In this document: positions 1 through 64,000 of the stretch, piece after piece
Layout: the number at the start of each line of letters is the position of its first letter
Position numbering within the stretch: position 1 is the stretch's first letter
NCBI GenBank assembly: GCA_043808705.1
Contig: JAZDEO010000028.1
Span: 2,703 to 66,702 of the forward strand
Direction: 5' to 3'
DNA from: an archaeon
GTDB lineage: Archaea > Nanobdellota > Nanobdellia > SCGC-AAA011-G17 > GW2011-AR20
Length of the DNA stretch: 64,000 bases
Made by a program: the position numbers and the translations under genes
Notes under the pieces: model-generated
The model's input: the letters and a program-made list of their open reading frames with translations, nothing else
Database searches by the model: none
What the model was told of the DNA's origin: nothing

Positions 1-5
1 TAAAA

Positions 6-326
6 ATGGAAAAAATAGATGGTTCTGAAAAGAAAAAAGAGTATGAATTTTATAAGAAAGTGATAAATGAGTACAAAAAGAAAGGTGTTACAATAAAGGA
101 TGAGTGGATTAATCAGCTATATGATGTTAATGCAAAAATATGGGATTTAGAGTTCGATTTAAGAAGAGGAAAAGAAGGAGAATTAGGCTTAGAGGAAGTG
201 GGTAAAAGAGCTCTAAAAATACGAGATTTAAATAAGATAAGAATAAGAATAAAAAACGAAATTGTAGAAACTACTGGTTCTGGTTTTAAAGACATTAAAA
301 TGAATCATGCTTCTGCTGAAAATTAA
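6..326 (+). CDS. hypothetical protein (106 aa, K/E-rich)
   Basis: ORF in track; no recognisable motif. Confidence 0.3.
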   Translation: MEKIDGSEKKKEYEFYKKVINEYKKKGVTIKDEWINQLYDVNAKIWDLEFDLRRGKEGELGLEEVGKRALKIRDLNKIRIRIKNEIVETTGSGFKDIKMNHASAEN

Positions 327-395
327 ATAATAAATTTTATACTAAATTCTTGTTATAATAACTTTACAAAATATTGTCTTTAGAAAAAATAGAAT

Positions 396-983
396 TTATC
401 TCGAAGAATCTGATTGTCTTTCAAGTTCTAGCTTCTTTGAAATTGCTTGTGACTGTTGGTTTAAGCCATATGCATTAATTATTTCATCCGCTAGACATTC
501 ATGAAATTTTTTCTTGTTGTTGAATGATCTTTGATAAGAACCCTGAATCATTTGCCTTAATGTTAAATCTATTCTTCTTTGAGGGGAACATTCTACAGCT
601 TGTGGGTATTTTGCTCCACCATATTCTATTGTTGTTATCTCTTCTCTAGGAGCAGCATTTTCTAAGGCCCTAACAAATACTTCTACAGGATTCTTTTTTG
701 TTTTGTCTTCTATAATTTGGAATGTTTGTAAAACAATCTTATAGGCTTTTTGAGCCTTTCCAGTACATCTTCCTGATGTTGTTTTATGTTTTCTTGCTTT
801 ATGGCCTGGAACCATTATCTTATTTATTAGTCTTTCAACTATATTATACTTAGATTTCCAGAATCTCATTTTAACATATCTTCCAGTTGTTTTAACAACT
901 ATTAAGGGATTTAGATTTATGTAATTTCTTAAACCAGGATCCTGTACCTGGATATTTGTATCATATTTGTTAAATAATTTCAT
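396..983 (-). CDS. rps7: 30S ribosomal protein S7 (uS7)
   Basis: Length and conserved blocks typical of archaeal S7 (…VMKSGKKSLA-like core, C-terminal RW/RY tail); adjacent to S12 as in the str operon. Confidence 0.88.
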   Translation of the reverse strand: MKLFNKYDTNIQVQDPGLRNYINLNPLIVVKTTGRYVKMRFWKSKYNIVERLINKIMVPGHKARKHKTTSGRCTGKAQKAYKIVLQTFQIIEDKTKKNPVEVFVRALENAAPREEITTIEYGGAKYPQAVECSPQRRIDLTLRQMIQGSYQRSFNNKKKFHECLADEIINAYGLNQQSQAISKKLELERQSDSSR

Positions 984-1013
984 ATTCTAAATTTATCTTA
1001 TTATTTTTGTTAT

Positions 1014-1451
1014 TTATCTCCTACCCTTTTCTATCTTACCTTTTAATAAGGCATCTAAACTCTGATCATTAACTTTTATGACTTGCCATCTGATACCTGG
1101 GATGTCTCCTTTAGCTCTTCCCATTTTTCCACCAATACATTCTATTAGAACTTCGTCATGTTCATTTATTAATTTTATGGCATTATAACCAGGAACAAAG
1201 GCAGCTACTTTTTTTCCATTCTTGATTAACTGGACTTTTACTATTTTTCTCATAGCTGAGTTTGGCTGCTTGGCCTCTCTTTGTGATTTTTCTAGAACAA
1301 TTCCTTTTGCCTGAGAAGCTCCTTTTAATGGATCTGATTTTGCTTTCAAGTTTAACATCTTTCTAGCATAATATTTATCATTCCATCTAAATTTACTTCT
1401 TCTTTTCTTTAATTTCTTTCCAGCGTTAAGGCCTTTTGACTTATTTCCCAT
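1014..1451 (-). CDS. rps12: 30S ribosomal protein S12 (uS12/S23e)
   Basis: PNSAMRK…[15 protein letters not shown] motifs characteristic of S12. Confidence 0.9.
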
Positions 1452-1514
1452 TTTATCTTTTCTACTTTTATATTTTTTATTTTTGTTTATTTTTTTATCG
1501 TATCTTTTTATTTA

Positions 1515-1922
1515 TTATCTTATTTTTAAGCTTACCTTAAAATAATGATTTAATATATCATTATATATCTTTAGATTTTTTTGATTTCTTCCAATTAATA
1601 AAGCTTTGGTTTTTGTATCAGCGTTGACTTCAATACAAGAGTTATTAAAATTTATCTCTTGTGGTTTTAAAGGGTATATAAGCTTCTTAAAAAAGTTAAC
1701 AGGATCTGAATTGTATTCTATTATTCTTATTTTCTTTTTGAATAAGTCTGATAATCTTCTTATGTTTGATGCATCCTTGCCTATTGCTTTTCCTATCTCT
1801 CTATCTTCGACAATGAAATTTAATATGCCATTATTTTCAAAATAATTCTTTACTTTAGCTCTCGTTATCTTTTCAAATAGATTTATGTTTTGAATTGTGT
1901 CTTTATCGATTTTATTAAACAT
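1515..1922 (-). CDS. nusA: NusA-like KH-domain transcription factor (archaeal NusA)
   Basis: Two KH-like GKxIGKxGxNIRxL segments; conserved position between L30e and S12. Confidence 0.75.
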   Translation of the reverse strand: MFNKIDKDTIQNINLFEKITRAKVKNYFENNGILNFIVEDREIGKAIGKDASNIRRLSDLFKKKIRIIEYNSDPVNFFKKLIYPLKPQEINFNNSCIEVNADTKTKALLIGRNQKNLKIYNDILNHYFKVSLKIR

Positions 1923-1923
1923 C

Positions 1924-2172
1924 TTAGATACTTAGAACTGATATAGCAAATGGTTTTTTACAAACAATGCCTAGTTCTTCATTATTTTCTTTTAATTCTA
2001 TTAAAGGTATACTGTATAATTTGCAGTAATGTTTTATGTCGTCTTTAACATCCTCATCACAATTAGATGCAATATAAACTTTCTTTACCTTATTCATCTT
2101 TAAATTTTTTAATGTTCTATCTGTGCCTATTATTGCTTTCTTGTTTTTTAACGCTTCTTTAAGTTCTTCCAT
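1924..2172 (-). CDS. rpl30e: 50S ribosomal protein L30e
   Basis: L30e-like sequence (…GIVCKKPFAISVLSI); conserved location upstream of nusA. Confidence 0.8.
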   Translation of the reverse strand: MEELKEALKNKKAIIGTDRTLKNLKMNKVKKVYIASNCDEDVKDDIKHYCKLYSIPLIELKENNEELGIVCKKPFAISVLSI

Positions 2173-2270
2173 CTTCTTTTATTAAGTTATAATTTAAATT
2201 TTTGTTTATTACTCTTATTCTTATTCAATTATATCCCCACTTTATAGAAAGGAGAGTAAATTCAGTGTTT

Positions 2271-2690
2271 TTAAAGGTTACTATCTTTGCTGTCTTTTAA
2301 ATATTTATATATTTTAGGCCATTCTCTTTTTACAAATACCTTTTCCTTTTTGAGCATTAAAGAAAAGCCCTTTCTCTTTAGCTCTTTTGTTACTATGCCG
2401 CCTGCATGAGGATGCTTGTATTTTCTTTCTAGAGGAGAATTAAAACCGTGCATATAATGGGTTAATTCATGAGCAATTGTTATGTCAATTATATATTCAG
2501 GAACTAGTTCATTTTGGAATAAAGAATTTACTACTATTTCTGAATCTTGGCCTATTTTTTTTATATGACCAAATTTTGAGAATGAAGAGCCTTTAAATTT
2601 TATTATTACATTATTTAATTTTGGGGTATCTGGAAATAATAATTCCCATATCTGTTCCAGTCTTTGATTAAGCCATATGTTGTCTCTCAT
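2271..2690 (-). CDS. HExxH zinc metallopeptidase, SprT/DUF45(YgjP)-like
   Basis: IAHELTHYMHGFNSPLERKYKHPH motif (HExxH followed by downstream His). Confidence 0.55.
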   Translation of the reverse strand: MRDNIWLNQRLEQIWELLFPDTPKLNNVIIKFKGSSFSKFGHIKKIGQDSEIVVNSLFQNELVPEYIIDITIAHELTHYMHGFNSPLERKYKHPHAGGIVTKELKRKGFSLMLKKEKVFVKREWPKIYKYLKDSKDSNL

Positions 2691-2756
2691 CAGCAGATTA
2701 AGAAATTTGTCCTTTTAAAAATCTTAGTATTCTTTATTTCTTAGTATTCTTTATTT

Positions 2757-3047
2757 TTAGTAGTCTTGTAATATTTGGTAGCGTGTATCAAAATTTATTT
2801 CAAGGTTTAAAGTTCTAGCCACTTCATATAAACGGGAAGTGTCTATAGAATATTCTATTTGGCCATTAATAGAACTAGAAGAATTAAAACCCAGACCTGT
2901 AAGAGTGCACATATCATCAATAAGATTTTCAGATTCTGCTACTTTTTCTACAGCCAATTCTCCTCTATCAAAATTATCTTGAGATCTAAAGACTAATTTA
3001 AATAAGCCACTCTTTTCTGTTCTTAAAATTGCATAAAAACAAACCAT
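2757..3047 (-). CDS. hypothetical protein (96 aa)
   Basis: ORF only; sits between rpoN and the metallopeptidase. Confidence 0.3.
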   Translation of the reverse strand: MVCFYAILRTEKSGLFKLVFRSQDNFDRGELAVEKVAESENLIDDMCTLTGLGFNSSSSINGQIEYSIDTSRLYEVARTLNLEINFDTRYQILQDY

Positions 3048-3070
3048 ATTAAAAACTCAAGCACTTAATT

Positions 3071-3268
3071 TTAATTTTTTTTGAATTGAGCTATGTCATC
3101 TATCAAATCAACATGACTTGTGAATAATGCTCTACAACAATATCTATCTAAGCCAAGATCATCTAAAACCTTTTTTGGGCTTTCTTTATTTTTTATTCTT
3201 TCTTTGAATTTTTCATAAAGATGTGCTACAGGTTTATTGCAGCTCATACAACGAATAGGAATAATCAT
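3071..3268 (-). CDS. rpoN: DNA-directed RNA polymerase subunit N (Rpo10)
   Basis: MIIPIRCMSCNK…YCCRALFTSHVDLIDDI matches the RpoN/Rpb10 zinc-bundle signature. Confidence 0.88.
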   Translation of the reverse strand: MIIPIRCMSCNKPVAHLYEKFKERIKNKESPKKVLDDLGLDRYCCRALFTSHVDLIDDIAQFKKN

Positions 3269-3329
3269 GGTGTTTTTCCTCCTTAAATATTAAAACAAGA
3301 TAAAATAGGGTTTTATAAAGGTTACTCTT

Positions 3330-4805
3330 TTAATTTTTTAAAATTTTACTTTCTTTGAAATGATTATTATTACCTATTAAATGTTTATAACCTAGGTTTT
3401 CAAGACTATTTTCTTTTCTTACTCTTATTATGACAGAATCACTTACTCTTACTTTATCCATAATTTCTGAGAATTTTACTGTTGGATTTTCTTTATAAAT
3501 ATCAATTATTTTTTGTATCTTTTCCTGAGGAATCTTACATCTTGATTTATTACCTTTGTCAATTTTGTACTTTTTACAAATTCTTCGTACTACACTTTCA
3601 TGAACCCTAAACTGTTTAGCTATTAAATCATTTGATAGATTCATATTTTCTTTAATAAAATCTGCTATTTCATTTCTCTTTTCTTCATCAGTTTTTACTA
3701 CTCTTTCTCCTAGATTATTTTCTTTTAAAACCCTCTGGACTTTTATTTGGCTTACTCCAACTTTTTCAGCTATTTCCAATGTTCTTGTTGTTCCTGAATT
3801 ATACAATTCTATTATCTTTTCTATTTTTTCTTCAGGAATTTTATTCCATATCTTTTTTTCTCCAGTAAAATAACCGGTCTGATTAGAAATATCAGGATAT
3901 TCTTGCATCATAAACAAAAATTTGGAATATTTACTGGGACTTAGGCACATTAATCTTTGTTTAAGAAGTTTGACTAAGTTTTCTCTTTTTGAAATAATCA
4001 TATCCTTATAATCTTTATATTGTTTGATCTCTATTCCAATTTTATTTAAATATTCTTGATATAAATTTCTTTCATCAGAATTATTAGCTGTTAAATGGAT
4101 TCTATATTTTTTACATTTTTTGTCTATTTCCACACAACTTTCTCCTGCTAAAACTCCTTTTATAAAACTAGATATATCCTTTTTATCATAACTATGAAGA
4201 TTATAAGACAAGTTTTTTACATAGCTTTTTATTATTTGACTAAATAATTTGGATTTGTGTTCTATCATTAAAGTTCCATAATAACAATTTTTCAGTTTTG
4301 TATAATTTGAATTTTTGGTGTAAGTAACTGTTTTTGGATATTTAATTTCATCATTTATCTTTGTTTTTGATAACCAGTAATTAATTATTTTATTTTCGAT
4401 CTCTTTTTTGTAATCTAAATCATTTGGTTCTTGCATATTTAATCTAATATACCATCTCCAATTGTTGAAATTTAATTCTAATTCTTTATTGAACCATTCC
4501 ATAACTTTTTTTATTAATCGGTATTCAGAATTAGCAAAGACTAAACAACCGTTATTTGTTTTTCCCATTTCAGCTTGTAATAAACCTAGAACTTCAAATG
4601 TTTCTTCATTACATTTTATTCTTCTTGGTATTGATGTAGAGTGTTCTCTCCAAGAATCGTTAAAATGTTCAGTTATATATGATAAATCAATATAATACTC
4701 TTCAATATTAATATTTAATTTTATTTCTTTTTCATTATCACCAGACAAAATTCTATCTGGAATATACTCTTTTAGATCAATAAATTTTTTGCCCATATTA
4801 GACAA
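3330..4805 (-). CDS. LAGLIDADG-like double-motif nuclease domain fused to three C-terminal HTH repeats (491 aa)
   Basis: Two LAGLIDADG-like segments (LGLLQAEMG at ~aa 73; GVLAGESCV at ~aa 216), each ending in an acidic residue. Three tandem ~50-aa HTH repeats in the C-terminus. Own promoter with conserved upstream motif. Confidence 0.5.
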   Translation of the reverse strand: MSNMGKKFIDLKEYIPDRILSGDNEKEIKLNINIEEYYIDLSYITEHFNDSWREHSTSIPRRIKCNEETFEVLGLLQAEMGKTNNGCLVFANSEYRLIKKVMEWFNKELELNFNNWRWYIRLNMQEPNDLDYKKEIENKIINYWLSKTKINDEIKYPKTVTYTKNSNYTKLKNCYYGTLMIEHKSKLFSQIIKSYVKNLSYNLHSYDKKDISSFIKGVLAGESCVEIDKKCKKYRIHLTANNSDERNLYQEYLNKIGIEIKQYKDYKDMIISKRENLVKLLKQRLMCLSPSKYSKFLFMMQEYPDISNQTGYFTGEKKIWNKIPEEKIEKIIELYNSGTTRTLEIAEKVGVSQIKVQRVLKENNLGERVVKTDEEKRNEIADFIKENMNLSNDLIAKQFRVHESVVRRICKKYKIDKGNKSRCKIPQEKIQKIIDIYKENPTVKFSEIMDKVRVSDSVIIRVRKENSLENLGYKHLIGNNNHFKESKILKN

Positions 4806-4810
4806 TAATA

Positions 4811-4866
4811 AAGACGTTTTAGTTTATAAAGATGGGGGGGCGGAGTTGTCCAGCTGTCCCATATAA
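4811..4866 (-). promoter_or_regulatory. Conserved promoter module copy 1 (GGGACAGCTGGACAA box, 13-nt spacer, TTTATAAA TATA-like box) upstream of the 491-aa HTH gene
   Basis: A ~42-nt stretch matches 63935-63976 base for base on my reading. The GGGACAGCTGGACAA…TTTATAAA core also matches 7188-7242 on the other strand. The TATA-like box ends 24 nt before the ATG. Confidence 0.6.
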
Positions 4867-4913
4867 TAGAATATAGATGATAAAAATGAGAAATATTTAT
4901 ATTTGTTACTACT

Positions 4914-5312
4914 TCAGCGATACGATTTTTGGCGTTTTGCCCTTGCCTTAGAATCATTTGGTTTTCGCTGTTCTTTTCTTCTAATATCTGCTACTAAAAG
5001 CTGTCTATCATAGTCTAAAAACGCTTTTTCAATTCTTTTATCTTGTGTAAATTCAACTATAGCTCTTGCAATAGCTAATCTAATTGCTTCAGACTGAGAG
5101 CGCCATCCTCCACCTCTGACATTAACATCTAATTTTATTTTTTTTGAAATATCTCCAGCTAATATTAAAGGTTCCATTATTTTATCTCGAGCAAATACAG
5201 GATTATAATTACCCAGTAAATTATTATTTATTCTAACTAAGCCTTTGCCTTCCCTTATTGTGGCTCTAGCAATTGCTTTTTTCCTTTTTCCTGACACATG
5301 CACAATTTTCAT
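4914..5312 (-). CDS. rps9: 30S ribosomal protein S9 (uS9)
   Basis: GGGWRSQSEAIRLAIARA…C-terminal KRQKSYR tail typical of S9. Confidence 0.9.
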   Translation of the reverse strand: MKIVHVSGKRKKAIARATIREGKGLVRINNNLLGNYNPVFARDKIMEPLILAGDISKKIKLDVNVRGGGWRSQSEAIRLAIARAIVEFTQDKRIEKAFLDYDRQLLVADIRRKEQRKPNDSKARAKRQKSYR

Positions 5313-5316
5313 ATTT

Positions 5317-5733
5317 TTATACTTCCTTACCTAATAATTTTGCCAAATCTTTAACATAAATAAACCTGAGATTTTTTAATTTTTCCATATTTGCCTTTTT
5401 AATTGTTTCAAACTTTTGATCTTTGAATGAATCTGGAATGCCATTATAACATTTTATGTTCTTAAAGGCTTCTTTTCCTCTAAATTCTCTATGGGAAAGC
5501 ATGCCTCTTATAGTTCTCTTTACTATCTTATCTGAACTTCTTGATAGAAATGGGCCTTTAAATGGTGTTCCCATTTTTATTCTTTTTTCATACTTTTCTA
5601 AGATATTTTCTTTACTGCCAGTTATTACTGCTTTTTCACAATTTATTATATGAATCTCTTCACCTAATAATGCTTGTTTAGCAGCATAACTAGATAATCT
5701 TCCCAAAATTAAATTTTCGGCGTTTATTATCAT
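5317..5733 (-). CDS. rpl13: 50S ribosomal protein L13 (uL13)
   Basis: IINAENLILGRLSSYAAKQ… L13 N-terminal signature; L13-S9 pair. Confidence 0.88.
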   Translation of the reverse strand: MIINAENLILGRLSSYAAKQALLGEEIHIINCEKAVITGSKENILEKYEKRIKMGTPFKGPFLSRSSDKIVKRTIRGMLSHREFRGKEAFKNIKCYNGIPDSFKDQKFETIKKANMEKLKNLRFIYVKDLAKLLGKEV

Positions 5734-5734
5734 T

Positions 5735-5947
5735 TTAATCTTTATATTGGTCTAATTGATAATCTTCTACTGTCTGCTGTCTTTTTTGTGATATGTATCT
5801 AACTTTTCCTGTATCATATCTTAGTCTTTCTGTTTCATCTACAATAAGGTTTGGATCCTCTATTCCAGCTGGTCCACCATCAAATATTAAATTAGGATTT
5901 ACTTTATGAACTAATGTTCTTTGTTGTTTATTTAACATTTTAACCAA
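5735..5947 (-). CDS. hypothetical small protein (70 aa)
   Basis: ORF between L18e and L13, overlaps L18e by 8 nt; no motif recognised. Confidence 0.25.
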   Translation of the reverse strand: MVKMLNKQQRTLVHKVNPNLIFDGGPAGIEDPNLIVDETERLRYDTGKVRYISQKRQQTVEDYQLDQYKD

Positions 5948-6299
5948 TTATCCTTACCTTTTTTCCTTTTTTGTTTTTACTTATTAATTCTTGAATTGAA
6001 ATGGCTTTTCCATTTTTACTTATTTTTTTTAAAGCTTCTGTTGAAAATTGATAAGCAGCTATTGTTATTTTTTTATCTAAACTGCCTAAACTTAAAACCT
6101 TTCCAGGAACTATTGCTGTTTCATCTTCTTTAGTGTATTTATTTATTTTGTATAAGTTAACTTTTCTTCTTTGCCTTGTTGGCCTTTCTAATTCATAAGC
6201 AATTCTTTTCCACAAAGCAACTTTTTCCTTACTAGCTAATATTTTTAGATCTCTAATTAAGTTCTGAAGTTCTAATGTTTGTGGACCTGTTCTTTTCAT
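5940..6299 (-). CDS. rpl18e: 50S ribosomal protein L18e (eL18)
   Basis: …VNLYKINKYTKEDETAIVPGKVLSLGSLDKKITIAA… matches eL18 core; position between rpoD and L13. Confidence 0.82.
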   Translation of the reverse strand: MKRTGPQTLELQNLIRDLKILASKEKVALWKRIAYELERPTRQRRKVNLYKINKYTKEDETAIVPGKVLSLGSLDKKITIAAYQFSTEALKKISKNGKAISIQELISKNKKGKKVRIIG

Positions 6300-6308
6300 T
6301 TTTTATTT

Positions 6309-7085
6309 TTATTTTAATTTCTTGAATTTCTTTTCAAATTCATCTATTTTTTCATTAAGCATAACCATAGATCTTGTTAGAATTTCTTTAGGTGTCAATT
6401 GACCCCAGGATTCTATAAAGAATATGAATTTGTCTCTTGAACTTGCTACTGATATTTTTTCTGAAGATACATCAACGCATGCTTTACAGGCATCACAATT
6501 CTCTATGTTTTTTATTTCTAGTTTATTATCAAATGAAAATACATTTTTAGGACATACCTCAAAGGCTGCCCTTTCATTATAATTATTTAATTTTATTGAA
6601 GGATATTGTCTATAATATGTTAAACATGGACTAAATTTTGTATGTTTTCTTCCAACATCAAGAACAGCTATTGCTTCTAATTCTAAAGACTGGTTTGCTA
6701 ATAATTTTACTATAGGCATTTCAGGATAAACAGGAATACATTTTGGATCTTTGCTCTTTAAATCAGATGCATAAACAGTACAGGGACCTTTTACCTTTAG
6801 TGTAAATTTTAATTCACATAATGCACAACCTTTTCTACTGCATTTACATTGATCTTTTATATTGAAAGATTTAAGGTCTGTTTTTATTGGAATTAACCCC
6901 AATCTATGAGCAAGAATTTCATCATATAATGCTGATTCATTTTTTTCAAAAGTTACAACATCTATAGCTAAACAAGGTGTTTCAAACATTGTTGCTCTTC
7001 TAATTGTATTTGCAATAGTTGGATTTATTTTGTCTAGTATAAATATTAATTTGTTATCTTCTTTTTTTATGACTTTAAGTTCCAT
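6309..7085 (-). CDS. rpoD: DNA-directed RNA polymerase subunit D (Rpo3) with 4Fe-4S-type Cys cluster
   Basis: N-terminal dimerisation domain plus Cys-rich insert (CxxC…CxxC…C) typical of archaeal RpoD. Confidence 0.85.
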   Translation of the reverse strand: MELKVIKKEDNKLIFILDKINPTIANTIRRATMFETPCLAIDVVTFEKNESALYDEILAHRLGLIPIKTDLKSFNIKDQCKCSRKGCALCELKFTLKVKGPCTVYASDLKSKDPKCIPVYPEMPIVKLLANQSLELEAIAVLDVGRKHTKFSPCLTYYRQYPSIKLNNYNERAAFEVCPKNVFSFDNKLEIKNIENCDACKACVDVSSEKISVASSRDKFIFFIESWGQLTPKEILTRSMVMLNEKIDEFEKKFKKLK

Positions 7086-7187
7086 CTTAAGATACTTTCA
7101 AAAATTCGGGTTTAAAAATCTTTCTGAAATGAAGGTTTTTTGTTATTTAATCCTTTAAATAATAATACTTTAACATATATATTACAA

Positions 7188-7242
7188 CATATGGGACAGC
7201 TGGACAAATCATCGAAGAAGCTTTATAAACTAAAAAGTCTTA
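7188..7242 (+). promoter_or_regulatory. Conserved promoter module copy 3 (TATGGGACAGCTGGACAA, 13-nt spacer, CTTTATAAACTAAAAAGTCTT) upstream of the 388-aa HTH gene
   Basis: Aligns with the reverse complement of copies 1 and 2, with the same 13-nt spacer to the TATA-like box. A Shine-Dalgarno-like AGGAGGT lies 5 nt before the ATG at 7295. Confidence 0.6.
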
Positions 7243-7294
7243 ATACTATCGTCGTTATTGAGAGGAAATATTCTTGATAAAATAGGAGGTAAAA

Positions 7295-8461
7295 ATGGAA
7301 TTTTCTAAGGATCTTAGGGAATTAAACCAGGATGAATTTAAGAGGGTTTATGATTATTTAAAAGAAAAAACAAATGATTTCTCTTTTGTTTCTCCTCAAG
7401 TATTATTAGAAAATAATCAATATATGTTAATTTTTCGCATCTGTTTAGGAATGTCTCAAAGGAGTCTAGCTGAATTTATTGGCGTTACTAAAGATTGTTG
7501 CAGGCACATAGAATCAAAAAGATTAAGAATAATCAGCCTAAATAAAGTTAAAAGATACTCAGAAAAAATAAATGAATTAATATCAAACAAAAAAATAAGT
7601 TTTGATAATACTTTATTACACTGGGAAAATTATAATAAATTTCAAAAAAATCAAGTGTTCAAACCTAAATTAATTTTGAGGTCATTTAATGAATTACAAG
7701 TAAAAGATTTAAAAAAGTATTATAAGATACTATTAAACAAAACAAATAATTTTCAAAACATAACGCCGAATTTGATTATGGATGTTCCACAGATAATAGT
7801 TCTTTTAAGAGTCGCTGGATGTATTACATGTTTGAAGATTTCTAAACTTAAAATAGTTTCCCAAAAGAGTTTAAACAATTACGAGAAATTAAAATCTACT
7901 ATTAAGCTCCAAACAGCAAATAAATTCTCAAAATTCTTTAATGAACTGTTTGTTAATAATAAACCAGATTATCAAAAATTTGTGGAGAACTTTAGAATTT
8001 TAAAGGGTTTTTACGGATGCCGTGACTTAAATTTTTTAGTAGAACAAGGATTAAACAGAATGGCAAAAATAAATCCCAACCAATATGAAGATGAGATTGC
8101 TGAGTTGTTAAATAAAAATAATATTAAATTTGAAAAACACAAAATCTTGGATGGGTTAAAGACTAAGTCTAATGTTGATTTTTATATTAAAGAGAAAAAT
8201 ATAGTTATGGAAGTATTTTCTTATAACAGTAAAAAAAGAAGTGATATTAAACTAAAAGCTTGTTTTGTTGATCATAGGTTTCAATCTCTAAAATTAAAAG
8301 AACCTTGTAGGAAAACAATAATATGCATAAAAATTTATGGTAAACCTATATTACATGATTATGTAAAAAGGTATTTGACAATGGACTTAATTAATACAGA
8401 TTTTTTGTTTCTTAATAATGAAATAGAAAATCTTGCAAAAACAATCAAAGAAAATTTGTAA
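7295..8461 (+). CDS. XRE-type HTH protein with an uncharacterised C-terminal domain (388 aa)
   Basis: N-terminal LGMSQRSLAEFIGVTKDCCRHIES looks like an XRE helix-turn-helix. The C-terminus (…VDFYIKEKNIVMEVFSYNSKK…) is a possible PD-(D/E)xK-like segment. The gene is inserted between rpoD and rps11. Confidence 0.45.
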   Translation: MEFSKDLRELNQDEFKRVYDYLKEKTNDFSFVSPQVLLENNQYMLIFRICLGMSQRSLAEFIGVTKDCCRHIESKRLRIISLNKVKRYSEKINELISNKKISFDNTLLHWENYNKFQKNQVFKPKLILRSFNELQVKDLKKYYKILLNKTNNFQNITPNLIMDVPQIIVLLRVAGCITCLKISKLKIVSQKSLNNYEKLKSTIKLQTANKFSKFFNELFVNNKPDYQKFVENFRILKGFYGCRDLNFLVEQGLNRMAKINPNQYEDEIAELLNKNNIKFEKHKILDGLKTKSNVDFYIKEKNIVMEVFSYNSKKRSDIKLKACFVDHRFQSLKLKEPCRKTIICIKIYGKPILHDYVKRYLTMDLINTDFLFLNNEIENLAKTIKENL

Positions 8462-8472
8462 CTACTGTTAAG

Positions 8473-8874
8473 TCACACACGGCGGCCTCTTCGGTAGTGA
8501 GATTTTCTGCAGCCGTCCGTCGGAAACGGTGTTATATCCTCAATGCTTCCTATTCTGAAACCTTCCCTTGATAATGTTCTTACTGCTGCCTGAGCACCAG
8601 GGCCTGGATTTGAAGGACCTTCATGACCGCCAGGAGCTTTTATCTTAACATGTAAAGCATTAATGCCGTGTTCCTTAGCAATTTCTCCTGCTCTTTTTGC
8701 AGCTGCCATCGCTGCTGTTGGAGAACTCTCTAGTCTATGAGTCTTAACTACCATTCCTCCAGATGCTTTAGCAAGAGTTTCAGATCCTGTTATATCGGTA
8801 ATATGAATTATGGTATTATTATAAGAAGCATAAATATATACTAATCCCCATTTTAATTGTTTATCCCTATCCAT
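8473..8874 (-). CDS. rps11: 30S ribosomal protein S11 (uS11)
   Basis: …[27 protein letters not shown]… S11 signature; locally GC-enriched conserved coding. Confidence 0.9.
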
Positions 8875-9556
8875 TTTCTTCCTTTACTTCTTTTTTTATC
8901 TCTTCTTTTTTATCTTTTTTATCGCTTTCTTTTGGATGTTTTAATTCTTTCTCTTTGAATTTTGTGTTTTGTTTCTGTTCTTTTTTCTCTTTTTCTTGTT
9001 TACCTTTTATTGGTTTCTTTTTTTCTTTTTTATCTGCTTTTTCTTCTTTAAATCTTTCTTTATGATCAGGGTTGCTTAAAGCTGATTTTGGGTTAAAGAT
9101 TATTTTGTTTTCTTCATCCCTTAAAACTATATAGGAAGGTGAGGTAATCCTTTTTCCATCTATAAGAATATGACCATGAGTTATAAACTGTCTCGCTTGT
9201 TTTACAGATCTTGAAAGACCTTTCTTAAAAACAATTGTTTGTAATCTTCTTTCTAAAATGCTTTTTAATGTTAAACTTAAAACTTCATCAAATGTTGCGT
9301 TTTTTTCAACTAATCCTAATTTATATAATTTGTTTACTAATTGTTCTTCTTCTTTTTTTGACTGTATTGTTTTTAAACTAATAAGCCTTTTTGCCTGTCT
9401 GGTATATTTTCTAAGTAATGATTGTTGTTTCCAAATCTCTTTTTTATTTTTTAAGGCATATTCTTTTTTTATCTCTCTTTCTTGTTCTATCCTTGTTCTC
9501 TGCCATGGATGTAATGGCTTACTATATTTTTTTCTTATTTTTCTTGGTGCTCCCAT
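8867..9556 (-). CDS. rps4: 30S ribosomal protein S4 (uS4) with a ~60-aa Lys/Glu-rich C-terminal extension
   Basis: S4 core (…[26 protein letters not shown]…) followed by a KE-rich low-complexity tail. Confidence 0.82.
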
Positions 9557-9557
9557 T

Positions 9558-10034
9558 TTATGTTTTACCTGCTGATTTTGCAGCCTTTGCTGGCATTACC
9601 CTTTTCTTTTGCACTCCTACACCTTTACCTTTTCTAAAGTGCGATCTTGTTCTCTGACCTCTAACAGGAAGACCCCAAGCGTGTCTTAATCCTTTATATG
9701 ACTTAACCTGTTTTAATCTTTTAAGATCAAACTCTTTTACTAATTTAAGCTTTGAAGTTGTAATGTGCATATCATGACCGGTTTCATAATCTTTTCTTCT
9801 ATTTAACAACCATTTTGGAAGCTTCTCAGGATTTTCTACTAATGTTTCGATTTTTTTTATTTCCTCTTCTGTTAGTGATCCTAATTTTTTGTCTTTATCT
9901 AAATCCAAAAAATTACATATTGCGTTAGCGAACATAAAATCAATACCTTTTATTTTTCTAAGAGAACTGTAAAGCTTTTTATTGCCATCTAGATCTGTAT
10001 ATATTATTCTAACTATGCTTCTTATTTTCTCCAT
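9558..10034 (-). CDS. rps13: 30S ribosomal protein S13 (uS13)
   Basis: …GLRHAWGLPVRGQRTRSHFRKG… S13 signature. Confidence 0.9.
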   Translation of the reverse strand: MEKIRSIVRIIYTDLDGNKKLYSSLRKIKGIDFMFANAICNFLDLDKDKKLGSLTEEEIKKIETLVENPEKLPKWLLNRRKDYETGHDMHITTSKLKLVKEFDLKRLKQVKSYKGLRHAWGLPVRGQRTRSHFRKGKGVGVQKKRVMPAKAAKSAGKT

Positions 10035-10144
10035 GAGAAAATTTTGTATTTAGAGTATTTATAAAGCTTTTGTTAATTTGACTTTAAACAAGAAAAAGAA
10101 AAGTCAAGAAAAGATATCATTTAATAAAAATAATTTAAGAGGTT

Positions 10145-10426
10145 TTATAGATTTATTATGAACGTAATTTTTATGTTAGAGGGATCTATTCTTGCTTTAA
10201 CTCTTCCGTTTTCATATTCTAATAAATTATTATAAATTGTTCTATATTCTTCAAACCTATTTATTAAATCATCCAGAATAGGTATTCCTATATTATATTC
10301 TTGTCTCTGACTTTTTATACCAAAATCTGGTTTTTGTTGATGAAATAATGTAGTTGAATGATTGAATGATGTATTTAAAGAATATAAGGCAAATAGTGAA
10401 ACAACTATATTTGGCAATGATTTCAT
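10145..10426 (-). CDS. small secreted/membrane hypothetical protein (93 aa)
   Basis: N-terminal hydrophobic signal-like segment. Confidence 0.3.
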   Translation of the reverse strand: MKSLPNIVVSLFALYSLNTSFNHSTTLFHQQKPDFGIKSQRQEYNIGIPILDDLINRFEEYRTIYNNLLEYENGRVKARIDPSNIKITFIINL

Positions 10427-10429
10427 ATT

Positions 10430-10990
10430 TTAATAAGCAACAAATATCTTATATTTATCCTCATTCTTAAGTTCAGAAATTATTCTTCTGATTATTGTTT
10501 TCTCTGGATCAGGCATTAGCTTGACTCTTTTCTTAATGTCTTCCAGATCTTTAAATAAATTTTCTTCCCTTTTTTCAAGAAGTTCCCACATATGCTTTTT
10601 TCCTATTCCTGGTAATAGTTCAATCTGATGCCTTCTTGTATTTATAGGACCTGCTTTATTAAAGAATTCAATAAATCTTGTTTGATCTTTTTTAACTAAC
10701 TCTTTTATAACATATTCTAATTCTGCTTGAGCTGTTTGTGTTAATTTGTCATAAGATATTCTTCCAAATATATGATGAATCTTATCTCTTTTGCCTTCCC
10801 CTATATAGATCTCTTCATGAGGTTGAAGAAATTGTCCTTTTTTTGGGACTAGTTCTAAAAGAATAAAATGCTCTTTACCGATAGCTTGAGCTATTGGTGT
10901 CTTTAAGTGTGATGGTCTTGTGTCGAATAGATGCCCATTTGGCAGAAAGTCCAGTATTATTACATATTCCTCCTTTACAGCCTGTTTCAT
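10430..10990 (-). CDS. DUF655-family protein with helix-hairpin-helix motif
   Basis: ELLPGIGKKHMWELLE HhH motif; conserved archaeal neighbourhood with rpoF-rpl21e. Confidence 0.5.
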   Translation of the reverse strand: MKQAVKEEYVIILDFLPNGHLFDTRPSHLKTPIAQAIGKEHFILLELVPKKGQFLQPHEEIYIGEGKRDKIHHIFGRISYDKLTQTAQAELEYVIKELVKKDQTRFIEFFNKAGPINTRRHQIELLPGIGKKHMWELLEKREENLFKDLEDIKKRVKLMPDPEKTIIRRIISELKNEDKYKIFVAY

Positions 10991-11019
10991 TTTCTTTGTA
11001 TTTTATTTTATCTTTTTTA

Positions 11020-11361
11020 TTATGCATTTTTCAAAGTGTCTAGTATTTTGCTTAAATCCTCTTGCTTTAAAGTTATGTTTTCAGTACTTAATATTATTTT
11101 TAATGAATCTATGTCTTTTGGATTTATATCAATTATCTTGGCTATATGCTTATCTTTTAAACGAGATATGCTTAATCCATCAAGCGATTTCTTTAATTTT
11201 TCAATATCCTTCCTTGATGTCTTTGTGAATTTTTTTAAATACTCGTATGTTTTTTGAGCCCTAGGACTTAAGTCTTTATCTCTTTTTTTCACTTCATCTA
11301 AACTATCTGCTAATTCAGCCATTGTTAATGGTTTTTCAGATATTACTTCTATGTTTGTCAT
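11020..11361 (-). CDS. rpoF: DNA-directed RNA polymerase subunit F (Rpo4)-like
   Basis: ~110-aa acidic/helical protein; conserved position between rpl21e and DUF655. Confidence 0.5.
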   Translation of the reverse strand: MTNIEVISEKPLTMAELADSLDEVKKRDKDLSPRAQKTYEYLKKFTKTSRKDIEKLKKSLDGLSISRLKDKHIAKIIDINPKDIDSLKIILSTENITLKQEDLSKILDTLKNA

Positions 11362-11471
11362 TTTTATTCTTTTAGATTATTATATTATGATTTTATTATA
11401 TTATGATTGTTATACTTTTAGTATTGTTATGTTTGTATTGTTATGTTTTGGTATCTTCTAGTATTCTAGTT

Positions 11472-11762
11472 TTATACTTTTCTTAAATGAACAGGATGCA
11501 CTATAAACTCTTTATCTTTCTTTCCGTCTTTTATTTCTACTTTATAGCATTCACCGATTTTTTCTTTCACTATGCCTGTTTTTCCATGATACCTTGGATA
11601 ATACATACCATCTTGAATTGCGGGTTCTGCTTTAAATAATACTCGGTCTCCTATTTCTAGTTTCTGGAAATAGTTACTTAAGCTAATTTTGCCTTTTCTT
11701 CTTATATTCTTCTTTAGCTTATTTCTAGTTTTTCTTCTAAATCCGCCTATTCTTTGGGTCAT
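11472..11762 (-). CDS. rpl21e: 50S ribosomal protein L21e
   Basis: …GFRRKTRNKLKKNIRRKGKISLSNYFQ…GDRVLFKAEPAIQDGMYYPRYHGKTG… typical eL21. Confidence 0.85.
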   Translation of the reverse strand: MTQRIGGFRRKTRNKLKKNIRRKGKISLSNYFQKLEIGDRVLFKAEPAIQDGMYYPRYHGKTGIVKEKIGECYKVEIKDGKKDKEFIVHPVHLRKV

Positions 11763-11785
11763 TTTCTAAAAGATAAGTAGGAACT

Positions 11786-12088
11786 TTATAAATCTTGTGG
11801 TATCTGTTCCTCTATTTTTTTAAGGGCTTTGTTTAATGCAAAAAACAGATTGAAATCTGTTACCTCAACATTATAGTTCTTGTTGTCAATCATAATCTTA
11901 GCTGATATCTGTGATTCTGAATTATGAATACTTTTTAGATCAAGTACCAAGCTGTTGAATTCTTTATATCTTGTTTGTATCTTTTTTACGAAGTTTCCAA
12001 CTATTTTTTTGACAACAACAAGCTGTTGAGGCTCTATTGCTTTAAAACCAACTAAATTTATATTACCCCCCAACTCTATGGTTTCCAT
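11786..12088 (-). CDS. hypothetical protein (100 aa); weak RaiA/HPF-like pattern
   Basis: Faint resemblance of N- and C-terminal patterns to the ribosome hibernation factor fold; not reliable. Confidence 0.25.
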   Translation of the reverse strand: METIELGGNINLVGFKAIEPQQLVVVKKIVGNFVKKIQTRYKEFNSLVLDLKSIHNSESQISAKIMIDNKNYNVEVTDFNLFFALNKALKKIEEQIPQDL

Positions 12089-12291
12089 AAAAATGCTCTA
12101 ATTTTAAAGAATAAAAAGGTTTTGTTTTTAACTTGTTTTATTTTAATATGGTAAATTAGCAAGTAAAGACTTTTAATAAATGATAAATGCCCATAAACAC
12201 CCTTTTTATGATAAATCCAAAAATTTTATAAATAAACAAATTTACAAAAAACAGGAATGAGAAAAGGAATGCGTTATTTTCTCAGGTTATA

Positions 12292-12621
12292 ATGAAACAA
12301 ATATTGCCTAGCTTAAAGGAAAAAAATAGATATTTGGTATATAGTGTTAGTGAGGATTTAAGCTTTAATGAGGTGAAAAAGATCATACAAAACAATATAT
12401 TAAGGTTTTTGGGTGAACTTGAAATGGCTAAGGCAAATATACGTATAATGGATGACTTTAAATACAAAAAGGGAATAATAAAAGTAGATAATAAATATAC
12501 TGACAAGTTAAGATCAAGCTTAATATTGATAAAAAGTCCGGTTATACAAACTATAGGTATATCGGGAACATTAAAAAAAGCAAGATTAAAATTTTTAAAA
12601 GAGGGTATAAAGGAGGCCTAA
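12292..12621 (+). CDS. rnp2: RNase P protein component Pop5 (Rpp14/Rnp2)
   Basis: LKEKNRYLVYSV… N-terminus. Conserved first gene of the archaeal exosome/proteasome superoperon ahead of psmA. Confidence 0.6.
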   Translation: MKQILPSLKEKNRYLVYSVSEDLSFNEVKKIIQNNILRFLGELEMAKANIRIMDDFKYKKGIIKVDNKYTDKLRSSLILIKSPVIQTIGISGTLKKARLKFLKEGIKEA

Positions 12622-12624
12622 AAA

Positions 12625-13338
12625 ATGGAATCAATGCAACATCAAATGATGGGTTATGATAGAACTTCCACAATGTTTAGCCCAGATGGAAGGTTATTAC
12701 AAGTAGAATATGCTAAAAAGACTGTAAAACAAGGAACAACCGCTATAGGAATGGTATGTAAAGACGGGGTTTTATTAGTTGCTGATAAAAGGATTACTGA
12801 AGAATTGATTATTCCACAATCTATTGAAAAAGTAAGTCAAATAGATGATCATATAGGAGCTACAGGTTCTGGTATATTATCTGATGGCAGAATTTTAATA
12901 GACAGAGCAAGATTATTGGCTCAACAACATAGGATAACATATGATGGACCTATGGACATATTAAGTTTAGTCAAATATATTTGTGATATAAAACAGAGTT
13001 ATACCCAATTTGGAGGAGCAAGACCCTTTGGTGTTTCTTTACTGATAGCTGGAATCAGTGAAAATCCTGAATTATATGTTACTGATCCTACAGGGATATA
13101 TTTTCAATATAGGGCTACTGCAATTGGTGAGGCTGAAAACGAGATTAAAGAAATTTTAAACAAGGAATATAGAGATTCAATAACTGTAGATGAGGGTTTA
13201 AAATTATGTGTTAGGGCATTAAAAAAGATTTTAGCAAAAGACTTTAACATTAAAAGAATAGATGCTGCCTATATAAAATTAAAAGAAAAGCAGTTCTATA
13301 AACTAAATCAAGAAGAATTAGGAAAATTAGTAAAATAA
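12625..13338 (+). CDS. psmA: proteasome subunit alpha
   Basis: YDRTSTMFSPDGRLLQVEYAKKTVKQGTTAIG… alpha-subunit signature. Confidence 0.9.
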   Translation: MESMQHQMMGYDRTSTMFSPDGRLLQVEYAKKTVKQGTTAIGMVCKDGVLLVADKRITEELIIPQSIEKVSQIDDHIGATGSGILSDGRILIDRARLLAQQHRITYDGPMDILSLVKYICDIKQSYTQFGGARPFGVSLLIAGISENPELYVTDPTGIYFQYRATAIGEAENEIKEILNKEYRDSITVDEGLKLCVRALKKILAKDFNIKRIDAAYIKLKEKQFYKLNQEELGKLVK

Positions 13339-13353
13339 GGAGTATGTTTTAAA

Positions 13354-14046
13354 ATGAATGTTGATGAAGCTGTTACTGCAAAATTAAGCATTTCAGGCAA
13401 TGTATTTGAGATATTGGTAGATTGTGAAAAAGCAATTGAATTTAAAAAAGGGAAGGTAACAGATGTTAATGATGTTATTGTAAGTGATGATATATTTAAA
13501 GATGTTAAGAAAGGAGAACATGCATCTAACTTAAGGAAATTCTTTAATACAGAAGATAAGATAGAGATTTGTAAAAGAATAATTAAAGATGGTGAGATTC
13601 AACTGACTACTGAATATAGAAATAAATTAAGAAATGAAAAAAGAAAACAAGTTATTAATTTAATACATAGAAATGCTATAAATCCTGAAAACAATTTACC
13701 TCATCCTTTAACTAGAATTGAAAGTGCATTAGAACAAGCAAAGGTAAAGATTGATGAATTCAAGGCGGGAGAGGAACAGATAAAAGATATTGTCAATAAG
13801 TTAAGATCAATCTTGCCTATAAGATATGAAGTAAGAATTATTGATTTAAAGATAGGAAGTAAACATTCTGGAAAGTGTTATGGTATATTAAAACAATATG
13901 GAAACATAACAAAAGATGAATGGTTAGATGATGGTAGTTTAAATATTGTAATAGAGGTTCCTGCAGGTTTACAACAAGATATGTTTGATAAACTAAACAG
14001 TGTAACTCATGGAGAGATTGAAAGCAAGATATTAAAGACAGTATGA
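13354..14046 (+). CDS. sdo1: SBDS-family ribosome maturation protein (Sdo1)
   Basis: N-terminal FYSH-domain-like sequence; conserved position in the exosome superoperon. Confidence 0.75.
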   Translation: MNVDEAVTAKLSISGNVFEILVDCEKAIEFKKGKVTDVNDVIVSDDIFKDVKKGEHASNLRKFFNTEDKIEICKRIIKDGEIQLTTEYRNKLRNEKRKQVINLIHRNAINPENNLPHPLTRIESALEQAKVKIDEFKAGEEQIKDIVNKLRSILPIRYEVRIIDLKIGSKHSGKCYGILKQYGNITKDEWLDDGSLNIVIEVPAGLQQDMFDKLNSVTHGEIESKILKTV

Positions 14047-14078
14047 TAAATTATGATAAATGTTAAAGGAGTGTTAGA

Positions 14079-14765
14079 ATGGAAAAAATATTGATAAAAG
14101 ATAAGGACATTGTTGTACCTGGTCAAGAATTGGCCAAAAGTATGGAGTATGTTCCTACAGGCGGATGTTTTAGAGAAAATGATTCAATTATAAGTTTTAG
14201 ATTAGGAATAGCAAGTATAACAGGTCATGTTATAAATGTTATACCCTTAACTGGAAAATATATCCCTAAGGAAGGAGACATTGTTATTGGACGAGTTATA
14301 GATATAGGGTTTAATGGATGGTATTTAGACATGGGATGCTCTTATGACGGCAGTTTAATGATTAAAGATGCTACTGAATTTATAGATAAGGGTGCTGATT
14401 TATCTCAGTTTTATGACTTTAATGAATTGGTTATTGCCAAAGTAGTTAAAATAACAAGATTCTCTAATATAAACTTAAGTACAAAAGGTCCTGGCTTAAG
14501 GAAGATTAAGGGTGGAAAGATTATTGATATAACTCCTAGTAAAGTACCTAGGGTAATAGGAAAACAAGGGAGCATGATTAATTTACTTAAGGAAAATACA
14601 AATTGTAGAATTACAGTTGGCCAGAATGGAAAGGTATGGATACAGGGTGATAATGCTGATGATGAGTTATTGGCAACTGAAACAATATTAAAGATAGAAC
14701 TTGAAAGCCATTTGGATGGCTTGACTGATAAGATAAAAGAATTTTTAGAGAGGAAGAGAAAATGA
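14079..14765 (+). CDS. rrp4: exosome complex RNA-binding subunit Rrp4 (S1 + KH)
   Basis: S1 domain followed by KH (VIGKQGSMINLLKE…); position before rrp41. Confidence 0.82.
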   Translation: MEKILIKDKDIVVPGQELAKSMEYVPTGGCFRENDSIISFRLGIASITGHVINVIPLTGKYIPKEGDIVIGRVIDIGFNGWYLDMGCSYDGSLMIKDATEFIDKGADLSQFYDFNELVIAKVVKITRFSNINLSTKGPGLRKIKGGKIIDITPSKVPRVIGKQGSMINLLKENTNCRITVGQNGKVWIQGDNADDELLATETILKIELESHLDGLTDKIKEFLERKRK

Positions 14766-15481
14766 GAATAAACGGAAGAAAAAATGATGAAATGAGAGAG
14801 ATGGAAGCTAGAGTAGGAATTATTAAGAGAGCTGATGGAAGTGCTTATTTTAGAATAGGGGAAACAATAGCTGTTGCAGCTGTTTATGGTCCTAGAGAAC
14901 TTCATCCAAAATTTTTACAAGATCCTGAAAAAGGTATATTAAGATGCAATTATGACATGATGTCTTTTTCTGTTCCTGAAAGAAAAAGACCTGGTCCTTC
15001 TAGAAGATCTGTTGAGATTTCATTAGTAACTGAAAAATCCCTATTACCTGTTCTGGATTTGAGACAGTTTCCAAATGCAGTAGTTGATGTTTTCATTCAA
15101 ATTGTGCAGGCAAATTCAGGAACAAGATGTGCAGGCATAACAGCAGCATCTATGGCATTAGCACATGCTGGAATACCTATGCATGATTTGGTTAGTGCTG
15201 TTTCTGTAGGAAGAATCAATAATGAGATTGTTATTGATCTAGATAAGGAAGAAGAGGATACTGAAAACGCTACTGATATTCCTTTAGCCTTTACTGGCAG
15301 AAAAAAAGAAATTACTTTGTTACAGCTTGACGGAGATGTTAATAAAGAAGAATTAATGAAGGGTATTGAATTAGCTAAAAAGGGATGCGAAAAAATAAAT
15401 GAAATACAGAGAAAGGCATTAGTGCATTATATTAAGGAAAAGGATGATGTAAAAATAAAAGAAAAGGATAGTGAGGAGTGA
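14762..15481 (+). CDS. rrp41: exosome complex exonuclease Rrp41 (RNase PH-like)
   Basis: RKNDEMREMEARVGIIKRADGSAYFRIGET… RNase PH fold signature. Confidence 0.85.
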   Translation: MRINGRKNDEMREMEARVGIIKRADGSAYFRIGETIAVAAVYGPRELHPKFLQDPEKGILRCNYDMMSFSVPERKRPGPSRRSVEISLVTEKSLLPVLDLRQFPNAVVDVFIQIVQANSGTRCAGITAASMALAHAGIPMHDLVSAVSVGRINNEIVIDLDKEEEDTENATDIPLAFTGRKKEITLLQLDGDVNKEELMKGIELAKKGCEKINEIQRKALVHYIKEKDDVKIKEKDSEE

Positions 15482-16242
15482 AAATGAATAACGAGTACAT
15501 ATTCTCATTAATTGAAAAAAATCAAAGAGTGGATGGAAGAAAATTAGACGAGTATAGAGACATTAAGATTGAAACAAATTTAAGTAAGAATGCAGAGGGT
15601 TCTGCAAAGTGTTCTATTGGAGACACAGAGGTAATTGCAGGTGTTAAATTAGAGATAGGAACACCCTATTCTGATAGCCCTGATGAGGGAACTATTATTG
15701 TAAATGCTGAATTAAGTCCTATGGCTAATCCAAAATTTGAACTAGGGCCTCCTGGAACTTATGCTACTGAATTAGCAAGAATAGTTGATAGAGGCATTAG
15801 AGAAAGCAAGTGCCTTGATTTCAAGAAGCTATGCATTAAGGAAGGAGAGAAGGTATGGATTGTTTTGATAGATCTTTATATTATAAATGATGATGGAAAT
15901 TTGATAGATGCATCTGTACTTGCTGCATTAAACGCTTTAAAGAATACTATATATCCAGGCATTAAAAATGATAAAGTGAATTATAAAGAAAGAACTAAGA
16001 AGAAATTGGAATTAGGGAAGATGCCTGTTACTTGTACTCTTTATATAATTAATAATAAGATATTGATTGATGTTAATACTAAAGAAGAAGAATGTGTTGA
16101 CTCAAGATTAAGTGTTGCTGTCTCAAATGGAAGAATACATGCTTTACAGAAAGGCGGGAATAAAGGTTTAAGTATTAAAGACATTGAAGAAATGATTGAT
16201 ATTGCAATTAAAAAGGAAAAAGAATTGAGAAAATTTGCTTAA
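15478..16242 (+). CDS. rrp42: exosome complex subunit Rrp42 (RNase PH-like, inactive)
   Basis: RNase PH-like domain; overlaps rrp41 stop as is typical. Confidence 0.78.
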   Translation: MKMNNEYIFSLIEKNQRVDGRKLDEYRDIKIETNLSKNAEGSAKCSIGDTEVIAGVKLEIGTPYSDSPDEGTIIVNAELSPMANPKFELGPPGTYATELARIVDRGIRESKCLDFKKLCIKEGEKVWIVLIDLYIINDDGNLIDASVLAALNALKNTIYPGIKNDKVNYKERTKKKLELGKMPVTCTLYIINNKILIDVNTKEEECVDSRLSVAVSNGRIHALQKGGNKGLSIKDIEEMIDIAIKKEKELRKFA

Positions 16243-16269
16243 TTTGCTTAAGGGTAAGGGTGCTTAAAA

Positions 16270-16479
16270 ATGGAAAAGATTGAATTCACAAAATATGAAA
16301 AGGCAAGAATTGTTGGGGCGAGGGCATTACAGATTGCTATGGGTGCTCCCATGCTTCTTAAAATGACAGAAGATGATTTTGAAAGACTTAAATATGATCC
16401 TATTAAGATAGCTAAACTTGAATTTGAAAAGGGTATTGTGCCTATAACAATTAAAAGACCAATGCCAAGTAAGAAATAA
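16270..16479 (+). CDS. rpoK: DNA-directed RNA polymerase subunit K (Rpo6)
   Basis: [22 protein letters not shown]… Rpb6/RpoK signature. Confidence 0.82.
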
Positions 16480-16504
16480 GAAAAAACCTATAAAAAATTC
16501 TAAA

Positions 16505-16888
16505 ATGTCTATAAAATATCGTTGTGATACTGGTATTTTTGAAGTAAGCATAATTTTTAAAAGTAATGGTTTAAGTGAAAATGAACTTGAAGAAAAATGT
16601 AAAAGTGAACTTGAAAAAGAATTTGAGAGAAATTTGAAGATTCATTTTAAAAAGGAATTTAAAAAGGTAAATGTACTAAAAGATACTAAAGTGGTTGATA
16701 TTCAACCACATTGTGATGATGACCATTTTTATGCTACGCTTTCTGCTCAGGTTGAATATAATATAAGGGAAAATAGTTTAATTAGGCCAGAGCCTGTAAT
16801 CTCTTCAAATTATCCTATGAACATAAATAGTGTTAGAATACCAGTAGATCAAAGTTATTCACAAAGAGATGGTTTTGGTGGGTTTTAA
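16505..16888 (+). CDS. hypothetical protein (127 aa)
   Basis: ORF only. Confidence 0.3.
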   Translation: MSIKYRCDTGIFEVSIIFKSNGLSENELEEKCKSELEKEFERNLKIHFKKEFKKVNVLKDTKVVDIQPHCDDDHFYATLSAQVEYNIRENSLIRPEPVISSNYPMNINSVRIPVDQSYSQRDGFGGF

Positions 16889-16977
16889 GGTAAATCTTAT
16901 ACAGTCTTTTGTTACTTATTAGTAATTAAAAATAGAAAGGTTTATAAGGTTTAGATTCTTTATTGTATTGATTTAAA

Positions 16978-17403
16978 ATGGTAAATTATAAAAGGGCTTT
17001 ATTAGGAACACATGGAGAAGATGCTTTAATTAGTGCTTATAGTGAAGCACTTAAAACTTATGGATATAATGTTGACTTAGTTTCTCCTATTAGACAGAAT
17101 GGAATATTACAAGAAGGCCCAGAGGAAGTAAAACAAAGATTGCTTGATACTTTTTTAAAAGCAGAACATTCTGAATATGGTTATGATCTTGTTTTAATGG
17201 ATGCAAACCTTAGTAAACCAGGTAATGAACCTAAAGCAGTTAGAGATTTTTCTTCAAATGATATTGTAAAGGGAAGATTGCAGAAGAAAGATCTTAAATT
17301 AATTTGTTTTTCTGGAAATCCAAGAACTGTAGAACAGGCTAAAAGAGAAGGGTTTGATGCTGTTCTTAATGTAGATTTAGTATCAAACTTAGAGATGTTT
17401 TAG
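16978..17403 (+). CDS. stand-alone receiver (REC/CheY-like) domain protein, atypical acidic pocket
   Basis: …YDLVLMDANL (phospho-acceptor Asp context)…LICFSG… Rossmann-like layout. Confidence 0.4.
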   Translation: MVNYKRALLGTHGEDALISAYSEALKTYGYNVDLVSPIRQNGILQEGPEEVKQRLLDTFLKAEHSEYGYDLVLMDANLSKPGNEPKAVRDFSSNDIVKGRLQKKDLKLICFSGNPRTVEQAKREGFDAVLNVDLVSNLEMF

Positions 17404-17456
17404 TACCTTTAGAACAATAATTTTCTATAGTTTTCTATGGTTTTGGAAGTTAAATA

Positions 17457-18486
17457 GGGGTTGGTGCGAAATTAAAATAAGTTAGTTCTTTTTCTATTCT
17501 CATATGATTCCTGTTGGGGGGTAAGGATTCATAGGAGCAACCAATGAAACGCAAATACCCCAACAAGAAGAAGCGCAAAGGCTTCTGGAAAAGATATGAA
17601 CAAGCTCAAATAAAAGATTATCGGAAAGTATGGGATACTGCTATGAGCTTTATAGCAGAGAAAAGTATTCCATTCACTTTCTCTAAGATTGGAAGAAAAC
17701 CAAACTTAACGAGGAAAGAGTATGTTTGTATGTCTATAACTTATGTTTATTTTGATCTTGATTTCAGAGAATTAGAATATTTAATTGAGTTATTAACTCA
17801 AAAAAGATTAGATCATACTAACTGTGTAAGGTGGTTTGGTAAGTTAGACTTAAATTACATTAATGATATTGTGTTCTCTATACACAAGAAGATTATTGGT
17901 ATAGAAGATGTTGGAGATTACATAACAGACAGCACTAAAGCAACATGCGATCGGCTTAAAATCACAAATGACGGCGGAAAAGATACTTATTATCATATCA
18001 CATGGAAACTTCATGTGATTATACAATACATATTCACTCTAGGTGTGATTAGCGTGATAAGTTTATGGTCTACCAACGGAGAAAGAAGTGAATCTCCCAT
18101 ACTAAGAAACAAACTTCTTAATAAAAAGAAACTGCAAAAATCCAGAAAACTTCATGCAGACAAAGGATATTTTGGGAAAGAGAATATCAAGAAATGCAGA
18201 GAGCTAAACTTGATTCCAAATATAGTGCCTAAGGATCAGATTTACACAGATCCTTATATTAAAAAATACATAAGGAAAGACTATGACAATGAATCCAGAA
18301 AGAATAACAGGGGTTTAGTAGAAGGTTTGTTTGGCGGATTCCAAACAGAAACGGATATGAAAATAAGATGCAGAAAAAATAAACATAGAAATATTTATTT
18401 AGGGTTGCTTGGAGTGAAGCATAACCTAAGATCATACTTAAGAGCAACTGCTTTAAGTATTATTAGGTTATTTCGCACCAACCCCA
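17457..18486 (+). mobile_element. Intact IS element (IS4/IS5-superfamily DDE transposase) with 16-bp terminal inverted repeats and a 9-10-bp target-site duplication
   Basis: Left end GGGGTTGGTGCGAAAT (17457-17472) matches the reverse complement of the right end ATTTCGCACCAACCCC (18471-18486) exactly. Direct repeat AGTTAAATA(G) flanks both ends at 17448-17456 and 18487-18495. Confidence 0.85.
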
Positions 18487-18491
18487 GTTAA
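17544..18491 (+). CDS. DDE transposase (DDE_Tnp_1, IS4/IS5 superfamily)
   Basis: …HADKGYFGKEN… and C-terminal …NRGLVEGLFGGFQ… motifs; the stop codon lies in the flanking duplication. Confidence 0.75.
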   Translation: MKRKYPNKKKRKGFWKRYEQAQIKDYRKVWDTAMSFIAEKSIPFTFSKIGRKPNLTRKEYVCMSITYVYFDLDFRELEYLIELLTQKRLDHTNCVRWFGKLDLNYINDIVFSIHKKIIGIEDVGDYITDSTKATCDRLKITNDGGKDTYYHITWKLHVIIQYIFTLGVISVISLWSTNGERSESPILRNKLLNKKKLQKSRKLHADKGYFGKENIKKCRELNLIPNIVPKDQIYTDPYIKKYIRKDYDNESRKNNRGLVEGLFGGFQTETDMKIRCRKNKHRNIYLGLLGVKHNLRSYLRATALSIIRLFRTNPS

Positions 18492-18529
18492 ATAGAATAA
18501 TTTAAATATCTGAAAATAATTTTAATTTT

Positions 18530-19648
18530 ATGATTGTTAAGAAAATCTATAATTCTAGAGGTGAAAGTACAGTAGAGGTTGAATATAATAATGCTGTTGG
18601 AAGAGCGCCTTCTGGAGCATCTAAAGGTGTTAATGAAGTTAAAGACTATAATAAGGATATTGATTTAGAGATTAAAGATCTTAATAAATTAAGCAAAAAG
18701 ATTGAATCTTTAAAGATAAATTCTTTTGATGATCTTGCTAATGTTGAAGAAATTACTAAGGAACTTGGAGGGAATACAAAGATTGCATTAGAGTTCGCAA
18801 TATTTTTAAGCAAGCAAGGATATAAATGGTTGCCTGGAAGAAAATTACCAAGGCCTTTAGGAAATGTTATTGGAGGAGGGAAACATATTAAAGATGGATC
18901 TATAAACATACAGGAATTTTTAGTTGTTGATGGTGAGAGTGAAAGTTTCTTTGATTCTGCTTTTAAGAATTTAAAATTTCATAGATTTATTCATGAAAAA
19001 TTGGAAAGAATTGACAAATTATCTTATAAGAGAATGACAGATGAGGGAGCCTGGAGCCCTAATTTGAGAGATGAGGAAATATTAGATTTATTGTATAGTT
19101 GTTGTAAAAAATTTAAATTAAAACTGGGTATTGATATGGCATCTTCCTCTTTCTTTGATGGACAATATTATACTTATAAAGATGTTAACAAAGATAAAGA
19201 AAAAAAGCTTGATAGAGAGGAACAAATAAAATATGTTAATAAACTTATTAAGAGATATAATTTATATTATGTTGAGGATCCATTATCAGAAACAGACTTT
19301 GAGGGATTTTCTTATATAAGTAAAAAGGCTCTTGTTTGTGGAGATGATTTAGTAACAACTAATATCAAGAGATTAAAAAAGGCTATTGAGGAAAAATCAA
19401 TAAATGCTCTAATAATTAAGCCTAATCAGATTGGAAGTCTTGTAAAAATGAAAGAGGTTATATTAGAGGCTAAAAAATATAATATTGTTCCTGTAATATC
19501 TCATAGATCTGGAGAAACATTAGACTATAGTATATCTGATCTGGCTGTAGGATTTGAAATTCCTATAATTAAATGTGGAATATTCGGAAAAGAACGACAA
19601 GCCAAGATAGATAGATTAATACAGATAGAAAAGGAGCTTAACAAATAA
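18530..19648 (+). CDS. eno: enolase (phosphopyruvate hydratase), short form
   Basis: N-terminal …NSRGESTVEVE… and C-terminal …SHRSGETLDYSISDLAVG… enolase signature. Confidence 0.8.
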   Translation: MIVKKIYNSRGESTVEVEYNNAVGRAPSGASKGVNEVKDYNKDIDLEIKDLNKLSKKIESLKINSFDDLANVEEITKELGGNTKIALEFAIFLSKQGYKWLPGRKLPRPLGNVIGGGKHIKDGSINIQEFLVVDGESESFFDSAFKNLKFHRFIHEKLERIDKLSYKRMTDEGAWSPNLRDEEILDLLYSCCKKFKLKLGIDMASSSFFDGQYYTYKDVNKDKEKKLDREEQIKYVNKLIKRYNLYYVEDPLSETDFEGFSYISKKALVCGDDLVTTNIKRLKKAIEEKSINALIIKPNQIGSLVKMKEVILEAKKYNIVPVISHRSGETLDYSISDLAVGFEIPIIKCGIFGKERQAKIDRLIQIEKELNK

Positions 19649-19793
19649 TTGATTTTTTTTAAAGAAAATTAAAGATTAAATAATTTTTTAACTTTCTATT
19701 TTTTATGTTGTTTATTTAAATATATTTCTATAAATATAGAAAGATTTATAATTATAACAGCAAAATTTATATACTAAAAGATATAGTTTAAAT

Positions 19794-21002
19794 ATGAGAC
19801 TTATGAAAAAAATAGGTGATAGAAAAGCGCAGTCTGCTATGGAATATATTTTAACTTATGGCTGGGCTATTTTAGTTGTTCTTGTTGCTGTAAGTGCTTT
19901 ATTTTATCTGGGTGTTTTTTCTCCTAGGCCACCTAACAATTGTGGTATAACTGCTCCTTTTATTTGTAAGGATGTTATTGCTAATGAGAATAGTGTTGGT
20001 TTATTATTGGGAGGATCTGGAGTTAGTAGTGTTCAAATTGCTAGTATGAAATTAAATGGAAAGGATTGTGTTACAGCTGAATCTAATGGAAAAGGAGGAC
20101 AGTTATATGCTGATACTTCATTAAGTAATATAAATAACCAATTAACTATGGTTAGATGTGTTGGTATAACAAATACTGTTGGCCAAAAAATAAGTGCTGA
20201 AATAAATGTAAATTATGTTTCTGCTCAAACAGGATTATCTCATGTTATTACAGGATATGCCTTTAGTGCTGGAGAAACTGGAAGAGGAACTTTTGATCAA
20301 AGCCACGTTCTTGATAGTTCTATGGTCTTAAATTATGATTTTGAAAGTGTTACAACAGGTAGTAAAGGAGTTAATGATTTATCTGGGAAAAATAATCTAG
20401 GTACTTTAAATGGTGCTGGCGGATTAAATTTTTGTGATAATGTTGGTAAATTTGGAAAAGGTTGTTTATTTAATAATATTAACACTTATATAAGTGTAGA
20501 TGATAGTGACACATTAGATTTTACTGGTTCTGAAGAATTTAGCATTGAATTATGGGTTTATGCCAGTTCAATTAATACAGACGCAATTATATTAAAGACG
20601 ACAGGAATAACATTTCCTCCAACACCCAACGGATATGGATTCTACTTAGTAAGTAATAGATTGAGATATATAATAGGTGATGGATCAGTTTATAGAGATA
20701 CAGACCTTGGTATTTTTTCAACATTAAGTTGGAAACATATAGTAGCTGTATTTGATAGACCAAGCACAGTTAATTTTTATGTAAATGGGCAATTACAAAC
20801 AGTTGCTACACCTAGTTTTGGGGATATTAATAATAACCAAAATCTTTATCTTGGTATGTATTCCTCCTCAAACTTCTTTGAAGGTAAATTAGATTCAGTA
20901 GTAATTTATAATAGGGTTTTATCACCAGAGGAAATAAGAGACCATTATTGTTATACAGAGAAAAATATTGATATAACAAATTGTAATACTTGGGCTCCTT
21001 AG
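19794..21002 (+). CDS. type IV pilin-like protein (class III signal peptide) with C-terminal LamG/ConA-like domain
   Basis: RKA|QSAMEYILTYGWAILVV prepilin-type N-terminus; C-terminal …FSIELWVYASS…LDSVVIYNRVLSPEEI… LamG-like jelly-roll pattern. Confidence 0.6.
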   Translation: MRLMKKIGDRKAQSAMEYILTYGWAILVVLVAVSALFYLGVFSPRPPNNCGITAPFICKDVIANENSVGLLLGGSGVSSVQIASMKLNGKDCVTAESNGKGGQLYADTSLSNINNQLTMVRCVGITNTVGQKISAEINVNYVSAQTGLSHVITGYAFSAGETGRGTFDQSHVLDSSMVLNYDFESVTTGSKGVNDLSGKNNLGTLNGAGGLNFCDNVGKFGKGCLFNNINTYISVDDSDTLDFTGSEEFSIELWVYASSINTDAIILKTTGITFPPTPNGYGFYLVSNRLRYIIGDGSVYRDTDLGIFSTLSWKHIVAVFDRPSTVNFYVNGQLQTVATPSFGDINNNQNLYLGMYSSSNFFEGKLDSVVIYNRVLSPEEIRDHYCYTEKNIDITNCNTWAP

Positions 21003-21128
21003 TAATTAATTTTTGCTTTAAATAATTTTATCACTTTAAAATAGAAAATATAAATCGAAAGCTATATAAATGAAATATTGTTTATAAAACATTATTATAA
21101 TAAATCTATATAAAAGGAGGTGTATTAA

Positions 21129-21809
21129 ATGGCAATTGATGCTGTTACGGCAACTGGTTCTTTGATAATTAATCCACTATTAAGTCTATGGATAGGTTTT
21201 GTTAACGTTCTTCCTGGCTTAGTTGCTGCTATTATAATATTATTAATAGGATATTTTGTAGCTCTAGGAATCGGACATTTATTAAGAATAATTTTAGAAA
21301 AAGCAGGCTTAGATAATTATATGCAGAGGTCTAAGCTAAGCAAGAGTGTAGGTCATATGAAGTTAAGCCATATTTTTGGAGAGATAACAAAATGGTATAT
21401 CTTCATAATATTCCTACAAGCTGGTGTTGACTTATTGAATTTAGGAACATTATCTGCTATTCTAAATGAATTTGTTTTGTGGGTTCCTAATGTAATCATT
21501 GCAGCAATTATCGTTATATTTGGAATTGCATTCAGTCATTTCCTAGGAATGAAGATAGAAGAACATACAGAGATGAGTGGAGTAAAGTTTTTTAGTAAAC
21601 TAGTAAAAGTAGTAATCTTGTTTATAGTGATTGTTATTGGATTACAACAAATTGGGGTAGATGCTTCAATACTAGAAAACACATTCTTGATAATTGTTGG
21701 AGCATTGGCAATTGGAATTGCAGTAGCTTTAGGAATTGGACTTGGTGGAGCATTGAAGACTGATGGAAGAGGAATAATAGATGACATAAAGAAGTTATTA
21801 AAACACTAA
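21129..21809 (+). CDS. integral membrane protein with repeated conserved TM helices
   Basis: Several hydrophobic helices, repeat-like Gly-rich TM segments. Confidence 0.45.
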   Translation: MAIDAVTATGSLIINPLLSLWIGFVNVLPGLVAAIIILLIGYFVALGIGHLLRIILEKAGLDNYMQRSKLSKSVGHMKLSHIFGEITKWYIFIIFLQAGVDLLNLGTLSAILNEFVLWVPNVIIAAIIVIFGIAFSHFLGMKIEEHTEMSGVKFFSKLVKVVILFIVIVIGLQQIGVDASILENTFLIIVGALAIGIAVALGIGLGGALKTDGRGIIDDIKKLLKH

Positions 21810-21902
21810 ACTTTTTCTTTTTTTCTTTTATATTTTTTATATTGATAAAACTTAAATACAAGTATCTTATTCTTTATAAAAATAGGGGTAAATAAAAGTA
21901 TT

Positions 21903-23060
21903 ATGAGAACAATTGGTATTCTTACAGGTGGAGGAGATGTTGCTGGATTAAACGCTGTAATAAGAGATATAACATTTGGACTTTTAGATAGTGGAAGAGA
22001 ATTTAATGTTGTTGGCATAAGAAGGGGTTGGGGTGGCCTTGTATATATGGATCCTAATGATAACACCAACATTAGTAAGCATATAATGGTTTTAGACAAG
22101 TCAAACACAAGAAAAATAGATAGAGATGGCGGAACAATTCTTCACACATCCAGAGTTAGCCCCCTTCATGTCAAGAATCATCCAAACTTATTGAGATTTA
22201 GAGGAATAGCCTTAGAAGATAAAATTGATATGAATATGACTTCAGATCTAATTCATAATCTTGAAAATTTAGGTATTGATACTCTTGTTGTAATAGGTGG
22301 TGATGATACATTAAGCTATGCACGTTATTTGTATAAAATGGGTTTTAAGATAATAGGTGTGCCTAAAACAATGGACGGAGATGTTAATGGTACTGATTAC
22401 TGTATTGGTTTTTCTTCAGCAATATCTAGAGCAAAAAAAGATTTTAAATCTTTAAGAACTGCTTTTGGTTCCCAAGAAGGAATAGGAGTAGTTGAAATAT
22501 TTGGAAGGGATTCTGGTTTTAGCGCACTTTATACAGCTTATGTTGCTAAACCAGATAGACTTATTATTCCTGAAGTGCCATTTGATATTGAAAGACTTGC
22601 AGAATTTTTAGTAAAGGACAGGATGGATAGCCCAAGTGAATATTCTTGTGTTATAATATCAGAGGGATCAACTATAATTGGACAGGGGCAAGTATTTATA
22701 AGTAATATACAAGACGGATTTGGGCACCCAAAATTAGGAGGCATAGGTGATAAAGTAGCAGAATACATTAAAAGAACCAAAGGAATAGACTATATTTCAG
22801 AAAGATTTAGATACCTTCTTAGATCAGGAGACCCAGATCCACTTGATAGTTTTGCTGCGTCACAATATGCTTCTCTTGCTGTAAATGCAATTTTAAATAA
22901 TGAACATGGAATTATGACAGCAAAGAGGGATGGAAAATATTGTTCTGTTCCTTTAAACGATTCTGAAGGCACAAAAAGGGTTGATGTTCCTAACTTTTAT
23001 GATGCTGAAAATTATATACCTTTATTTAACAATCCTCAAGGAAAATCATTTATTCTTTAA
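21903..23060 (+). CDS. pfk: 6-phosphofructokinase (ATP/PPi-dependent PFK-A family)
   Basis: GILTGGGDVAGLNAVIRD…VVIGGDDTLSYA…GVPKTMDGDV… PFK motifs. Confidence 0.85.
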   Translation: MRTIGILTGGGDVAGLNAVIRDITFGLLDSGREFNVVGIRRGWGGLVYMDPNDNTNISKHIMVLDKSNTRKIDRDGGTILHTSRVSPLHVKNHPNLLRFRGIALEDKIDMNMTSDLIHNLENLGIDTLVVIGGDDTLSYARYLYKMGFKIIGVPKTMDGDVNGTDYCIGFSSAISRAKKDFKSLRTAFGSQEGIGVVEIFGRDSGFSALYTAYVAKPDRLIIPEVPFDIERLAEFLVKDRMDSPSEYSCVIISEGSTIIGQGQVFISNIQDGFGHPKLGGIGDKVAEYIKRTKGIDYISERFRYLLRSGDPDPLDSFAASQYASLAVNAILNNEHGIMTAKRDGKYCSVPLNDSEGTKRVDVPNFYDAENYIPLFNNPQGKSFIL

Positions 23061-24684
23061 TCTTAAATTCTTTAACTCTAGATGTTTTTTCCTTAAGCTC
23101 CTGTAAATGTAAGCTATCTATTTTCTTAAATAATAATTCTGGCTGATTTATCTTTTTGATATTAAATTTTTTAATATTGCTAAAATCATTTTCTTTACAA
23201 TTTAAAAGTTCTAATATTCTTTTAGAGGTTCCAGGCAAAAAGGGCTGGATTAATAACCCTAAAACCTTGCATAGATTAATGCAGTTAAATAAAGCATCTT
23301 CATCTATTGTTTTCCAAGGTTCTTTTTTCTGAAAGTATTTATTGCCATGGTCTGATAATTTTAATATTTCTTCTAATGCTTTTCTAAGTTCTACCTTTTC
23401 ATATAGATCAAGAATAATATCTATTCTTTTAGAAACTTCATCATAGAATTCTTTATCTATCTTACCTTTTGTTTTTCCATTAAAATTTTTGTATATAAAT
23501 GAAGATGTTCTGTTTATGAAATTTGAAAAATTATCTATTAAATCATTATTTATTCTTTCCTTGAAATCGTTCCATAAAAATTCAGTATCAGATGTTTCTG
23601 GAATTACAAATGACAAGTAGAACCTCCAATAATCCACATCTAGATCAATATTTAATAAATTCTCACAAAATATTCCATGATGTTTTGATTTTGAAAACTT
23701 ACTACCTTCATAATTTAAATATTGTAGGCCCACTACATTGTATGGAAGATTAAATGAACCTTCTGCCATTAATTCTGCTGGAAATAAAATAGTATGAAAA
23801 GGTATGTTGTCTTTTCCAATGAAATGATATATTTTAGATTTTTTATTCTTCCAGTACATCTCCCAATCTGCTGTAAATTCCTTTGTTGAACTTATATAGC
23901 CAATAGCAGCTTCAGCCCAGACATATATCTTCATGTCTTCATATCCAGATATAGGAACAGGAATACCCCAGTTAATATCTCTGGTTACATCTCTTGGAGT
24001 TAATCCTTCATTAAGCCAAGACATAGCTATGCTCTTTACTGTGTTTCTAAGATTTTTATTCTCTTCTATCCACTTTCTTAATTTTTCAGATAATTTCGGG
24101 AGATTAAAGAATAAATGTTTCTTTTCAATGAATTCTATGTTCTTTTTATTACATACTGTACAGATAGGATTTATAAGTTCTATAGGCTCTAATATTTTTG
24201 AGCATTTTTCACATTGGTCCCCCCTTGCATTTTCATAATTGCAAATAGGACATTTACCTCTAATATATCTATCAGCTAGGGATCTTTTACAATTATTACA
24301 GAAAGGAATCTTAACTCTTTTTTCTATAAAATAATTGTTTTTATACATCTTAAGAAAAAATTCCTGAGCTGTTTTGTGATGTATTTCCTTAGATGTTCTT
24401 GAAAAGTTATCATAACTTATATTAAACCAAGTATAGATATCTTTATGAATCTTATAGAAAAAGTCACATAATTCTTTAGGGCTTACATTATAAATTTGAG
24501 CGGCTATCTCTGAAGTAGTTCCATGTTCATCTGTACCACCTATAAATAAAATTTTATGCTTGCATAATCTTGAATATCTAGCAAAAATATCTGCTGGCAG
24601 ATGACTTCCAACAATATTACCTATATGAGGTACATTATTTGTATATGGGAGTGCTGCTGTTACTAATCTTAATTCCTTTTTCAT
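23050..24684 (-). CDS. metG: methionyl-tRNA synthetase
   Basis: HIGN (HIGH-class) motif, Cys-knuckle zinc motifs, KFSKSK (KMSKS). Confidence 0.9.
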   Translation of the reverse strand: MKKELRLVTAALPYTNNVPHIGNIVGSHLPADIFARYSRLCKHKILFIGGTDEHGTTSEIAAQIYNVSPKELCDFFYKIHKDIYTWFNISYDNFSRTSKEIHHKTAQEFFLKMYKNNYFIEKRVKIPFCNNCKRSLADRYIRGKCPICNYENARGDQCEKCSKILEPIELINPICTVCNKKNIEFIEKKHLFFNLPKLSEKLRKWIEENKNLRNTVKSIAMSWLNEGLTPRDVTRDINWGIPVPISGYEDMKIYVWAEAAIGYISSTKEFTADWEMYWKNKKSKIYHFIGKDNIPFHTILFPAELMAEGSFNLPYNVVGLQYLNYEGSKFSKSKHHGIFCENLLNIDLDVDYWRFYLSFVIPETSDTEFLWNDFKERINNDLIDNFSNFINRTSSFIYKNFNGKTKGKIDKEFYDEVSKRIDIILDLYEKVELRKALEEILKLSDHGNKYFQKKEPWKTIDEDALFNCINLCKVLGLLIQPFLPGTSKRILELLNCKENDFSNIKKFNIKKINQPELLFKKIDSLHLQELKEKTSRVKEFKIKE

Positions 24685-24781
24685 GATAAAAGAAAGATTT
24701 TTTTGATTTATAAATGTTTTATTTTATGATTCTATGTTATATAATATGTATATATCAGAATTTTTAGGGCTTGGAGAATAT

Positions 24782-24967
24782 CTAAACCCCCTTTAATTCA
24801 AAACCAAAAGGAATTGATTTTTTTGGTCTTTGGTAGTAATCTCCTAATTTTCTTTCGATAATTTTTGTTGTAGCTTCTGTTAACATATCTCTATTTAAAT
24901 ATAATGTTCCTTTTAAAATAGACAAATCATTTGCGCTTATAACTTCTGGATATTTTCTGTTATTCAT
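24782..24967 (-). CDS. hypothetical small protein (61 aa)
   Basis: ORF only. Confidence 0.2.
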   Translation of the reverse strand: MNNRKYPEVISANDLSILKGTLYLNRDMLTEATTKIIERKLGDYYQRPKKSIPFGFELKGV

Positions 24968-25060
24968 GTTTGTTTTAATAAAAAACTATTTATAAAATTT
25001 GCTACATTATACAAATCTAAAATAATAAGATTTATAAAGGATGTACTTTTAAAAAAGCTC

Positions 25061-25645
25061 ATGACTGAAGAAAAATTACTAGTACCATTAGAAGATTACT
25101 TGAAAGCGGGCATACATATAGGAACTAAATACAAATGTAAGTATATGGAGCCTTTTATATACAAGTCTAGAAGTGATGGTTTACTTGTTCTAAATGTACA
25201 GGAAGTAAATAAAAGACTAGAGCTAGCTTGTAAGATGATATCTCAATATGATGCTAAGGATATATTAATTGTCTGTAGAAGAGAGAATGGATGGCATGCG
25301 GTTAAATTGTTTTCTGAAGTAACAGGAATTAAAAGTTTTGCTGGAAGATATCCTCCTGGAATTTTAACAAATCGTGAACTGGACAATTTCATTGAAATAA
25401 AATTGATGATTGTTGTGGATCCATGGCCAGACAAGAATGCAGTCAAGGATGCCTTAGATATTAATGTTCCTGTTATTGCCTTATGTGACACAAATAATGA
25501 AAGCAATAAATTAGATTTAGTTGTTCCATGCAATAACAAAGGTAAAAAGAGCTTAGGCTTAATATTTTGGATATTTGCTAATGAATACTTAAAGAATAGA
25601 AACAAAAAACTAGAAAAGACTATTGATGATTTTACAGCAGAATAA
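25061..25645 (+). CDS. rps2: 30S ribosomal protein S2 (uS2)
   Basis: …YLKAGIHIGTKYKCKYMEPFIYKSRSDGLLVLNV… uS2 signature. Confidence 0.85.
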   Translation: MTEEKLLVPLEDYLKAGIHIGTKYKCKYMEPFIYKSRSDGLLVLNVQEVNKRLELACKMISQYDAKDILIVCRRENGWHAVKLFSEVTGIKSFAGRYPPGILTNRELDNFIEIKLMIVVDPWPDKNAVKDALDINVPVIALCDTNNESNKLDLVVPCNNKGKKSLGLIFWIFANEYLKNRNKKLEKTIDDFTAE

Positions 25646-25711
25646 ATGATAAGCTTTATATATATAAAAGATATATAAAAATAACATAAAAGCTTATTAA
25701 AATAATAAGAG

Positions 25712-27106
25712 GTGTGTATGATGAAAAAATTGTTAATCTTTTTAGTTTTATTAATATCTGTTTCTAGTGCTTATGCTGCTTTTTATGATGTTAGCTATGA
25801 GGATGTTAATAGTGTAATCTTACCTGGACAAAAAGCAATATTTAATGTTAACATAAGAAATTTACAGGCTATTAGTGATACTGCAACATTTGTATTATCT
25901 GATTTGGATTGGGAGTGGGAAAAAAAGAATTTTAATTTACCAATAGGTGGACAGACTAGTTTTCAGTTAGAATTAACCCCTCCAGAAAATACTGTATCTG
26001 GTAGACATGCTTTAACTTTAAAGGTTTATTCTTTAAATAATCCTGAAAATTATGTTTATGACAATTTACTTGTTGATGTTTTGCCTTATGAAAATGTTAT
26101 TGGTGTTGAGGGTATTGAAACATCTTTGCCCGAAGGCCTTGATCCTAGAAAAACAAATAAGATTAAATTATTATTAAAGAATAAGTACAATATAGATATA
26201 AATGATGTTTATATTGAATTAAGAAGCGAATTATTTAATAAGGAGTTTACTGTTGATTTTGAGGGTGCTGAACTAAAGGAGATAGAATTTGATGTTGATA
26301 TTGATCCTGATACTATTGAAGGTGAGTATGATATTAATGTTGTTGCAAAACTAGGCCTTAATAAATTATTAGATGATAAAACAAAGTTAAATGTTGTTTA
26401 TTATAGTGATGTTAAGTCTGATGTTCAGGAAAGCACTGGTTTCTTGGTTAAGGATGTTTATGTTCATAAAAGGAATGATGGCAATTCTGTTATAGAACAA
26501 GAATATAGCTTAAGATTAGGCTCTTTTGAAAAAATATTCACATATGCAGATATAGAGCCAACTTATAAGGAAAAGAGGGGAGATGGTTATTATTATATAT
26601 GGAATTTTGAATTACAACCAGGCCAGGAATATAATGTACATGTAAGAACAAACTATAGGGATCCTTTACTTGTGTTAATAATATTAGGATTGATATTCTA
26701 TATATTGTATTATAATTTGACTAAGAAGGTTACATTAAAGAAGAAGATATTGACATTAAAAAGCAATGAGGGTATTTCAGAGATGAAGGTCTTACTTATA
26801 TTAAAGAATCCTGGTAAGAAAACAATTAAAACAATAAGATTAGTTGATCAATTGCATAATATTGTTAAGGTTCCTGATACTTTTGGAAGTCTAAAACCTA
26901 GCAGTATTAAAAAATATGATGATAGAGTAGTTTTAGTATGGGATATTGACAACATTATAGGTGGAGAGGAACGAGTAATATCATATAAGGTTAAAGCTGA
27001 AGTAAATATTATTGGTAGACTAACAATACCAAGAGCATTATGCAGATATAGAAAAGGTAATAGAACTGTTATTGTCAGATCTAATAACAACAGTATTTAT
27101 TCTTAA
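25712..27106 (+). CDS. secreted protein with Sec signal peptide and C-terminal TM anchor (464 aa)
   Basis: N-terminal LLIFLVLLISVSSAYA and a hydrophobic helix near aa 320. Confidence 0.4.
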   Translation: MCMMKKLLIFLVLLISVSSAYAAFYDVSYEDVNSVILPGQKAIFNVNIRNLQAISDTATFVLSDLDWEWEKKNFNLPIGGQTSFQLELTPPENTVSGRHALTLKVYSLNNPENYVYDNLLVDVLPYENVIGVEGIETSLPEGLDPRKTNKIKLLLKNKYNIDINDVYIELRSELFNKEFTVDFEGAELKEIEFDVDIDPDTIEGEYDINVVAKLGLNKLLDDKTKLNVVYYSDVKSDVQESTGFLVKDVYVHKRNDGNSVIEQEYSLRLGSFEKIFTYADIEPTYKEKRGDGYYYIWNFELQPGQEYNVHVRTNYRDPLLVLIILGLIFYILYYNLTKKVTLKKKILTLKSNEGISEMKVLLILKNPGKKTIKTIRLVDQLHNIVKVPDTFGSLKPSSIKKYDDRVVLVWDIDNIIGGEERVISYKVKAEVNIIGRLTIPRALCRYRKGNRTVIVRSNNNSIYS

Positions 27107-27187
27107 TCTTTTTTAATTTTTATATAATTTTTTTAATTACTTTCTTTAATAGTTAAGTTTATTAATCAAAAATAATTATAAAGATTT

Positions 27188-27760
27188 ATGAAAGATGGTG
27201 ATAAAATAAGTAAGAAAAGAGGTCAGTTCTGGTATAGTGATTATTTAATTGGAATAATGGTTTTTATGGTTATTGGGTTCTTATTTTTTAGGACTTTTGT
27301 TGATGTATCTACTAGCAACTCTTTGATGGAAAACCTGATTGATGACGGTATTTCAATAAGCAATTCCTTTATGAGTTCTGGTTATTTGCCTGATTACTGG
27401 GATGATGCTGTTCCTGATGGGAGAATAGGTTTTGTTGATAACGGTAAATTAAATATTGATTTTTATCAGAATTTTACTAATTTAATTGTTCAGGGTGATT
27501 ATGAAAAATCTAAGTATTTGATTGGAACAAGATATGACTACATAGTATATTTTGAGGATGAGAATGGAAATCCTATTGAGAATAATGGTATATTAATGGT
27601 ACTTGGAAAATATTCTAGTTTAACTGAACTTAATAACGCAAATGCAGATGCTATTGTTAAAATAATAAGATTTGTGTGGGTTGATGAGTATGAAACACCT
27701 ATTGCTAATCCTAATGATAAGGGAAGAATCTTAAGAATGGTGGTGATTGTATGGAAATAA
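27188..27760 (+). CDS. pilin-like protein (class III signal peptide)
   Basis: KKRG|QFWYSDYLIGIMVFMVIGF prepilin-like N-terminus. Confidence 0.4.
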   Translation: MKDGDKISKKRGQFWYSDYLIGIMVFMVIGFLFFRTFVDVSTSNSLMENLIDDGISISNSFMSSGYLPDYWDDAVPDGRIGFVDNGKLNIDFYQNFTNLIVQGDYEKSKYLIGTRYDYIVYFEDENGNPIENNGILMVLGKYSSLTELNNANADAIVKIIRFVWVDEYETPIANPNDKGRILRMVVIVWK

Positions 27761-28206
27761 AAAAAGGATTCTTCTTTTCAATTGATGCATTTTTCGCTTT
27801 AATACTCTTTGTACTTATAATAATGTTGGTATATTCCTTTTTTATTAATGTAGGGAGTTTAAGACAGCAGTATTATTTTTCAGAGGATTTATTTAATGTT
27901 ATGAATAGTGTCAAGATTAAAGAGCTTGATGAAACTAATTATACGGAATTTGTTAAATTAGGAGAATTAAATAATAATAGGACAATTATGGAACAAATAG
28001 TTACTTATAGATTAAATTCATCAAGTGTAAATGATTGGGCTTGGAATAATGCTACAATATTGACTGGTATAGTTATTGAGGATTTAACAGGTCAATATGG
28101 TGCTTCTCTTAATATCGAGGGGCTTATATGGCCTGAAAATGAAGAGAGTGCTACAAATATTGTTGTTAGACAAAGAATAGCTAGTGGAGAAGTTAAGATA
28201 GAGTAA
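27751..28206 (+). CDS. pilin-like protein (class III signal peptide)
   Basis: KKG|FFFSIDAFFALILFVLII prepilin-like N-terminus; overlaps the previous ORF like an operon. Confidence 0.4.
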   Translation: MEIKKGFFFSIDAFFALILFVLIIMLVYSFFINVGSLRQQYYFSEDLFNVMNSVKIKELDETNYTEFVKLGELNNNRTIMEQIVTYRLNSSSVNDWAWNNATILTGIVIEDLTGQYGASLNIEGLIWPENEESATNIVVRQRIASGEVKIE

Positions 28207-28249
28207 AGGGATAATTTTTATTTATAACTATTTAAAAAAAGAAAAGTTT

Positions 28250-30070
28250 TTAGAAATCATTTTCTGTTTCACTTAAACTAAATTCAAAATCTTTAGTTTC
28301 TTCATTTATATCTTCACTTATGTTATCTATGTTTGCTGATTCTTGTAATATTCCTAATTTTATAAAATTAAATGAATCTTGTGCATATATTGTTGCGTTT
28401 ACAGCATCATAATCCCCTAAATATGCTCTTAATGTGTATGTTCCTGCTGGAGCTCCTCTTGGTACTGTAAATGTTCTATCTCTATTTATTGAAGATCCTG
28501 CTGGTAATTGAAAATTGTTTATTGGTCCTAGAATAGGCCCATATACTAGACCAGAGGGCAAAATTATATTAACCCAGATATCTACTCTTGATGGTGTTGT
28601 TTCATAATTACCTGCTGCTATATTATAATTTAATCTTCCACCTGAAGGAGGAAATATTGTTGATCCTATAGGATTTACATCAACCCATACATCTGGATAA
28701 TTTAATCCATAGAATGGAAGCCATCTAATCTGTACAGTATTTCCAGATAAATATTCCCATATTACTTTAGATCCTAAGTCAGATATTGATGAAGTTCTTT
28801 GCTCATCTACCACATTATTAGAACCGCTCATTAATTCAGGAGTGCTCCATGTAATTCCTGCATCTTGTGTTATTGTTTTGTATAAATGATTATTTTTTAC
28901 AAATGTTGCCACAAAAGTATTTCCTGAAATATGTTTTAATTGAGGATTACTTTCTCTATCATCAGATGCTGCTACAGTGCTTGTTGCAAGTGAATTTATA
29001 CTACCTGTAGTTGTATTTCTAAATGCTATAATGTCTGTTTCAGAAGGATTTGTTGAGTTATAGACCTCTGCTAAAATTAATAATTTATTATCTTCAGCTG
29101 CTACAACTGGATTTCTTATATTAAGTTGAGGTGTTGTATAAGACCAGGCATAAGCACTCATATAAGGATATCCATTGCCGTGAGTCATTGAATACCAATC
29201 TGCCTTTATTATGAGCAGTTTCCATTTATTTGTAGTTGTATTATACCAATACCAATCATATACTGAATATGTTTTCTGCTGTGTATGATCTATATCTGAG
29301 GATGTTGAATTACAGTTGTTGTATGATACATAATATCTCAGCCATGAATAACCTGTACTATTGAATTGATAGAAGATTGTTGGTGCATTTACTAGTAAGG
29401 GTCCAAAACTAGAATTTATATGACTAATTACAACTGATTGAAAGCCCCAGGCCCAGTCATCAGAACTATTGTCTACTGCTATATCATTCATGGTCATATT
29501 AGTCCAGTTTTGGTTTATCCAGGGCCAGTATGCTGCCCAGTATCTGTCATTAGATGAGTTTGTAATATTCTTGTAATAATACTGAAGCCAGATATTGCCT
29601 CCTGAGCCAGACTCTTTTGGAGTCACCCAGGTACCATAAAAGGCATGTTCCTGATTATTTGGAAGATAGCCCCAATATTCTATACTTGGATAAGTGGCGT
29701 TTGGATATGCATTTATATTTAAGTCTTGTATTTGTCCATCATTGCTATAAGAAATTAATTTCATCATTTTACTATTTGTAATATCATTATATTCTTCGTA
29801 CATCTTTATTAAATAATTATTTCCAGTATTTCCAGAATCAGCTAATGCTGGATGTTTACTATTTATTGAATCAACAATAGAAGATTCAAATTTCTGTTCT
29901 ATTCTTTGTATCTGCATTAGAGATTTACCTGTTTTTGAGTTATCTGCTTCTTCTCCCACTAATGTTAAATCTTGGTTAATATTCATTGAATGAACATTTA
30001 AGCTAAGAACTAAAGTTATTATAAAAAATAGAGTTATTAATACACTGTAGTTTATTTTCATATCTTTCAT
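28250..30070 (-). CDS. large secreted protein with at least one BNR/Asp-box (sialidase-like beta-propeller?)
   Basis: Signal peptide; TQDAGITWS Asp-box (SxDxGxTW). Confidence 0.4.
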   Translation of the reverse strand: MKDMKINYSVLITLFFIITLVLSLNVHSMNINQDLTLVGEEADNSKTGKSLMQIQRIEQKFESSIVDSINSKHPALADSGNTGNNYLIKMYEEYNDITNSKMMKLISYSNDGQIQDLNINAYPNATYPSIEYWGYLPNNQEHAFYGTWVTPKESGSGGNIWLQYYYKNITNSSNDRYWAAYWPWINQNWTNMTMNDIAVDNSSDDWAWGFQSVVISHINSSFGPLLVNAPTIFYQFNSTGYSWLRYYVSYNNCNSTSSDIDHTQQKTYSVYDWYWYNTTTNKWKLLIIKADWYSMTHGNGYPYMSAYAWSYTTPQLNIRNPVVAAEDNKLLILAEVYNSTNPSETDIIAFRNTTTGSINSLATSTVAASDDRESNPQLKHISGNTFVATFVKNNHLYKTITQDAGITWSTPELMSGSNNVVDEQRTSSISDLGSKVIWEYLSGNTVQIRWLPFYGLNYPDVWVDVNPIGSTIFPPSGGRLNYNIAAGNYETTPSRVDIWVNIILPSGLVYGPILGPINNFQLPAGSSINRDRTFTVPRGAPAGTYTLRAYLGDYDAVNATIYAQDSFNFIKLGILQESANIDNISEDINEETKDFEFSLSETENDF

Positions 30071-30184
30071 ATAAATGCCCCTGTTGATATTATAAATTTA
30101 TTATTGATAAACAATCAAATGCTTTTGTGTCATATGTTTTATATAAATACTTTATTATTGTCTAGTATAATATAATTTTTGCGA

Positions 30185-30300
30185 TTAATGGCTCTGGTGC
30201 AACCCTATTTACATCACGACGGTTAGATTTTATGCGAACATTTTGTTTATCTTCGAAACTACAAAAGGGTTGCACCAGAGCCCGATTAATATTAAAAAAG
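30185..30300. repeat. ~115-bp element with ~20-bp near-perfect terminal inverted repeats (MITE-like or structured RNA)
   Basis: TTAATGGCTCTGGTGCAACCCT (30185-30206) pairs with AGGGTTGCACCAGAGCCCGATTAAT (30276-30300). GC content is raised locally. Confidence 0.55.
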
Positions 30301-30325
30301 TTGAAATATTTTTTTATTTTAATTA

Positions 30326-30403
30326 TCCTAATCGAGTAGTAACAGAAAACCTTAAAATACTTAAAAACCATTAAAAAGCTGAGTTAAAATGTCCTTAAAA
30401 AAC
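30326..30403 (+). promoter_or_regulatory. Orphan copy of the metalloprotease promoter module plus first 5 codons (ATGTCCTTAAAAAAC), then diverges and stops early
   Basis: ~75 nt near-identical to 36703-36789 (AGTAGTAACAGAAAACCTTAAA(A)TACTTAAAAACCATTAAAAA…TTAAAATGTCCTTAAAAAA). Confidence 0.6.
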
Positions 30404-30407
30404 AAGC

Positions 30408-31670
30408 TTAATTGGTTTTTATTTTTTCTAAACTATAAGGCAATATTAAAGAATATTCAATATCTTTTTGTGTATTTAGATTAATTAAGTACTTCTTTTT
30501 AGTTTTAGGATATTCTTTCATAAAAGCGTCAAGACCATTGAAATCATCAGATTTTATATTTTGTTTAAACTTTACTTCTAAAGGTATTTGTAAGCTTATA
30601 TTGTCTATAATAAAATCTACTTCAGTTTTATTTTTGTCCTGCCAAAATTTTATATTTTTGATACCCTTTTTTATTAGTTCAGAAAGCACAAAACCCTCAA
30701 ATAAAAAACCAATATCATTCCTTAAGGAGATTTCATTAAAATTCTTAATAAAAAAGTTTCTAACACCATTATCAATAAAATATACTTTTGGGATCTTTAC
30801 AAGTTCTTTATTTTTATTGGTATAAAATGGTTTTAATAAATAAACAAGATATGTTTCTTTCAATATTTCTATATAATTTTTCACTTCTTTATATCTTAAT
30901 GAAAACTTTTCTGAGATTTCTTCATATTTAATCTTTTGACCGTGGTTTACAGCCAGGTATTCTATTAAATTTTTTATATCTAAAATCTTTTCTATGTGTA
31001 AGTAACTGATTAAGTCTTTTTTTGCATATAAGTCAAATATGCTTTCTAGAACTTCTATTTTTTCTTCTTTAGTGTTCTTTAAAACAACCCCAGGATATCC
31101 ACCAAAAATGAGAAATTCTTCTAATAAGTGATTTAATTCAGGTAATAAGATGTAAAGACCATCTCCCTCTAGATTTTTTGCATTATTTAGTTTTTCAATA
31201 ATCTTATCATCTTGTTTGAACCATAAAAATTCTTCAAAATCTAATGCAAAAAGCTCGTTTACTTTTTTTCTGCCAGCAAGACTTTCCTGTACTTGGTCTT
31301 TTATAACCAAAGATGAAGAACTGGAGGCATAAATCTTTATATTATCAAAATTATCATAAACATTCTTCATAATATTTGCAAGATTAATATATTTTTGGAA
31401 TTCGTCCAAGAATAAATAATAAAAATCCTTTTCACTTTCTTTATAACCATTTAGCTTTAGAGTATTAATTAAATTTTCAAAGGTACTTATTTTTTCATAA
31501 TTGGATAGAATATCCAAATCAAGAAAAAGGCATTTGTTAGTTTTTGAAAGCTCTTTATAAAGCTCTTTTAATAATGTTGTTTTTCCAACCTGTCTTGGAC
31601 CTAAAATTATAGATATCTTTTTATCTTTTCTTTGTTCTTTTATCCTTTCAAACAGTTTTCTTGGTAGCAT
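30408..31670 (-). CDS. AAA+ ATPase (AAA_14 + DUF4143 family), paralog 1
   Basis: Walker A ILGPRQVGKTTLLKEL; paralogous to 31867-33126 and 35299-36687. Confidence 0.75.
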   Translation of the reverse strand: MLPRKLFERIKEQRKDKKISIILGPRQVGKTTLLKELYKELSKTNKCLFLDLDILSNYEKISTFENLINTLKLNGYKESEKDFYYLFLDEFQKYINLANIMKNVYDNFDNIKIYASSSSSLVIKDQVQESLAGRKKVNELFALDFEEFLWFKQDDKIIEKLNNAKNLEGDGLYILLPELNHLLEEFLIFGGYPGVVLKNTKEEKIEVLESIFDLYAKKDLISYLHIEKILDIKNLIEYLAVNHGQKIKYEEISEKFSLRYKEVKNYIEILKETYLVYLLKPFYTNKNKELVKIPKVYFIDNGVRNFFIKNFNEISLRNDIGFLFEGFVLSELIKKGIKNIKFWQDKNKTEVDFIIDNISLQIPLEVKFKQNIKSDDFNGLDAFMKEYPKTKKKYLINLNTQKDIEYSLILPYSLEKIKTN

Positions 31671-31810
31671 TTTGTGTTTTTGTTTGTATTTTTATTCTAA
31701 ATTACATCTTTCTTTATTCTAGAGTACTCTAAAATTACTAAATATAGAATAATAGAGTACTATATAAACCTTTCCCTTTTCATATTTTTATTGTTCTATT
31801 TTATATTATC

Positions 31811-31850
31811 CCAACAAAGTAGTAACAGAAAACCTTAAATACTAATATTA
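31811..31850 (+). promoter_or_regulatory. AGTAGTAACAGAAAACCTTAAATAC promoter-module copy (orphan) between AAA paralogs
   Basis: Matches the module at 30334, 36712, and (reverse complement) 44217; a diverged copy is at 33207. Confidence 0.5.
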
Positions 31851-31866
31851 GAAATTATATAGTTAA

Positions 31867-33126
31867 TTATATTGTTGTTTTGTTTAATAATACAAAATAA
31901 AATGGTATAACTTTAATTGTTTTATCTTCAAAATTTATCTCTTGTTTTTTGTTATAACTGATTATGTATCCTATCTTAATATTAAATTTCTTCATGAATT
32001 TTTTTAAACCATCAATATCTATCTTTCCATATTTTATTTCTATAGGTTTTATTATCCCTTTATCCATTTTTATTATGTCTACCTCATTTTTTGATGTATC
32101 TATATAAAAGAATTCAGCTTCTAATTGAATTACAATAAAGTTCTCAAAGGCTTTTGATATTTTTTCAGAGTCTATTAAATCGGGATGTATTATTGAACAA
32201 TAGAACTTCTTTGACTTCTTTTCTGTTTTTCTTATGTTTCTTGAAAAATTATAAAGTTTTCTTATTAAGAAAGAATCCTCAAGATACCTTAAATACAAGC
32301 TTAATGTTTGCCTGGATACAGATAACTCTGAACTTAGCTTGCTTATTTCTATAATTTGTCCTGGATTTAACATTATTATTCTTACTATCTTATCAAGTAA
32401 ATCAATATCCTTAATATCAAAAATTTCGGGAATATCTTTATAGATTATCTTTTCGATTATGCTTTCTTTTAGATATTTTTTGCATGTTTCTATATCTTCA
32501 TTTATTAACTCTGGAAAGCCGTTTGTGATTATATACTGCCTGAATAGATTTAATATATCTCTTTCATACAGTTCTAGATTTTCTCCAATCTTAATATTTT
32601 TAAAAGATATAAATTCTTTAAAGCTTAAAGGTTTTATACTAAATTCATAGAATCTACCTGCGAGACTCTCTCTAGATTTCTTTCTTATAAATAGAGATTC
32701 AGAACCAGAAATTATAAATTTTATATTAGGATAGTTATCATAATATCTTTTTATTTGTTCTTCCCAGTTTTCTAATTTTTGTATTTCATCAAAAAAGAAA
32801 ATATATTTTTCACTTTCAATATTTTTTCCAAATATGTCACAATAAGCTTCTATTACTTCTCTTATTTTAACATCATTAAAATAATCAAAAGAGAAATATA
32901 CAACATTTTCTTTGTTTAGAATTTTTAAATTCTCTTCTATTATTTTAAACATTATTGTTGTTTTTCCTACCCTTCTTAAACCTGTAAGTGCAATAATCTG
33001 TCTTTTATCAATAAATTTTTTTATTTCACCATAAATCTCTCTTGATTTAAACTCTATAGAGAAATCTTTAGTCCACCATTTATTAACATCTCTAAATGCT
33101 GATTTTATATCACTTATTTCTTGCAT
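31867..33126 (-). CDS. AAA+ ATPase (DUF4143 family), paralog 2
   Basis: Walker A LTGLRRVGKTTIMFKI; paralog. Confidence 0.75.
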   Translation of the reverse strand: MQEISDIKSAFRDVNKWWTKDFSIEFKSREIYGEIKKFIDKRQIIALTGLRRVGKTTIMFKIIEENLKILNKENVVYFSFDYFNDVKIREVIEAYCDIFGKNIESEKYIFFFDEIQKLENWEEQIKRYYDNYPNIKFIISGSESLFIRKKSRESLAGRFYEFSIKPLSFKEFISFKNIKIGENLELYERDILNLFRQYIITNGFPELINEDIETCKKYLKESIIEKIIYKDIPEIFDIKDIDLLDKIVRIIMLNPGQIIEISKLSSELSVSRQTLSLYLRYLEDSFLIRKLYNFSRNIRKTEKKSKKFYCSIIHPDLIDSEKISKAFENFIVIQLEAEFFYIDTSKNEVDIIKMDKGIIKPIEIKYGKIDIDGLKKFMKKFNIKIGYIISYNKKQEINFEDKTIKVIPFYFVLLNKTTI

Positions 33127-33245
33127 CTTATAATTAACTTATTATTAATAATATGTTAAGTGTGATTAACATATTTAAATGTTTCTATTTTATATCATTA
33201 TAATCAAGTAGTAACAGAGAAGATTATATAGTTAAAAAGAATAAA

Positions 33246-33270
33246 GAGCGAGAAAATTTTGTGCCTAAGC
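33246..33270 (+). repeat. Repeat A (GAGCGAGAAAATTNTGTGCCTARGC), copy 1
   Basis: Copies at 33246, 33997, 40366, 41391 (partial) and 46891. Confidence 0.7.
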
Positions 33271-33329
33271 CGTCAAGTTACAATTAAAACAATAAACATT
33301 TAAATATGTAAATTAATGTATTCAGTAAG

Positions 33330-33617
33330 ATGAAATACTATATTAAAACAATCAAGTTAAAGGCTTTGCCTGTATTAAAGAAGTATAATATAGCTAGAGC
33401 CGGTATATTCGGAAGTTATGCTAGAGGAGACTATAAAAAGAATAGTGATGTAGATATGTTAATTGAAGTTAAAGATGGTTTCAGTTTACTTGACTTAATT
33501 GGTTTAGAAATGGAACTTAAGAAAATTTTAAAGAAGAAGGTTGATTTATTGACATATGGTTGTATTCATCCTTTATTGAAGGAAAAAATATTAAATGAAG
33601 AGATAAGGATAATATGA
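33330..33617 (+). CDS. minimal nucleotidyltransferase (MNT) antitoxin-type
   Basis: GIFGSYARGDYKKNSDVDMLIEV motif (GS…D.D). Confidence 0.8.
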   Translation: MKYYIKTIKLKALPVLKKYNIARAGIFGSYARGDYKKNSDVDMLIEVKDGFSLLDLIGLEMELKKILKKKVDLLTYGCIHPLLKEKILNEEIRII

Positions 33618-33976
33618 AAAAGGACCCATTAATTTTTATTAGTCATGTTTCAGATAGTATAAACAATATAGAATCATTCTCTAAAAATTTATCTAAAGAT
33701 AAGTTTATTAAAGATAAATTAAGACAAAGTGCGATTATAAGGCAACTAGAAATAATTGGAGAGGCAACAAAAAATCTCCCTTTGGAATTTAGAAAAAAAT
33801 ATCCTGAAACCAAGTGGAAGGAAATTGCTGGGTTAAGAGACAAAATAACCCACCACTATTTTGGCATTAATTTGAATATTGTCTGGGAGGTTGTTGAAAA
33901 GGATATACCTAAATTAAAAGAGAATATCAAAAATATTTTAGATGATTTAAAAGAAGAGAATTCTAATAAAACTTAA
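33614..33976 (+). CDS. HEPN (DUF86) toxin-type protein
   Basis: RDKITHHYFGINLNIVWEVV (Rx4-6H HEPN motif); overlaps the MNT stop. Confidence 0.8.
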   Translation: MKKDPLIFISHVSDSINNIESFSKNLSKDKFIKDKLRQSAIIRQLEIIGEATKNLPLEFRKKYPETKWKEIAGLRDKITHHYFGINLNIVWEVVEKDIPKLKENIKNILDDLKEENSNKT

Positions 33977-33996
33977 TAAGAAAACTTACAATTAAT

Positions 33997-34021
33997 GAGC
34001 GAGAAAATTTTGTGCCTAGGC
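33997..34021 (+). repeat. Repeat A, copy 2
   Basis: GAGCGAGAAAATTTTGTGCCTAGGC. Confidence 0.7.
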
Positions 34022-34105
34022 TGTTTAGTTTTTAGTAATAGAAGATTGTTCCGAAAAGTTTATAAGTAAGATGTAGTTTACATATCTTACAATAGGAGGT
34101 AAAAA

Positions 34106-34378
34106 ATGCAAGTTGAATTAACTAGAATATCTGAAAAAGGACAGGTTGTAATTCCAAGTTCATTAAGAAAAGAAATGGGAATAAATAAATCAGACCAGTT
34201 TATGATATTTGGAGAAGATGGTACTTTAATCCTAAAGAAAATAGAGAAACCAGTTATAAAAAAGAGTTTTGATGAAATAGCAAAACCTTTAAGGATGATT
34301 GCTGAAAAAACAGGATTGACAAAGAAAGATTTAGAAAAAGCTATTAGAGATGTAAGAAATGTTAAGAATAGTTCTTGA
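34106..34378 (+). CDS. vapB: AbrB/SpoVT/MazE-family antitoxin (VapB-like)
   Basis: ISEKGQVVIPSSLRKEMGI swapped-hairpin motif. Confidence 0.75.
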   Translation: MQVELTRISEKGQVVIPSSLRKEMGINKSDQFMIFGEDGTLILKKIEKPVIKKSFDEIAKPLRMIAEKTGLTKKDLEKAIRDVRNVKNSS

Positions 34379-34781
34379 TACAAATGTTTTAGTGTCTGCT
34401 TTCTTTTGGGATGGTAATGAAGCAGAGTTATTTAGAAAAATAGAAGAAAAAAAGGTAGTTCTTCTTATTTCTCAAGAGATTTTAAAAGAGCTTGAAGATG
34501 TTCTTAACAGACCCAAATTTAAAGAGATCATGATTAAGTCTAATATCAATTCAAATGAGATTATACAAAAGATAATTTCAGTTTCACATCTTGTTATTGG
34601 AAATAAACTAAATATCTCTATTTGCAGAGATGAAAAAGACAACAAATTTTTAGAGTGTGCTGAACACGCTAAAGCTGATTATATTGTAAGTGGAGATAGA
34701 GATTTACTTGTTTTAAAACAATATATTAATATTAAAATAGTAAAGACATCTGAAATATTAAAGATAATAACAGTTATATAA
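34359..34781 (+). CDS. vapC: PIN-domain toxin VapC
   Basis: RIVLDTNVLVSAF…VSGDRDLL acidic PIN residues; overlaps vapB. Confidence 0.8.
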   Translation: MLRIVLDTNVLVSAFFWDGNEAELFRKIEEKKVVLLISQEILKELEDVLNRPKFKEIMIKSNINSNEIIQKIISVSHLVIGNKLNISICRDEKDNKFLECAEHAKADYIVSGDRDLLVLKQYINIKIVKTSEILKIITVI

Positions 34782-34784
34782 AAT

Positions 34785-34991
34785 ATGAAATTTGAATATG
34801 ATAAAGAAGTAGATGCCGGGTATATTTATTTAGAGCATCCTATAAAAGAAGGCGGGGTTAAAAAAACAATAGAACTAAATGATAATATAATTCTTGATTT
34901 TGATGAAAAAGGGAAACTTCTTGGTGTTGAAATCTTAAACGCAAGTAAAGTTCTTAATAAGAAAACACTTTTTGAAGCTCAACCAGCTTAA
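34785..34991 (+). CDS. DUF2283-family small protein (TA-associated)
   Basis: …YDKEVDAGYIYLE… typical DUF2283 N-terminus. Confidence 0.55.
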   Translation: MKFEYDKEVDAGYIYLEHPIKEGGVKKTIELNDNIILDFDEKGKLLGVEILNASKVLNKKTLFEAQPA

Positions 34992-34995
34992 TAAT

Positions 34996-35060
34996 TCTAT
35001 CGTCGTTAAAAAGCGACTCCAAAAAGAGGAGCTTTTTGCTTTAAAGAAAAAATATTTAAA
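34996..35060. terminator. Repeat B: bulged hairpin flanked by A- and T-runs on either strand (bidirectional terminator-like), copy 1
   Basis: ATCGTCGTTAAAAAGCGACTCCAAAAAGAGGAGCTTTTTGCTTTAAAGAAAAAA; copies at 34996, 41412 and 46916. Confidence 0.5.
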
Positions 35061-35069
35061 AGAAAATTA

Positions 35070-35230
35070 AAATTTTATTGGTTGTTTCCCTGCGACCAGC
35101 CCCCACCACCAGAACTGGAATATATAATAATATTCTGCCAGTTATAATAATTTATCATAAAAGATGTCCAATAACAACAAGATTCTTCATAAGGTAGAGT
35201 AAAAACAACATCCAGAATTTTGTACATAAC
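35070..35230 (-). pseudogene. 3'-terminal fragment of a paralog of the Cys-rich surface protein gene (…SSGGGGWSQG-like end)
   Basis: GCGACCAGCCCCCACCACCAGAACTGGAATA… aligns with the 3' end of 47004-48920 (47010-47140). Confidence 0.45.
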
Positions 35231-35285
35231 TTAAAAGGTTATTTTAAAGTAAGAAACTACTTTTCTTCAAAACTTCCTTTACTGC
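35213..35285. repeat. Repeat C (ATTTTGTACATAACTTAAA…TTAAAGTAAGAAAC…TTCTTCAAAACTTCCTTT), copy 1
   Basis: Second copy at 41478-41550. Confidence 0.55.
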
Positions 35286-35298
35286 AGTCTTAAATGAT

Positions 35299-36687
35299 CT
35301 ATTCTAATAACCATTTCCATAAAGGAATAAACTGTATTCCCTGCTCTTCTTTTTCCAAATCTTTCGTAATAACAATCAGTTCTTTTGTCTTATTAAACTT
35401 ATTTTTAAAGTCCAGTAAACTATTTATCTCTCTCTCATCTATTTTATTAGTGTAAGAAACATTAATGGCTGTTAAACTCTGGTCTTTATTCTTTATAACA
35501 AAATCAACTTCATACTTATCTTTCCAGTAATATACATCAAGTTCCTTTCTTCTTAGTTCTATGAATACAAGGTTTTCAACAAGCTTTCCCTCATCCTTAG
35601 AAAATTTAAATGAAACCGCATTTCTTAATCCATTATCTATACAGTATATTTTTCTTGGTTTTTGAATCATAATTGATTCTTTTAAAGAATAAGAAAAATA
35701 CTTTAACTGAAATATCAAATAAGCTTCTTCTAAGTAATTTAAATACTCTCTTAGACTATTAATATTAATACCAATATTTTTAGATATCTTATTGTAACTA
35801 AATTCTGTAGATATATTAGTTATGGTATAATAAGCTAATTCTGTTAATTTTCCCATTTCCCTAACATTTTTTGATTTGACTATATCTCTAAATAAAATAC
35901 CATCAAAATATTCCTTTAATCTTTTATTATTTATATCATCATTATTTTCCAATACAACCTCTGGAAATCCGCCTTTGTTTAAATAATCTAAGAGATAATG
36001 CTTTATTTCCTCTTTTTGTAGTATCATGCTATCTATCTTAACTTGATTAAAATTAAGAAATTCTTTAAAAAATAAAGGAAAGATTTGTTTTGTTAAAATT
36101 CTTCCAGTAAGTAATTTTAGTAAATTGCTTGAAAGCATAGAGCTATTTGAACCAGTAATAATAAATTTTATTTCGTTTCCATACATATCATAATATTTTT
36201 TAATCCACCTTTCCCATTCATTAATAACTTGTATTTCATCAAAGAAAACATATTTTCTACCTTTTGGATTATTTATTTCTAAAAATGTTGTAAATACTTG
36301 CTCAAGAACTTCAGTACTTTTATCTTGCAAAGGCTCATCAAAATTAAAGTATAATATATTTTTTGCATTTGTATTATTATTTATTAAATCATTAATTGTT
36401 TGATAAATAAATGTTGATTTTCCAGACCTTCTAACACCAGTTAATACTAGTATTTCCTTTGTTTTTATTAATTTAAGAATATCTTTTAAAATCTCTCCTC
36501 TTATTATCAATACCTTATTCTCTGGAACTTTTTTATATTCCCACCATACATTCCATTTTACAAGTAATTCTTTCATGTTTATTTCTTTCATACCAATAAT
36601 TAATAATTTGTTGCTTATAAATCTTTGCATTGTGATTAAAGGTTTACTATCAAAACTATCATTTATGATTAAAGGTTTATAAGACAT
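35299..36687 (-). CDS. AAA+ ATPase (DUF4143 family), paralog 3
   Basis: Walker A LTGVRRSGKSTFIYQ; paralog. Confidence 0.75.
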   Translation of the reverse strand: MSYKPLIINDSFDSKPLITMQRFISNKLLIIGMKEINMKELLVKWNVWWEYKKVPENKVLIIRGEILKDILKLIKTKEILVLTGVRRSGKSTFIYQTINDLINNNTNAKNILYFNFDEPLQDKSTEVLEQVFTTFLEINNPKGRKYVFFDEIQVINEWERWIKKYYDMYGNEIKFIITGSNSSMLSSNLLKLLTGRILTKQIFPLFFKEFLNFNQVKIDSMILQKEEIKHYLLDYLNKGGFPEVVLENNDDINNKRLKEYFDGILFRDIVKSKNVREMGKLTELAYYTITNISTEFSYNKISKNIGININSLREYLNYLEEAYLIFQLKYFSYSLKESIMIQKPRKIYCIDNGLRNAVSFKFSKDEGKLVENLVFIELRRKELDVYYWKDKYEVDFVIKNKDQSLTAINVSYTNKIDEREINSLLDFKNKFNKTKELIVITKDLEKEEQGIQFIPLWKWLLE

Positions 36688-36702
36688 ATTTTATATAATT
36701 AT

Positions 36703-36774
36703 CCTAATCAAGTAGTAACAGAAAACCTTAAATACTTAAAAACCATTAAAAATACAATTAAAAGGTTGATTAAA
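36703..36774 (+). promoter_or_regulatory. Metalloprotease promoter module (AGTAGTAACAGAAAACCTTAAATACTTAAAAACC…), full copy
   Basis: Directly upstream of the ATG at 36775. Similar module in reverse complement upstream of the paralog at 44174-44235. Confidence 0.55.
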
Positions 36775-38193
36775 ATGTCCTTAAAAAATATTGTTAATGG
36801 AATAAAACATAAAGCAAAGATAGCTGCATTTACAGGACTGGCTGCTTTGGTGTTAGCAGGAACTCCTAAAAAAAGTGATGCTCAAATGCTTTATGGATAT
36901 GTTACTGATGTTATAACAGGACAAGGGATTCCTGATATGAAGGTAATAAATGATGGTGTAGATTCAACTGTTACAGATATTGACGGATATTATAATTTAT
37001 TTGTGACTTATGCTCCTCCTGTTGGTCCTCCAATCATACATCCACAGCTTATAAGGGGAAGATTAATTGATGTATTTAATATTAGGGGAAGTAAAGTTGG
37101 AACACTAAATGAAGGACAAGGATTAGAGGACTTTATAAGAGATAGAGGATTAGCCTTTTCAAATATATATATTTTAAGAACACCTGTACATGATTATTTT
37201 TCTAAGGGTTTTGCAAATCAGCTTGTTGTTATGTTAAATAATAGTGTTGTTGGAACAGGAAAAGAATCTTATACTATTAGAACTGTAAATGCAGATCAGA
37301 ATAATTTTGTTGTTAATTCATCTAGTACAAACCAGAACGCTTTAAGGAATAATAGGAGTAATTATAATGGTCTTAGAGGAAATAGAAGTCTAGATGAAAC
37401 TATTCCTTTATTAATATTCAGAGATGAATCTGATACAACTGATGGAAAATATTGGGACATTGAAAGACAAAATTTTGAAATTTCAGGAGATTCTGCTCAT
37501 AATGAAGAGATGGTTCCAACTTGGATGACTCATATTAGCAATCCTTTTGATTCTACTTTTGTGGATTATAATTACTGGGCAACTATCTTAGATTTTGACC
37601 CAGTTGACCCCACTAATTATGATTTCAATAGTTGGAAATATTGGGATTATGATTCTATAGGAGTTTATGTTCCTCAAGAACCACCTGGTTCAACTCATGA
37701 TTATCAACAACTAGTCATAAATTCTTTAATGGGAAAAACTTCACAAGGAGATCCTTATGATGGATGGAATACTGGAGTAGCTGACTTAAACAGAGCTAAT
37801 AATTATCCTGTATTTTTTATTGCTCCTGACTGCACTTATGTTATTAATAATGGTGGAGCTTTTGTTCAATATTTTCCTACTGCATCATTCAATGCTCACG
37901 TTACTACACTTAGAGGACCCCCTTCACCTTTAAAGAGAATAGAATTTAATTTAGGTTACTTTAATTCAAAATCAGATTCTATTTTTTTAGAAATATCTGC
38001 TCATGAATTTGGTCATGTACAAGGATTAGCAGAAGCATATGATAATGTATATTCTGATAGAATAATGTATGGTAATGTAGGTAATCCTCTCTTCTATACG
38101 GGTGATGGAACAATAGATGATTATTCAAAAAGCGTAGCTACTATAATACGTAACAGAACAGACAATAATTATGGAATTATTAAAAAAAAGTAA
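36775..38193 (+). CDS. secreted HExxH zinc metalloprotease (paralog 1)
   Basis: Start MSLKNIVNG… at the ATG at 36775 (the track's 36766 is a TTG start). Signal peptide; ISAHEFGHVQGL zinc motif near the C-terminus. Confidence 0.6.
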   Translation: MSLKNIVNGIKHKAKIAAFTGLAALVLAGTPKKSDAQMLYGYVTDVITGQGIPDMKVINDGVDSTVTDIDGYYNLFVTYAPPVGPPIIHPQLIRGRLIDVFNIRGSKVGTLNEGQGLEDFIRDRGLAFSNIYILRTPVHDYFSKGFANQLVVMLNNSVVGTGKESYTIRTVNADQNNFVVNSSSTNQNALRNNRSNYNGLRGNRSLDETIPLLIFRDESDTTDGKYWDIERQNFEISGDSAHNEEMVPTWMTHISNPFDSTFVDYNYWATILDFDPVDPTNYDFNSWKYWDYDSIGVYVPQEPPGSTHDYQQLVINSLMGKTSQGDPYDGWNTGVADLNRANNYPVFFIAPDCTYVINNGGAFVQYFPTASFNAHVTTLRGPPSPLKRIEFNLGYFNSKSDSIFLEISAHEFGHVQGLAEAYDNVYSDRIMYGNVGNPLFYTGDGTIDDYSKSVATIIRNRTDNNYGIIKKK

Positions 38194-38278
38194 ATTAATA
38201 AATTTATAGAAGGATAAACTTAATCTTATTTTTTAAAAGCAAATTTTTCTGAAAAAAATCTATTCCAAAGTTCTTTCC

Positions 38279-38389
38279 TTAGTTTTCTATTTTTTTAAAT
38301 TTATCATTACCACAAACACATTCAAATATAGGAATATCTCCGTTTTTTACTTCATAACTTATCTTACATCTTTTGCATATGAATTCCAT
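38279..38389 (-). CDS. 36-aa zinc-ribbon mini-protein (CxxC…CxC)
   Basis: MEFICKRCKISYEVKNGDIPIFECVCGNDKFKKIEN read from the reverse strand; below the track's length cut-off. Confidence 0.3.
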   Translation of the reverse strand: MEFICKRCKISYEVKNGDIPIFECVCGNDKFKKIEN

Positions 38390-38429
38390 AGATAAGAGTA
38401 TTACAAACTTATTAATAGAACCTCTTATA

Positions 38430-38484
38430 GGTAAATTTTGTCAAAAACAATAATTTTTTATATTTGATTGTATTTTGACAAAAT
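38430..38484 (+). promoter_or_regulatory. Inverted repeat TTTTGTCAAAA…TTTTGACAAAA bracketing the TATA-like box of the Lrp/AsnC gene (candidate autoregulatory operator)
   Basis: Two 11-bp half-sites 41 bp apart immediately upstream of ATG 38485. Confidence 0.4.
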
Positions 38485-39489
38485 ATGATCAAATTAGACC
38501 TAAAGGATAAGAAGATATTGTATTTATTAAATAAAGATTGTAGGTTATCAGACACAAAGATAGCAAAGTTCGCAAATTTATCAAAACAAGTGGTTAATTA
38601 TAGGATAAACAGGTTTATTGAGTCAGGGATTATTGATAAGTTCATAGCAATTATAGACACGGAAAAGCTAGGTTATAGTTTTTATAATGTATATCTAGAA
38701 TTGGGTAGCTTATCAAAGGAAAAAGAACAAAATCTGATAAGTAAATTTATAGATGATCCCTCAACAACTTGGGTTATCTCTGGTTTAGGTAGGTGGAATT
38801 TTATAGTCTGCATACTAGCAAAGAATACAAAAGAATTTAATAAAAGTCTTAATAAATTATTTTTATATTCTGGAAAAGATTTAATTGATTATGCTACATT
38901 TACTGTTGTGGAGGCTTTTACATATCCTTATAGAATATTGTTTAAAGATATAGACTTAAGATATACCCCTACTTATATGGGGTCTAAATCTGATAATAAA
39001 GACTTAAACAGATTAGATTTAAACATATTAGATACAATTTCAAATAACGCTAGAATGAAATTAATTGATATATCTAAGAAGTTAAAAGAACAACCAAATT
39101 TAATAAACTACAGATTAAAAAATTTGATATCAAAAAAGTATATAGCTTCTCTTACAACATTAATGAACTTATCTAAACTAAACATTGGTTGGTATTATGT
39201 TTTTCTAAAGGTAAATTATCATAGCGAGGATGAAGAAAAAAATTTAACCTCTTATCTAAAATCTTTAGATAATGTGTTTTATATTATTAAAGGCGTAGGT
39301 AATTATAACTTGGCTTTTGAGATTCATGCTGAAGACACACAAAGATTTAAAGATATTCTAGAAGATATCAAAGAAAAATACAAACCAATAATTAGAAAAG
39401 TAGATACATTACAAATATTGAAAGAATACAAATGCAATTTTTTCCCAAAAACAATACTGGAGGATGAAAATGGAAGTAATAAAATATGA
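38485..39489 (+). CDS. tandem-duplicated Lrp/AsnC-family transcriptional regulator (2× HTH_AsnC + 2× RAM-like)
   Basis: Two HTH_AsnC-like segments: DKKILYLLNKDCRLSDTKIAKFANLSKQVVNYRINRF and LNILDTISNNARMKLIDISKKLKEQPNLINYRLKNL. Confidence 0.6.
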   Translation: MIKLDLKDKKILYLLNKDCRLSDTKIAKFANLSKQVVNYRINRFIESGIIDKFIAIIDTEKLGYSFYNVYLELGSLSKEKEQNLISKFIDDPSTTWVISGLGRWNFIVCILAKNTKEFNKSLNKLFLYSGKDLIDYATFTVVEAFTYPYRILFKDIDLRYTPTYMGSKSDNKDLNRLDLNILDTISNNARMKLIDISKKLKEQPNLINYRLKNLISKKYIASLTTLMNLSKLNIGWYYVFLKVNYHSEDEEKNLTSYLKSLDNVFYIIKGVGNYNLAFEIHAEDTQRFKDILEDIKEKYKPIIRKVDTLQILKEYKCNFFPKTILEDENGSNKI

Positions 39490-39844
39490 AGAATTAAAAT
39501 GGAATTTTTTAGAAAAAGAAAATGTAGAAGTTGGTTTTATTGATAAATTGATATTTAATAATAGATTTGATGTTATTCACGCAAGAATAAAACCTAATGA
39601 AAGATTAAACAAACATTTTCATAACAGACCAGATAATGGAGAAGAGATTTTTTGTTTCTTTAAAGGGGGTCATTTTAAACTGTTATCAGAAAAGGAAGAA
39701 AGAGAATTTAACACAAAAAACGTTTTGTTTATACATTTTAACTCTAAAGAAATTCATGGTGTTCAGAATTTATCAAATAAAGCTTTAGAATTTCAAGTGT
39801 GGTGTTCCCCTCCATTTAAACCAGGAGAGGTAAAGGTATTATAA
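39464..39844 (+). CDS. cupin-domain small protein
   Basis: …EIHGVQNLSNKALEFQVWCSPPF… cupin-like beta-barrel pattern. Confidence 0.35.
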   Translation: MKMEVIKYEELKWNFLEKENVEVGFIDKLIFNNRFDVIHARIKPNERLNKHFHNRPDNGEEIFCFFKGGHFKLLSEKEEREFNTKNVLFIHFNSKEIHGVQNLSNKALEFQVWCSPPFKPGEVKVL

Positions 39845-39865
39845 TTTTTTTAGTAATTTTTTACT

Positions 39866-40261
39866 TTATACTCTTACTTTAATAACCTCCAACTCTTTCG
39901 GATAATGTTTAATCTTCTCTTCAAATTCCTCATCTGTTTCACTGCATAGTATTTCATATACAACTCCTTCAGTAATATCAAATACATCACATCTACATCC
40001 ATTATCAAAGATAGCTTCTGTAATGAACTTATGATTCTTATTCATTAGTTCTATACAAACATCTAGTTTCTTCATAATATGTTGTTTGCTTTCGGACAAG
40101 CTAAATCTCAAGTTATTGATATGACTTCCACTTCTATTGGAAAATCTGATTAAGCTTAGATTATTGCTTACTAGAAAGAGCTTTTCCTTATATCTGTTAA
40201 AGGCTCTTATCTTACATCTTAACTGGCTTTGTTTCATCTTGTTTATATTCATTATAACCAC
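39866..40261 (-). CDS. hypothetical protein, duplicated family (paralog of 46395-46823); possible nuclease-like fold
   Basis: Strongly similar to 46395-46823 (CRCDVFDITEG…YEILCSETDEEFEEKIK). Conserved SD-sequestering hairpin at the 5' end. Confidence 0.4.
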   Translation of the reverse strand: MVIMNINKMKQSQLRCKIRAFNRYKEKLFLVSNNLSLIRFSNRSGSHINNLRFSLSESKQHIMKKLDVCIELMNKNHKFITEAIFDNGCRCDVFDITEGVVYEILCSETDEEFEEKIKHYPKELEVIKVRV

Positions 40262-40285
40262 CTCAAAAAAATAAATAGGTGGTTA
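40250..40285 (-). promoter_or_regulatory. Conserved 10-bp stem hairpin (ATAACCACCT…AGGTGGTTAT) sequestering the Shine-Dalgarno of the 39866 gene
   Basis: On the coding strand AUAACCACCU-loop-AGGUGGUUAUAAUG; same structure at 46785-46820. Confidence 0.5.
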
Positions 40286-40365
40286 TCTTTTCAGGCACAA
40301 TGTAAATTTTGGAGCCATATTCTTTTAATGGCATGACCTTTCTTTCAGAAAGGGAAAAGAATAAT

Positions 40366-40390
40366 GAGCGAGAAAATTATGTGCCTAAGC
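40366..40390 (+). repeat. Repeat A, copy 3
   Basis: GAGCGAGAAAATTATGTGCCTAAGC. Confidence 0.7.
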
Positions 40391-40453
40391 TGTCTGTCTG
40401 GTTAAACTTAAAACAATAAACTTTTAAATATGTAAATTACTATATAATCCAAG

Positions 40454-40744
40454 ATGAAAACCAATATTGAAAAAATAAAATTGAAGGCCTTACCTATACT
40501 AAAAAAACATAATATAGCTAAAGCCGGGATATTTGGCTCTTTTGTTAGAGGTGAAAACAATAAAAATAGCGATGTAGATATTTTAGTAGAGATAAAAGAC
40601 AAAAAAATGAGTCTACTTGGATTTATACACATAAAGCATGAACTTGAAGATGCCTTAGGAAAAAAAATAGATTTGGTTGAGTATAAAATGATAAGACCCG
40701 AGATTAAAAATAATGTTCTAGAAGAGGAAATAAGAATAATATGA
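40454..40744 (+). CDS. minimal nucleotidyltransferase (MNT)
   Basis: GIFGSFVRGENNKNSDVDILVEI. Confidence 0.8.
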   Translation: MKTNIEKIKLKALPILKKHNIAKAGIFGSFVRGENNKNSDVDILVEIKDKKMSLLGFIHIKHELEDALGKKIDLVEYKMIRPEIKNNVLEEEIRII

Positions 40745-41043
40745 AAAACAAAATTTTAAATTCAAAATTTATTATAAAAAAAATTGAAGAGAATAAATAT
40801 AATATTCATAAGTATAGTGTAAAAAAGATAGGTCTGTTTGGTTCTTATTTGAAAAATAATCCAAATAAAAGAAGTGATATAGACTTCATTGTAAGATTAG
40901 ATAAACCCACTTTCGATAATTATATGGAATTAAAATTTTTACTTGAAAAACTGTTCCATAAAAAGGTTGATTTAGTCACTGAAGAAAGCTTAAAACCGGC
41001 ATTAGAATACATAAAAGAGGGTGCCTTATATGCAAAAATATAA
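40741..41043 (+). CDS. second minimal nucleotidyltransferase (MNT)
   Basis: GLFGSYLKNNPNKRSDIDFIVRLD. Confidence 0.7.
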   Translation: MKNKILNSKFIIKKIEENKYNIHKYSVKKIGLFGSYLKNNPNKRSDIDFIVRLDKPTFDNYMELKFLLEKLFHKKVDLVTEESLKPALEYIKEGALYAKI

Positions 41044-41389
41044 AGTTTATTTAGACGATATAATTGAGTCTATAAAAAGAATAGAGAAATATACTAAAAA
41101 TGTATCCTATGAAAATTTTATCAAAAATAAACTATTAATAGACGGAACTGTCAGAAATCTGGAAATTGTAGGTGAAGCAGTAAAAAGAATATCTGAAGAT
41201 ATAAAGAAAAAATATCCAGATGTAGAATGGAAAAAGATTGCAGGACTTAGAGACATACTTATTCATGAATATTCTGGAATTAATCTAAAAATTGTTTGGG
41301 ACGTAATTACTAATAATTTACCTAAACTAAAGAAGAATATTAAAAAAATTCTAAAAGATTTAAAAGAAAAAAATTCTAACCAAACTTAA
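41021..41389 (+). CDS. HEPN (DUF86) toxin-type protein
   Basis: RDILIHEYSGINLKIVWDVI Rx4-6H motif. Confidence 0.8.
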   Translation: MPYMQKYKVYLDDIIESIKRIEKYTKNVSYENFIKNKLLIDGTVRNLEIVGEAVKRISEDIKKKYPDVEWKKIAGLRDILIHEYSGINLKIVWDVITNNLPKLKKNIKKILKDLKEKNSNQT

Positions 41390-41390
41390 T

Positions 41391-41474
41391 AAGAAAATTA
41401 TGTGCCTAAGCTAGTAAAATATCGTCGTTAAAAAGCGACTCCAAAAAGAGGAGCTTTTTGCTTTAAAGAAAAAA
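41391..41474. repeat. Partial repeat A fused to repeat B (copy 2), followed by repeat C copy 2 at 41478-41550
   Basis: AAGAAAATTATGTGCCTAAGC then TAGTAAAATATCGTCGTTAAAAAGCGACTCC…. Confidence 0.6.
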
Positions 41475-41582
41475 GTAAAATTTTGTACATAACTTAAAGA
41501 TAAAAATTTAAAGTAAGAAACCAAGGTTTCTTCAAAACTTCCTTTGTAGATGTTTAATATTAATTTTGAAATAAAAAAGGTT

Positions 41583-42827
41583 TTATTCATTTATAAATTT
41601 GCTTAGGTAATTATATCCGGTAATATTCCAATCATATTGTAAGGTATTAATCTTTATAGCTTCTATTTCTTCTGGAGCAAAATCAGAAGCTTGTACAGGA
41701 GAATGACTAATGTAATTAGGATCCAAACTATGACCAAACATTCCTAAACTATGTGTCATTTCATGACAGAAAGTTCTATATATATTAACAGAACTAGGAA
41801 AATTATTCTTTAGATTTACAACTCCACCAAGTAAATGACTACTAGGCATATTAGGAGCAAAAGAACTACCACCAGATTGAGTATAATTTAAACTAATATT
41901 AGCACTATCAGAGGTACTAACTTCTCTAAATAAATCTAATCCTGTTTTCTGATTCATACTGTCTAGAGCAGCCCTTTCTGTATTAATGTAAAGTTGCCAG
42001 TTGCTTCCACAATATTGTTGAGCCTGTTGTGGATCTAAAAAAACTCTTTGAGGATAAGGAGTTAAAGGATTGTTAGGATATTCTCCATAGTTAACAAAAC
42101 AATCGATTTCAGCAGTTAGGTCATTAATCAATTCTTTTATATCACCATAATACTGAGTATTAATAGGAATATAAGGAATTAATCTAACATTCTTTGTTAC
42201 AGCACTATCAATAGCAATAGTATCAACAAAATCATAAAAACTTCCAATGAATTCAGGAATATTATCATCACTCACATTAAATATATAATCTGTGTCTGTT
42301 CCATTAACTTTTTTAACACCAGCTTTTGAAGAATTATTAGTATTATTAACAAAATTTAAACTCATAATTGGCTGATATATTACATTATATTGGATATTTC
42401 CTCTTATTACATTATTTTGATTAAGAACTATTATTCTTTGAATGCCTTCTCCTATATTATCATTTCTTTGTATAAAATATATGCCTGAGCTTAAATCATT
42501 TACTTTATTTTCTAATGTATTTTCTTCAAACCTTTTAACTCTTCTACCCATTGTATCAAAGATTTCATATCTTATCTGTCTTCCTGCCTGGGGATGTAGT
42601 ATAGGGCTTATAGGAACAGATGTACCTGGAATCTGATAAAATCCATCCAAGTCAGTATAGTCCTGCCCTAATCCAGGAACATCAACCATGGCATCTACTA
42701 TAGGATCTCTAGGATAACTTCCAGAACTATTAATATGACCTTCTATTGATTGAGAATTGGCTGTATTTAATCCTACTAATAAAGACAAGCCAGCTATTCC
42801 CAGTTTTAGTTTGTTTAATAAGGACAT
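41583..42827 (-). CDS. secreted HExxH zinc metalloprotease (paralog 2)
   Basis: MSLLNKLKL… signal peptide; CHEMTHSLGMFGH zinc motif. LSSGIYFIQRND segment resembles a Por/T9SS sorting-domain beta-strand. Confidence 0.55.
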   Translation of the reverse strand: MSLLNKLKLGIAGLSLLVGLNTANSQSIEGHINSSGSYPRDPIVDAMVDVPGLGQDYTDLDGFYQIPGTSVPISPILHPQAGRQIRYEIFDTMGRRVKRFEENTLENKVNDLSSGIYFIQRNDNIGEGIQRIIVLNQNNVIRGNIQYNVIYQPIMSLNFVNNTNNSSKAGVKKVNGTDTDYIFNVSDDNIPEFIGSFYDFVDTIAIDSAVTKNVRLIPYIPINTQYYGDIKELINDLTAEIDCFVNYGEYPNNPLTPYPQRVFLDPQQAQQYCGSNWQLYINTERAALDSMNQKTGLDLFREVSTSDSANISLNYTQSGGSSFAPNMPSSHLLGGVVNLKNNFPSSVNIYRTFCHEMTHSLGMFGHSLDPNYISHSPVQASDFAPEEIEAIKINTLQYDWNITGYNYLSKFINE

Positions 42828-42883
42828 TTTAGGTCAAATTGAGATTGTTAAAATTATAGTTTGAATTAAAATTGTGTTTTATT

Positions 42884-44173
42884 TTACTCTTCAACAAAAT
42901 TATATAAATATCCTGGTCCAGTTACATAGTAAGGATACTGTAGTACATGATTTTGCATTGTTTCTATTTCTTCTGGTTGGAAGTCAAAAGCCTGTACAGG
43001 AGCATAAGAAATATAATCAGGATCATCACTATGTCCTTCCATCCCTAGACCATGTATCCCTAGTTCATGACAGAAAGTTCTGTATATATTAATAAAATTA
43101 GGATAATTACTTTTTAAATTTAAAACTCCCCCAACAAAATAATAGTTCCCACCAATATTTTGATAATTAGGGCTCCAATTACTATTACCTGTTGTGATGT
43201 AATTTAAAGAAATGTTAGCACTATCTGGAGTGCTTACTTCTCTAAATAAATCTAATCCTGTTTTATTATTCATACTGTCTAGAGCAGCTCTTTCTGTATT
43301 AATGTAAAGTTGCCAGTTGCTTCCACAATACTGTTGAGCTTGTGGTGCATTTAAGTAAACTCTTTGAGGATAAGGAGTTAAAGAATTATTAGGATATTCT
43401 CCATAATTTACTATAAAACAGTTTCCACTTGGAAAGGTTTCTAAATCTTTGAATAAATCCAATAATTCATCATAATACTGTGTTCCAATTGTAAACTGAG
43501 GAATCAGTCTAACATCTTTAGTTATGGAAGTATCTACAGCTAGAGTATCTATATAATCATAAAAACTTCCAATGAATTCAGGGATATTATCATCAGAAAC
43601 TGTAAAAATATAATCTGTATCTGTTCCATTAACTTCTTTAACACCAGCTTTTGAAGAATTATTAGTATTATTAACAGAATTTAAACTCATAATTGGTTGA
43701 TATCTTACATTATATTGAATATTTCCTCTTATTACATTATTCTGATTAAGGACTATTATTCTTTGAATGCCTTCCCCTATATTATCATTTCTTTGTATAA
43801 AATATATGCCTGAGCTTAAATCATTTACTTTATTTTCTAAAGGGTCTCCTTCAAACCTTTTAATTACTCTACCCATTACATCAAAGATTTCATATCTTAT
43901 CTGTCTTCCTGCCTGTGGATGTATTATAGGACCTATAGGAACAGATGAGCCTGGAATTTCATAAAATCCATCCAAGTCAGTATAGTCCTGACCTAGTCCA
44001 GGAGCATCAACCATGGCATCTGCTATAGGATCTCTAGGATAACTTCCAGAATCATTAATATGACCTTCAATGGATTGAGCATTAGCTGTATTTAAATTAA
44101 AAGCTAAGGCTAGTCCTGTAACCAGTAATCCTATATTTGTTTTTGCTGATTTTAATCTGCTTTTTAAGGACAT
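42884..44173 (-). CDS. secreted HExxH zinc metalloprotease (paralog 3)
   Basis: MSLKSRLKS… signal; CHELGIHGLGMEGH; ~85% similar to paralog 2 over the N-terminal 200 aa. Confidence 0.55.
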   Translation of the reverse strand: MSLKSRLKSAKTNIGLLVTGLALAFNLNTANAQSIEGHINDSGSYPRDPIADAMVDAPGLGQDYTDLDGFYEIPGSSVPIGPIIHPQAGRQIRYEIFDVMGRVIKRFEGDPLENKVNDLSSGIYFIQRNDNIGEGIQRIIVLNQNNVIRGNIQYNVRYQPIMSLNSVNNTNNSSKAGVKEVNGTDTDYIFTVSDDNIPEFIGSFYDYIDTLAVDTSITKDVRLIPQFTIGTQYYDELLDLFKDLETFPSGNCFIVNYGEYPNNSLTPYPQRVYLNAPQAQQYCGSNWQLYINTERAALDSMNNKTGLDLFREVSTPDSANISLNYITTGNSNWSPNYQNIGGNYYFVGGVLNLKSNYPNFINIYRTFCHELGIHGLGMEGHSDDPDYISYAPVQAFDFQPEEIETMQNHVLQYPYYVTGPGYLYNFVEE

Positions 44174-44385
44174 TTTAACTCATTAAGCTATTATAAGTTT
44201 ATGTATTTAAATCTTTCTGTTACTACTATGTTGAGATAATTAATTTAAGTTAAGTCAAGGGGGCAAACTAGGGTTGCGGCACTCTTCTTGTAGTGTTCTT
44301 TGGTACTTTATCTTTTAAGAAACTCTTCAATATCATCAAATTTAATATTAACATAAGTCTTTAATTTATTTTTTGTAAATAGTTA

Positions 44386-45054
44386 TCATAAAAAGCTACA
44401 AGGAGAGACTTTATTTATGATATATTCAAAATCATAATTTTTTGATTGTGAAGGAAAAATACCTTCTTCTTTTTTATCTTTGTTTATTATTTTTTTAAGT
44501 CTTAAATTATAAATATTTCCATTATTTATTACAAAGTTGACAATGATTAAATCATTTTTTAACCACCCTCTCAAATAATATCCACAAGGAATAAATTCTT
44601 TTTTATTTATTACTATTTTTTCTTTGCTTGCGTGAAAGTTACCTGTAATAAATATGTTTATTTTTTTATTATCTAAATTTAAGTTTTCTTTAATCTCTCT
44701 ATACATAAGATAATCTCTATCCTTTATTTCATTTGGGTCAACACAAATAATCTTTAGATTAAAATCTAACAGACACTTTATTAAATATAAGTTTTCTTTG
44801 CTGTCTCTACCATCTTTATTAGAGTTTTTAAAGAAAGGCATCTTAAACAAATCATTTTCATTTATAGATTTTACATAATCATTGATATATTTCTGTTGAT
44901 CTTTTGGGATTTCTAAGAAAATTAAGTTTATATCATCTTTTAATAAAGTAATAATTTTTTGTATTATCAATGGGATTTCTTTTGTACCATGAATTTCACC
45001 AAATAAAAGAAGTTTCTTGTCTTTTACTCTTTTTAGTAAATAATTATATTCCAT
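44386..45054 (-). CDS. Tiki/TraB/ChaN-superfamily (GExH…GxxH) putative peptidase; likely start at the third in-frame Met
   Basis: LLFGEIHGTKE and ITGNFHASKE paired His motifs; the track ORF extends to 45126, overlapping the ATP-grasp 3' end. Confidence 0.4.
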   Translation of the reverse strand: MEYNYLLKRVKDKKLLLFGEIHGTKEIPLIIQKIITLLKDDINLIFLEIPKDQQKYINDYVKSINENDLFKMPFFKNSNKDGRDSKENLYLIKCLLDFNLKIICVDPNEIKDRDYLMYREIKENLNLDNKKINIFITGNFHASKEKIVINKKEFIPCGYYLRGWLKNDLIIVNFVINNGNIYNLRLKKIINKDKKEEGIFPSQSKNYDFEYIINKVSPCSFL

Positions 45055-45059
45055 TGTAC

Positions 45060-46025
45060 TTAAAGCAGGTTTTCTGCTACATCTTTTGTTAAATTGTAAC
45101 CCGATTTTAATTCTAACCATAACCACTGTCCATTTGGGTTAAGTTCCAAAAAAACGTATTTTCCATCTTTTGTAAATATAAAATCAAATTCCCCAAAGAA
45201 TAGATTATAATGCTTGATCATATCACTGCAAAAGGAAGAAACATTTATAGGTAAATCAACCAATTCATATCTTACATTTTTAAAGTCATATCTCCTAAAA
45301 TCTATTTTTGATAATTCTGAATCTTGAGAATGAATAGCAATACCAATAACTTTATTTTCTAAAGCTGTAATTCTTAATTCATATTCCTTTTTTATATAAG
45401 TCTGAAAAAGACTCGGATTGTTTTTAATAAGATGGGAATATTGCATATTCTCTTCATTTACAATATTATTGTAGGTTGTTAAATATTCTCCATTATCTTT
45501 TTTAACAAGAGCTGCCTTTTGCAGTTTATGGCAAATTTTATGATTCCTTTCTCTATGGACATTATAAAACTTAATAAATATTTCAGAATTATTTGTTAAA
45601 ATAGTTTCAGGTATATCTATACCGCCATAATTTTTAGCAAAACATAATTGATCTATTTTATTGTTTGCTGCAAAATTAGCCTGTGGTCTATTAACTACTT
45701 TCCCCTTATGTGTAAAAAGTAAACCTTCCCAAGTTCTTTTTGTTTCTGTAAAAATAATCTCTTCAAGTTCTTTTGGTGTATCTTTAGGTATCTCTGGATC
45801 CATAACTCTTCTGTTCCATATATTCCAACCTTCATCAATAGTTATTGTTTTGTCACTATTAGCAACAATATAAAGACCACTATTAGAATCAAAACTAATT
45901 CTATAATTCTCTATAAGTTTGTCTGTATTTATCCTAAAATACTCTATTTTTTTATCTTTAAAGAAATTACAAACCGATTCGGCGTGTAAGTCTTCTTCAT
46001 ATGTTAAAATTAATACTTTATTCAC
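45060..46025 (-). CDS. MdnC/MvdD-type RiPP ATP-grasp ligase (graspetide macrocyclase-like)
   Basis: N-terminus VLILTYEEDLHAESV…EYFRINTDKLI and C-terminus YVFLELNPNGQWLWLEL parallel the microviridin ligase pattern from memory (VLIVTFSRD…FRFDTDRFP…YIFLEINPVGEFFWLEL). Internal NIWNRRV and ELRITALENKVIGIAI blocks also match. Confidence 0.65.
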   Translation of the reverse strand: MNKVLILTYEEDLHAESVCNFFKDKKIEYFRINTDKLIENYRISFDSNSGLYIVANSDKTITIDEGWNIWNRRVMDPEIPKDTPKELEEIIFTETKRTWEGLLFTHKGKVVNRPQANFAANNKIDQLCFAKNYGGIDIPETILTNNSEIFIKFYNVHRERNHKICHKLQKAALVKKDNGEYLTTYNNIVNEENMQYSHLIKNNPSLFQTYIKKEYELRITALENKVIGIAIHSQDSELSKIDFRRYDFKNVRYELVDLPINVSSFCSDMIKHYNLFFGEFDFIFTKDGKYVFLELNPNGQWLWLELKSGYNLTKDVAENLL

Positions 46026-46047
46026 TTTATATATTTAAAATAAAAAA

Positions 46048-46236
46048 TTAAAAATCATCTATAACCGGAATCAACTTTATAGTACATGCTGTTGGTGTAA
46101 TTGCCATCTTATAATCTCCAGATATAACTGGTTTTTCTAGATACTGTTGGCAAAATAATGTATATTCTATGCATAAATTTTGATTCGAATTATTCGCTTT
46201 TACTCTTTCCTTTCCAACTATTGATTCTATTTCCAT
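46048..46236 (-). CDS. candidate graspetide precursor peptide (62 aa)
   Basis: Strong Shine-Dalgarno (GGAGGT) 6 nt upstream. Stop is 22 nt before the ligase start. C-terminal core TPTACTIKLIPVIDDF carries Thr/Lys donors and Asp/Asp acceptors. Leader segment YTLFCQQYL loosely resembles the PFFARFL recognition motif. Confidence 0.4.
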   Translation of the reverse strand: MEIESIVGKERVKANNSNQNLCIEYTLFCQQYLEKPVISGDYKMAITPTACTIKLIPVIDDF

Positions 46237-46394
46237 GTTTTATACCTCCACAGTTTTATATATTTTATTGATATTTAAATTTATCTTATATATTTTTACA
46301 TATAAGGTCTATTTTATTAGATATTTTAATTTTAAGAGGTATATAAAGACCTTAGTAAATTTTTTTCTATAATTTTTTTAGTAATTTATTTATT

Positions 46395-46823
46395 CTAAAC
46401 CCTTATCTTAACAATTTCCAATTCCTTAGGATACTTCTTAATCTTCTCTTCAAATTCCTCATCTGTTTCACTGCATAAGATTTCATATATAATTCCTTCA
46501 GTAATATCAAATACATCACATCTGCATCCATTATCAAAAATAGCTTCTGTAATGAACTTATGATTCTTGTTCATTAAATCTAGACATATATCTAATTTCT
46601 TCATAATATGTTTCTTACTTTCTGACAAGCTGAATCTTAAGTTATTGATATGGCTTCCACTTCTATTTGAAAATCTAATCAAACTTAGATTATTGCTAAG
46701 AACAAAGAGCTTTTCCTTATATCTGTTAAATGCTCTTATCTTACATCTCATTTGACTTTGTTTCATCTTTATTATATTCATTATAACCACCTCCGACAAA
46801 TAGGTGGTTATCAAATAGGGCAC
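46395..46823 (-). CDS. hypothetical protein, duplicated family (paralog of 39866-40261); the true start is probably internal, at the residue aligned with the paralog's start
   Basis: Near-identical to 39866-40261. Confidence 0.4.
   Translation of the reverse strand: MPYLITTYLSEVVIMNIIKMKQSQMRCKIRAFNRYKEKLFVLSNNLSLIRFSNRSGSHINNLRFSLSESKKHIMKKLDICLDLMNKNHKFITEAIFDNGCRCDVFDITEGIIYEILCSETDEEFEEKIKKYPKELEIVKIRV
46785..46820 (-). promoter_or_regulatory. Conserved SD-sequestering hairpin (ATAACCACCT…AGGTGGTTAT), copy 2
   Basis: Perfect 10-bp inverted repeat spanning the RBS of the 46395 gene. Confidence 0.5.
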
Positions 46824-46890
46824 ATACCAAATTTTGGAGCCATATTCTTTTAATGGCGTGACCTTTTCCTTGAAAAGGGAAAAGAATAAT

Positions 46891-46980
46891 GAGCGAGAAA
46901 ATTATGTGCCTAAGCTAGTAAAATATCGTCGTTAAAAAGCGACTCCAAAAAGAGGAGCTTTTTGCTTTAAAGAAAAAATA
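46891..46980. repeat. Repeat A copy 5 followed directly by repeat B copy 3 (terminator-like hairpin)
   Basis: GAGCGAGAAAATTATGTGCCTAAGC + TAGTAAAATATCGTCGTTAAAAAGCGACTCCAAAAAGAGGAGCTTTTTGC…. Confidence 0.65.
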
Positions 46981-47003
46981 TTTAAAAGAAAAATAAAATT
47001 TTA

Positions 47004-48920
47004 TTAAGTTTGTCCTTGCGACCAGCCTCCACCACCAGAACTGGAATAAACAACAATATCTTTCCATTCATAGTAATTCATTATTCCTAAACCTATTTTA
47101 AAACAACATGATTCTTCATATGGCAAACTTGATGGAGGGTTATTTATAGGACCAAACTCAATACAAAAGGGGTTTAATAAATTGTAATAAGGAAAAGTTG
47201 AGATAATACAAAAATTATTTTCAGTACCTACATGGCATACATCTCCAATTTCTGTTTGACATCTATTCTGTATTGCATTATAATAAAATCCTTCAGGACA
47301 CCAATGATTGTTAGTACAATGCTCTAATCCAGTATTACCAGGACCAGTATAAATATTAGACAAAGTATTATTATCATAACAAAGTCCATTATAAACACAA
47401 TCAGCAGGAGAGTTACAACAAACAACATCTGCATTATTCTGTCCTTGAGGAACGCAAGTTGTATATGTAAATGGTCCTGAAGTAGGATCATACATACTCC
47501 AAACACAATTACTATATGTCTGTAAACCATTTTCACAACACTTTGTAGAATAAGGAGGATTAACAGGGGGATCTGAACCTTCATAGTATCTACACATAAA
47601 GCCATTAGTAGGAGGAGCTTCAGAGGCTGTACAACAACCATCAATAGCATTTGCAGGACTACAAGTATAACCTGTACCACCACAACATTGTTGTGTATTA
47701 AAGTGACATTTATTAGGCCCTGAGGTATAACATAATAAATTACCTCCAGCATATGGACTATTGATATTATAATTTGTACAATCTTTTCCATTAAGGTTTA
47801 AAGGTGGACCTGGATCACACTGTTCACCTATACTAGGCTCTACTTGACCATTGCCACAGTAAAAACAATCAGGATCAGCTAAATCTATAAGATGATCACA
47901 ATCATTATCTACTCCATCTGTGCATATTTCCCATCCAGGAATTGGATTTGAATTTAGATAAGGACCAGTATTACAAACATCATTAAAAGTTGTACCAAAA
48001 GGACAACAATAAGAGTTAGATTGTACATTTGAGTCATAAAAAAATTTAACTTCACCATCATCACATTCTGGGTCTAAATACTCTACCAACCAATCTCCAC
48101 TATAGTTCCAATAATTATGTGTTACATTAAATCTGAAATTTTCTAGATTAAGGTTTCTACAATAACTACCATCATTAGAAAAACAAAAACCAATTTCAGA
48201 ATAGTCATCTCCAGGATATTTATAATTTGTACCATAATAATTATTATCGATTACATTATAATTAATTCTAATATCTGAAAGATAGGTTGAAGGATAATCT
48301 ATATAAATACCATAACCAGTGTTATTAATTATACAATTATACTTGATGTCTATCAAATCAGCATTTCTTATGTTTATTGCACCACTACCCACCTCTAAAA
48401 AACCCATAATACCACCATTTTTAAAAAATGAGTTTTTTTCTATAAAAATTTTACCACTCCCATAATCTTGATTAGTTGGGATATATATACCGTCTTTATT
48501 ATTAATAAAACTATTATACATAAACTTAATATCTGTAAGCTCTAAATTTGAATTTTCATCAATATAAACCCCTTTTGAAAAATTTTTTATAACACAATTC
48601 CTTATAGTTATATTATAATACCACATATTATTTTGTGCATCCATATATATACCATTATTTAACCATGTTGATCCTATCTGGCTTATAGTATGATTGTTAC
48701 AGTTCAATATCAAATTTGAGCCAGGATTATAAAAATATATTTTTAAAGCAAAAGCCGTATTACAATTTAAATCATTATTTAATGTATAACTGGAGGTTAC
48801 AGTATCCTCACAACTACATGGAGTGAAACCACCACAATTATCTGCATTAACATAAAACAAACTAAACAAAAATACAATCAAAATTAATGGTATTAATAAT
48901 AATTTCTTCATCATAACCAC
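47004..48920 (-). CDS. secreted Cys-rich surface protein with parallel beta-helix (pectate-lyase-like) repeats and a Gly-rich C-terminus
   Basis: Signal peptide; repeated …N/I..N..DG.YI… beta-helix rungs; >40 Cys in the C-terminal half. Confidence 0.5.
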   Translation of the reverse strand: MVMMKKLLLIPLILIVFLFSLFYVNADNCGGFTPCSCEDTVTSSYTLNNDLNCNTAFALKIYFYNPGSNLILNCNNHTISQIGSTWLNNGIYMDAQNNMWYYNITIRNCVIKNFSKGVYIDENSNLELTDIKFMYNSFINNKDGIYIPTNQDYGSGKIFIEKNSFFKNGGIMGFLEVGSGAINIRNADLIDIKYNCIINNTGYGIYIDYPSTYLSDIRINYNVIDNNYYGTNYKYPGDDYSEIGFCFSNDGSYCRNLNLENFRFNVTHNYWNYSGDWLVEYLDPECDDGEVKFFYDSNVQSNSYCCPFGTTFNDVCNTGPYLNSNPIPGWEICTDGVDNDCDHLIDLADPDCFYCGNGQVEPSIGEQCDPGPPLNLNGKDCTNYNINSPYAGGNLLCYTSGPNKCHFNTQQCCGGTGYTCSPANAIDGCCTASEAPPTNGFMCRYYEGSDPPVNPPYSTKCCENGLQTYSNCVWSMYDPTSGPFTYTTCVPQGQNNADVVCCNSPADCVYNGLCYDNNTLSNIYTGPGNTGLEHCTNNHWCPEGFYYNAIQNRCQTEIGDVCHVGTENNFCIISTFPYYNLLNPFCIEFGPINNPPSSLPYEESCCFKIGLGIMNYYEWKDIVVYSSSGGGGWSQGQT

Positions 48921-50119
48921 ACCTTTATCTTGCTTATTACAAGATTTAATATGCTTGTACTTACTTTAGGGCAATTATCCATACATGGTGCACCTTGATT
49001 ATTTAATGTTACATTAGATGCTTCATCATAATTATTACTATTAGCATCTCTAGCTGCTGCTGTTATTCTAAATGCTTTATAGTCTCCACCGCAATTTATT
49101 GAATTCCATGTATAGGTGAATATATTATTATTTCTATTAAAACCTGGTGTTGCTTGTGTGGGTGACCATGTAGCTAATAAGTTACAGTTTGGTTCAATAA
49201 TTGTATTACACCACGCACAATTACTTGTTGGATCTGCTGGTTGATAATATGGTGATGTTGCATTTCCTGTATTTTTATATAAAGTTATATTTAGAGAGGT
49301 TATATTTGTAAAACCTATATCTTCTGGAGGATCTTCTCCAGCCATTCCTGTAATCCTCAATATAAGGTCTCCTTCTAGGCCAGTACCTCCGGAACCAGGA
49401 TTTTCTTCTTCATCTGGTTCTTGAATGCCTGGTTGTGTAGTATATCTACTTGATGCATTTACCTTTATTGGAACATCTCCAATGTATATATGATTTTCAT
49501 CTGGATCTAATACATTTACATATGGTTTTGTTACTCCAGAAACAAATACGGTGTCTAGAGATGCTTGCATATACACCTTATAAGAGTATCTTGTTCCTCC
49601 AAAAGAAGAGGTATAAGCAGTATAGTTTAATGTGCATATTTTTCCTCCAGTAACTGGAATACATGTACAGTCATTTGGGTTGATTGGAGCAATTGAATCC
49701 TGACATTGTATAGCACCTAATTGAATAAAACTCATACCAATTTGTTGAGAGAAGTTAACATAAAACTGTGATATTGATACTGTAAAGAGTTCTACTTGTA
49801 TTAAAGCAAAACTACTTGGAGGTAAATTAGAATCAATTAATGCTGTTAGATTCCCACAATCTGGATTACAATCTGGATCACACGGAAAGCATCTATTATA
49901 AGTACCAGGATAATTATTATTTTGACAGCCAGCAGACAACCAATCTCCATAATATTCTGGGCATTTTTGATCTGATACATAAGAACAAGATAGATTATAT
50001 TGTCCTTGGCAGAATCCAGCCTTTGTACATTGAACAGAATATGCAAAAGGCACTATTAATAATATTAATAATAAGTATATTATGTATTTGGTTTTGATCT
50101 TAATTTTAATTGGTTTCAT
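48911..50119 (-). CDS. secreted Cys-rich protein (402 aa)
   Basis: N-terminal signal/TM; many Cys; overlaps the previous gene like an operon. Confidence 0.4.
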   Translation of the reverse strand: MKPIKIKIKTKYIIYLLLILLIVPFAYSVQCTKAGFCQGQYNLSCSYVSDQKCPEYYGDWLSAGCQNNNYPGTYNRCFPCDPDCNPDCGNLTALIDSNLPPSSFALIQVELFTVSISQFYVNFSQQIGMSFIQLGAIQCQDSIAPINPNDCTCIPVTGGKICTLNYTAYTSSFGGTRYSYKVYMQASLDTVFVSGVTKPYVNVLDPDENHIYIGDVPIKVNASSRYTTQPGIQEPDEEENPGSGGTGLEGDLILRITGMAGEDPPEDIGFTNITSLNITLYKNTGNATSPYYQPADPTSNCAWCNTIIEPNCNLLATWSPTQATPGFNRNNNIFTYTWNSINCGGDYKAFRITAAARDANSNNYDEASNVTLNNQGAPCMDNCPKVSTSILNLVISKIKVWL

Positions 50120-50178
50120 TTTTAATTAAGTTTGACATATGCTTTTTATTTTGATTTAATATTTGATTACAAGGGTTT

Positions 50179-50568
50179 TTATCCTTGTGTATGATATGAT
50201 TTATAAACAGAGTAATCATTTTTGCATGAATTTATATCTTCATTATTAGTTAATTGATTACATAACATTATATTGTCTTCTGATTTTGCCTTTCTTGTGA
50301 TTACAGTTAACTTACATAATTCTATAGCCTCATTACTTGAGAGAGAATTACATCCCTCTAAGTTACCTGCAACAGACAAAGAGTTTATAGTATTAAGATC
50401 ATCACAGAAACTACACCCCTCTTCTACAGGGTTATTATTTATTATAACTTGTTGTTTTTCCTGACTGGGAGAAATTAATACAGTTAATATAATTAATATT
50501 ATAAACAGGAGTAATATAATTATGACTATTGCATAAGGGTTTTTAAAAATATCACCTCTCTTATTCAT
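50179..50568 (-). CDS. small membrane-anchored Cys-containing protein, possibly class-III signal (MNKRG…)
   Basis: MNKRGDIFKNPYAIVIIILLLFIIL. Confidence 0.3.
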   Translation of the reverse strand: MNKRGDIFKNPYAIVIIILLLFIILIILTVLISPSQEKQQVIINNNPVEEGCSFCDDLNTINSLSVAGNLEGCNSLSSNEAIELCKLTVITRKAKSEDNIMLCNQLTNNEDINSCKNDYSVYKSYHTQG

Positions 50569-50727
50569 ATACTTTTATGATTATTTTTTAATATATAAAT
50601 TTGTCGTTTTTTATTTTGTTTAGATTTATAGGATTAAATCAAGTAAATTTTATATAAACCTCTTATTTTCCTTTAGAATTACATAATAGTCATAATAGTT
50701 TTACAAATCTTGTTTTTAATTTAAAGG

Positions 50728-51747
50728 TTATGGTGATTCAGAACTGCACCATTCCATTATATTAATAATCTCATTTTGAGTAAATCCATAATAAATTAAA
50801 TGTGCTTTATCAATACGAAATTCTTTTCCTAATTCTTCAATAAAACAGATGTCTTCTTGTAGTTGAGTTATCTCTGGATGATAATAATGGTCTATCATAT
50901 TAAGATCAGATGGGTTTGAATTAAATGCAGGATTAACTATATACTCAATACCATGACCTTCTGGATTTGTAAAGTTACCTTCCATTCTTTGAAGAAAAGA
51001 TGGTGCATCTGAATTGTTGTTGAATGTGTGATTCCACATCTGATTACTTATTTTGTCTAAATTATCAAACTCTCCACCCATTCCTAATCCTTCTAGTGGT
51101 GTTACATAATCAGTCATATCAGCCTTCATAATTGTAAAATTTAAACCTTCTTCTACTAGGATTACAGGGTCTCTATAATTTGTAATAGGAATATATCCAG
51201 AGATGTTTACTTTATCTGACCATTTTACCTTTCCATCCGAGCTTGATACATTAATCTGAAAGTTTTCTAATGTTATTTTTAATGTCCAGGAATCTTCTTG
51301 TTCTATCTTTGCACTTACTGGATTGTATGAAAAAATTATTTGTGTTTGTGCTGATAAGTCTTTAATTTCATTTAAGGCTGCGTATATTGTATAATTTATC
51401 TCTTGATTATTTTCATCTACTTCAAACATATATTGAAGATTTCCGTTATCTGGACCTTTTCCTGATAATAAAGATTTATTAAAGTCAGTATTTACATTAG
51501 TTAGATAATCCTCTCTATCAATATAGTCTATTAATCCTAATAATGCTCTATCAGAAGAAATTCTTATAGCACTAGGAATATATTCTGTTTTAAGTGACTT
51601 TACAAAGGAATTTAATGTGTCTGTTTGAACAGTAGATTTTGTTATTTCAATTTCGGTTTTTTTATTTGCCTGTATTAAAAAAACTATGATAATGATAGAA
51701 ACTAGGATAATGGCTATTGATGTAAACACAATACCTCTTTTATTCAT
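50728..51747 (-). CDS. membrane-anchored protein, possibly pilin-like (MNKRG|IVF…)
   Basis: KRG followed by a hydrophobic helix. Confidence 0.3.
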   Translation of the reverse strand: MNKRGIVFTSIAIILVSIIIIVFLIQANKKTEIEITKSTVQTDTLNSFVKSLKTEYIPSAIRISSDRALLGLIDYIDREDYLTNVNTDFNKSLLSGKGPDNGNLQYMFEVDENNQEINYTIYAALNEIKDLSAQTQIIFSYNPVSAKIEQEDSWTLKITLENFQINVSSSDGKVKWSDKVNISGYIPITNYRDPVILVEEGLNFTIMKADMTDYVTPLEGLGMGGEFDNLDKISNQMWNHTFNNNSDAPSFLQRMEGNFTNPEGHGIEYIVNPAFNSNPSDLNMIDHYYHPEITQLQEDICFIEELGKEFRIDKAHLIYYGFTQNEIINIMEWCSSESP

Positions 51748-51994
51748 AGATTAATTAAAGAATTTTATCTTTTAAAGGTTTTTGGTTTTTAATAAAAAAT
51801 CAAAGAGTAAAGAGTTAACCTCAACAGATCTTCCAATTAAATGCCAAACTATAATTATTCAATAAAAGTAGTAAGTAAAAACAGTAAGATTTATATACCT
51901 AAATTTTTAATTTAATAATATGGTAAACTACTATTTTTTCTAAAAATAATGTCTTATAGTTATATAAATTTTTTATTCTCTTAGGAGGAGAAGC

Positions 51995-52972
51995 ATGTTA
52001 ACAATCCAAGTAAAAGATCTAAAAAAAGTATACAAAACTCATGAAAGAGAACCTGGCTTAATTAACGCTATAAAATCTCTTGTAAATAGAAAATATGAGA
52101 TTAAAGAGGCTTTAAAGGGGATTACATTTGAAGTAGAGGAGGGAGAAATTTTAGGATTGATAGGACCGAATGGCGCTGGGAAAAGTACAGTATTGAAAAT
52201 ATTATCTGGAGTATTATATCCAGATTCTGGATATGTTAATGTTCTTAACTTTGTACCTTGGAAAGACCGAGTGAAATATGTTAAAAACATAGGTGTTGTT
52301 TTTGGACAGAAAGAGCAGTTATGGTGGGATCTTCCAGCTATTGATACTTTTTATCTACATAAAGAGTTATATGATATTAAAGAACCTGATTTTAAGAATA
52401 GACTTGAAAATATGATTAAGATATTAAATGTAGAGGACATTATTAAGACTCCTGTTAGAGATTTAAGCTTGGGTGAAAGAATGAAATGCAAGATTATAGC
52501 TGCTTTATTGCATAATCCTAAACTTGTATTTTTAGATGAGCCTTCTATAGGATTAGATGTTATAGCTAAGGACAATTTAAGGGATTTTATCAAAGATATA
52601 AATACTAAGTACAAGACAACTTTTATTATAACTACTCATGATATGCAGGACATAGAAAGATTATGTGAAAGAATCATAATAATAAATCATGGTGAGATAA
52701 TATACAATGGATTACTAAGCATGATCAGTAACAAATTTATTAAAACAAAAATAATAGATGTAAAGTTTGAAGATAAATTTGAAGAATTTAATTTTAAGGG
52801 ATGTAAGGTATTGGAAAAAAAGGATTATGAACTAAAAATTGAAATGGAGATTGGAAAACAGACTGTTAAAGATCTGATAAATTATTTGCTAAGTAATTTT
52901 AAAGTAGCTGATATAAATATAGAGGATCCACCAATAGAAGAGATTATCAAATTGATCTATAAAGATGATTAA
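51995..52972 (+). CDS. ABC transporter ATP-binding protein
   Basis: Walker A GPNGAGKST, signature LSLGERMKC, Walker B LVFLDEP, H-loop TTHD. Confidence 0.85.
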   Translation: MLTIQVKDLKKVYKTHEREPGLINAIKSLVNRKYEIKEALKGITFEVEEGEILGLIGPNGAGKSTVLKILSGVLYPDSGYVNVLNFVPWKDRVKYVKNIGVVFGQKEQLWWDLPAIDTFYLHKELYDIKEPDFKNRLENMIKILNVEDIIKTPVRDLSLGERMKCKIIAALLHNPKLVFLDEPSIGLDVIAKDNLRDFIKDINTKYKTTFIITTHDMQDIERLCERIIIINHGEIIYNGLLSMISNKFIKTKIIDVKFEDKFEEFNFKGCKVLEKKDYELKIEMEIGKQTVKDLINYLLSNFKVADINIEDPPIEEIIKLIYKDD

Positions 52973-52980
52973 AAAAAAAG

Positions 52981-53787
52981 ATGATTAAACAATTTAAAAA
53001 AGCTTATGCAATAACTTACGCTGGATTTAAAATAGCTATAGCGTATAGATTCCACTTTTTTGTTTCATTAATAACCTCGCCTTTAAGCTTATTGATATAT
53101 TATTTTTTGTGGAAATCTATATTTGAATATTCTGGACAAGAAGTAATACAGGGTTTTACATTTCAAACAATGATAGCTTATTACGCATTAAATATGATTG
53201 TTGGTTTTTTTGTCTGGACGAATGTTGATGAGTCATTAGAAGATGATGTTGTCTATGGTCATTTATCTGTGACATTATTAAAACCTTTCAATTTTATATT
53301 CTTTTATTTTTTTCAGTTACTTGGAATAAGCTCATTAAGCATTGTTTTAGAGATGATTCCTTTCTTCTTGATAGCTATTTTCTTCTTTAACTTAAGCATA
53401 GCTCCTGTATTTTATTTTGTTATGTTCTTTGTTTCTATAGTGCTTGCTTTATTAATTAATTTTTTCATAAGTTATCTTGTTGGATTGCTTGCTTTCTGGT
53501 TTAATAGGATATCTGGGATTAGGAGAGTAAAGAGAGTATTGATCATATTCTTATCAGGGGGTATGATTCCATTAGCATTTTTTCCTGACTTTCTTCAGAA
53601 GATATTCGAATATCTGCCCTTTCAGTATATAAGATCTGTGTCTATTGGAATTTATCTAGGACAATACAACTATTTAAGGACATTAGAATTATTATTGATA
53701 CAGGTATTATGGATCTTTATTTTATACTGCTTTGTTGTCTTTATGTGGAATCGGGCCTTTAAAAAGTATGCTGGAGCAGGAACATGA
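52981..53787 (+). CDS. ABC-2 family permease
   Basis: 6-TM hydrophobic profile, C-terminal …WNRAFKKYAGAG. Confidence 0.55.
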   Translation: MIKQFKKAYAITYAGFKIAIAYRFHFFVSLITSPLSLLIYYFLWKSIFEYSGQEVIQGFTFQTMIAYYALNMIVGFFVWTNVDESLEDDVVYGHLSVTLLKPFNFIFFYFFQLLGISSLSIVLEMIPFFLIAIFFFNLSIAPVFYFVMFFVSIVLALLINFFISYLVGLLAFWFNRISGIRRVKRVLIIFLSGGMIPLAFFPDFLQKIFEYLPFQYIRSVSIGIYLGQYNYLRTLELLLIQVLWIFILYCFVVFMWNRAFKKYAGAGT

Positions 53788-54569
53788 AATACTTAAGATT
53801 ATTTAATAAAACATTTGCATTAGAATTAAGTAGTGAGATGGCTTACAAGACAAATTTTTTAATAAAAAGCCTTGCTTTGATTACAGCTGATTTAATTGGG
53901 CCTTTAGTAACTTTACTAATATATAATAATTCATCAGGTATTCCTGGATGGAGTTTTGAGGAATTTTTACTTTTCCAAGGTACTTTTGTTTTTATTATGG
54001 GGCTTTCACATTTTTCTTTGATAATGCTGCCTTATCGAGTCATTGATAATGTTAGAGAAGGAACTTTTGATAAGGTATTAATAAAACCCTATAACCCTTT
54101 ATTATACTTAAGCTTTACATCTGTTGACTTGGAGGGGCTTGCTGAAGTATTTGCTGGATTGTTTTTGATAGTCTATAGTTTTATTAAACTAAATCTTATT
54201 TTATTTTCTTTTAATAGCTTGTTTTATATATTCTTAGTTGTAATAGGATTTATCTTTTTGTATTCTGTTTTTGTTCTAATGAGTGCTTTGGCATTTTTAT
54301 TTGTGAAGTCATTCGGATTATTTGATTTGTTTTTTAAGATAATGGATGTCGGAAGATATCCTATAACTATATACGAAGGGGGTATGAGATTTTTATTTAC
54401 ATTCATAATCCCTATAGGCATTGTATCTTTTTATCCTGCTTCTGTATTAATCAGAGGACTGAACTTATTGACTGTTATAGAAATAATAATACCTATATCT
54501 CTATTTTTAATATTTTCCATATGGATGTGGAATCGAGCTATAAAGAAGTATACTAGTGCTGGTGGATAA
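53784..54569 (+). CDS. ABC-2 family permease (second subunit)
   Basis: Paralogous C-terminus …WNRAIKKYTSAG; overlaps the previous stop. Confidence 0.55.
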   Translation: MKYLRLFNKTFALELSSEMAYKTNFLIKSLALITADLIGPLVTLLIYNNSSGIPGWSFEEFLLFQGTFVFIMGLSHFSLIMLPYRVIDNVREGTFDKVLIKPYNPLLYLSFTSVDLEGLAEVFAGLFLIVYSFIKLNLILFSFNSLFYIFLVVIGFIFLYSVFVLMSALAFLFVKSFGLFDLFFKIMDVGRYPITIYEGGMRFLFTFIIPIGIVSFYPASVLIRGLNLLTVIEIIIPISLFLIFSIWMWNRAIKKYTSAGG

Positions 54570-54755
54570 TTTTAGCTGTGAGATAATTTTTGTTAGTGGA
54601 TAAGTTTAAATATTATAAAAACATATAACAATTATGAAGATTTGTATGAGAAAGGTTAATAATTCTGAAAGTATAGAGAGAAAACAAGATAATAAGGAAA
54701 GGGTTAAAGAAATTCTGTTAAATATAGGTTAAGTTCTATTTTGTACTTAAACTAT

Positions 54756-55664
54756 CTACTTTAAAAAAGAATCGTCTAATTTTTGTATGTCCTGTTTATC
54801 TATAGTAAATTTTAATGCATCAATATTTTCTTTTAGATGGTTTTTATTCATGGACATGAATATCATAACAAAATTCTTCTTTGAAGCGATCCAATTTATT
54901 ATGACTTGAGCATCGTTTTTATTGTATTTTTTGGCTATTTCTGAAATTAAAGGAATTTTATCAGTCTTAATTTTACTCCTGCCAAATATCTTATAGGCAG
55001 TAATCATTATGTTGTTTTTCTGACAATACTCAAAGGTTTTTATATTTGGTTTTTTTATATCAGGTTTTGTTTCAGACCATATTTTATATTTCATTTGGTT
55101 GTTTATAATTTTGACTTTTGAGTGTTTTTGAGCCTCTTTCAGTTGTGAGATTGAAAAATTACAGACCCCTATGTATCTTACTAATCCTTTCTTTACTAAC
55201 TCATTCATGGCAAGGATAGTTTCCTTTAAAGGAATATCTGGATTGAATGAATGTATAAGATGTAAATCTATATAGTTGATTTTCATTCTTCTAAGGCTTT
55301 CTTGAGCTGATTTAAGAACATCATCATATCTAAGATTTGTTTTATATACCTTAGTTGTAATAAACAATTTTTCTCTTTCATAACCTTCAATAGCTTTTCC
55401 AACAAGTTCTTCTGTATGACCAGAGCCGTATATTTCTGCAGTATCTATATGTGTATAACCTAGATCAAGGGCAGTTTTTATTGCAGATATCCATTCTTTA
55501 TCATTAGAATAATCAGTTTCATGTTCACCACCAAATGTATAAGTGCCTATGCCCAGTACTGGAAGCTCGAAACCAGAACTTAGTTTCTTCTTATAGATCT
55601 TATTACTATGGGAATTATCTTTGTTCTGATTTTTATTTGTTTCCATAATATCCTTTATGCTCAT
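54756..55664 (-). CDS. aldo/keto reductase
   Basis: LGIGTYTFGGEHETD…HIDTAEIYGSGHTEELVGKAI… AKR motifs. Confidence 0.8.
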   Translation of the reverse strand: MSIKDIMETNKNQNKDNSHSNKIYKKKLSSGFELPVLGIGTYTFGGEHETDYSNDKEWISAIKTALDLGYTHIDTAEIYGSGHTEELVGKAIEGYEREKLFITTKVYKTNLRYDDVLKSAQESLRRMKINYIDLHLIHSFNPDIPLKETILAMNELVKKGLVRYIGVCNFSISQLKEAQKHSKVKIINNQMKYKIWSETKPDIKKPNIKTFEYCQKNNIMITAYKIFGRSKIKTDKIPLISEIAKKYNKNDAQVIINWIASKKNFVMIFMSMNKNHLKENIDALKFTIDKQDIQKLDDSFLK

Positions 55665-55902
55665 TATAACTATTTTTTTAAAAAGATTATTATATCCCCC
55701 ACATTAATTGTGTTCTTTGGCGATTTTATTAGTGAATTTAATTGTTTATAAAGATGATAGGTATCATTGTTACTAATTTTATTTTTTATGAATTTATCAA
55801 AAAAATGAATGGTATTTTTTTGTATAGGGACGCTTTAAATTTAGGAATTTCGAAAGAGATCATAGAAAGAGAATTAGAAAAAGGAACCATCGTCTTTTCA
55901 AA

Positions 55903-56857
55903 ATGATAAGCTATCCTAATTTAACTATACAATTATGTAACTATAATGGACTCAGAAATAAAATTAGAGGCAAAGGCAGATTAGAAATAACTATAGAGAG
56001 TTTATTAGAATGTTGTCCTTTTGTACCGGAAACGAATATCTTACTTATAGATAATGAGTCCAGTGATGGTTCTGATAAGTATTTATTTGCCCTATCTTTT
56101 GGGAATAAAATGTTTATACCACATATTTTTAAGGGGGGGTGGATGGGAATCAACAACAGTTAATAATATGGATGTCTTAAAAAAAACAGTACTTACAACA
56201 AAAACAGATTACATTTGGAGAATAGAAAACGATTCTTACTTTTATAATCATACTAATTTTGTTGAGAGAGCAATTGAAGTCCTAGAAGAAGATTCTGAAA
56301 TCTCAATAATTCATTTAAGAAGATGGACAAAATTAGATGCAAAAGATATGCCTGCAGTAGGAAGAAATATTAATAGGGTGGAACAGGTGAGAAAGTCTAG
56401 AAATGGATTTAATTATTATTTAATGCAACAATCAGAGCAAGAATATTTATGGATTCCTGTTATGAATGATTTAGGAAAAGATTTCATACCTGATGAAGAA
56501 GAAGGTTACGGAAAATGCCCTATAGGAAAAGATGTTATTGGAGCGATACGTGTAAATGAAAATGGAGAAATTGAAAGATTATTAAATGAACATTGGAATT
56601 CTTATACAAACCATGGATGGATAGCCAAAACAAAAGACTTACGATTTCTGATATCAAAATATAATCCAAACAATGAAAGAGAATTGTCTAAGATTTTTAA
56701 AAAACATTTTAGAGCGGGAAAAATAGATCAAGATGCTTTTGTTGCTTTTGGTTGGAGAACAAGAAACATAGGTTATCTTGAAGAGGAGGTTTTGGAGATA
56801 TTTGAGTGGGTTAAGAGAAACAATTATTCATCAATAAAGGATTACGGAAATCTCTAA
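55903..56857 (+). pseudogene. GT2 glycosyltransferase split by a frameshift at a G7 homopolymer (or phase-variable)
   Basis: The N-terminal ORF (55903-56163) has ILLIDNESSDGS, a GT2 DxD-region motif. The frame changes at AAGGGGGGGTGG (56135-56146). A second ORF covers 56054-56857. Confidence 0.5.
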
Positions 56858-57711
56858 CTGTTTAACCCTATAAAGTAATCATATCTAAAACTACCCGATT
56901 TAGTCTTTAAGTTAAACCAACCAGAATCTAATTTTTTAAAATTTTTTTCGTATTCCTTATAAATATGCCTATCCACGCTTATGAACACACCCCCTTTCTT
57001 TAAGTTTTGTTTTGTTAATTTTAATATTTTATCCAACTCGTATTCATTAAAATAATCTAAACTCATACTATTGTAGATGATTCTAAACTTTTTTTTAGAT
57101 TTAAAACTTAATAAATTCGCCTTTATAAATTTACATTTTGATAATACTTCCTTTTTTTTAGCAACGTTTAAACATTTAGATGATATGTCTATTAATACTA
57201 AATTTTTGTATCCTTTTTTAACTAGATGTTCACTTACTAACCCGGTTCCTGCACCTAATTCAAGAATCTCAGTTTCTTTTGATATGTTTAAGTCTTTTAA
57301 TTTATCTAAAATAAATTCAGCAATTTTTTTATTTTGTGGTACCATATCTTCGTAGTCTTCAGCAATTTCATCATAATAGTTTTCATAATCTTCTTTTGTA
57401 TTGTTTAAAGGAAAGAAATAATTTTCAAAATACCTTCTATACCAAAATGCTTCTTCATCTATTAAAATTTTAACAAATTGTACTTTTTTTGGTAAATCTT
57501 TAAATTTCAACCAAGATGGCCTTTTTTTAGATTCTTTATCATACTCAAAATTATACTCATTTTCTACATTTTCTGAAAAATACAACTTATCTAATTTAAT
57601 CATATTTGATAATATTATAACTTTCATTTTTATAAATCTTTCTTTACTGATTTGAATTAGATTATATTGAAAATTAAACATTTTTAAACATTTTTCAATG
57701 GTAAAATACAA
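56854..57711 (-). CDS. class I SAM-dependent methyltransferase
   Basis: ILELGAGTGLVSEHL motif I, LIDIS motif II. Confidence 0.7.
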   Translation of the reverse strand: MYFTIEKCLKMFNFQYNLIQISKERFIKMKVIILSNMIKLDKLYFSENVENEYNFEYDKESKKRPSWLKFKDLPKKVQFVKILIDEEAFWYRRYFENYFFPLNNTKEDYENYYDEIAEDYEDMVPQNKKIAEFILDKLKDLNISKETEILELGAGTGLVSEHLVKKGYKNLVLIDISSKCLNVAKKKEVLSKCKFIKANLLSFKSKKKFRIIYNSMSLDYFNEYELDKILKLTKQNLKKGGVFISVDRHIYKEYEKNFKKLDSGWFNLKTKSGSFRYDYFIGLNS

Positions 57712-57748
57712 AGAAAAGTTTTAAATATCCAGATTAGATAATAATTAT

Positions 57749-58285
57749 ATGCCATCTGATATTAAAACAGCAGTAGACTCTTTAATAGATCTTTTGAAGA
57801 AGAAAAAAAGGATTTCTTTAGATGATGCAAGCAGGGAATTAAAAATACCTACAAATATAATAAATGAATGGGCTTCCTTCTTAGAAGAGGAAAAGATATT
57901 GAAAGTAGAATATAAGTTTACTACCCCTTATCTTATCTATAATGATACCTATAGTGGAAGATCAGAACAAAGAAATCAGGAAATGAGGGATGTTAAAAAA
58001 GATTCCAGCATAGATATTATTAAGAAAAGATTAGAAGGCATACTTGCTTTTGTTAGAAGACAGGAAATCAAACATAAATGTGAAATCAAGGAATTGGCTG
58101 ATATCAACAGGATATTAAGTGATGGCAAAGATAAAGATGATGTGTTGTATGCTCAAAAAAAGTACTTAGAATATGAATTAACAAAGTTAATAAATGAAAT
58201 AAGAAACATAAAAGACAGGGAAAAGATAGAAAGAGATGTAAGAAAGGTTTTGATACATTACGAAACATTTAGGAAAAAATTATAA
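57749..58285 (+). CDS. hypothetical protein preceding pilus ATPase (possible wHTH)
   Basis: ORF; charged helical. Confidence 0.3.
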   Translation: MPSDIKTAVDSLIDLLKKKKRISLDDASRELKIPTNIINEWASFLEEEKILKVEYKFTTPYLIYNDTYSGRSEQRNQEMRDVKKDSSIDIIKKRLEGILAFVRRQEIKHKCEIKELADINRILSDGKDKDDVLYAQKKYLEYELTKLINEIRNIKDREKIERDVRKVLIHYETFRKKL

Positions 58286-58335
58286 TCCATAAAAATCAGT
58301 TTATAAAAAAGATTAGTTTATAAAAAAGAGGTAGG

Positions 58336-59796
58336 ATGATAAAGGAAAATTATAGTTTTTATTCAGATAATATCCCAATAAATATTACTGTTGAAAGTGA
58401 TAAGAATGAATTTGTTCTACTCTATAAAGTAAGCATATCTAAGATAAGCGAGAATACTGAAATTGTTCTTGACAAGATTAGGGATGAGCTAGTTAATAGA
58501 GTAAGCTTAGGAATATCTGAGATATCTGATCCTAAGAAGATGGAGTATGTAAAGAAGAGATTTAGAGAAACCATTGTTTATTTATTGAATAAATATTTTC
58601 CTGACATAAGCGATGATACAAGAGATTTTTTTACAACATACTTAATGCAGAAGAGCTTTGGATTAGGTAAAATTGAAATATTATTGAGTGATAAATTTCT
58701 AGAGGATATAGTCATTAATAATGCAGATGAGCCTGTATGGGTATATCATCATGTTCTTGGATGGTTAAAAACAAACATACTATTAAAGGATGAGGGAATT
58801 ATAAAACATTATTCTAGCTTAATTGGAAGAAAGGTTGGAAGAAGCATTACATTATTAAGGCCTTTATTAGATGCACATCTTGAATCTGGAGACAGAGTAA
58901 ACGCAACATTATTTCCTATAACGACTAAGGGGAATACAATATCAATAAGAAAATTCTCATCCAAGCCAATAACTATAACAAATCTATTGATGACTAAAGT
59001 AATATCATTATCTGCAGCGTCTTTGATATGGACTTGTGTTCAGTATGAACTTTCTGGCCTTATTGCAGGTGGTACTGGCTCAGGAAAAACTACTTTCTTA
59101 GGAGCCATAGCTAATTTTATTCCTCCTAATCAGAGAATAATAAGCATAGAGGATACTAGAGAAATTCAACTTTCTAAACATTTACATTGGGTGCCTATGG
59201 TTACGAGAGAACCAAATACAGAGGGAAAAGGGGAAGTAAGCATGTTAGATTTAGTAGTTAACAGCTTAAGAATGAGACCAGATAGGATAATTGTTGGAGA
59301 GATCAGAAAGAAGAGAGAGGCTGATATATTATTTGAGGCTATGCATACAGGCCATAGTGTATATGCAACATTACATGCCAATGATACTGAAGAAACATTG
59401 AACAGATTGATGAATCCTCCTATTGACATTCCTAAATCATTACTTCCTGCTGTTTCTATGTTATGCATAATGTACAGAAATAGAAGAACAGGTATAAGAA
59501 GAATATTTCAATTTACGGAAATTTTAAGAGATTCAAGAGCAAATGTTTTGTTACAACTTGATTTAAAAGAGGATAAGTTATTGACTGTTTCTAGGTCTGT
59601 TAGGATGCTTCCCGAACTGGAGATACAGACGGGATTAAATCAACAAGAGATAAATGAAAGCTTAAAAGAAAAGAGTTTAGTATTAAAATGGCTCGCTAAA
59701 AAAGGTATTAGCGATGTAAATGACGTTGGTAAGGTTATTGCAACATACTATACGAATAAAGAAGGACTGATGAAGTTTATGGTTAAGAATGTATGA
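58336..59796 (+). CDS. type II/IV secretion-system ATPase (archaeal pilus/archaellum FlaI/PilB-like)
   Basis: Walker A GGTGSGKTTFLGA, IEDTREIQL Asp-box, His-box region. Confidence 0.8.
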   Translation: MIKENYSFYSDNIPINITVESDKNEFVLLYKVSISKISENTEIVLDKIRDELVNRVSLGISEISDPKKMEYVKKRFRETIVYLLNKYFPDISDDTRDFFTTYLMQKSFGLGKIEILLSDKFLEDIVINNADEPVWVYHHVLGWLKTNILLKDEGIIKHYSSLIGRKVGRSITLLRPLLDAHLESGDRVNATLFPITTKGNTISIRKFSSKPITITNLLMTKVISLSAASLIWTCVQYELSGLIAGGTGSGKTTFLGAIANFIPPNQRIISIEDTREIQLSKHLHWVPMVTREPNTEGKGEVSMLDLVVNSLRMRPDRIIVGEIRKKREADILFEAMHTGHSVYATLHANDTEETLNRLMNPPIDIPKSLLPAVSMLCIMYRNRRTGIRRIFQFTEILRDSRANVLLQLDLKEDKLLTVSRSVRMLPELEIQTGLNQQEINESLKEKSLVLKWLAKKGISDVNDVGKVIATYYTNKEGLMKFMVKNV

Positions 59797-60589
59797 GGTT
59801 ATTGCTCAAAGGATTCCTGGATTAAAGAATGATTTAATACAGGCTGGTATAAAAACAAAGCCTGAAGAGTTTGTAAAGAAAACATTATTGTCTACTGTTA
59901 TTGTAACACTAACATTACTTCTTTGCGGGTTAATGATATTACTAAAGTTAAAAAAAAGTCTTGCCTTTCTGATATTAATCATTCCTTTATTTTTTATTGT
60001 CTTTAGCATATTAATAAGATCCCCTAAGTCAAAAATCAGAGGAAAGATTAATGATGTTGACAGAGAAATAGTTTATGCTGGAAGGTTTTTATTAATAGAA
60101 TTAAGTGCCGGCATTCCTTTGTATGATGCTATGATTAATGTTTCTAAAAATTTTAAGTATATAGGTAAAAGTTTTAAGGATATTATTGATCGAGTAGAAA
60201 TTGGAAAACCCATTGATGTTGCTTTAGCTGAGGTTGTTGAGATAACACCCTCTGATAATTTTAGAAAATTAAGCTGGCAGATAATGAGTTCTATGCAGAC
60301 TGGAGGAGACATTAGTGTTGCTATTTCTCAAATTGTGGAACAAATCTCTAGGGAACAAATGATAAATCTTAAGCAGTATAACAAAAGACTGAATCCATTA
60401 GTAATGTTCTATTTGATGATTGCTGTTATTATTCCATCTTTAGGGATAGCTATGTTATCATTACTTTCAACTTTTTTAGGATTTACTTTAAGTTTTGGAT
60501 CATTAATTGGAATAGCTGTCTTTGTTGCAATAACACAACTATTCTTTTTAACAATGGTTAAGGCCTCAAGGCCAGGAATAGCATTATGA
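59789..60589 (+). CDS. TadB-like membrane platform protein (T2SSF domain)
   Basis: T2SSF-like …ELSAGIPLYDAMINV…. Confidence 0.55.
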   Translation: MYEVIAQRIPGLKNDLIQAGIKTKPEEFVKKTLLSTVIVTLTLLLCGLMILLKLKKSLAFLILIIPLFFIVFSILIRSPKSKIRGKINDVDREIVYAGRFLLIELSAGIPLYDAMINVSKNFKYIGKSFKDIIDRVEIGKPIDVALAEVVEITPSDNFRKLSWQIMSSMQTGGDISVAISQIVEQISREQMINLKQYNKRLNPLVMFYLMIAVIIPSLGIAMLSLLSTFLGFTLSFGSLIGIAVFVAITQLFFLTMVKASRPGIAL

Positions 60590-61596
60590 ACAGAGTAGAG
60601 AGATTCTTTTTAACAAGTAGTATCTTGGATATGCTAGAGGGTAATCTAAAGAATGCTGGTATTAAAAAGGAATTACATTATATAATTGTAAGATTGCTTG
60701 TTACAAATTTTGTATTAAGCGTATTTGTTATGTTTTTATTCTTCAAAAGCATTTCAGAATATTCAGGTATTGAATTATTTATATCTTTAATAAGTTATTA
60801 TATCATATCCTTCTTTTTGTCTTTTACTATATTGATTATTCTTTTCTTTATGTATCTAAGTATAAGAAAGTATAACAGAAAGAAAGAGATTGAAAATGTA
60901 CTTCCTGATTATTTACAACTTGTAGCAACAAATATAGGAAGCGGTATGACTATTGATCAAGCTTTGTGGTATGCTGTAAGAAGTAGATTTGGAATTCTTG
61001 CTTTTGAAATGGAGCTTGTTGCTAAAAAGATTATGGGGGGTTCTGAATTAAGAGAGGCATTGCTTGATTTTAGTGATAGATACGATTCCGATATGTTAAA
61101 GAAGTCTATGGTTCTTCTTGTAGAGGGTTTAGAGGCAGGAGGAGAGATAGCTGATTTAATATCAAAAATAGCATGGAACATTAAAGAGACACAAATAATG
61201 AGAAAAGAGGTTAGTGCTGATGTTACAACTTATGTAATATTTATTACCTTTGCTGCTGTTGTTGCTGCTCCTTTGTTATTTGCACTTTCTCATAGAATTG
61301 TTATAGTTATGTCAGAAGTAACCAGTAAAATGGATTTTAGTAATGTTGCTAGTGTTGGAACTAAGTTACCTATTCAAAACATTGGAAAGGGCTTAAATCC
61401 TAGTGAATTTAAGAAGTTTGCATTTATTTGTTTAAGTATAACTGGTTTATTTTCTGCTATGATAATAAGCTCTGTAAGAAAGGGTAATGTTAAAGAAGGT
61501 GTTAGATTAATACCTATATTTATAGGGATATCACTTTTATTATTTTTAGTATTTTCATCTATACTTAGTTATTTCTTCGGGGGTATAGGATTATAA
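60586..61596 (+). CDS. TadC/FlaJ-like membrane platform protein (T2SSF domain)
   Basis: T2SSF-like …GMTIDQALWYAV…LVEGLEAGGEI…. Confidence 0.55.
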   Translation: MNRVERFFLTSSILDMLEGNLKNAGIKKELHYIIVRLLVTNFVLSVFVMFLFFKSISEYSGIELFISLISYYIISFFLSFTILIILFFMYLSIRKYNRKKEIENVLPDYLQLVATNIGSGMTIDQALWYAVRSRFGILAFEMELVAKKIMGGSELREALLDFSDRYDSDMLKKSMVLLVEGLEAGGEIADLISKIAWNIKETQIMRKEVSADVTTYVIFITFAAVVAAPLLFALSHRIVIVMSEVTSKMDFSNVASVGTKLPIQNIGKGLNPSEFKKFAFICLSITGLFSAMIISSVRKGNVKEGVRLIPIFIGISLLLFLVFSSILSYFFGGIGL

Positions 61597-61841
61597 ATTA
61601 AATAGTTAAAAATTAACTTAATTAAATGTCTTTAAGAGATATAGTAAAGTTTTTATATACTTAGTATTTATAAAGTTTTGATTATTATGGCAGACCAAAT
61701 AAGAATGCCATCTGGTATGGGTGGATTAGTAAGGTATTTTGATGATTATAAGAGTAAGATAGAGATAAGACCTGAAATAATTCTAATTTTAATAGCATTA
61801 GTTGTTGTAATAGAATATCTTTTACATCATCTTTAGGTTTT

Positions 61842-62177
61842 TTGAAAATGTTCCCTGGAATGAATCAAGCAATGATGAAACAAGCTATGAAGAAGATGGG
61901 AATAAAACAGGAAGAGTTAGATGCTAACGAAGTCATTATAAAGCTTAAGGATAAAAACTTAGTTATAAAAAATCCTTCTGTAACTAAGATTAATATGCAG
62001 GGCCAGGAATCTTTCCAAATAACAGGAGATGTTGAAGAAAAAGAGAGTGTTAATGAAGAAGACATAAAGACAGTTATTGAACAAACAAGATGTAATAGAA
62101 AAGAAGCTATTGATGCCTTAAAAAAATATGATGACATTGCTGAAGCTATAATTTCTCTAAGCTTTGCACATAAATAA
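61842..62177 (+). CDS. nac: nascent polypeptide-associated complex protein (NAC alpha) with UBA tail
   Basis: NAC domain (…VIIKLKDKNLVIKNPSVTKINMQGQESFQITG…) and C-terminal UBA-like …EAIDALKKYDDIAEAI. Confidence 0.8.
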   Translation: MKMFPGMNQAMMKQAMKKMGIKQEELDANEVIIKLKDKNLVIKNPSVTKINMQGQESFQITGDVEEKESVNEEDIKTVIEQTRCNRKEAIDALKKYDDIAEAIISLSFAHK

Positions 62178-62181
62178 GTAA

Positions 62182-62886
62182 TCACAGATTATTAAATGTG
62201 CTTACTGCTTCACGAGGAGCAGTTTTAGGGCTAAAAGCCATAGCCCCGTCAGAAGATACAAGCTCTTCTGACCTATTTAATATATTTATACAAGCATTCC
62301 AATCAGCATCAAATGAAGTTCTACAATAAGAACATTGAAAAACACTTTGTTTATTTCTGATTCCAATAGAGCCACATCTATGACACAGTCTAGATGTTCC
62401 TCTCTCATCAATCTTAATTACTTTAATACCTTTCATTTGAGCCTTATACATGATCATTTGAGTAAGTCTATAATAAGGCATATTACTTACAATTCTATTA
62501 AATCTCTTACCTTTGCTATTATTCCTTATTCCTTTCAAATTTCCAACAACAATACAAGATTCATCTTCAATAGATTTTTTAATAATAGAATTACTAATTT
62601 TATGTAAGATCCCATTAATAATATTCTTCTCTTTATTTCCAATTAAGTTAATTTTGTCAATAAGCTTTTTATTTCCAAGTTTTTTACGAAGATAAGCATA
62701 ATGTCTTCTTATGCCTCTGACTTCTTTTCCAAGAAAAATAGGTTTTTTATCCTTGCTGCTTACAACAGTAGCAATCCTCTTTTCTCCAAAATCAACAGCT
62801 AGAATATTTTTATATTTCTTGACAGGAACATCAGGAATTTCAAAAAGAAGTCTAACTTCATAATTTCCTTTATTATTCTGAAGCAA
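62182..62886 (-). pseudogene. tnpB: IS200/IS605-family TnpB (OrfB) remnant: RuvC+zinc-finger C-terminal half only
   Basis: ILAVDFGEKRIA (RuvC-I), CHRCGS…CSYCRTSFDADWNACINI (ZnF + RuvC-III). The N-terminal ~170 aa are missing. The position where RuvC-II Glu is expected reads VVGNLKG. Confidence 0.65.
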
Positions 62887-63233
62887 AAAACTATCACAGA
62901 GTTTGGAATTTTCTGGAATGGATTGTTTAGTTTTAATTCCAATCCAAATGCCTCCTCTCTTAATTTTGCTCCTAAATCTTAACCAGTAAGGAGCAACGGT
63001 ATTTTTAGGTTTATTCTCAATTTTAGTAAGTTGAGACCATAATGTAAGAGGATATTCTTTATATCAGTTAAAGCAAGAACACTCAGTTTTTAAAAACTGA
63101 GATGAATTGCGTAAACTATTTCTTCTAGAACTAAAATAAAAGTAGCGTAGCATTGACGCTATGCTACTTGAAACTCACGCTTAGCATGAGCTATATTTTC
63201 TGAGAATAAAAACTTTGCGTCAGGAGCTAAAAA

Positions 63234-63713
63234 ATGAAAAACGAACTAGTCAGAACAACATCAACAGTTGGAGAAAGCAATCTGCACCTGCAGATTACTC
63301 CAGCATACAGAAGAGATATATTTGTTGATAGAGAAGTCTTTGAATTAACAAAGAAATACATACTAGAAAAATCAGAAAGACTAGGTCTTATAATTTCTGC
63401 CATGGATTTAGGACCTAATCATGGCCACGTGTTTATTAGCAATTGGAAAAAACACAGCATAGAAAAAATAGCTAAAGAGCTGAAAGGTTATTCATCATAT
63501 ATGATGAGAAAAAATCATATGGATTTGATCAAGAATAAATTATGGGGCAAGAAGTTCTGGAGCGAGGGTTATTTTTATAGAACTGTTGGTGCTGTAACCA
63601 AAGATTCTATGCAGTTCTACATCGAACATAGCCAGAAGAAACATTGGAAAGCAGTTGATTATCAATATTACAAGTATGAAAAAGAACAGTTAAGATTGAA
63701 CAGTTTTACTTAA
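63234..63713 (+). CDS. tnpA: IS200-type Y1 (HUH) transposase TnpA
   Basis: LHLQITPAYRRDIF, NHGHVFIS (HuH), KGYSSYMMRK, FWSEGYFYRTVG (catalytic Tyr) blocks align with IS608 TnpA. Confidence 0.8.
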   Translation: MKNELVRTTSTVGESNLHLQITPAYRRDIFVDREVFELTKKYILEKSERLGLIISAMDLGPNHGHVFISNWKKHSIEKIAKELKGYSSYMMRKNHMDLIKNKLWGKKFWSEGYFYRTVGAVTKDSMQFYIEHSQKKHWKAVDYQYYKYEKEQLRLNSFT

Positions 63714-63913
63714 TGACGCTCGGGCACTTTAGTGCCGAGTAGTTCACATTTAATGTTTTTAAATTCCCAATTTTTAGCAGTTTTATAAGAAGAATATATT
63801 CCTTCATCAATGCCAAAAATCATCCATTTCTGAAATCCATTATACTCAAAATCAATTATATTTCTCTTAAAATTAGTTAACCCAATAATGCCACCACAAA
63901 CAGTAATTTTCAT
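63710..63913 (-). CDS. hypothetical 67-aa ORF, possibly the N-terminal fragment of a gene disrupted by the IS200/605 insertion
   Basis: Begins MKITVCGGIIGL… (Rossmann-like N-terminus), has its own conserved promoter module, and ends inside the IS hairpin region. Confidence 0.25.
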   Translation of the reverse strand: MKITVCGGIIGLTNFKRNIIDFEYNGFQKWMIFGIDEGIYSSYKTAKNWEFKNIKCELLGTKVPERH

Positions 63914-63921
63914 ACATTATA

Positions 63922-63976
63922 TAAGACTTTTTCATTTATAAAGATGGGGGGGCGGAGTTGTCCAGCTGTCCCATAT
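63922..63976 (-). promoter_or_regulatory. Conserved promoter module copy 2 (identical G-rich box + TATA-like box) upstream of the 63710-63913 ORF
   Basis: 42/42 nt identical to 4823-4865 on my reading; the TATA-like box TTTATAAA lies ~25 nt upstream of the ATG. Confidence 0.6.
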
Positions 63977-64000
63977 ACTAGAAAATATATGTTAAAATAT

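What the first reader, a model, noticed from the sequence alone, without database searches (positions are those of the whole stretch)
3330..4805. Free-standing LAGLIDADG-like/triple-HTH gene inserted between rps9 and rpoN in the otherwise universal L13-S9-RpoN block
Archaeal rpl13-rps9-rpoN are normally contiguous, but here a 1.5-kb gene splits them. The protein has two LAGLIDADG-like segments (LGLLQAEMG and GVLAGESCV), each ending in an acidic residue. Three tandem C-terminal HTH repeats of ~50 aa follow. It carries its own conserved promoter module. LAGLIDADG enzymes in archaea are usually intron- or intein-encoded. A promoter-bearing free-standing copy inside a ribosomal operon suggests a homing-type selfish insertion. 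Alternatively it is a domesticated DNA-binding regulator.
Basis: partly seen in the sequence, partly recalled or inferred. Interest (0 to 1): 0.65.

Follow-up and report, generated by a model that had tools for sequence, protein, structure and literature searches.

The report
Free-standing archaeal LAGLIDADG homing-endonuclease cassette
A nuclease-type gene with its own promoter sits between two normally touching housekeeping genes (ribosomal protein S9 and RNA polymerase subunit N) in a tiny-genome archaeon, and comparison with relatives shows it behaves like a mobile "homing" gene that comes, goes and is swapped at exactly this one spot.

Summary
Window 3330-4796(-) encodes a 488-aa protein between rps9 and rpoN. 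It has an N-terminal beta domain, a double LAGLIDADG core and three tandem HTH repeats. The AlphaFold model (pLDDT 87) matches I-DmoI best. Both catalytic acidic residues (E76, E219) and K79 are conserved across the family and in 40 distant relatives.

In 40 of 41 carrier genomes (Woesearchaeota/Nanoarchaeota MAGs) the gene lies next to S9, in either orientation. It is not a lineage core gene. Of 75 informative S9-selected metagenome loci, 57 have S9 joined directly to RpoN (median spacer 14 nt) and only 2 carry the gene. Empty sites nest among carriers: L024 (filled) and L117 (empty) share 90% identity in flanking proteins.

The cassette's history differs from that of its flanks. Between L024 and L031 it is 89-97% identical while flanks are 70-83% (dS 0.36 vs 1.5-3.0). 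L009/L010 show the reverse. About 9% of copies are degraded, yet dN/dS (0.11-0.27) equals that of ribosomal proteins.

Best reading: an active or recently active free-standing homing-endonuclease cassette specific for the S9|RpoN junction, with a portable promoter shared with other nuclease-like guest genes. A WhiA-like domesticated regulator is not excluded. No biochemistry exists.

The parts
3330..4796 (-). LAGLIDADG-HTH gene ('LHE'), 488 aa from ATG 4796. An alternative TTG start at 4805 gives 491 aa.
   Evidence: (P0001, 100% identical, 488 aa).
4614..4796 (-). N-terminal beta-rich extension, aa 1-61, ahead of the first LAGLIDADG helix. It is conserved (P13, Y40).
   Evidence: Secondary structure of the AF2 model; alignment A1.
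3897..4613 (-). Double LAGLIDADG core, aa ~62-300. Monomeric, pseudo-dimeric nuclease fold.
   Evidence: AF2 pLDDT is mostly above 90 here. Foldseek against I-DmoI gives E 2.4e-5, probability 1.0, target-normalised TM 0.56-0.61. Other matches are I-Tsp061I, PI-SceI, bI3 maturase and WhiA.
4563..4589 (-). LAGLIDADG motif 1, LGLLQAEMG (aa 70-78). E76 is the putative metal ligand. The invariant K79 lies at +3.
4131..4157 (-). LAGLIDADG motif 2, GVLAGESCV (aa 214-222). E219 is the putative metal ligand.
   Evidence: Pfam LAGLIDADG_3 matches aa 213-282 at E 5e-4.
3702..3842 (-). HTH repeat 1 (aa 319-365).
3537..3701 (-). HTH repeat 2 (aa 366-420). It resembles the paired-like/PAI HTH.
3384..3536 (-). 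HTH repeat 3 (aa 421-471). It is absent from many homologues; the repeat number varies from 0 to 3.
4823..4863 (-). The cassette's own promoter module. It has an upstream tandem GGACA boxes element (GGGACAGCTGGACA, 4847-4860), a G+C-rich spacer, and TATA TTTATAAA (4823-4830) 27 nt before the ATG.
   Evidence: The equivalent CACTGGACA...TATA module lies upstream of homologues in other genomes.
4904..4913 (-). AGTAGTAACA box directly after the S9 stop codon. It is conserved at this position in most carrier loci and absent from empty junctions. Elsewhere in the window the same 10-mer sits just 5' of BRE/TATA elements.
3269..3329 (-). Spacer that carries a separate promoter for rpoN (TATA CTTTATAAAA, 3311-3320) and a Shine-Dalgarno sequence. 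It replaces the translational coupling to S9 seen at empty sites.
4914..5312 (-). rps9, the upstream flank. Its 3' end is a candidate half of the homing site.
3071..3268 (-). rpoN, the downstream flank. Its 5' end is a candidate half of the homing site.
7193..7230 (+). Second copy of the promoter module, upstream of orf388.
7295..8461 (+). orf388, a second guest gene in the same operon, between S11 and RpoD. It has two XRE-type HTH domains and a C-terminal domain that is possibly PD-(D/E)xK nuclease-like.
63935..63972 (-). Third copy of the promoter module. It is 41 nt identical to the LHE copy and lies upstream of a 67-aa ORF (63710-63913-).

Best explanation
The gene is a free-standing LAGLIDADG homing-endonuclease gene, with no intron and no intein. 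It is packaged as a self-sufficient cassette that occupies the S9|RpoN junction of the ribosomal-protein/RNA-polymerase operon in a scattered minority of Woesearchaeota-type (DPANN) archaea.

Shown here:
- The protein has a double LAGLIDADG fold.
- Both metal-ligand acidic residues and a neighbouring lysine are conserved.
- The C-terminal array of paired-like HTH repeats is variable (0-3 repeats).
- The cassette is always at the same junction.
- Most related genomes have a tight, translationally coupled S9-RpoN junction instead.
- Filled and empty sites alternate among close relatives.
- The cassette's sequence divergence is decoupled from that of the flanking housekeeping genes in both directions.
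- Some copies are decaying.

Inferred mechanism:
1. The enzyme recognises the intact junction. This is the conserved last codons of S9 (KRQKSYR-stop) and/or the first codons of RpoN (MIIPxRC), which lie about 14 nt apart in empty alleles.
2. It cuts that junction.
3. Recombinational repair from a filled allele copies the cassette in.
4. Insertion separates or alters the site, so the carrier is immune.

The HTH array probably lengthens or anchors DNA recognition. It could also let the protein repress its own promoter.

The cassette limits its cost in two ways. It brings its own promoter (GGACA boxes plus TATA). The rpoN gene downstream has acquired a promoter of its own. In one subgroup a structured leader hides the ribosome-binding site.

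Long-term purifying selection is explained by continuing cycles of invasion, decay, loss and re-invasion among recombining populations.
For: Fold: AF2 pLDDT is 87.4. The best PDB matches are I-DmoI, I-Tsp061I, PI-SceI, bI3 maturase and WhiA.

Catalytic residues:
- E76 and K79 are invariant, and position 219 is E or D in 41/41 sequences.
- The same residues are kept in 40 distant cluster representatives.
- WhiA and the maturases have lost them (PMC3384342).

Site specificity:
- In 39/41 genome loci the gene is next to S9.
- L017 was also confirmed by an S9 fragment at the contig end.
- Seven loci are inverted but at the same site.

Empty sites:
- Of 75 informative S9-selected loci, 57 are empty, 2 are filled and 16 hold other inserts.
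- Empty junctions are clean, with an SD and ATG within about 14 nt of the S9 stop.
- Nesting (tree): L024 (filled) vs L117 (empty) share 90% aa identity over six flanking proteins. L024 vs the filled L025 and L031 share 83% and 80%. The window's nearest sampled relative, L042, is empty (62% vs 58% for the filled L015).

Decoupled history:
- L024 vs L031: LHE dS is 0.36 against 1.55, 3.0 and 1.65 for S9, L13 and L18e.
- The same pair is 89-97% identical in DNA over module, leader and ORF, inside a 70-83% background.
- L009 vs L010: flanks are 87-100% identical but LHE is 70-85%, with the breakpoint inside the 3' half of S9.
- These two pairs are the only strong outliers among 528 pairs.

Decay: L029 has an internal deletion, L038 a frameshift, L040 is an 81-aa remnant, and L043 is split.

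Footprints:
- A relic S9 3' end lies in the L087 spacer.
- A duplicated target-gene end lies next to a distant relative in L123.

Function maintained: dN/dS is 0.11-0.27.

Self-sufficient cassette:
- Own promoter.
- An rpoN promoter in carriers.
- An SD-sequestering leader with 9 of 24 pairs compensatory.

Precedent for free-standing LAGLIDADG-type homing next to a housekeeping gene: the WHO elements (PMC7282813).
Against: - No cleavage assay exists and the target site is only inferred.
- The gene evolves as slowly as S9 and L13: mean p-distance 0.52 vs 0.42 and 0.55. Its distances correlate with those of the flanks (r 0.59, Mantel 0/2000). Most of its history is therefore vertical, as expected for a host gene too.
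- Only two pairs show clear discordance. Both could be ordinary homologous recombination between co-occurring populations.
- The deep nodes of my neighbour-joining trees are not reliable.
- Relic fragments of S9 or RpoN are rare.
- Homing copies a cassette in a fixed orientation, so the seven inverted copies need extra rearrangements.
- The sequences are MAG and metagenome contigs, so frameshifts may be sequencing errors.
- No relative was found on viral contigs that could act as a vector.
Confidence: 0.6

Rival explanations
1. Domesticated LAGLIDADG-HTH DNA-binding protein, an archaeal analogue of bacterial WhiA. On this view it is an old, vertically inherited regulator, for example of rpoN, of the operon, or of the GGACA-box regulon. 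It is dispensable and has often been lost.
For: - The architecture (LAGLIDADG scaffold plus C-terminal HTH) matches WhiA, and WhiA structures are among the fold hits: 3hyi, 3hyj, 8dy9.
- Purifying selection equals that on ribosomal proteins.
- The phylogeny is broadly congruent with the flanks.
- The position is fixed.
- The promoter module is conserved and shared with three other gene families, which could be a regulon.
Against: - Both catalytic acidic residues and the +3 lysine are retained throughout the family and its distant relatives. WhiA has lost them.
- No WhiA Pfam family is hit.
- Only about 3% of S9-selected related loci carry the gene, and the closest relatives of carriers have clean empty junctions.
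- The cassette shows decoupled divergence.
- Variants without any HTH keep the same site and the same promoter module (L036, L037).
Confidence: 0.25
2. An ordinary accessory gene of unknown role that happens to sit in a rearrangement hotspot. Its patchiness and discordance would come from general deletion and homologous recombination, not from its own nuclease.
For: - The S9|RpoN junction and other junctions of this operon hold many unrelated inserts in relatives. These include HEPN/NTase, PhzF, IS630, aspartokinase, AsnRS, RNase T, Fic and cyclophilin genes.
- 16 of 75 loci hold non-LHE inserts or rearrangements.
Against: - One gene family is found at one junction in 40 of 41 species-level genomes spanning deep divergence. 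That is far more site-specific than the other, sporadic inserts.
- The catalytic motif is conserved.
- The high-identity island in L024/L031 coincides with the cassette boundaries.
Confidence: 0.12
3. A maturase-like RNA-binding LAGLIDADG protein that serves rRNA or tRNA introns of the host.
For: - The bI3 maturase is among the fold matches.
- DPANN rRNA genes are intron-rich (general knowledge; PMC6125680 is listed).
Against: - The catalytic residues are retained, whereas maturases typically lose them.
- There is a tandem DNA-type HTH array.
- No intron or RNA family was detected around the gene.
- The distribution is patchy.
Confidence: 0.03

Closest known systems
I-DmoI and other monomeric archaeal LAGLIDADG homing endonucleases (I-Tsp061I, I-Vdi141I type)
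   Same: [quoted passage not shown]
- An acidic residue sits at the end of each LAGLIDADG helix. I-DmoI likewise has E at its second motif.
- The lysine three residues after E76 parallels K120 after E117 in I-DmoI (the mapping is by motif and is an inference).
   Different: - It is not intron-encoded. It is free-standing, has its own promoter and lies in an intergenic junction.
- It carries an extra 61-aa N-terminal beta domain and 0-3 C-terminal HTH repeats.
- Sequence similarity is too low for PDB sequence searches. The Pfam hit is below threshold for this member.
WhiA/DUF199 (bacterial LAGLIDADG-derived transcription factor)
   Same: The domain order is the same: a LAGLIDADG scaffold followed by a C-terminal HTH. 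The genomic position is conserved. WhiA structures are significant fold matches.
   Different: [quoted passage not shown] Here they are invariant.
- No WhiA Pfam domains are hit.
- This family is archaeal and patchy. It is not universal within its lineage.
WHO elements of Torulaspora/Lachancea yeasts, relatives of HO (PMC7282813)
   Same: - Both are free-standing LAGLIDADG-type endonuclease genes with an added DNA-binding domain.
- Both sit beside a highly conserved housekeeping gene.
- Both show presence/absence polymorphism.
- In both, the adjacent gene end has a history discordant with the rest. Here the breakpoint lies in the 3' half of S9 (L009/L010).
- Occasional relic gene-end fragments are seen (L087, L123, L024).
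   Different: - WHO proteins are intein-derived (Hint domain plus zinc finger). No Hint domain is present here.
- WHO builds tandem clusters with regular FBA1 3' fragments. Relic fragments here are rare and no clusters were seen.
- The host is an archaeon, not a eukaryote.
Free-standing homing endonuclease genes of T4-like phages (seg/mob genes, 'intronless homing')
   Same: - They are intergenic and promoter-bearing, and sit between conserved genes.
- They are variably present among relatives.
- Expression is restrained by RNA structure over the ribosome-binding site. Compare the group-2 leader. The phage facts come from general knowledge.
   Different: The phage genes belong to the GIY-YIG and HNH families, not LAGLIDADG. 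They are viral, not cellular chromosomal genes.
Cbp1 (Sulfolobus CRISPR-repeat-binding protein) and PAI/paired-like HTH of Tc1/IS630 transposases
   Same: The tandem three-helix HTH repeats resemble these. NCBIfam HTH_Cbp1 gives E 1.9e-9 over aa 325-442. The Sleeping Beauty PAI subdomain is the best PDB sequence hit of the family profile (E 0.087).
   Different: The scores are far below the family cut-off (37.6 vs 140 bits). The resemblance covers only the HTH array. No transposase or CRISPR context is present.

Membership tests
LAGLIDADG homing endonucleases | [quoted passage not shown] | tested here: met
   The AF2 model has pLDDT 87.4. Foldseek to I-DmoI gives probability 1.0, E 2.4e-5 and target-normalised TM 0.56-0.61. 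Other LAGLIDADG enzymes also match. This is a prediction, not an experimental structure.
LAGLIDADG homing endonucleases | A conserved acidic metal ligand at the C-terminal end of each LAGLIDADG helix | tested here: met
   E76 is invariant, and position 219 is E in 40 sequences and D in 1 of 41. An acidic residue is present at both positions in 40 distant representatives.
LAGLIDADG homing endonucleases | Match to the Pfam LAGLIDADG_1/2/3 models above the gathering score | tested here: inconclusive
   The window protein matches LAGLIDADG_3 only, at 20.6 bits against a cut-off of 22.5. Many homologues carry a precomputed PF14528 hit.
LAGLIDADG homing endonucleases | Site-specific double-strand cleavage of the uninterrupted (empty) target | not testable with these tools
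   This needs a cleavage assay on empty S9-RpoN junction DNA.
LAGLIDADG homing endonucleases | Genetic signature of homing: a fixed insertion site, filled/empty polymorphism among relatives, a history discordant with the flanks, and decaying copies | tested here: met
   Fixed site. Polymorphism: 57 empty vs 2 filled of 75 loci, with empties nested among carriers. Discordance in two pairs. Degraded copies. All of this is indirect evidence.
LAGLIDADG homing endonucleases | Residence in a self-splicing intron or an intein (the usual state, not obligatory) | tested here: not met
   The ORF is separate, bounded by stop codons and driven by its own TATA box. No Rfam family is detected in 2500-9000 at E<=1. 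It is free-standing.
WhiA/DUF199 | LAGLIDADG scaffold followed by a C-terminal HTH domain | tested here: met
   This is architecture only.
WhiA/DUF199 | [quoted passage not shown] | tested here: not met
   The residues are retained. For the WhiA state.
WhiA/DUF199 | Match to the WhiA Pfam domains (WhiA_N, LAGLIDADG_WhiA, HTH_WhiA) | tested here: not met
   None is listed at E<=1.
WHO-type free-standing homing elements | Free-standing endonuclease gene beside a conserved housekeeping gene whose adjacent end is replaced at each homing event, leaving relic fragments | tested here: inconclusive
   A breakpoint lies in the 3' half of S9 in L009/L010. Relics are seen in L087 and L024, and in L123 for a relative. 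A systematic search found no further fragments.
WHO-type free-standing homing elements | Intein-derived (Hint) domain plus zinc finger | tested here: not met
   There are no Hint or zinc-finger hits. The fold matches to PI-SceI cover only the endonuclease part.
Cbp1 (HTH_Cbp1, NF040595) | Equivalog-level match to the three-HTH CRISPR-repeat-binding protein | tested here: not met
   The score is 37.6 bits against a cut-off of 140.

The most novel reading that the evidence does not exclude
The S9|RpoN cassette is one member of a guild of intron-less, intein-less homing nuclease cassettes that colonise several junctions of the universal ribosomal-protein/RNA-polymerase operon in DPANN archaea.

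The guild would include:
- the LAGLIDADG-HTH gene at S9|RpoN;
- a canonical LAGLIDADG gene at RpoD|L18e;
- an HTH plus PD-(D/E)xK-like gene at S11|RpoD.

All are driven by one portable GGACA-box/TATA promoter module. The tandem-HTH LAGLIDADG protein may double as the module's regulator. This would be an archaeal counterpart of phage intronless homing and of the yeast WHO elements. It would also be direct evidence for frequent DNA exchange among these ultra-small archaea.
Probability: 0.3. Interest if true: 0.8.

Novelty: new variant of a known kind. Interest (0 to 1): 0.6.

Why it matters
If the enzyme is active, this is a cellular, chromosomal, free-standing LAGLIDADG homing element in archaea. 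In archaea such enzymes are otherwise known from rRNA/tRNA introns and from inteins. Four consequences follow.

1. It would show that highly conserved gene junctions, and not only coding or rRNA sequences, can serve as homing sites. The price is rewiring operon expression: new promoters for the guest gene and for rpoN.
2. The filled/empty polymorphism and the cassette-sized islands of discordant divergence are a ready-made marker of homologous recombination and gene flow in uncultivated DPANN populations.
3. The family is large: 72 clusters at 50% identity with E<1e-30, and about 280 with E<1e-10. Its intact catalytic motifs and modular HTH extension make it a possible source of meganucleases with extended recognition.
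4. The shared 40-nt promoter module, and the leader that hides the ribosome-binding site, are testable examples of how selfish genes are expressed and restrained in archaea.

If the protein is instead a regulator, it would be an archaeal, independently evolved counterpart of WhiA that still keeps a nuclease active site.

Tried and rejected
- Sequence searches of the PDB, with the protein and with the family profile, found no LAGLIDADG entry. They returned only weak HTH hits. The fold assignment therefore relies on AF2 and Foldseek.
- A viral-contig scan with the family profile found no relative, so no phage or virus vector was identified.
- Rfam found no intron or other RNA family around the gene in the window, in group-2 loci or around distant relatives.
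- ARAGORN found no tRNA in the S9-LHE gaps.
- A systematic HMM search for extra S9 3' or RpoN 5' fragments (WHO-like relics) found only the L024 duplication and the real S9 at the end of L017. I do not claim a WHO-type mechanism.
- The S9 Ser130 codon is AGY in 24/41 filled loci and in 7/56 empty loci. This is suggestive of resistant alleles. It is confounded by phylogeny and is not consistent within the closest filled/empty pairs. I treat it as a lead only.
- I considered the idea that the GGACA module is a general promoter of this genome and rejected it. It occurs only three times in 64 kb, each time before a non-core gene.
- I considered the idea that the module is bound by the protein's own HTH array. 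That idea is weakened because HTH-less variants keep the module (L036).
- The contexts of distant relatives (P0167, P0169, P0176, P0187, P0193, P0209, P0215) were mostly short contigs with no common neighbour and no GGACA module.
- The literature searches found no description of this family.
Full report
**1. What is in the window**

The minus strand of the first 10 kb carries this gene order: S4, S11, RpoD, L18e, L13, S9, [guest], RpoN, then two unknown ORFs (window 2757-3047 and 2271-2690), and then L30e, NusA, S12 and S7 (Pfam for S9 and RpoN).

The guest is an ORF at 3330-4805. The public record of this same contig starts the protein at ATG 4796, giving 488 aa ('MAG: archaeon', hypothetical protein). 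ATG 4796 is the likelier start. A TATA box (TTTATAAA, 4823-4830) ends 27 nt upstream, the geometry of a leaderless archaeal mRNA.

G+C content is about 25% across the gene and its flanks, so composition does not mark it as foreign.

No intron or other RNA family is detectable around it. It is a separate reading frame, so it is free-standing and is neither an intron ORF nor an intein.

**2. The protein**

- LGLLQAEMG, aa 70-78;
- GVLAGESCV, aa 214-222.

Pfam gives only a sub-threshold LAGLIDADG_3 hit (E 5e-4, 20.6 vs 22.5 bits) and many weak HTH hits. NCBIfam gives a weak match to the three-HTH protein Cbp1.

An AlphaFold model built on 41 homologues is confident (pLDDT 87.4). It shows four parts:
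- a beta-rich N-terminal extension, aa 1-61;
- a helical linker;
- three tri-helical HTH units. Repeat 1 vs repeat 3 is 51% identical.

Foldseek against the PDB puts the archaeal intron enzyme I-DmoI first (E 2.4e-5, probability 1.0, target-normalised TM 0.56-0.61). WhiA, PI-SceI, E-DreI, the bI3 maturase and I-Tsp061I follow.

In the family alignment GLLQAE (E76) and K79 are invariant. Position 219 is E in 40 sequences and D in one. The same acidic pair, and usually the lysine at +3, persist in 40 much more distant cluster representatives.

This retention separates nucleases from domesticated LAGLIDADG proteins. WhiA has lost the acidic and basic active-site residues and does not cut DNA (PMC3384342).

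**3. Distribution and synteny**

The family is confined to Woesearchaeota/Nanoarchaeota-type MAGs. I found 153 or more proteins at 40-79% identity. At 50% clustering there are 72 representatives with E<1e-30 and 280 with E<1e-10.

A scan of one genome per species returned 41 loci.
- In 39 loci the gene abuts S9.
- A 40th locus, L017, has S9 at the very end of the contig.
- The 41st, L041, is a 29%-identical paralogue at a contig end.
- Most copies read S9 > LHE > RpoN. Seven are inverted but lie at the same junction.

The number of HTH repeats varies from 0 to 3.

**4. It is not a core gene: empty sites are the rule**

I scanned metagenome contigs with an S9 profile. This sampling is blind to the guest gene. 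Among the 80 best loci, 75 were informative:
- 57 have S9 followed directly by RpoN. The median spacer is 14 nt, with a Shine-Dalgarno sequence inside it.
- 2 carry the gene.
- 16 hold unrelated inserts or rearrangements.

In a tree of L18e+L13+S9, filled and empty loci interleave. Because deep neighbour-joining nodes are weak, I rely on plain identities over six flanking proteins:

| Pair | Status | aa identity |
|---|---|---|
| L024 vs L117 | filled vs empty | 90% |
| L024 vs L025 | filled vs filled | 83% |
| L024 vs L031 | filled vs filled | 80% |
| L033 vs L087 | filled vs empty | 83% |
| L036 vs L098 | filled vs empty | 77% |
| window vs L042 (its nearest sampled relative) | filled vs empty | 62% |
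| window vs L015 | filled vs filled | 58% |

**5. The cassette has its own history**

Across 33 carriers, LHE distances correlate with S9+L13 distances (r 0.59; 0 of 2000 Mantel permutations reached this value). The gene is as conserved as its neighbours: mean p-distance 0.52 against 0.42 for S9 and 0.55 for L13. The trees share most shallow clades. dN/dS is 0.11-0.27, the same range as the ribosomal proteins. Descent is therefore mostly vertical, under purifying selection.

Two pairs break the pattern strongly.
- **L024 vs L031.** LHE has dS 0.36, while S9, L13 and L18e have 1.55, 3.0 and 1.65. A sliding comparison shows an island of 89-97% identity. It starts at the promoter module and ends at the 3' end of the ORF, inside a 70-83% background.
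- **L009 vs L010.** The pattern is reversed. Flanks are 87-100% identical and LHE is 70-85%. The switch lies inside the 3' half of S9.

L024's closest relative is empty. The simplest account is that the cassette recently entered the L024 lineage from an L031-like donor, and that allele replacement with co-conversion of the S9 end occurred in L009 or L010.

About 9% of copies are damaged: L029 has an internal deletion, L038 a frameshift, L040 is an 81-aa stump followed by RpoN, and L043 is split.

Small scars also exist:
- a relic S9 3' end in the spacer of the 'empty' L087;
- an exact 112-nt duplication of the RpoN promoter and 5' end in L024;
- a duplicated 28-codon 5' end of dph5 next to a distant relative in L123.

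**6. Expression signals**

The promoter module is TATGGGACAGCTGGACA, a G+C-rich spacer, then TTTATAAA. It occurs three times in the 64 kb, each time before a non-core gene:
- the LHE gene;
- orf388, between S11 and RpoD;
- a 67-aa ORF beside an IS200/IS605 element.

In other genomes the equivalent module, one or two CACTGGACA or CACTTGACA boxes followed by GCGCAG-like sequence and TATA, precedes several gene families:
- LHE homologues of both subgroups;
- a second, canonical LAGLIDADG family. It lies between RpoD and L18e in L028, L031 and L035, and elsewhere in L024, L027 and L036. The module was seen before the L028, L024 and L036 copies, not before L031 or L035;
- orf388 homologues.

It behaves as a portable promoter of guest genes. 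Its binding factor is unknown. HTH-less LHE variants keep it, which argues against simple dependence on the LHE's own HTH array.

In carriers rpoN has its own BRE/TATA (aaagCTTTAAAAA) 25-60 nt before the ATG. The window copy is at 3311-3320. In empty alleles rpoN is instead coupled to S9.

One subgroup (L022-L027, L031-L035, L037, L039) places the module about 170 nt upstream. It adds a conserved leader in which AATCACC pairs with the Shine-Dalgarno GGTGATT. In the consensus fold 9 of 24 pairs show compensatory changes across six sequences. This would throttle translation, a common feature of homing-endonuclease genes (general knowledge).

**7. Interpretation**

I conclude that this is a free-standing LAGLIDADG homing-endonuclease cassette specific for the S9|RpoN junction, active now or until recently (confidence 0.6). 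The reasons are:
- intact catalytic motifs;
- one fixed site;
- predominance of clean empty sites, which also nest among carriers;
- cassette-sized islands of discordant divergence;
- decaying copies;
- self-contained expression signals.

The target is inferred, not shown. It would be the conserved end of S9 and/or the start of RpoN, which are adjacent only in empty alleles. Two observations hint that the S9 end is part of the site: the S9 breakpoint in L009/L010, and an excess of AGY Ser130 codons in filled alleles (24/41 vs 7/56, not corrected for phylogeny).

The main rival is a WhiA-like domesticated regulator (0.25). Slow evolution and congruent phylogeny favour it. The retained active site and the rarity of carriers count against it.

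The closest mechanistic precedents are phage intronless homing and the yeast WHO elements (PMC7282813). Defining WHO features are not met: there is no Hint domain and there are no regular relic fragments.

**8. Novelty**

The kind, a free-standing homing endonuclease gene, is known. Three aspects are not described in the papers I could search:
- the archaeal chromosomal setting at an operon junction;
- the tandem-HTH extension;
- the promoter module shared with other nuclease-like guests.

Some database records merely label homologues 'LAGLIDADG family homing endonuclease'. I rate it a new variant of a known kind, with interest 0.6.

Noticed in passing
window 7295-8461 (+), promoter module 7193-7230: orf388 is a second guest gene in the same operon.
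- It has two XRE-type HTH domains and a C-terminal domain with invariant D295, E306 and D326-H327.
- Its AF2 model has pLDDT 83.8.
- PDB fold hits are all weak (best E 0.019), but many are PD-(D/E)xK nucleases: Can2, Nt.BspD6I, BsoBI, AF1548 and XPF/MUS81.
- In five other contigs it always lies convergent with the S11 stop. One of these has an empty S9|RpoN junction.
- Its homologues in L126 and L127 carry the same tandem-box promoter module.
   Followed up: partly
window 63710-63972 (-) and 62182-63713: The third copy of the promoter module (63935-63972) is 41 nt identical to the LHE copy. It drives a 67-aa ORF with no Pfam hit (63710-63913). That ORF abuts an IS200/IS605 tnpA (63234-63713, +) and a tnpB fragment (62182-62886, -).
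   Followed up: partly
window 4904-4913, 30335-30344, 31818-31827, 33207-33216, 36711-36720, 44218-44227 (also 8457-8466 with one mismatch): The 10-mer AGTAGTAACA has six exact copies.
- Five sit directly 5' of GAAAACCTTAAATAC-type BRE/TATA promoters.
- The sixth follows the S9 stop. It is conserved there in most carrier loci of other genomes and is absent from empty junctions.
- A one-mismatch copy follows the S11 stop.
It is probably a lineage-specific upstream promoter element. Its role next to S9 is unexplained.
   Followed up: partly
window ~30000-47100: This is a region of paralogous direct repeats, with pairs of 160-300 nt at 76-88% identity. Examples are 39845/46374, 42121/43446 and 34998/46924. 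It also holds repeated promoter-plus-leader units. This suggests a tandemly amplified gene family.
   Followed up: no
L024:4836-4985 and the equivalent stretches of L025, L026, L032, L033, L039: A conserved, structured 5' leader of ~150 nt lies between the promoter module and the LHE start codon in one subgroup. The Shine-Dalgarno GGTGATT pairs with AATCACC, and 9 of 24 predicted pairs show compensatory changes. There is no Rfam match. In L031 a second promoter module sits inside the leader's hairpin loop.
   Followed up: partly
L028:1210-2013 (+), L031:2684-3514 (+), L035:2635-3528 (+), L036:3143-3844 (-), L024:1-580 (-): A second, canonical LAGLIDADG family (Pfam LAGLIDADG_3 down to 2.8e-15) lies between RpoD and L18e in three genomes and elsewhere in others. 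The same CACTGGACA/TATA module precedes it in L028, L024 and L036.
   Followed up: partly
L024:6100-6210 and 6487-6597: An exact 112-nt direct duplication covers the RpoN promoter and the first ~25 codons. It flanks a ~275-nt insert, and the LHE reading frame runs into the first copy. This is either a target duplication from a recent insertion or an assembly artefact.
   Followed up: no
L123:1031-3220: A distant LHE relative (P0167, 462 aa) lies directly upstream of a diphthine-synthase-like gene (TP_methylase). It is preceded by a diverged 28-codon duplicate of that gene's 5' end. This resembles gene-end replacement by a mobile cassette.
   Followed up: partly
L042-L121 and L001-L041, operon junctions: In these archaea the S9|RpoN, RpoD|L18e and L18e|L13 junctions hold many unrelated inserts. 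Among them are a HEPN/NTase pair, PhzF, an IS630 transposase, aspartokinase, a class II aaRS, RNase T, Fic and cyclophilin. The 'universal' block is widely eroded.
   Followed up: partly
proteins P0161, P0163, P0179, P0198 and others: The ~50-aa HTH repeat unit of the LHE also occurs as arrays of 4-11 repeats in long proteins of 580-1557 aa that lack the LAGLIDADG core.
   Followed up: no
L131:160-278 and L133:1-62: Distant relatives lack the GGACA module. They instead have near-palindromic ATAATTATTACRGTAAT boxes on both sides of a TATA box, which look like an operator.
   Followed up: no

Follow-up and report, generated by a model that had tools for sequence, protein, structure and literature searches.

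The stretch of DNA considered here (the window, 64,000 nt in length) belongs to the chromosome of a DPANN archaeon (an NCBI MAG) with a GC content of 28%, and carries three exact copies of the 15-mer GGGACAGCTGGACAA, at positions 4846-4860 (minus strand), 7193-7207 (plus strand) and 63958-63972 (minus strand). This box is a direct repeat, GGACA-N3-GGACA (GGACA-gct-GGACA), found in each copy 14-15 nt upstream of the TATA box TTTATAAA, in agreement with the original prediction, which described three occurrences of a G-rich box followed by a TATA-like element. A search allowing up to three mismatches reveals no additional site in the window, against 0.43 expected by chance. The box is embedded in a conserved module of about 85 nt, made successively of an AT-rich stretch, the box, a GC-rich spacer, the TATA box and a proximal element. 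Its extent had been underestimated, as conservation reaches about 30 nt further upstream and continues past the TATA box. Over 14 copies (these three and 11 others described below), the distal stretch of about 30 nt displays the consensus tAAtATATATtTTacAg.ATAT, and the region 3' of the TATA box the consensus AaAAAGTCTT. A distal AT-rich element of the AAAATATATATT type lies 8-9 nt ahead of the box, and the spacer, 13-15 nt long, occupies the position of the BRE.

Copies 1 and 2 are identical over 43 nt (TATATGGGACAGCTGGACAACTCCGCCCCCCCATCTTTATAAA), close to the 42 nt or so initially reported, within a longer segment of 84 nt at 87% identity. The spacer is not of constant length, as had been proposed: the gap between the box and TTTATAAA measures 14 nt in copy 3, against 15 nt in the two other copies, and two spacer classes, each represented by seven of the 14 copies, are separated by this 1-nt difference in all of them. 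Allowing for one changed base, TTTATAAA is found in 14/14 copies and in every orthologous promoter, and it matches the archaeal TATA consensus, which is of the TTTAWATA type. The distance from the TATA box to the ATG is 26 nt in copy 1, 21 nt in copy 2 and 65 nt in copy 3, and ranges from 19 to 28 nt at 10 promoters in 8 genomes. In leaderless archaeal mRNAs, the TATA box is centred near -26/-27, and transcription starts about 22-27 nt past it, so that distances of 19-28 nt correspond to the spacing expected for such mRNAs.

Copy 1 lies on the minus strand, directly after the stop codon of the S9 gene (position 4914), and comprises the AT-rich distal element (4861..4890), delimited from the three-copy alignment and the 14-copy consensus, the box (4846..4860), the spacer CTCCGCCCCCCCATC (4831..4845), the TATA box (4823..4830) with leaderless-type spacing, and the proximal element AAAACGTCTT (4811..4820), between the TATA box and the start. 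The gene behind it (3330..4796, minus strand), for which the ATG at 4796 is the most likely start codon, codes for a protein of 488 aa, rather than 491 aa as first proposed, identical to the NCBI protein V1663_03245. Pfam, AF2 and Foldseek describe a double-motif LAGLIDADG domain followed by three tandem HTH units, located at residues 322-462 in the AF2 model (pLDDT 88). Of the two LAGLIDADG acidic residues, E76 (LLQAEMG) never changes in 44 aligned homologs, and E219 (IIAGEG) is retained in at least 90% of them. Homologs and synteny show the position of the gene after S9 to be conserved in Woese-/Nanoarchaeota, and GACA-type repeats are found at the own promoter of the LAGLIDADG-HTH gene at six loci from six organisms. 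Occupancy of this position is nevertheless polymorphic, since in two relatives (L069 and L071) S9 is directly followed by RpoN, and the LAGLIDADG-HTH gene does not lie at the S9/RpoN junction.

Copy 2, also on the minus strand, has its AT-rich distal element (63973..64000) cut by the window end, followed by the box (63958..63972), the same spacer CTCCGCCCCCCCATC (63943..63957) and the TATA box (63935..63942), ahead of an ATG at 63913. What had been taken for a gene of 67 aa turns out to be the first 55 codons (63749..63913, minus strand; Pfam, tblastn and protein cluster) of a 348-aa TnpB gene, whose codons 56-348 are found in a different frame (62182..63063, minus strand; tblastn, 90% identity over 292 aa). 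Both parts are separated by a 685-nt tnpA-only IS200 (63064..63748, plus strand), recognized from its Pfam Y1_Tnp domain and its insertion limits, with the TnpA ORF at 63234-63713, and which is not part of the module. The TnpB fragment clusters with 348-aa proteins named 'transposase', two of them from the same MAG, where they represent intact TnpB copies (MFH1210086.1 and MFH1209369.1), and the family combines the Pfam OrfB_IS605 and Cas12f1-like TNB domains.

Such a neighborhood raises the question of a transposable element end or a recombination site (IS200/605 end, MITE, integrase att or integron attC). Copy 2 lies against an IS200/605 region, TnpB genes are found behind three copies, three copies directly follow integrase genes, and copies 1 and 2 form direct repeats 59 kb apart. 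This explanation is nonetheless very improbable, as no significant hairpin can be folded from the module on either strand (z -1.5 to +0.2), whereas the subterminal hairpins of the adjacent, genuine IS200 ends reach z -5.1 (63080-63170) and -2.5 (63719-63740). The IS200 beside copy 2 is inserted into the TnpB gene and does not own the motif, and the lack of a subterminal hairpin together with the non-transposase genes found behind 10 of the 14 copies, syntenic chromosomal genes included, led us to reject an IS200/IS605 end. A MITE or an IS with terminal inverted repeats was discarded because no inverted partner lies nearby and the copies are single and always oriented toward the gene. Regarding integrase att sites, each integrase locus (L024, L038 and L051) contains one module copy, no att duplicates were found around these integrase-module-cargo loci, no window ORF matches their integrases in BLASTP, and the window copies flank housekeeping genes. 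ARAGORN and Rfam detect no tRNA or known RNA in the window, so that an att site derived from a tRNA is excluded, as is membership in a known RNA family. An integron attC/attI site would have required a hairpin and an IntI-type integrase divergent from a cassette array; neither hairpin nor array is seen, and the integrases are co-oriented and upstream. Finally, copies 1 and 2 do not bound a 59-kb integrated element, since housekeeping genes fill the interval: the S13-S4-S11/RpoD/L18e-L13-S9 cluster, phosphofructokinase, Met-tRNA ligase and a secretion-ATPase cluster (T2SSE/T2SSF-type). The concern expressed with the original prediction, that the motif might be an IS terminal sequence, is not borne out.

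Copy 3 is located on the plus strand, with the AT-rich distal element (7163..7192; three-copy alignment and 14-copy consensus), the box (7193..7207), the spacer ATCATCGAAGAAGC (7208..7221), of the class with a BRE-like CGAAG 3' end, the TATA box (7222..7229), and the proximal element AAAAAGTCTT together with a conserved 5'UTR (TATCGTCGTTATTGAGAGGAAATATTCTTGATAAA..GGAGG; 7230..7294). In the copy-3 class, conservation continues through this 5'UTR of about 65 nt up to the ATG, and blastn of the loci against the window indicates that Bro-N genes of other contigs possess this proximal element and 5'UTR at 85-89% identity. A hairpin that could sequester the Shine-Dalgarno (SD) sequence by pairing with UCGUCG can be drawn in the XRE/Bro-N 5'UTR; however, a structured RNA was rejected on the grounds of zero compensatory changes. 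The gene behind copy 3 (7295..8461, plus strand) encodes a 388-aa protein with two XRE-type HTH modules and a C-terminal PD-(D/E)xK-fold domain of restriction-endonuclease-like alpha/beta fold, and in four of the DPANN genomes examined it faces S11 in convergent orientation. D295, E306 and a number of K residues never vary in the family, a D...E...K pattern read from the alignment that may correspond to the catalytic residues. No sequence relationship of this family with any solved protein was found.

Beyond the window, 11 more copies were identified on ten contigs of one metagenome (two of them on the same contig, L032), ahead of Bro-N/DinD-like, Schlafen-AlbA_2, XRE-Mrr-NERD and TnpB genes, and of one unknown gene. 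A profile built from the 13 copies with the exact 18-mer recovers these and one diverged copy, all 14 at E values of 1e-18 to 1e-22, and detects nothing else in the window and low-GC loci. The downstream genes are non-homologous (LAGLIDADG-HTH, XRE-HTH, three distinct TnpB, four Bro-N, two Schlafen-AlbA_2, one XRE-Mrr-NERD, and a 111-aa protein of unknown type). When the XRE family is compared with the L032 XRE-Mrr-NERD protein using hhalign, the HTH alone aligns. The same site occupies a fixed position in the promoters of non-homologous genes above chance, as expected for an operator, and fits the small regulon that had been suggested. The exact 18-mer gives just 18 single matches to unrelated bacteria in GTDB representatives, against about 17 estimated by chance, and 5 chance matches in IMG/VR; the lineage with the exact box is absent from both collections. 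All the exact-box extras share one metagenome, and some of the 85-93% identities reported below may accordingly reflect recent transfer rather than constraint.

Could the module then be a mobile regulatory cassette without any dedicated regulator, that is, a strong promoter of about 85 nt that recombination at conserved segments spreads between genes, its conservation merely indicating recent spread? Copies ahead of unrelated genes are 85-93% identical over 67-129 nt, with the similarity stopping at or near the start codon, and genes, 5'UTR types and spacer classes occur in reassorted combinations, both spacer classes being found with AlbA_2 genes, and both with XRE genes. L032 and L040 share 355 nt (module, sORF and leader) at 87% ahead of TnpB genes whose identity elsewhere is about 65%, and the same module is found 38-39 nt after the stop codons of integrases only 30% identical. 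A precedent exists in the PeSLs of T4-type phages, which associate an early promoter with a terminator stem-loop in phage hyperplastic regions (PMC2839356, PMC4122927). As in PeSLs, a promoter sequence is repeated ahead of unrelated and often accessory genes, and the reassorted combinations may, like the mosaic junctions of PeSLs, stem from shuffling by recombination; unlike PeSLs, the module lacks a terminator stem-loop, resides in archaeal chromosomes, and is found ahead of old syntenic genes as well. Promoter spread without a regulator appears rather unlikely to us, as it does not account for two observations presented in the next paragraphs, namely an architecture that persists with a changed sequence at syntenic orthologs, and a frozen box and spacer amid drifting flanks. 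Cassette exchange is otherwise compatible with an operator, for which it would provide a route to new regulon members. The portable cassette traveling with selfish genes that had been imagined at the outset is therefore half right: three TnpB genes, integrase-adjacent Bro-N/Schlafen/nuclease cargo and reassorted parts agree with it, in contrast with the two genes of the ribosomal-protein cluster, which keep their chromosomal positions.

The 388-aa and 488-aa genes indeed remain at the same positions in the ribosomal-protein cluster of relatives only 40-55% identical, and they have diverged to an extent similar to the ribosomal protein and RpoD genes on either side. This indicates that they are not traveling cargo, and a recent origin by insertion or homing is not supported by this comparison. 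Comparison of orthologous loci, as recommended with the original prediction, establishes that the architecture of a box upstream of the BRE/TATA region stays with syntenic genes across distant DPANN lineages, but that the sequence of the box differs by lineage. Seven variants were recorded, such as TTGACAcacTTGACA and CGGACAcacCGGACA: at orthologous promoters, TTGACAcacTTGACA in L069, CGGACAcacCGGACAA in L071, AGACACGCGACA in L060, and GGACGACACGACAA in both L057 and L080; at Bro-N promoters, AGACAGACGACAA in L073 and CTGGACACTGGACA in L078 (45% GC). In L063, the XRE and LAGLIDADG-HTH promoters agree at 35/36 nt (TAAAATATATATTAAAAGGTAGG[G/T]TTACAGGACAAA) with a poor first half-site, and then display unrelated spacers. 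Boxes are shared within a genome and divergent between genomes, in a small sample of three genomes or contigs with at least two copies. Between the window and the syntenic relative L031 (about 81% nucleotide identity in genes), the box and spacer (33 nt) are 100% identical, and the flanks drift.

A generic pattern, GACA-N1-5-GACA-N11-16-TATA, finds the three known sites only in the window (shuffle mean 0.23), and exactly one site in each of six further genomes, making 7 of the 10 loci scanned, always at an XRE, LAG or Bro-N promoter. L063, L057 and L080 are missed, as their half-sites or spacing differ, and a looser pattern recovers the latter two; the half-site period varies from 5 to 9 nt between lineages. 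The AT-rich part of the L080 promoter recurs within that locus, which was attributed to ordinary AT-rich promoters without a box.

Taken together, the architecture, its conservation, and the agreement of boxes within genomes as opposed to their divergence between genomes, all read from the sequence, suggest that the module is a leaderless-type archaeal promoter preceded by an operator that co-evolves with its regulator, and that heads a small nuclease/mobilome regulon also joined by mobile genes (probability of about 0.75). We infer from these features that the module acts as a promoter, where transcription starts, and that a binder exists. Transcription, with start sites placed from the TATA-to-ATG spacing, would begin about 22-25 nt after the TATA box, giving leaderless or near-leaderless mRNAs for most genes, and the XRE/Bro-N class of the source clade would possess a Shine-Dalgarno sequence in a leader of about 40 nt. 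A sequence-specific regulator would bind the box and co-evolve with it; from about -47 to -61, it could recruit or block TBP/TFB, consistent with the regulatory box upstream of the BRE/TATA region that had been anticipated. Archaeal regulator sites located just upstream of the BRE/TATA are found with the UAS of Ptr2 (Methanocaldococcus) and of GvpE (haloarchaea). Like these, the module has a short repeated site at a set distance upstream of the BRE/TATA, from which TBP/TFB recruitment can be helped or hindered, but its site is a GACA direct repeat preceded by a second conserved AT-rich element, and it heads nuclease/mobilome genes instead of metabolic or structural ones. The operator reading explains neither why there are two spacer classes nor why the distal AT-rich element is conserved, and the identity of boxes within a genome could also result from gene conversion between copies.

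The anchors of this regulon would be two lineage-conserved fusions of HTH arrays with nuclease folds (XRE 2xHTH with PD-(D/E)xK, and double LAGLIDADG with 3xHTH), to which TnpB, Bro-N/DinD-like, Schlafen-AlbA_2, XRE-Mrr-NERD and integrase-linked islands would have been added by carrying the same operator. The HTH proteins encoded downstream had been put forward as self-regulators, and are reasonable candidates. The LAGLIDADG-3xHTH protein ranks first, as a tentative choice that falls short of even odds; the XRE 2xHTH protein is somewhat less probable, and some other factor is about as plausible as the latter. The two HTH modules of the XRE protein, carried by a single chain, seem to fit a direct-repeat site, as judged from the sequence; a half-site period of 5-9 nt between lineages, on the other hand, sits uneasily with a rigid two-domain binder. 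L069 and L071 possess a box at the XRE promoter and lack the LAGLIDADG-HTH gene at the S9/RpoN junction, which weakens the case for this protein as the binder in all lineages, even if its gene may lie elsewhere in these genomes.

Both anchor proteins have nuclease folds, and it is also conceivable, albeit improbable, that the box and spacer are a homing target, cut or nicked by the LAGLIDADG-3xHTH or the XRE-PD-(D/E)xK protein, with repair copying the module and adjacent genes. The conserved acidic residues of the former, whose fold matches active enzymes such as I-DmoI (Foldseek E 2.5e-5), and the D...E...K pattern of the latter agree with this possibility, as do the perfectly conserved stretch of 33-43 nt, a length typical of LAGLIDADG targets, and the polymorphic occupancy of the S9/RpoN junction. 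Both genes also lie between highly conserved ribosomal protein and RNA polymerase genes, and free-standing homing endonuclease genes (T4 seg/mob) favor sites between highly conserved genes. However, the two genes diverge like their housekeeping neighbors, as in vertical inheritance, a genome harboring an active enzyme and several intact targets would cut itself, and the fixed orientation and distance relative to the TATA box and ATG are explained by promoter function instead. A combined scenario, to which we give an equally slim chance, is that the double-LAGLIDADG/3xHTH protein acts both as regulator and as active site-specific nuclease or nickase on the 33-43-nt box-plus-spacer of its own promoter and of others, cut-and-repair events then copying and homogenizing the module ('promoter homing'). 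If true, this would explain identical boxes within genomes as well as capture of the module by TnpB genes, integrase islands and defense genes.

Returning to the operator reading, a co-evolving site would represent a testable cis-element with a short list of candidate regulators, well suited to pairing protein residues with DNA bases across lineages. The mobile or defense-type genes (TnpB, Bro-N/DinD-like PDC-S13, Schlafen-like, Mrr/NERD) that carry the host operator would be switched together with host genes and tied into a host circuit anchored in genes that neighbor those for ribosomal proteins and RNA polymerase subunits. LexA (SOS) boxes similarly occur on bacterial prophages, integrons and transposons, where mobile genes fire with the host response; to our knowledge, there is no LexA in archaea. 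The resemblance lies in mobile genes under a host operator, one member here being homologous to DNA-damage-inducible protein D (from source names), and the difference in the operator itself, a direct repeat versus the LexA palindrome. The literature searched contained no DPANN promoter motif or regulon, and nothing on the 388-aa and 488-aa gene families.

A possible parallel is WhiA, a LAGLIDADG scaffold with an HTH that recognizes a short asymmetric motif of the GACA type (GACAC, also GACGC/GACAG) and controls its own promoter (PMC3781837, PMC10243135). The 488-aa protein likewise has a bipartite LAGLIDADG fold followed by HTH units, its model matches the WhiA NTD (3hyj, E 2.9e-4) and 8dy9_I (E 1.2e-3), and its own promoter carries GACA-type repeats. 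It differs from WhiA by three HTH units instead of one C-terminal HTH, by LAGLIDADG acidic residues that are kept here and lost in WhiA, and by an archaeal context with a TATA/BRE-type promoter, WhiA being from Gram-positive bacteria. No sequence kinship was detected, as WhiA_N, LAGLIDADG_WhiA and HTH_WhiA have no Pfam match in the protein at E<=0.01, and WhiA is absent at E<=10 from a PDB profile search with the family. The 488-aa protein would therefore be at most an analogue of WhiA, and, if so, an archaeal counterpart in which a homing-endonuclease scaffold serves as a regulator reading GACA-type motifs.

Cbp1, the tandem-HTH CRISPR-repeat-binding protein of Sulfolobales, offers a weaker resemblance. 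Residues 322-439 of the 488-aa protein match NCBIfam HTH_Cbp1 (E 1.9e-9) with 37.6 bits, far below the family cutoff of 140, and the 488-aa protein differs by the absence of a CRISPR array and by its additional LAGLIDADG domain, but shares with Cbp1 several HTH units per chain, which would likewise read a long asymmetric DNA site.

The feature is confirmed; it is a probable promoter-operator module of about 85 nt, built around a GACA-type direct-repeat box, GGGACAGCTGGACAA, that occurs at exactly three sites in the window: 4846-4860 (minus strand), 7193-7207 (plus strand) and 63958-63972 (minus strand). This bears out the three copies of the original prediction, and no fourth site is found in the window at up to three mismatches (0.43 expected). 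Once oriented toward their downstream genes, the copies can be aligned over ~85 nt in the order AT-rich stretch, ATAT, box, spacer, TTTATAAA and nnAAAAnGTCTT. Copies 1 (488-aa gene) and 2 (TnpB gene) share an identical run of 43 nt, close to the ~42 nt initially read, inside 84 nt at 87% identity, while a fixed 13-nt spacer did not stand, the gap from box to TTTATAAA being 15 nt in these two copies and 14 nt in copy 3 (388-aa XRE gene). The TATA box precedes the ATG by 26, 21 and 65 nt in copies 1, 2 and 3, respectively. A distal AAAATATATATT-type element, resembling a second TATA box ~47 nt ahead of the functional TATA, lies 8-9 nt upstream of the box and is kept in nearly all lineages examined (for example window 7170-7183, about 8925 in L069 and about 3000 in L071; L numbers denote loci from metagenome contigs or relatives' genomes). 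Neither strand of the module shows significant hairpin potential (z -1.5 to +0.2), and no tRNA or Rfam family was found in the window.

In established archaeal promoter geometry, transcription starts ~23 nt downstream of the TATA box; the box would then lie at about -47 to -61, a position from which a DNA-bound factor could assist or impede TBP/TFB. The fixed place next to BRE/TATA, the constant orientation, the leaderless-type ATG spacing, and a box kept at orthologous promoters, drifting between lineages and agreeing within a genome, all look like operator features at the sequence level. An IS end, a MITE, an att site and an attC were each considered as the identity of the module and rejected.

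Copies 1 and 3 lie in an archaeal chromosome (window GC 26-33%), within the classical cluster S13-S4-S11-RpoD-L18e-L13-S9-RpoN. The 488-aa protein, a double LAGLIDADG protein with three HTH units (LAG-HTH), is identical to the NCBI entry 'MAG: hypothetical protein V1663_03245 [archaeon]', encoded on a contig of 66,742 nt, and its homologs carry the names Nanoarchaeota or Woesearchaeota (DPANN). Its gene lies between S9 and RpoN, and the family also follows L13-S9 in relatives at 50-55% identity (L057-L062, L080). The XRE gene lies on the opposite strand between S11 and RpoD; its family is rare (20 homologs) and is found convergent to S11 in the Woesearchaeote L063 (51% identity), the single-cell genome L069 (41%) and the TARA marine contig L071 (56%). 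In L069 and L071, RpoN directly follows S9, showing that occupancy of the S9/RpoN junction is not universal. Both genes have diverged to a similar extent as the flanking S13, S4, S11, RpoD, L13 and S9, with L069 the most distant for most genes, a pattern that fits vertical inheritance; both are apparently old residents of the ribosomal protein cluster. For rpoD, a TATA box of its own, TTTTTAAA, is present at about 7111-7118 on the minus strand; it lies 25 nt ahead of the rpoD ATG, is divergent from the XRE promoter (region 7086-7130) and has the GGGACAGCTGGACAA box ~75-90 nt upstream. For RpoN, TTTATAAA immediately follows the stop codon of the 488-aa gene (region 3269-3329), so the two HTH-nuclease genes split an old ribosomal protein/RNA polymerase operon into separately promoted units. 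Nearby, between the 139-aa gene and RpoN, a small insertion specific to this lineage occupies 2722-3071: ~350 nt with a 96-aa ORF (2757-3047, V1663_03235, a singleton in the protein collection), where the syntenic relative L031 has just ~96 nt.

Upstream of XRE and LAG orthologs in other lineages, the same promoter design is found with a different box. The XRE promoters read distal AAAATATATATT-gtactcac, box TTGACAcacTTGACA, spacer TGTCAGCGCAGAG, TATA CTTATAAA and ATG at 22 nt in L069, and distal AAAATATATATT-ccaaacta, box CGGACAcacCGGACAA, spacer CCACCCGCGCCAA and TATA CTATATAAA in L071; the LAG promoters read box AGACACGCGACA, spacer TCCGCACGCGCGAC, TATA ATTTATAAA and ATG at 22 nt in L060, and box GGACGACACGACAA, a GC-rich spacer of ~17 nt, TATA and ATG at 20-21 nt in L057 and L080. 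In L063, TAAAATATATATTAAAAGGTAGG[G/T]TTACAGGACAAA is common to the XRE and LAG-HTH promoters (36 nt, one mismatch), their GC-rich spacers (CACCCTCGTGGAG and TGCGCGCGCCGCA) are unrelated, and the ATG follows TATA by 19-21 nt. Bro-N genes of two further lineages follow the same design: L073 (Nanoarchaeia) with box AGACAGACGACAA, spacer CCACCCGCGTGAAG, TATA CTTATAAA and ATG at 22 nt, and L078 (Woesearchaeota, 45% GC) with box CTGGACACTGGACA, spacer TGTGCGGGCAAG and TATA CTTTATAA. The half-site period varies from 5 to 9 nt among lineages. Between the window and L031 (~81% nucleotide identity in genes), box and spacer (33 nt) are unchanged and the flanks drift. Across the 64 kb, a generic pattern, GACA-N1-5-GACA-N11-16-TATA-like, picks out the three known sites and no others (shuffle mean 0.23, maximum 2); it also finds exactly one site per genome in six further distinct genomes (7/10 loci scanned), always at an XRE, LAG or Bro-N promoter. 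It fails on L063, L057 and L080; a looser pattern regains the latter two, and L063, with its poor first half-site, goes undetected even then. With one design at non-homologous genes and at orthologous promoters across lineages, the predicted small regulon is well supported, as is the placement of the box upstream of BRE/TATA, which recurs in those lineages. Nothing on this module was found in the searchable literature; we class it as an archaeal operator/regulon type, a directly testable element in archaea for which no regulation was found described there.

Further copies bear on whether the module travels. A box scan of species-representative genomes yielded chance matches only; a single metagenome (Ga0315284, 26-31% GC) gave ten contigs with the complete module, and a profile search turned up just one more, diverged copy, for 14 copies in total (E 1e-18 to 1e-22). 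Their consensus is tAAtATATATtTTacAg.ATAT-GGGACAGCTGGACAA-[spacer]-TTATAAA-..AaAAAGTCTT, with two alternative spacers, ATCATCTAC/AGAAG (7/14) and CTCCGCCCCCCCA (7/14, two of them variants), one ending in BRE-like CGAAG and the other C-rich. Downstream lie the 488-aa gene or its ortholog (window, L031), the XRE gene (window), a 615-aa XRE-HTH + Mrr_cat + NERD gene (L032), Bro-N (PADLOC PDC-S13, E 8e-122; four copies), Schlafen AlbA_2 + HATPase_c_4 (two copies), three different TnpB genes (window, L032, L040) and an unknown 111-aa protein (L026). In L051, L038 and probably L024, the box is preceded by a gene for a tyrosine recombinase that has a zinc ribbon at its C-terminus and whose stop lies 38-39 nt away, two of these integrases being only 30% identical to each other; a 24-nt tandem repeat array (AAATAATCTTAAAATAATTTAATC) lies upstream of the L038 integrase gene (645-781). 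Hairpin-forming TGTAGGTTCAAAGGTTCAAAA...TTTGAACC elements, absent from the window, stand directly 3' of Bro-N genes (L024 1358-1395 and 2797-2834; L051 8478-8588). In L024 they recur behind the following two genes as well; they may mark the edge of a cassette or act as a terminator.

In the window, the third gene, taken earlier for a separate 67-aa ORF, is the 5' part of a TnpB gene: it clusters at at least 90% with 348-aa 'transposases' that are TnpB proteins (OrfB_IS605 + Cas12f1-like TNB), two of them intact copies annotated elsewhere in the same MAG (MFH1210086.1, MFH1209369.1). By tblastn, TnpB residues 1-55 lie at 63913..63749 and residues 56-347 at 63063..62188 in another frame; the intervening 685 nt (63064-63748) hold tnpA (TnpA 63234-63713) and strong subterminal hairpins. 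Since the TnpB halves flank these, what copy 2 would drive is a TnpB gene split at codon 55/56 by a minimal tnpA-only IS200. The IS200 was rejected as owner of the motif: it is a later intruder, and the motif is not an IS terminal sequence.

Within the window's clade, the module has apparently been exchanged: copies ahead of unrelated genes are 85-93% identical up to the start codon; spacer class, 5'UTR type and gene occur in differing combinations; and L032 and L040 share module, sORF and leader at 87%, followed by TnpB genes otherwise ~65% identical. The sORF, of 37-41 aa (MSINKKFMNLTTYNHLITGVEQ.HIQI.KRG.LKWT), is conserved between the module and these two TnpB genes (L032 2290-2400; L040 about 3240-3130, minus strand). 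The module resembles the PeSL cassettes of T4-type phages (PMC2839356, PMC4122927), but lacks their stem-loop. In our reading, exchange would let mobile genes enter the regulon but is only part of the explanation, since it leaves the changed-box design at orthologous promoters across lineages unaccounted for. The idea of a cassette travelling with selfish genes holds for some members, the mobile genes, but not for the XRE and 488-aa genes from which it had been drawn.

Both resident proteins, each an HTH array fused to a nuclease fold, are candidate box binders; the rest of the regulon likewise consists of mobilome- or defence-type nucleases or DNA-binding proteins. The model of the 488-aa protein (pLDDT 88) has a double LAGLIDADG core that retains both acidic residues (motifs LGLLQAEMG and IIAGEG; across 44 homologs E76 is invariant and E219 is conserved in at least 90%), followed by three three-helix HTH units (residues 322-462). 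Foldseek matches it to I-DmoI (E 2.5e-5), other LAGLIDADG enzymes and WhiA (3hyj; 8dy9 chain I), and NCBIfam gives a sub-threshold match to Cbp1, a triple-HTH CRISPR-repeat binder. WhiA is a known LAGLIDADG scaffold turned regulator, whose HTH reads GACAC, also GACGC/GACAG, and which also binds the promoter of its own gene (PMC3781837, PMC10243135). These motifs look strikingly like the boxes here (GACAC, GACAG, GACAA); no sequence relationship between the two proteins was found, and the likeness is best taken as an analogy. In the 388-aa protein the XRE-type HTH module is internally duplicated (about residues 15-118 and 125-238), and two HTHs in a single chain suit a direct-repeat site; the XRE promoter has a box even at loci that lack the LAG-HTH gene beside S9.

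The conserved 5'UTR of the XRE/Bro-N class (window 7242-7294; equivalents in L024, L032, L035, L046 and L051) is foldable, UCGUCG pairing with the Shine-Dalgarno GGAGG and UUAUUGAGA with UCUYGAUAA; six sequences hold no compensatory changes, so the element could equally be a DNA operator. It includes one of four window copies (0.01 expected) of the 11-mer TATCGTCGTTA, at 7247-7257; the others (34998-35008, 41420-41430, 46924-46934) lie in 83-nt repeats 3' of nucleotidyltransferase/HepT pairs, with CTCCaaaaagaGGAG and a T-run after each. The region 30000-47000 is an island of paralogous AAA_14/DUF4143 ATPases (30408-31670, 31867-33126, 35299-36687) and nucleotidyltransferase/HepT toxin-antitoxin pairs (33330-33976, 40454-41389) with its own repeated upstream and downstream sequences, such as TTATCCTAATCAAGTAGTAACAGAAAACCTTAAATA in four copies; there, unlike the GACA module, repeated promoters accompany paralogous genes.

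What the first reader, a model, noticed from the sequence alone, without database searches (positions are those of the whole stretch)
7188..8461. Second promoter-cassette gene (XRE-HTH, 388 aa) wedged between rpoD and rps11
The conserved S11-RpoD junction is interrupted by a plus-strand gene transcribed against the operon. It has the same upstream box as the 491-aa gene, an N-terminal XRE helix-turn-helix and a C-terminal region with a possible PD-(D/E)xK-like D…E.K arrangement. Two different HTH genes with the same promoter cassette, both inserted into the same core operon, suggests a targeted or recurrent insertion mechanism.
Basis: partly seen in the sequence, partly recalled or inferred. 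Interest (0 to 1): 0.55.

Follow-up and report, generated by a model that had tools for sequence, protein, structure and literature searches.

The report
Site-specific HTH-nuclease gene beside S11
A 388-aa gene that fuses two XRE-type DNA-binding modules to a restriction-endonuclease-like domain sits, with its own conserved promoter cassette, always at the S11/RpoD junction of a ribosomal operon, but only in a scattered minority of Woesearchaeota, so it looks like a free-standing homing-endonuclease-type selfish gene rather than an ordinary regulator.

Summary
ORF 7295-8461 (+) lies between rpoD and S11, both on the minus strand. The upstream box (7190-7241) recurs before the 491-aa gene and a third time at 63923-63975.

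The protein has two tandem XRE-HTH modules and a C-terminal domain with a confident PD-(D/E)xK fold. E265, D295 and E306 are conserved across the whole family. The canonical Lys is Phe in this clade, while distant one-module relatives keep ExK.

In about 20 independent contexts the gene lies convergent to S11, within 0-60 bp of its stop codon. Only 2 of 80 related species carry it. In 71 of 77 species S11 abuts RpoD (median gap 2 nt). Sister species differ by a clean 1.42-kb indel.

The gene tree conflicts locally with the host tree, and dS is 4-8 times that of the flanking genes in one pair. All copies are intact and dN/dS is about 0.08.

A second, unrelated family of about 400 aa (HTH plus LAGLIDADG-like motifs) occupies the same site in other genomes. 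A conserved promoter cassette (A/T box, GACA direct repeats, GC-rich spacer, TATA) precedes both families and the 491-aa gene across genomes.

Best reading: a site-specific selfish nuclease gene. Nuclease activity is not proven. A domesticated regulator remains a serious rival.

The parts
7165..7243 (+). Promoter cassette. It consists of an A/T box (acATATATATTa, ~7173-7184), the direct repeat GGGACA-gct-GGACAA (7192-7207), a 13-nt spacer and the TATA box CTTTATAAA (7221-7229).
   Evidence: Exact repeats in the window. An nhmmer profile built from 14 instances places it at 7165-7243 (E 4e-12) and finds no other instance in 1.08 Mb outside these gene families. The same architecture lies upstream of homologues in 9 other genomes.
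7285..7290 (+). Shine-Dalgarno-like GGAGGT, 4 nt before the ATG. The window copy has a leader of about 40 nt, whereas most homologues have the ATG about 25 nt after the TATA box (leaderless).
   Evidence: Read directly from the sequence. The transcription start site is inferred, not measured.
7295..8461 (+). The 388-aa ORF (NCBI: hypothetical protein V1663_03275).
7295..7669 (+). XRE-type HTH module 1 (aa 1-125): a leading helix with the K(T)NxF motif followed by a five-helix HTH.
   Evidence: Pfam HTH_3, aa 51-93, E 4.7e-7. AF2 pLDDT about 90.
7670..8044 (+). HTH module 2 (aa 126-250), a diverged tandem copy of module 1.
   Evidence: BLASTP of module 1 against module 2: E 7e-8, 23% identity over 96 aa. 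The helix pattern is the same. Relatives carry 1 to 4 such modules.
8072..8458 (+). C-terminal domain with a PD-(D/E)xK (restriction-endonuclease-like) fold (aa 260-388). Key residues are E265, D295, E306-V-F308 and an invariant D326-H-R-F-Q-x-x-K333.
   Evidence: AF2 pLDDT 92.4, pTM 0.87, alpha-beta-beta-beta-alpha-beta core. Foldseek against PDB: Can2 nuclease domain, AF1548, Bax1, Mus81/XPF, Cas4 (prob up to 0.99, best E 3.6e-3). Foldseek against BFVD: 13 hits with E<1e-3, all nucleases (restriction endonuclease, DUF559, Holliday junction resolvase, Endonuclease I). Residue conservation.
8458..8472 (-). Boundary motif CAGTAGTTAC, next to the S11 stop codon on the S11 strand. It overlaps the ORF's own stop codon on the other strand.
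   Evidence: GTAGT occurs within 25 nt after the S11 stop in 11 of 21 carriers (both families) and in 0 of 76 empty sites. Fisher p = 3.5e-9, not corrected for phylogeny. Its function is unexplained.
7086..7164 (-). Spacer that probably carries a new promoter for rpoD (TTTTTAAA, 27 nt before the rpoD ATG). Such a promoter is needed because the insertion cuts rpoD off from the S13-S4-S11 transcript.
   Evidence: Sequence. This is an inference only.
4809..4886 (-). Second copy of the cassette, driving the 491-aa gene (3330-4805, -; LAGLIDADG-like domain plus an HTH array) inserted between S9 and RpoN. AGTAGTAAC (4905-4913) directly follows the S9 stop codon.
   Evidence: A 60%-identical homologue occupies the same position, with the same type of cassette, in L001.
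63921..63999 (-). Third copy of the cassette, before a 67-aa ORF (63710-63913, -). That ORF is followed by an IS200-type tnpA (63234-63713, +) and a 5'-truncated tnpB (62182-62886, -).

Best explanation
The 388-aa gene is a free-standing, site-specific selfish gene of the homing-endonuclease type.

Its two tandem XRE-HTH modules recognise a long, asymmetric DNA site. The C-terminal PD-(D/E)xK domain most likely still binds metal through E265/D295/E306. An invariant Asp-His (D326-H327) or a nearby Lys may stand in for the lost canonical Lys. This domain would cut or nick the unoccupied S11/RpoD junction of related genomes.

Repair using an occupied allele would then copy in the whole unit: gene, promoter cassette and a replacement rpoD promoter. 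The highly conserved S11 and rpoD genes would serve as homology arms. This would explain why the gene is always in the same place and orientation.

Expression comes from a conserved archaeal promoter cassette (A/T box, two GACA direct repeats, GC-rich spacer, TATA). The repeats are a likely operator. Autorepression by the protein's own tandem HTH modules is one possibility.

Shown: the gene, its domains and fold, conservation of the acidic triad, the strict position, the patchy distribution, the empty and filled alleles, the local tree conflicts, purifying selection, the second family at the same site, and conservation of the cassette.

Inferred: nuclease activity, the target site, transfer by homing, and what binds the repeats.
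For: (1) Fold. AF2 model of aa 260-388: pLDDT 92, pTM 0.87. All top Foldseek hits are PD-(D/E)xK nucleases (13 viral hits with E<1e-3).

(2) Active site. E265, D295 and E306 are conserved in nearly all of the roughly 130 full-length relatives. Distant one-module relatives keep the canonical D...ExK. D326-H327 occurs together with both ExK and ExF/T, which is compatible with a rewired rather than a decayed active site.

(3) Position. The gene is convergent to S11 and within about 0-60 bp of its stop in every context seen, in about 20 lineages down to 29-38% identity.

(4) Insertion rather than ancestral gene. Only 2 of 80 GTDB Woesearchaeota species carry it. In 71 of 77 the S11-RpoD gap is at most 109 nt, with a median of 2 nt. 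Carriers are scattered in the host tree. Two close pairs differ in occupancy: L011/L017 and L008/L066. L011 and L017 differ by a clean 1.42-kb indel.

(5) Horizontal exchange. There are supported conflicts between the gene tree and the host tree. For L102/L009 the flanks are 91-97% identical (aa) but the gene is 71% identical, with dS 2.29 against 0.27-0.56 for the flanks. For L011/L095 the gene's dN is 0.17, against 0.34-0.45 for S13, S4 and RpoD.

(6) The gene is functional. All copies are intact and dN/dS is about 0.08 (L102/L009 pair).

(7) Same site, different occupant. An unrelated family of about 400 aa (wHTH plus LAGLIDADG-like motifs, 44 homologues) sits at the same place and in the same orientation in L018, L070, L109, L110 and L111.

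(8) Cassette. The promoter cassette is conserved across genomes and is shared with the 491-aa gene (window and L001) and with family 2 (L018, L110). Nothing else in 1.08 Mb matches it.

(9) Modularity. Relatives carry 1 to 4 HTH modules, as expected for recognition of long target sites.
Against: - The canonical catalytic Lys is Phe in the whole two-module clade, so activity is unproven and the domain could be inactive.
- Foldseek E-values are modest. The best PDB hit is 3.6e-3.
- No degenerate copies or remnants were found in empty or enlarged junctions. The classical homing cycle predicts some.
- At coarse scale the gene tree follows the host tree. That also fits long vertical descent with losses.
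- dS values above 1 are saturated, and ribosomal genes may have depressed dS.
- No homologue was found in phage or viral collections, so no vector is known.
- No conserved candidate target sequence could be derived from the empty sites.
- The cassette also occurs in L018, whose S11 junction holds family 2 rather than this gene. The protein is therefore probably not the only factor binding the repeats, if it binds them at all.
Confidence: 0.5

Rival explanations
1. Domesticated or host-serving DNA-binding protein. The nuclease domain is catalytically dead (Lys replaced by Phe) and serves for dimerisation or DNA binding. The protein is a lineage-specific regulator, for example a repressor acting on the GACA-repeat promoters (its own, the LAGLIDADG-like genes and the IS-associated ORF), or an insulator between the S11 and rpoD transcription units. 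In this reading it is inherited vertically with frequent loss.
For: - Loss of the canonical Lys throughout the clade.
- Strong purifying selection and no pseudogenes.
- Coarse congruence of the gene tree and the host tree.
- Tandem HTH modules matching tandem direct repeats in the cassette. Within each genome the cassettes of different genes are nearly identical (window; L001: 114 nt at 74% with a 35-nt identical core), as expected for operators that co-evolve with one binding protein.
- Precedent from my own knowledge and PMC3240954: WhiA is a degenerate LAGLIDADG domain plus an HTH that acts as a transcription factor.
Against: - Present in only 2 of 80 related species, with clean empty sites in sister species.
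- Local tree conflicts and the dS excess indicate horizontal replacement.
- The acidic triad E265/D295/E306 stays invariant where a dead domain should drift.
- An unrelated family occupies the same site.
- The cassette is present where this gene is absent from the junction (L018).
Confidence: 0.28
2. The gene is cargo of an unrecognised cassette-type mobile system. The promoter cassette and the (A)GTAGTAAC boundary motif would be the functional ends, and different genes (this family, family 2, the 491-aa gene, an IS-associated ORF) would be swapped into them by a recombination mechanism encoded elsewhere. The 388-aa protein would not itself drive insertion.
For: - The same cassette is found with four different gene types.
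- Cassette copies within one genome are nearly identical.
- The GTAGT(A/T)A(C) motif abuts the upstream ribosomal gene's stop in 11 of 21 carriers of both families, in 0 of 76 empty sites, and also after S9 before the 491-aa gene.
Against: - The motif lies on the promoter side for the 491-aa gene but on the 3' side for this gene. It therefore follows the ribosomal gene, not the cargo.
- No recombinase is linked to these loci in any context.
- Other copies of the motif in the window belong to a different repeated cassette.
- About half of the carriers lack the motif.
Confidence: 0.1
3. Solitary restriction-type or defence nuclease with a fused controller-like HTH. It would sit at the operon junction only because that is one of the few places where an insertion is tolerated.
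For: - PD-(D/E)xK fold.
- Weak Pfam hits of relatives to HSDR_N and REase families (P0095).
- Weak PADLOC hit PDC-M24B, E 4.6e-5.
- Fusions or pairings of an XRE HTH with a nuclease are common in restriction-modification controller systems (own knowledge).
Against: - No DNA methyltransferase or other defence gene is adjacent in any of about 25 contexts.
- Strict conservation of one site and one orientation over deep divergence is not expected from mere tolerance.
- Defence genes normally cluster in variable islands, not inside the ribosomal operon.
Confidence: 0.07

Closest known systems
Free-standing homing endonuclease genes of T4-like phages (seg GIY-YIG and mob HNH genes; 'intronless homing')
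   Same: - A stand-alone nuclease gene with its own promoter, inserted between conserved genes.
- Patchy presence among relatives.
- The same junction is occupied by unrelated nuclease families in different genomes.
- Spread through recombination with conserved flanks.
(The comparison rests on my own knowledge of the phage systems. The properties of the present gene come.)
   Different: - The host is a cellular DPANN archaeon and the site is a ribosomal/RNAP operon.
- The nuclease fold is PD-(D/E)xK with a non-canonical motif.
- DNA binding is by tandem XRE-HTH modules.
- No cleavage activity or homing has been shown.
I-Ssp6803I, the PD-(D/E)xK homing endonuclease of a cyanobacterial tRNA intron (reviewed in PMC3943268 and PMC3384342)
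   Same: Shows that the restriction-endonuclease fold can serve homing. The catalytic superfamily is the same.
   Different: I-Ssp6803I is small, intron-encoded, tetrameric, has a canonical motif and has no HTH modules. There is no detectable sequence similarity (PDB profile search).
I-TevI as transcriptional autorepressor (own knowledge: Edgell et al. 2004)
   Same: A homing endonuclease with an HTH-containing DNA-binding domain that also binds an operator in its own promoter. This is the model proposed here for the GACA repeats.
   Different: I-TevI has a GIY-YIG nuclease and is intron-encoded in a phage. Here operator binding is only inferred.
WhiA-type domesticated homing-endonuclease-plus-HTH transcription factors (PMC3240954)
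   Same: A nuclease-derived domain lacking a canonical catalytic residue, fused to an HTH, possibly acting as a regulator.
   Different: WhiA is universally conserved in its clade and its acidic catalytic residues are gone. Here the gene is patchy, shows horizontal exchange and keeps its acidic triad.
Mobile promoter cassettes (PeSL) of T4-type phages (own knowledge: Arbiol et al. 2010)
   Same: A short conserved promoter module repeated in front of unrelated, often selfish, genes within one genome.
   Different: This is an archaeal BRE/TATA-type promoter with direct repeats, conserved across genomes separated by about 50% protein identity. No stem-loop is present and no recombination role has been shown.

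Membership tests
PD-(D/E)xK nuclease superfamily | alpha-beta-beta-beta-alpha-beta core fold | tested here: met
   AF2 pLDDT 92, pTM 0.87. Foldseek hits to Can2, AF1548, Mus81/XPF, Cas4, DUF559 and Endonuclease I with prob 0.99-1.00.
PD-(D/E)xK nuclease superfamily | Catalytic signature: D on beta2, (D/E)-x-K on beta3, often an E on alpha1 | tested here: inconclusive
   E265, D295 and E306 are present and nearly universal in the family. The K position is F308 in this clade, while it is K/R in distant relatives.
Homing endonuclease (free-standing) | Sporadic presence at one conserved genomic site, with intact empty alleles in relatives | tested here: met
   Same site in about 20 contexts. 2 of 80 species are carriers. 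Median S11-RpoD gap is 2 nt in the others. L011 (filled) and L017 (empty) differ by a clean 1.42-kb indel.
Homing endonuclease (free-standing) | Evidence of horizontal transfer between lineages | tested here: met
   Supported topological conflicts. dS 2.29 against 0.27-0.56 for L102/L009. Gene dN is lower than flank dN for L011/L095. The evidence is moderate: distance trees and saturated dS.
Homing endonuclease (free-standing) | Site-specific cleavage of the empty allele, with the occupied allele immune | not testable with these tools
   Needs biochemistry. No conserved target could be derived from the empty junctions.
XRE-family HTH DNA-binding proteins | Cro/C1-type five-helix HTH domain | tested here: met
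   Pfam HTH_3, E 4.7e-7, 30.2 bits against a cut-off of 23. A second, diverged copy is present.
XRE-family transcription regulators | Binds an operator and regulates transcription | not testable with these tools
   Conserved GACA direct repeats upstream of the TATA box are a candidate operator. There are no binding data.
Type II restriction-modification system | Adjacent cognate DNA methyltransferase | tested here: not met
   The neighbours are S11/S4/S13 and RpoD or unrelated genes in all contexts. The one-module relative P0076 lies next to Topo VI genes and a tRNA-type methyltransferase.
LAGLIDADG homing endonucleases (for the neighbouring 491-aa gene and for 'family 2' at the same site) | Two LAGLIDADG motifs about 90-110 aa apart, each with a conserved acidic residue, and the LAGLIDADG fold | tested here: inconclusive
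   491-aa gene: Pfam LAGLIDADG_3, E 5e-4, 20.6 bits against a cut-off of 22.5. Family 2: invariant FDG(S) and IDEG motifs 94 aa apart, but Pfam gives only E 0.03-0.13 and there is no PDB hit.

The most novel reading that the evidence does not exclude
Woesearchaeota (DPANN archaea) would harbour a previously undescribed guild of site-specific selfish nuclease genes that colonise fixed junctions of the ribosomal-protein/RNA-polymerase operon (S11|RpoD and S9|RpoN). One member would be a new homing-endonuclease architecture: an array of 1-4 XRE-HTH modules acting as a modular reader of a long DNA site, fused to a PD-(D/E)xK domain whose catalytic Lys has been replaced (possibly by an Asp-His pair). 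These unrelated genes would be tied together by one conserved, co-evolving promoter/operator cassette and a common boundary motif. That implies a shared regulator or a shared mobilisation mechanism.
Probability: 0.3. Interest if true: 0.8.

Novelty: new variant of a known kind. Interest (0 to 1): 0.62.

Why it matters
If the protein is an active site-specific nuclease, it would be the first free-standing homing-type endonuclease system described in DPANN archaea. Its DNA-recognition part would be built from repeated HTH modules (1-4 copies in relatives), which is of interest for programmable DNA recognition.

It would also show that even the most conserved operon of very small, reduced genomes is a landing pad for selfish genes. 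It splits the S13-S4-S11-RpoD transcription unit and forces a new rpoD promoter.

The conserved promoter cassette shared by unrelated nuclease genes offers a testable handle on transcription control in organisms with almost no experimental genetics.

If instead the protein is a domesticated regulator, it is a further example of nuclease-to-regulator conversion, of the WhiA type, caught at an intermediate stage.

Tried and rejected
- Rfam and tRNA scans of the window found nothing, so this is not an intron, tRNA-linked or known RNA element.
- Sequence searches of the family against PDB gave only weak HTH hits. NCBIfam and PHROGs gave only HTH or regulator hits.
- Foldseek with the full-length model was uninformative because of the multi-domain arrangement (pTM 0.43). 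The C-terminal domain was therefore re-modelled alone.
- The exact window motif GGGACAGCTGGAC is absent from other loci. The cassette is conserved in architecture and in its GACA core, not base for base.
- No homologue was found in GenBank phages or IMG/VR.
- A search for decayed remnants of either family in enlarged but unoccupied junctions (L041, L089, L092, L030) found none.
- I looked for a resemblance between the cassette repeats and the S11 3' end, as with the I-TevI operator and its homing site. A weak similarity in the window was not reproduced in L011 and I judged it chance.
- I looked for systematic sequence differences in the last 16 codons of S11 between carriers and empty sites, as a possible immunity signature. 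No clear one emerged.
- BLASTP of the family-2 protein against the 491-aa protein shows no similarity. Literature searches found no description of such genes in DPANN.
- Considered and rejected: a restriction-modification system (no methyltransferase), an IS or transposon (no transposase or inverted repeats around the gene), and an ordinary conserved regulator (2 of 80 species).
Full report
**1. What is there**

The window is a low-GC (about 28%) DPANN archaeal contig. NCBI labels the product of the target ORF 'hypothetical protein V1663_03275 [archaeon]'.

Coordinates 1-12 kb hold the archaeal S13-S4-S11 / RpoD-L18e-L13-S9 / RpoN gene string on the minus strand. ORF 7295-8461 on the plus strand (388 aa) lies between rpoD (6309-7085) and S11 (8473-8874). 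It is convergent with S11, and only 11 nt separate the two stop codons.

- TATGGGACAGCTGGACAA, followed 13-17 nt later by CTTTATAAACTAAAAnGTCTT, occurs three times in 64 kb. No shuffle reaches that count.
- Copy 1 is before this ORF (7190-7241, +).
- Copy 2 is before the 491-aa gene between S9 and RpoN (4811-4863, -).
- Copy 3 is at 63923-63975 (-), before a 67-aa ORF. An IS200-type tnpA and a 5'-truncated tnpB follow that ORF.

**2. The protein**

Pfam finds HTH_3 at aa 51-93 (E 4.7e-7). The AF2 model and a BLASTP of the first 125 aa against the next 125 aa (E 7e-8) show two tandem copies of one module: a leading helix carrying a K-T-N-x-F motif plus a five-helix XRE HTH.

The last 129 aa, modelled alone with the family alignment, give pLDDT 92.4 and pTM 0.87, with an alpha-beta-beta-beta-alpha-beta core.
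- Foldseek against PDB returns almost only PD-(D/E)xK nucleases: Can2 nuclease domain, AF1548, Bax1, Mus81/XPF, Cas4 SSO0001, XisH and R.BspD6I. Probability reaches 0.99, TM-score (query-normalised) 0.5-0.63, and the best E-value is 3.6e-3.
- Against predicted viral structures, 13 hits have E<1e-3. All are nucleases: restriction endonuclease, DUF559, Holliday junction resolvase, Endonuclease I and a PD-(D/E)XK domain protein.

The fold assignment is therefore well supported. The catalytic signature is not canonical.
- E265 (alpha1), D295 (beta2) and E306 (beta3) are present and nearly universal across about 130 relatives.
- The Lys of (D/E)xK is Phe308 here and in all close homologues. It is Thr or Ser in the three- and four-module relatives, and Lys or Arg only in distant one-module relatives.
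- An invariant D326-H-R-F-Q-x-x-K333 lies on the following helix. The D-H pair coexists with ExK in some relatives and persists after the Lys is lost.

I read the unbroken conservation of the acidic triad as evidence that metal binding, and probably catalysis, is retained with a relocated general base. This is an inference.

**3. The family**

The 90%-cluster search finds only 20 proteins, all from Woesearchaeota/Nanoarchaeota metagenome bins. The profile search of 1.8 billion representatives finds 229 proteins (50 with E<1e-30). They carry one, two, three or four HTH modules (about 260, 390, 520 and 670 aa) in front of the same C-terminal domain. No library names the family beyond 'XRE HTH'.

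**4. Position**

Every genomic context recovered shows the gene convergent to S11, with 0-60 bp between the two genes. This covers 7 homologues looked up individually, 2 carriers among the genome loci and 14 of 15 metagenome loci (the fifteenth is cut by a contig end). It holds down to 29-38% protein identity.

The link is to the 3' end of S11, not to rpoD. In L005, L009, L013 and L099 further genes lie between the gene and rpoD.

**5. It is an insertion and it is patchy**

A scan of one genome per GTDB species with the window's S11 returned 80 Woesearchaeota loci with 61-79% S11 identity.
- Only two carry the family (L016 and L049).
- In 71 of the 77 loci that include rpoD, the S11-RpoD gap is at most 109 nt. 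The median is 2 nt and many overlap by 1-4 nt.
- In a neighbour-joining tree of S13+S4+S11+RpoD, carriers fall in at least three places among non-carriers.
- Two close pairs differ in occupancy: L011 against L017, and L008 against L066.
- L011 and L017 align at 77-81% nucleotide identity on both sides of a clean indel of about 1.42 kb. In L017 the S11 stop codon is directly followed by the rpoD ATG.

**6. Vertical or horizontal?**

At coarse scale the gene tree and the host tree agree on three major groups. Locally there are supported conflicts:
- The host tree joins L009+L102 (100%), but the gene tree joins L008+L009 (72%).
- The host tree joins L001+L095 (99.5%), but the gene tree joins L011+L095 (75%).
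- The host tree joins L005+L099 (99.5%), but the gene places L099 with the window group (88%).

L102 and L009 have S13, S4 and S11 at 91-97% amino-acid identity, but the gene is only 71% identical. Its dS is 2.29 against 0.27-0.56 for the flanks. Conversely, for L011/L095 the gene's dN (0.17) is well below that of S13, S4 and RpoD (0.34-0.45), although the gene normally evolves several times faster than they do.

These are the signatures of allele replacement or transfer among related lineages, always into the same site. Caveats: the trees are distance trees, dS above 1 is saturated, and ribosomal genes may have reduced dS.

All copies are intact. Several simply use GTG, TTG or possibly ATT start codons. 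dN/dS is about 0.08 (L102/L009 pair).

**7. A second occupant of the same site**

In L018 and L070 the S11-RpoD junction holds an unrelated gene of 401-416 aa in the same convergent orientation.
- It has 44 homologues. Three further contexts (L109, L110 and L111, the last at 34% identity) again place it against the 3' end of S11.
- It has a C-terminal winged HTH (HTH_5 in 26 of 27 members).
- It has two invariant motifs, ASHLMFDGSF and ALIIDEGxVED, 94 residues apart. These look like a double LAGLIDADG signature.
- Pfam support is only E 0.03-0.13 and no structure could be predicted, so the LAGLIDADG assignment is tentative.

The 491-aa neighbour in the window has LAGLIDADG_3 at E 5e-4, just under the cut-off, and a C-terminal array of HTH motifs. 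It has a 60%-identical homologue next to S9 in L001 and a shorter one next to S9 in L063. A family-2-like gene lies after RpoN in L057.

The junctions of this operon are thus recurrent landing sites for HTH-plus-nuclease-like genes.

**8. The promoter cassette**

Upstream regions of the homologues share one architecture: an A/T box (AAAATATATATT), about 9 nt, two direct repeats with a GACA core, about 12 nt of strikingly GC-rich spacer, a TATA box (CTTATAAA), and then the ATG about 25 nt later. Most copies are therefore leaderless. The window copy has an extra leader of about 40 nt with GGAGGT.

Examples of the direct repeats are GGGACAgctGGACAA, CTTGACAcaCTTGACA, ACGGACAcaCCGGACA and CTAGACGCTAGACA.

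A profile of 14 instances, searched against 1.08 Mb (the window plus all loci), finds only these genes:
- the 388-aa family in 10 genomes;
- the 491-aa gene in the window and in L001;
- the family-2 gene in L018 (weakly in L070, and by eye in L110);
- the IS-associated ORF in the window.

Within a genome, the cassettes of different genes are nearly identical. In the window two copies share 41 identical nt. In L001 the two copies are 74% identical over 114 nt with a 35-nt identical core. Between genomes only the architecture and the GACA core persist.

That pattern suggests operators co-evolving with a genome-specific DNA-binding factor, or gene conversion between copies. The tandem HTH modules of the 388-aa protein are an obvious candidate reader of tandem repeats. 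However, the cassette also occurs where the S11 junction holds family 2, so the assignment is open.

**9. Mechanism proposed**

Best-supported reading (confidence about 0.5): a free-standing, site-specific selfish nuclease gene.
- The HTH array reads a long site at the unoccupied S11/RpoD junction.
- The PD-(D/E)xK domain cuts or nicks it.
- Repair from an occupied allele copies in the gene, its cassette and a replacement rpoD promoter (TTTTTAAA, 27 nt before the rpoD ATG), using S11 and rpoD as homology arms.
- The cassette gives tightly controlled, possibly autorepressed, expression.

Main rival (about 0.28): a domesticated, catalytically dead derivative acting as a regulator or insulator and inherited vertically with losses.

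Minor rivals: cargo of an unknown cassette-type mobile system, or a solitary defence or restriction nuclease. For the latter, no methyltransferase is seen in any context, and only weak PADLOC and Pfam hints exist.

**10. Comparison with known systems**

The gene behaves like the free-standing seg and mob endonuclease genes of T4-type phages (own knowledge). It uses the fold known from I-Ssp6803I (PMC3943268, PMC3384342) and may combine cleavage with promoter binding as I-TevI does (own knowledge).

It differs from all of these in host (a cellular DPANN archaeon), site (the ribosomal/RNAP operon), domain architecture (tandem XRE-HTH array plus a PD-(D/E)xK domain without the Lys) and the shared archaeal promoter cassette. 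WhiA (PMC3240954) is the model for the domestication rival. Literature searches found no description of such genes in DPANN.

I file it as a new variant of a known kind, with nuclease activity and homing unproven.

**11. Unexplained**

On the strand of the upstream ribosomal gene, (A)GTAGTAAC follows the stop codon within 0-9 nt.
- This is seen in 9 of 16 carriers of the family, in 2 of 5 carriers of family 2, and after S9 before the 491-aa gene in the window (in L001 as AGTGGTAAC).
- It is seen in none of 76 empty sites.
- The octamer is 7-fold enriched in the window. The other copies belong to a different 60-nt repeated cassette near AAA-ATPase-like genes.

Whether it is a 3'-end signal, an insertion-end sequence or a protein-binding site is open.

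Noticed in passing
window 3330-4805 (-), cassette 4809-4886, motif 4905-4913: A 491-aa gene sits between S9 and RpoN. It has a LAGLIDADG-like domain (Pfam E 5e-4, just under the cut-off) and a C-terminal array of 3-4 HTH motifs (weak Cbp1-like hit). It has the same promoter cassette and is probably leaderless from the ATG at 4793. A 60%-identical homologue lies at the same place in L001 and a shorter one in L063.
   Followed up: partly
window 62182-63999: The third cassette copy (63921-63999, -) precedes a 67-aa ORF with no family hit. An IS200-type tnpA (63234-63713, +) and a 5'-truncated tnpB (62182-62886, -; guided_TnpB E 4e-44) follow it. It looks like a disrupted IS200/IS605 element whose upstream ORF uses the same promoter cassette as the two HTH-nuclease genes.
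   Followed up: partly
L018 6425-7630, L070 6410-7660, L109/L110/L111 4001-~5210: An unrelated family of about 400 aa (44 homologues) has a winged HTH and invariant FDGS / IDEG motifs 94 aa apart. It occupies exactly the same position and orientation next to the S11 stop as the 388-aa family, in other Woesearchaeota. The LAGLIDADG fold is not verified.
   Followed up: partly
window 8458-8472 and 4905-4913; L001 ~1300-1310; many carrier loci: The motif (A)GTAGTAAC lies directly after the stop codon of S11 or S9 wherever an insertion follows (11 of 21 carriers, 0 of 76 empty sites). Its function is unknown.
   Followed up: partly
window 30298-30358, 31781-31841, 33170-33230, 36674-36734, 44198-44248: A second repeated cassette of about 60 nt (TTTTATATAATTATCCTAATCAAGTAGTAACAGAAAACCTTAAATA) occurs five times. 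It lies beside three paralogous 419-462 aa ATPase-like genes (30408-31670, 31867-33126, 35299-36687) and upstream of the 475-aa gene 36766-38193. Neighbouring small genes resemble nucleotidyltransferase/HEPN-like and PIN/AbrB-like toxin-antitoxin pairs (33330-33976, 34106-34781). This region looks like a variable or defence-type island.
   Followed up: no
window 34998-35052 and 41420-41474; 41760-42420 vs 43064-43745: There is a 55-nt perfect direct repeat 6.4 kb apart. A duplication of about 0.6-0.7 kb at 83% identity lies 1.3 kb apart. I did not examine either further.
   Followed up: no
L001-L003 2624-5003; L005 1166-5901; L009 1432-1803: Further non-ribosomal genes are inserted around rpoD in carrier genomes. 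In L001 a 367-aa ORF on the opposite strand lies between rpoD and L18e. In L005 five genes, including a TrmB-like regulator and Dus, lie between the family gene and rpoD. The operon is unusually permeable to insertions in these lineages.
   Followed up: no
L112 5001-5846: A one-module relative with the canonical D...ExK motif (P0076, 281 aa) lies just downstream of the Topo VI B and A genes, with a single GGACA, a spacer and a TATA box about 130 nt upstream. This hints that other members of the wider family also sit beside conserved informational genes.
   Followed up: partly
window 2271-2690 (-): A 139-aa ORF with an HExxH motif (AHELTHYMHG), possibly a SprT/WLM-like metalloprotease, lies within the same gene string between the L7Ae-like and RpoN genes.
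   Followed up: no
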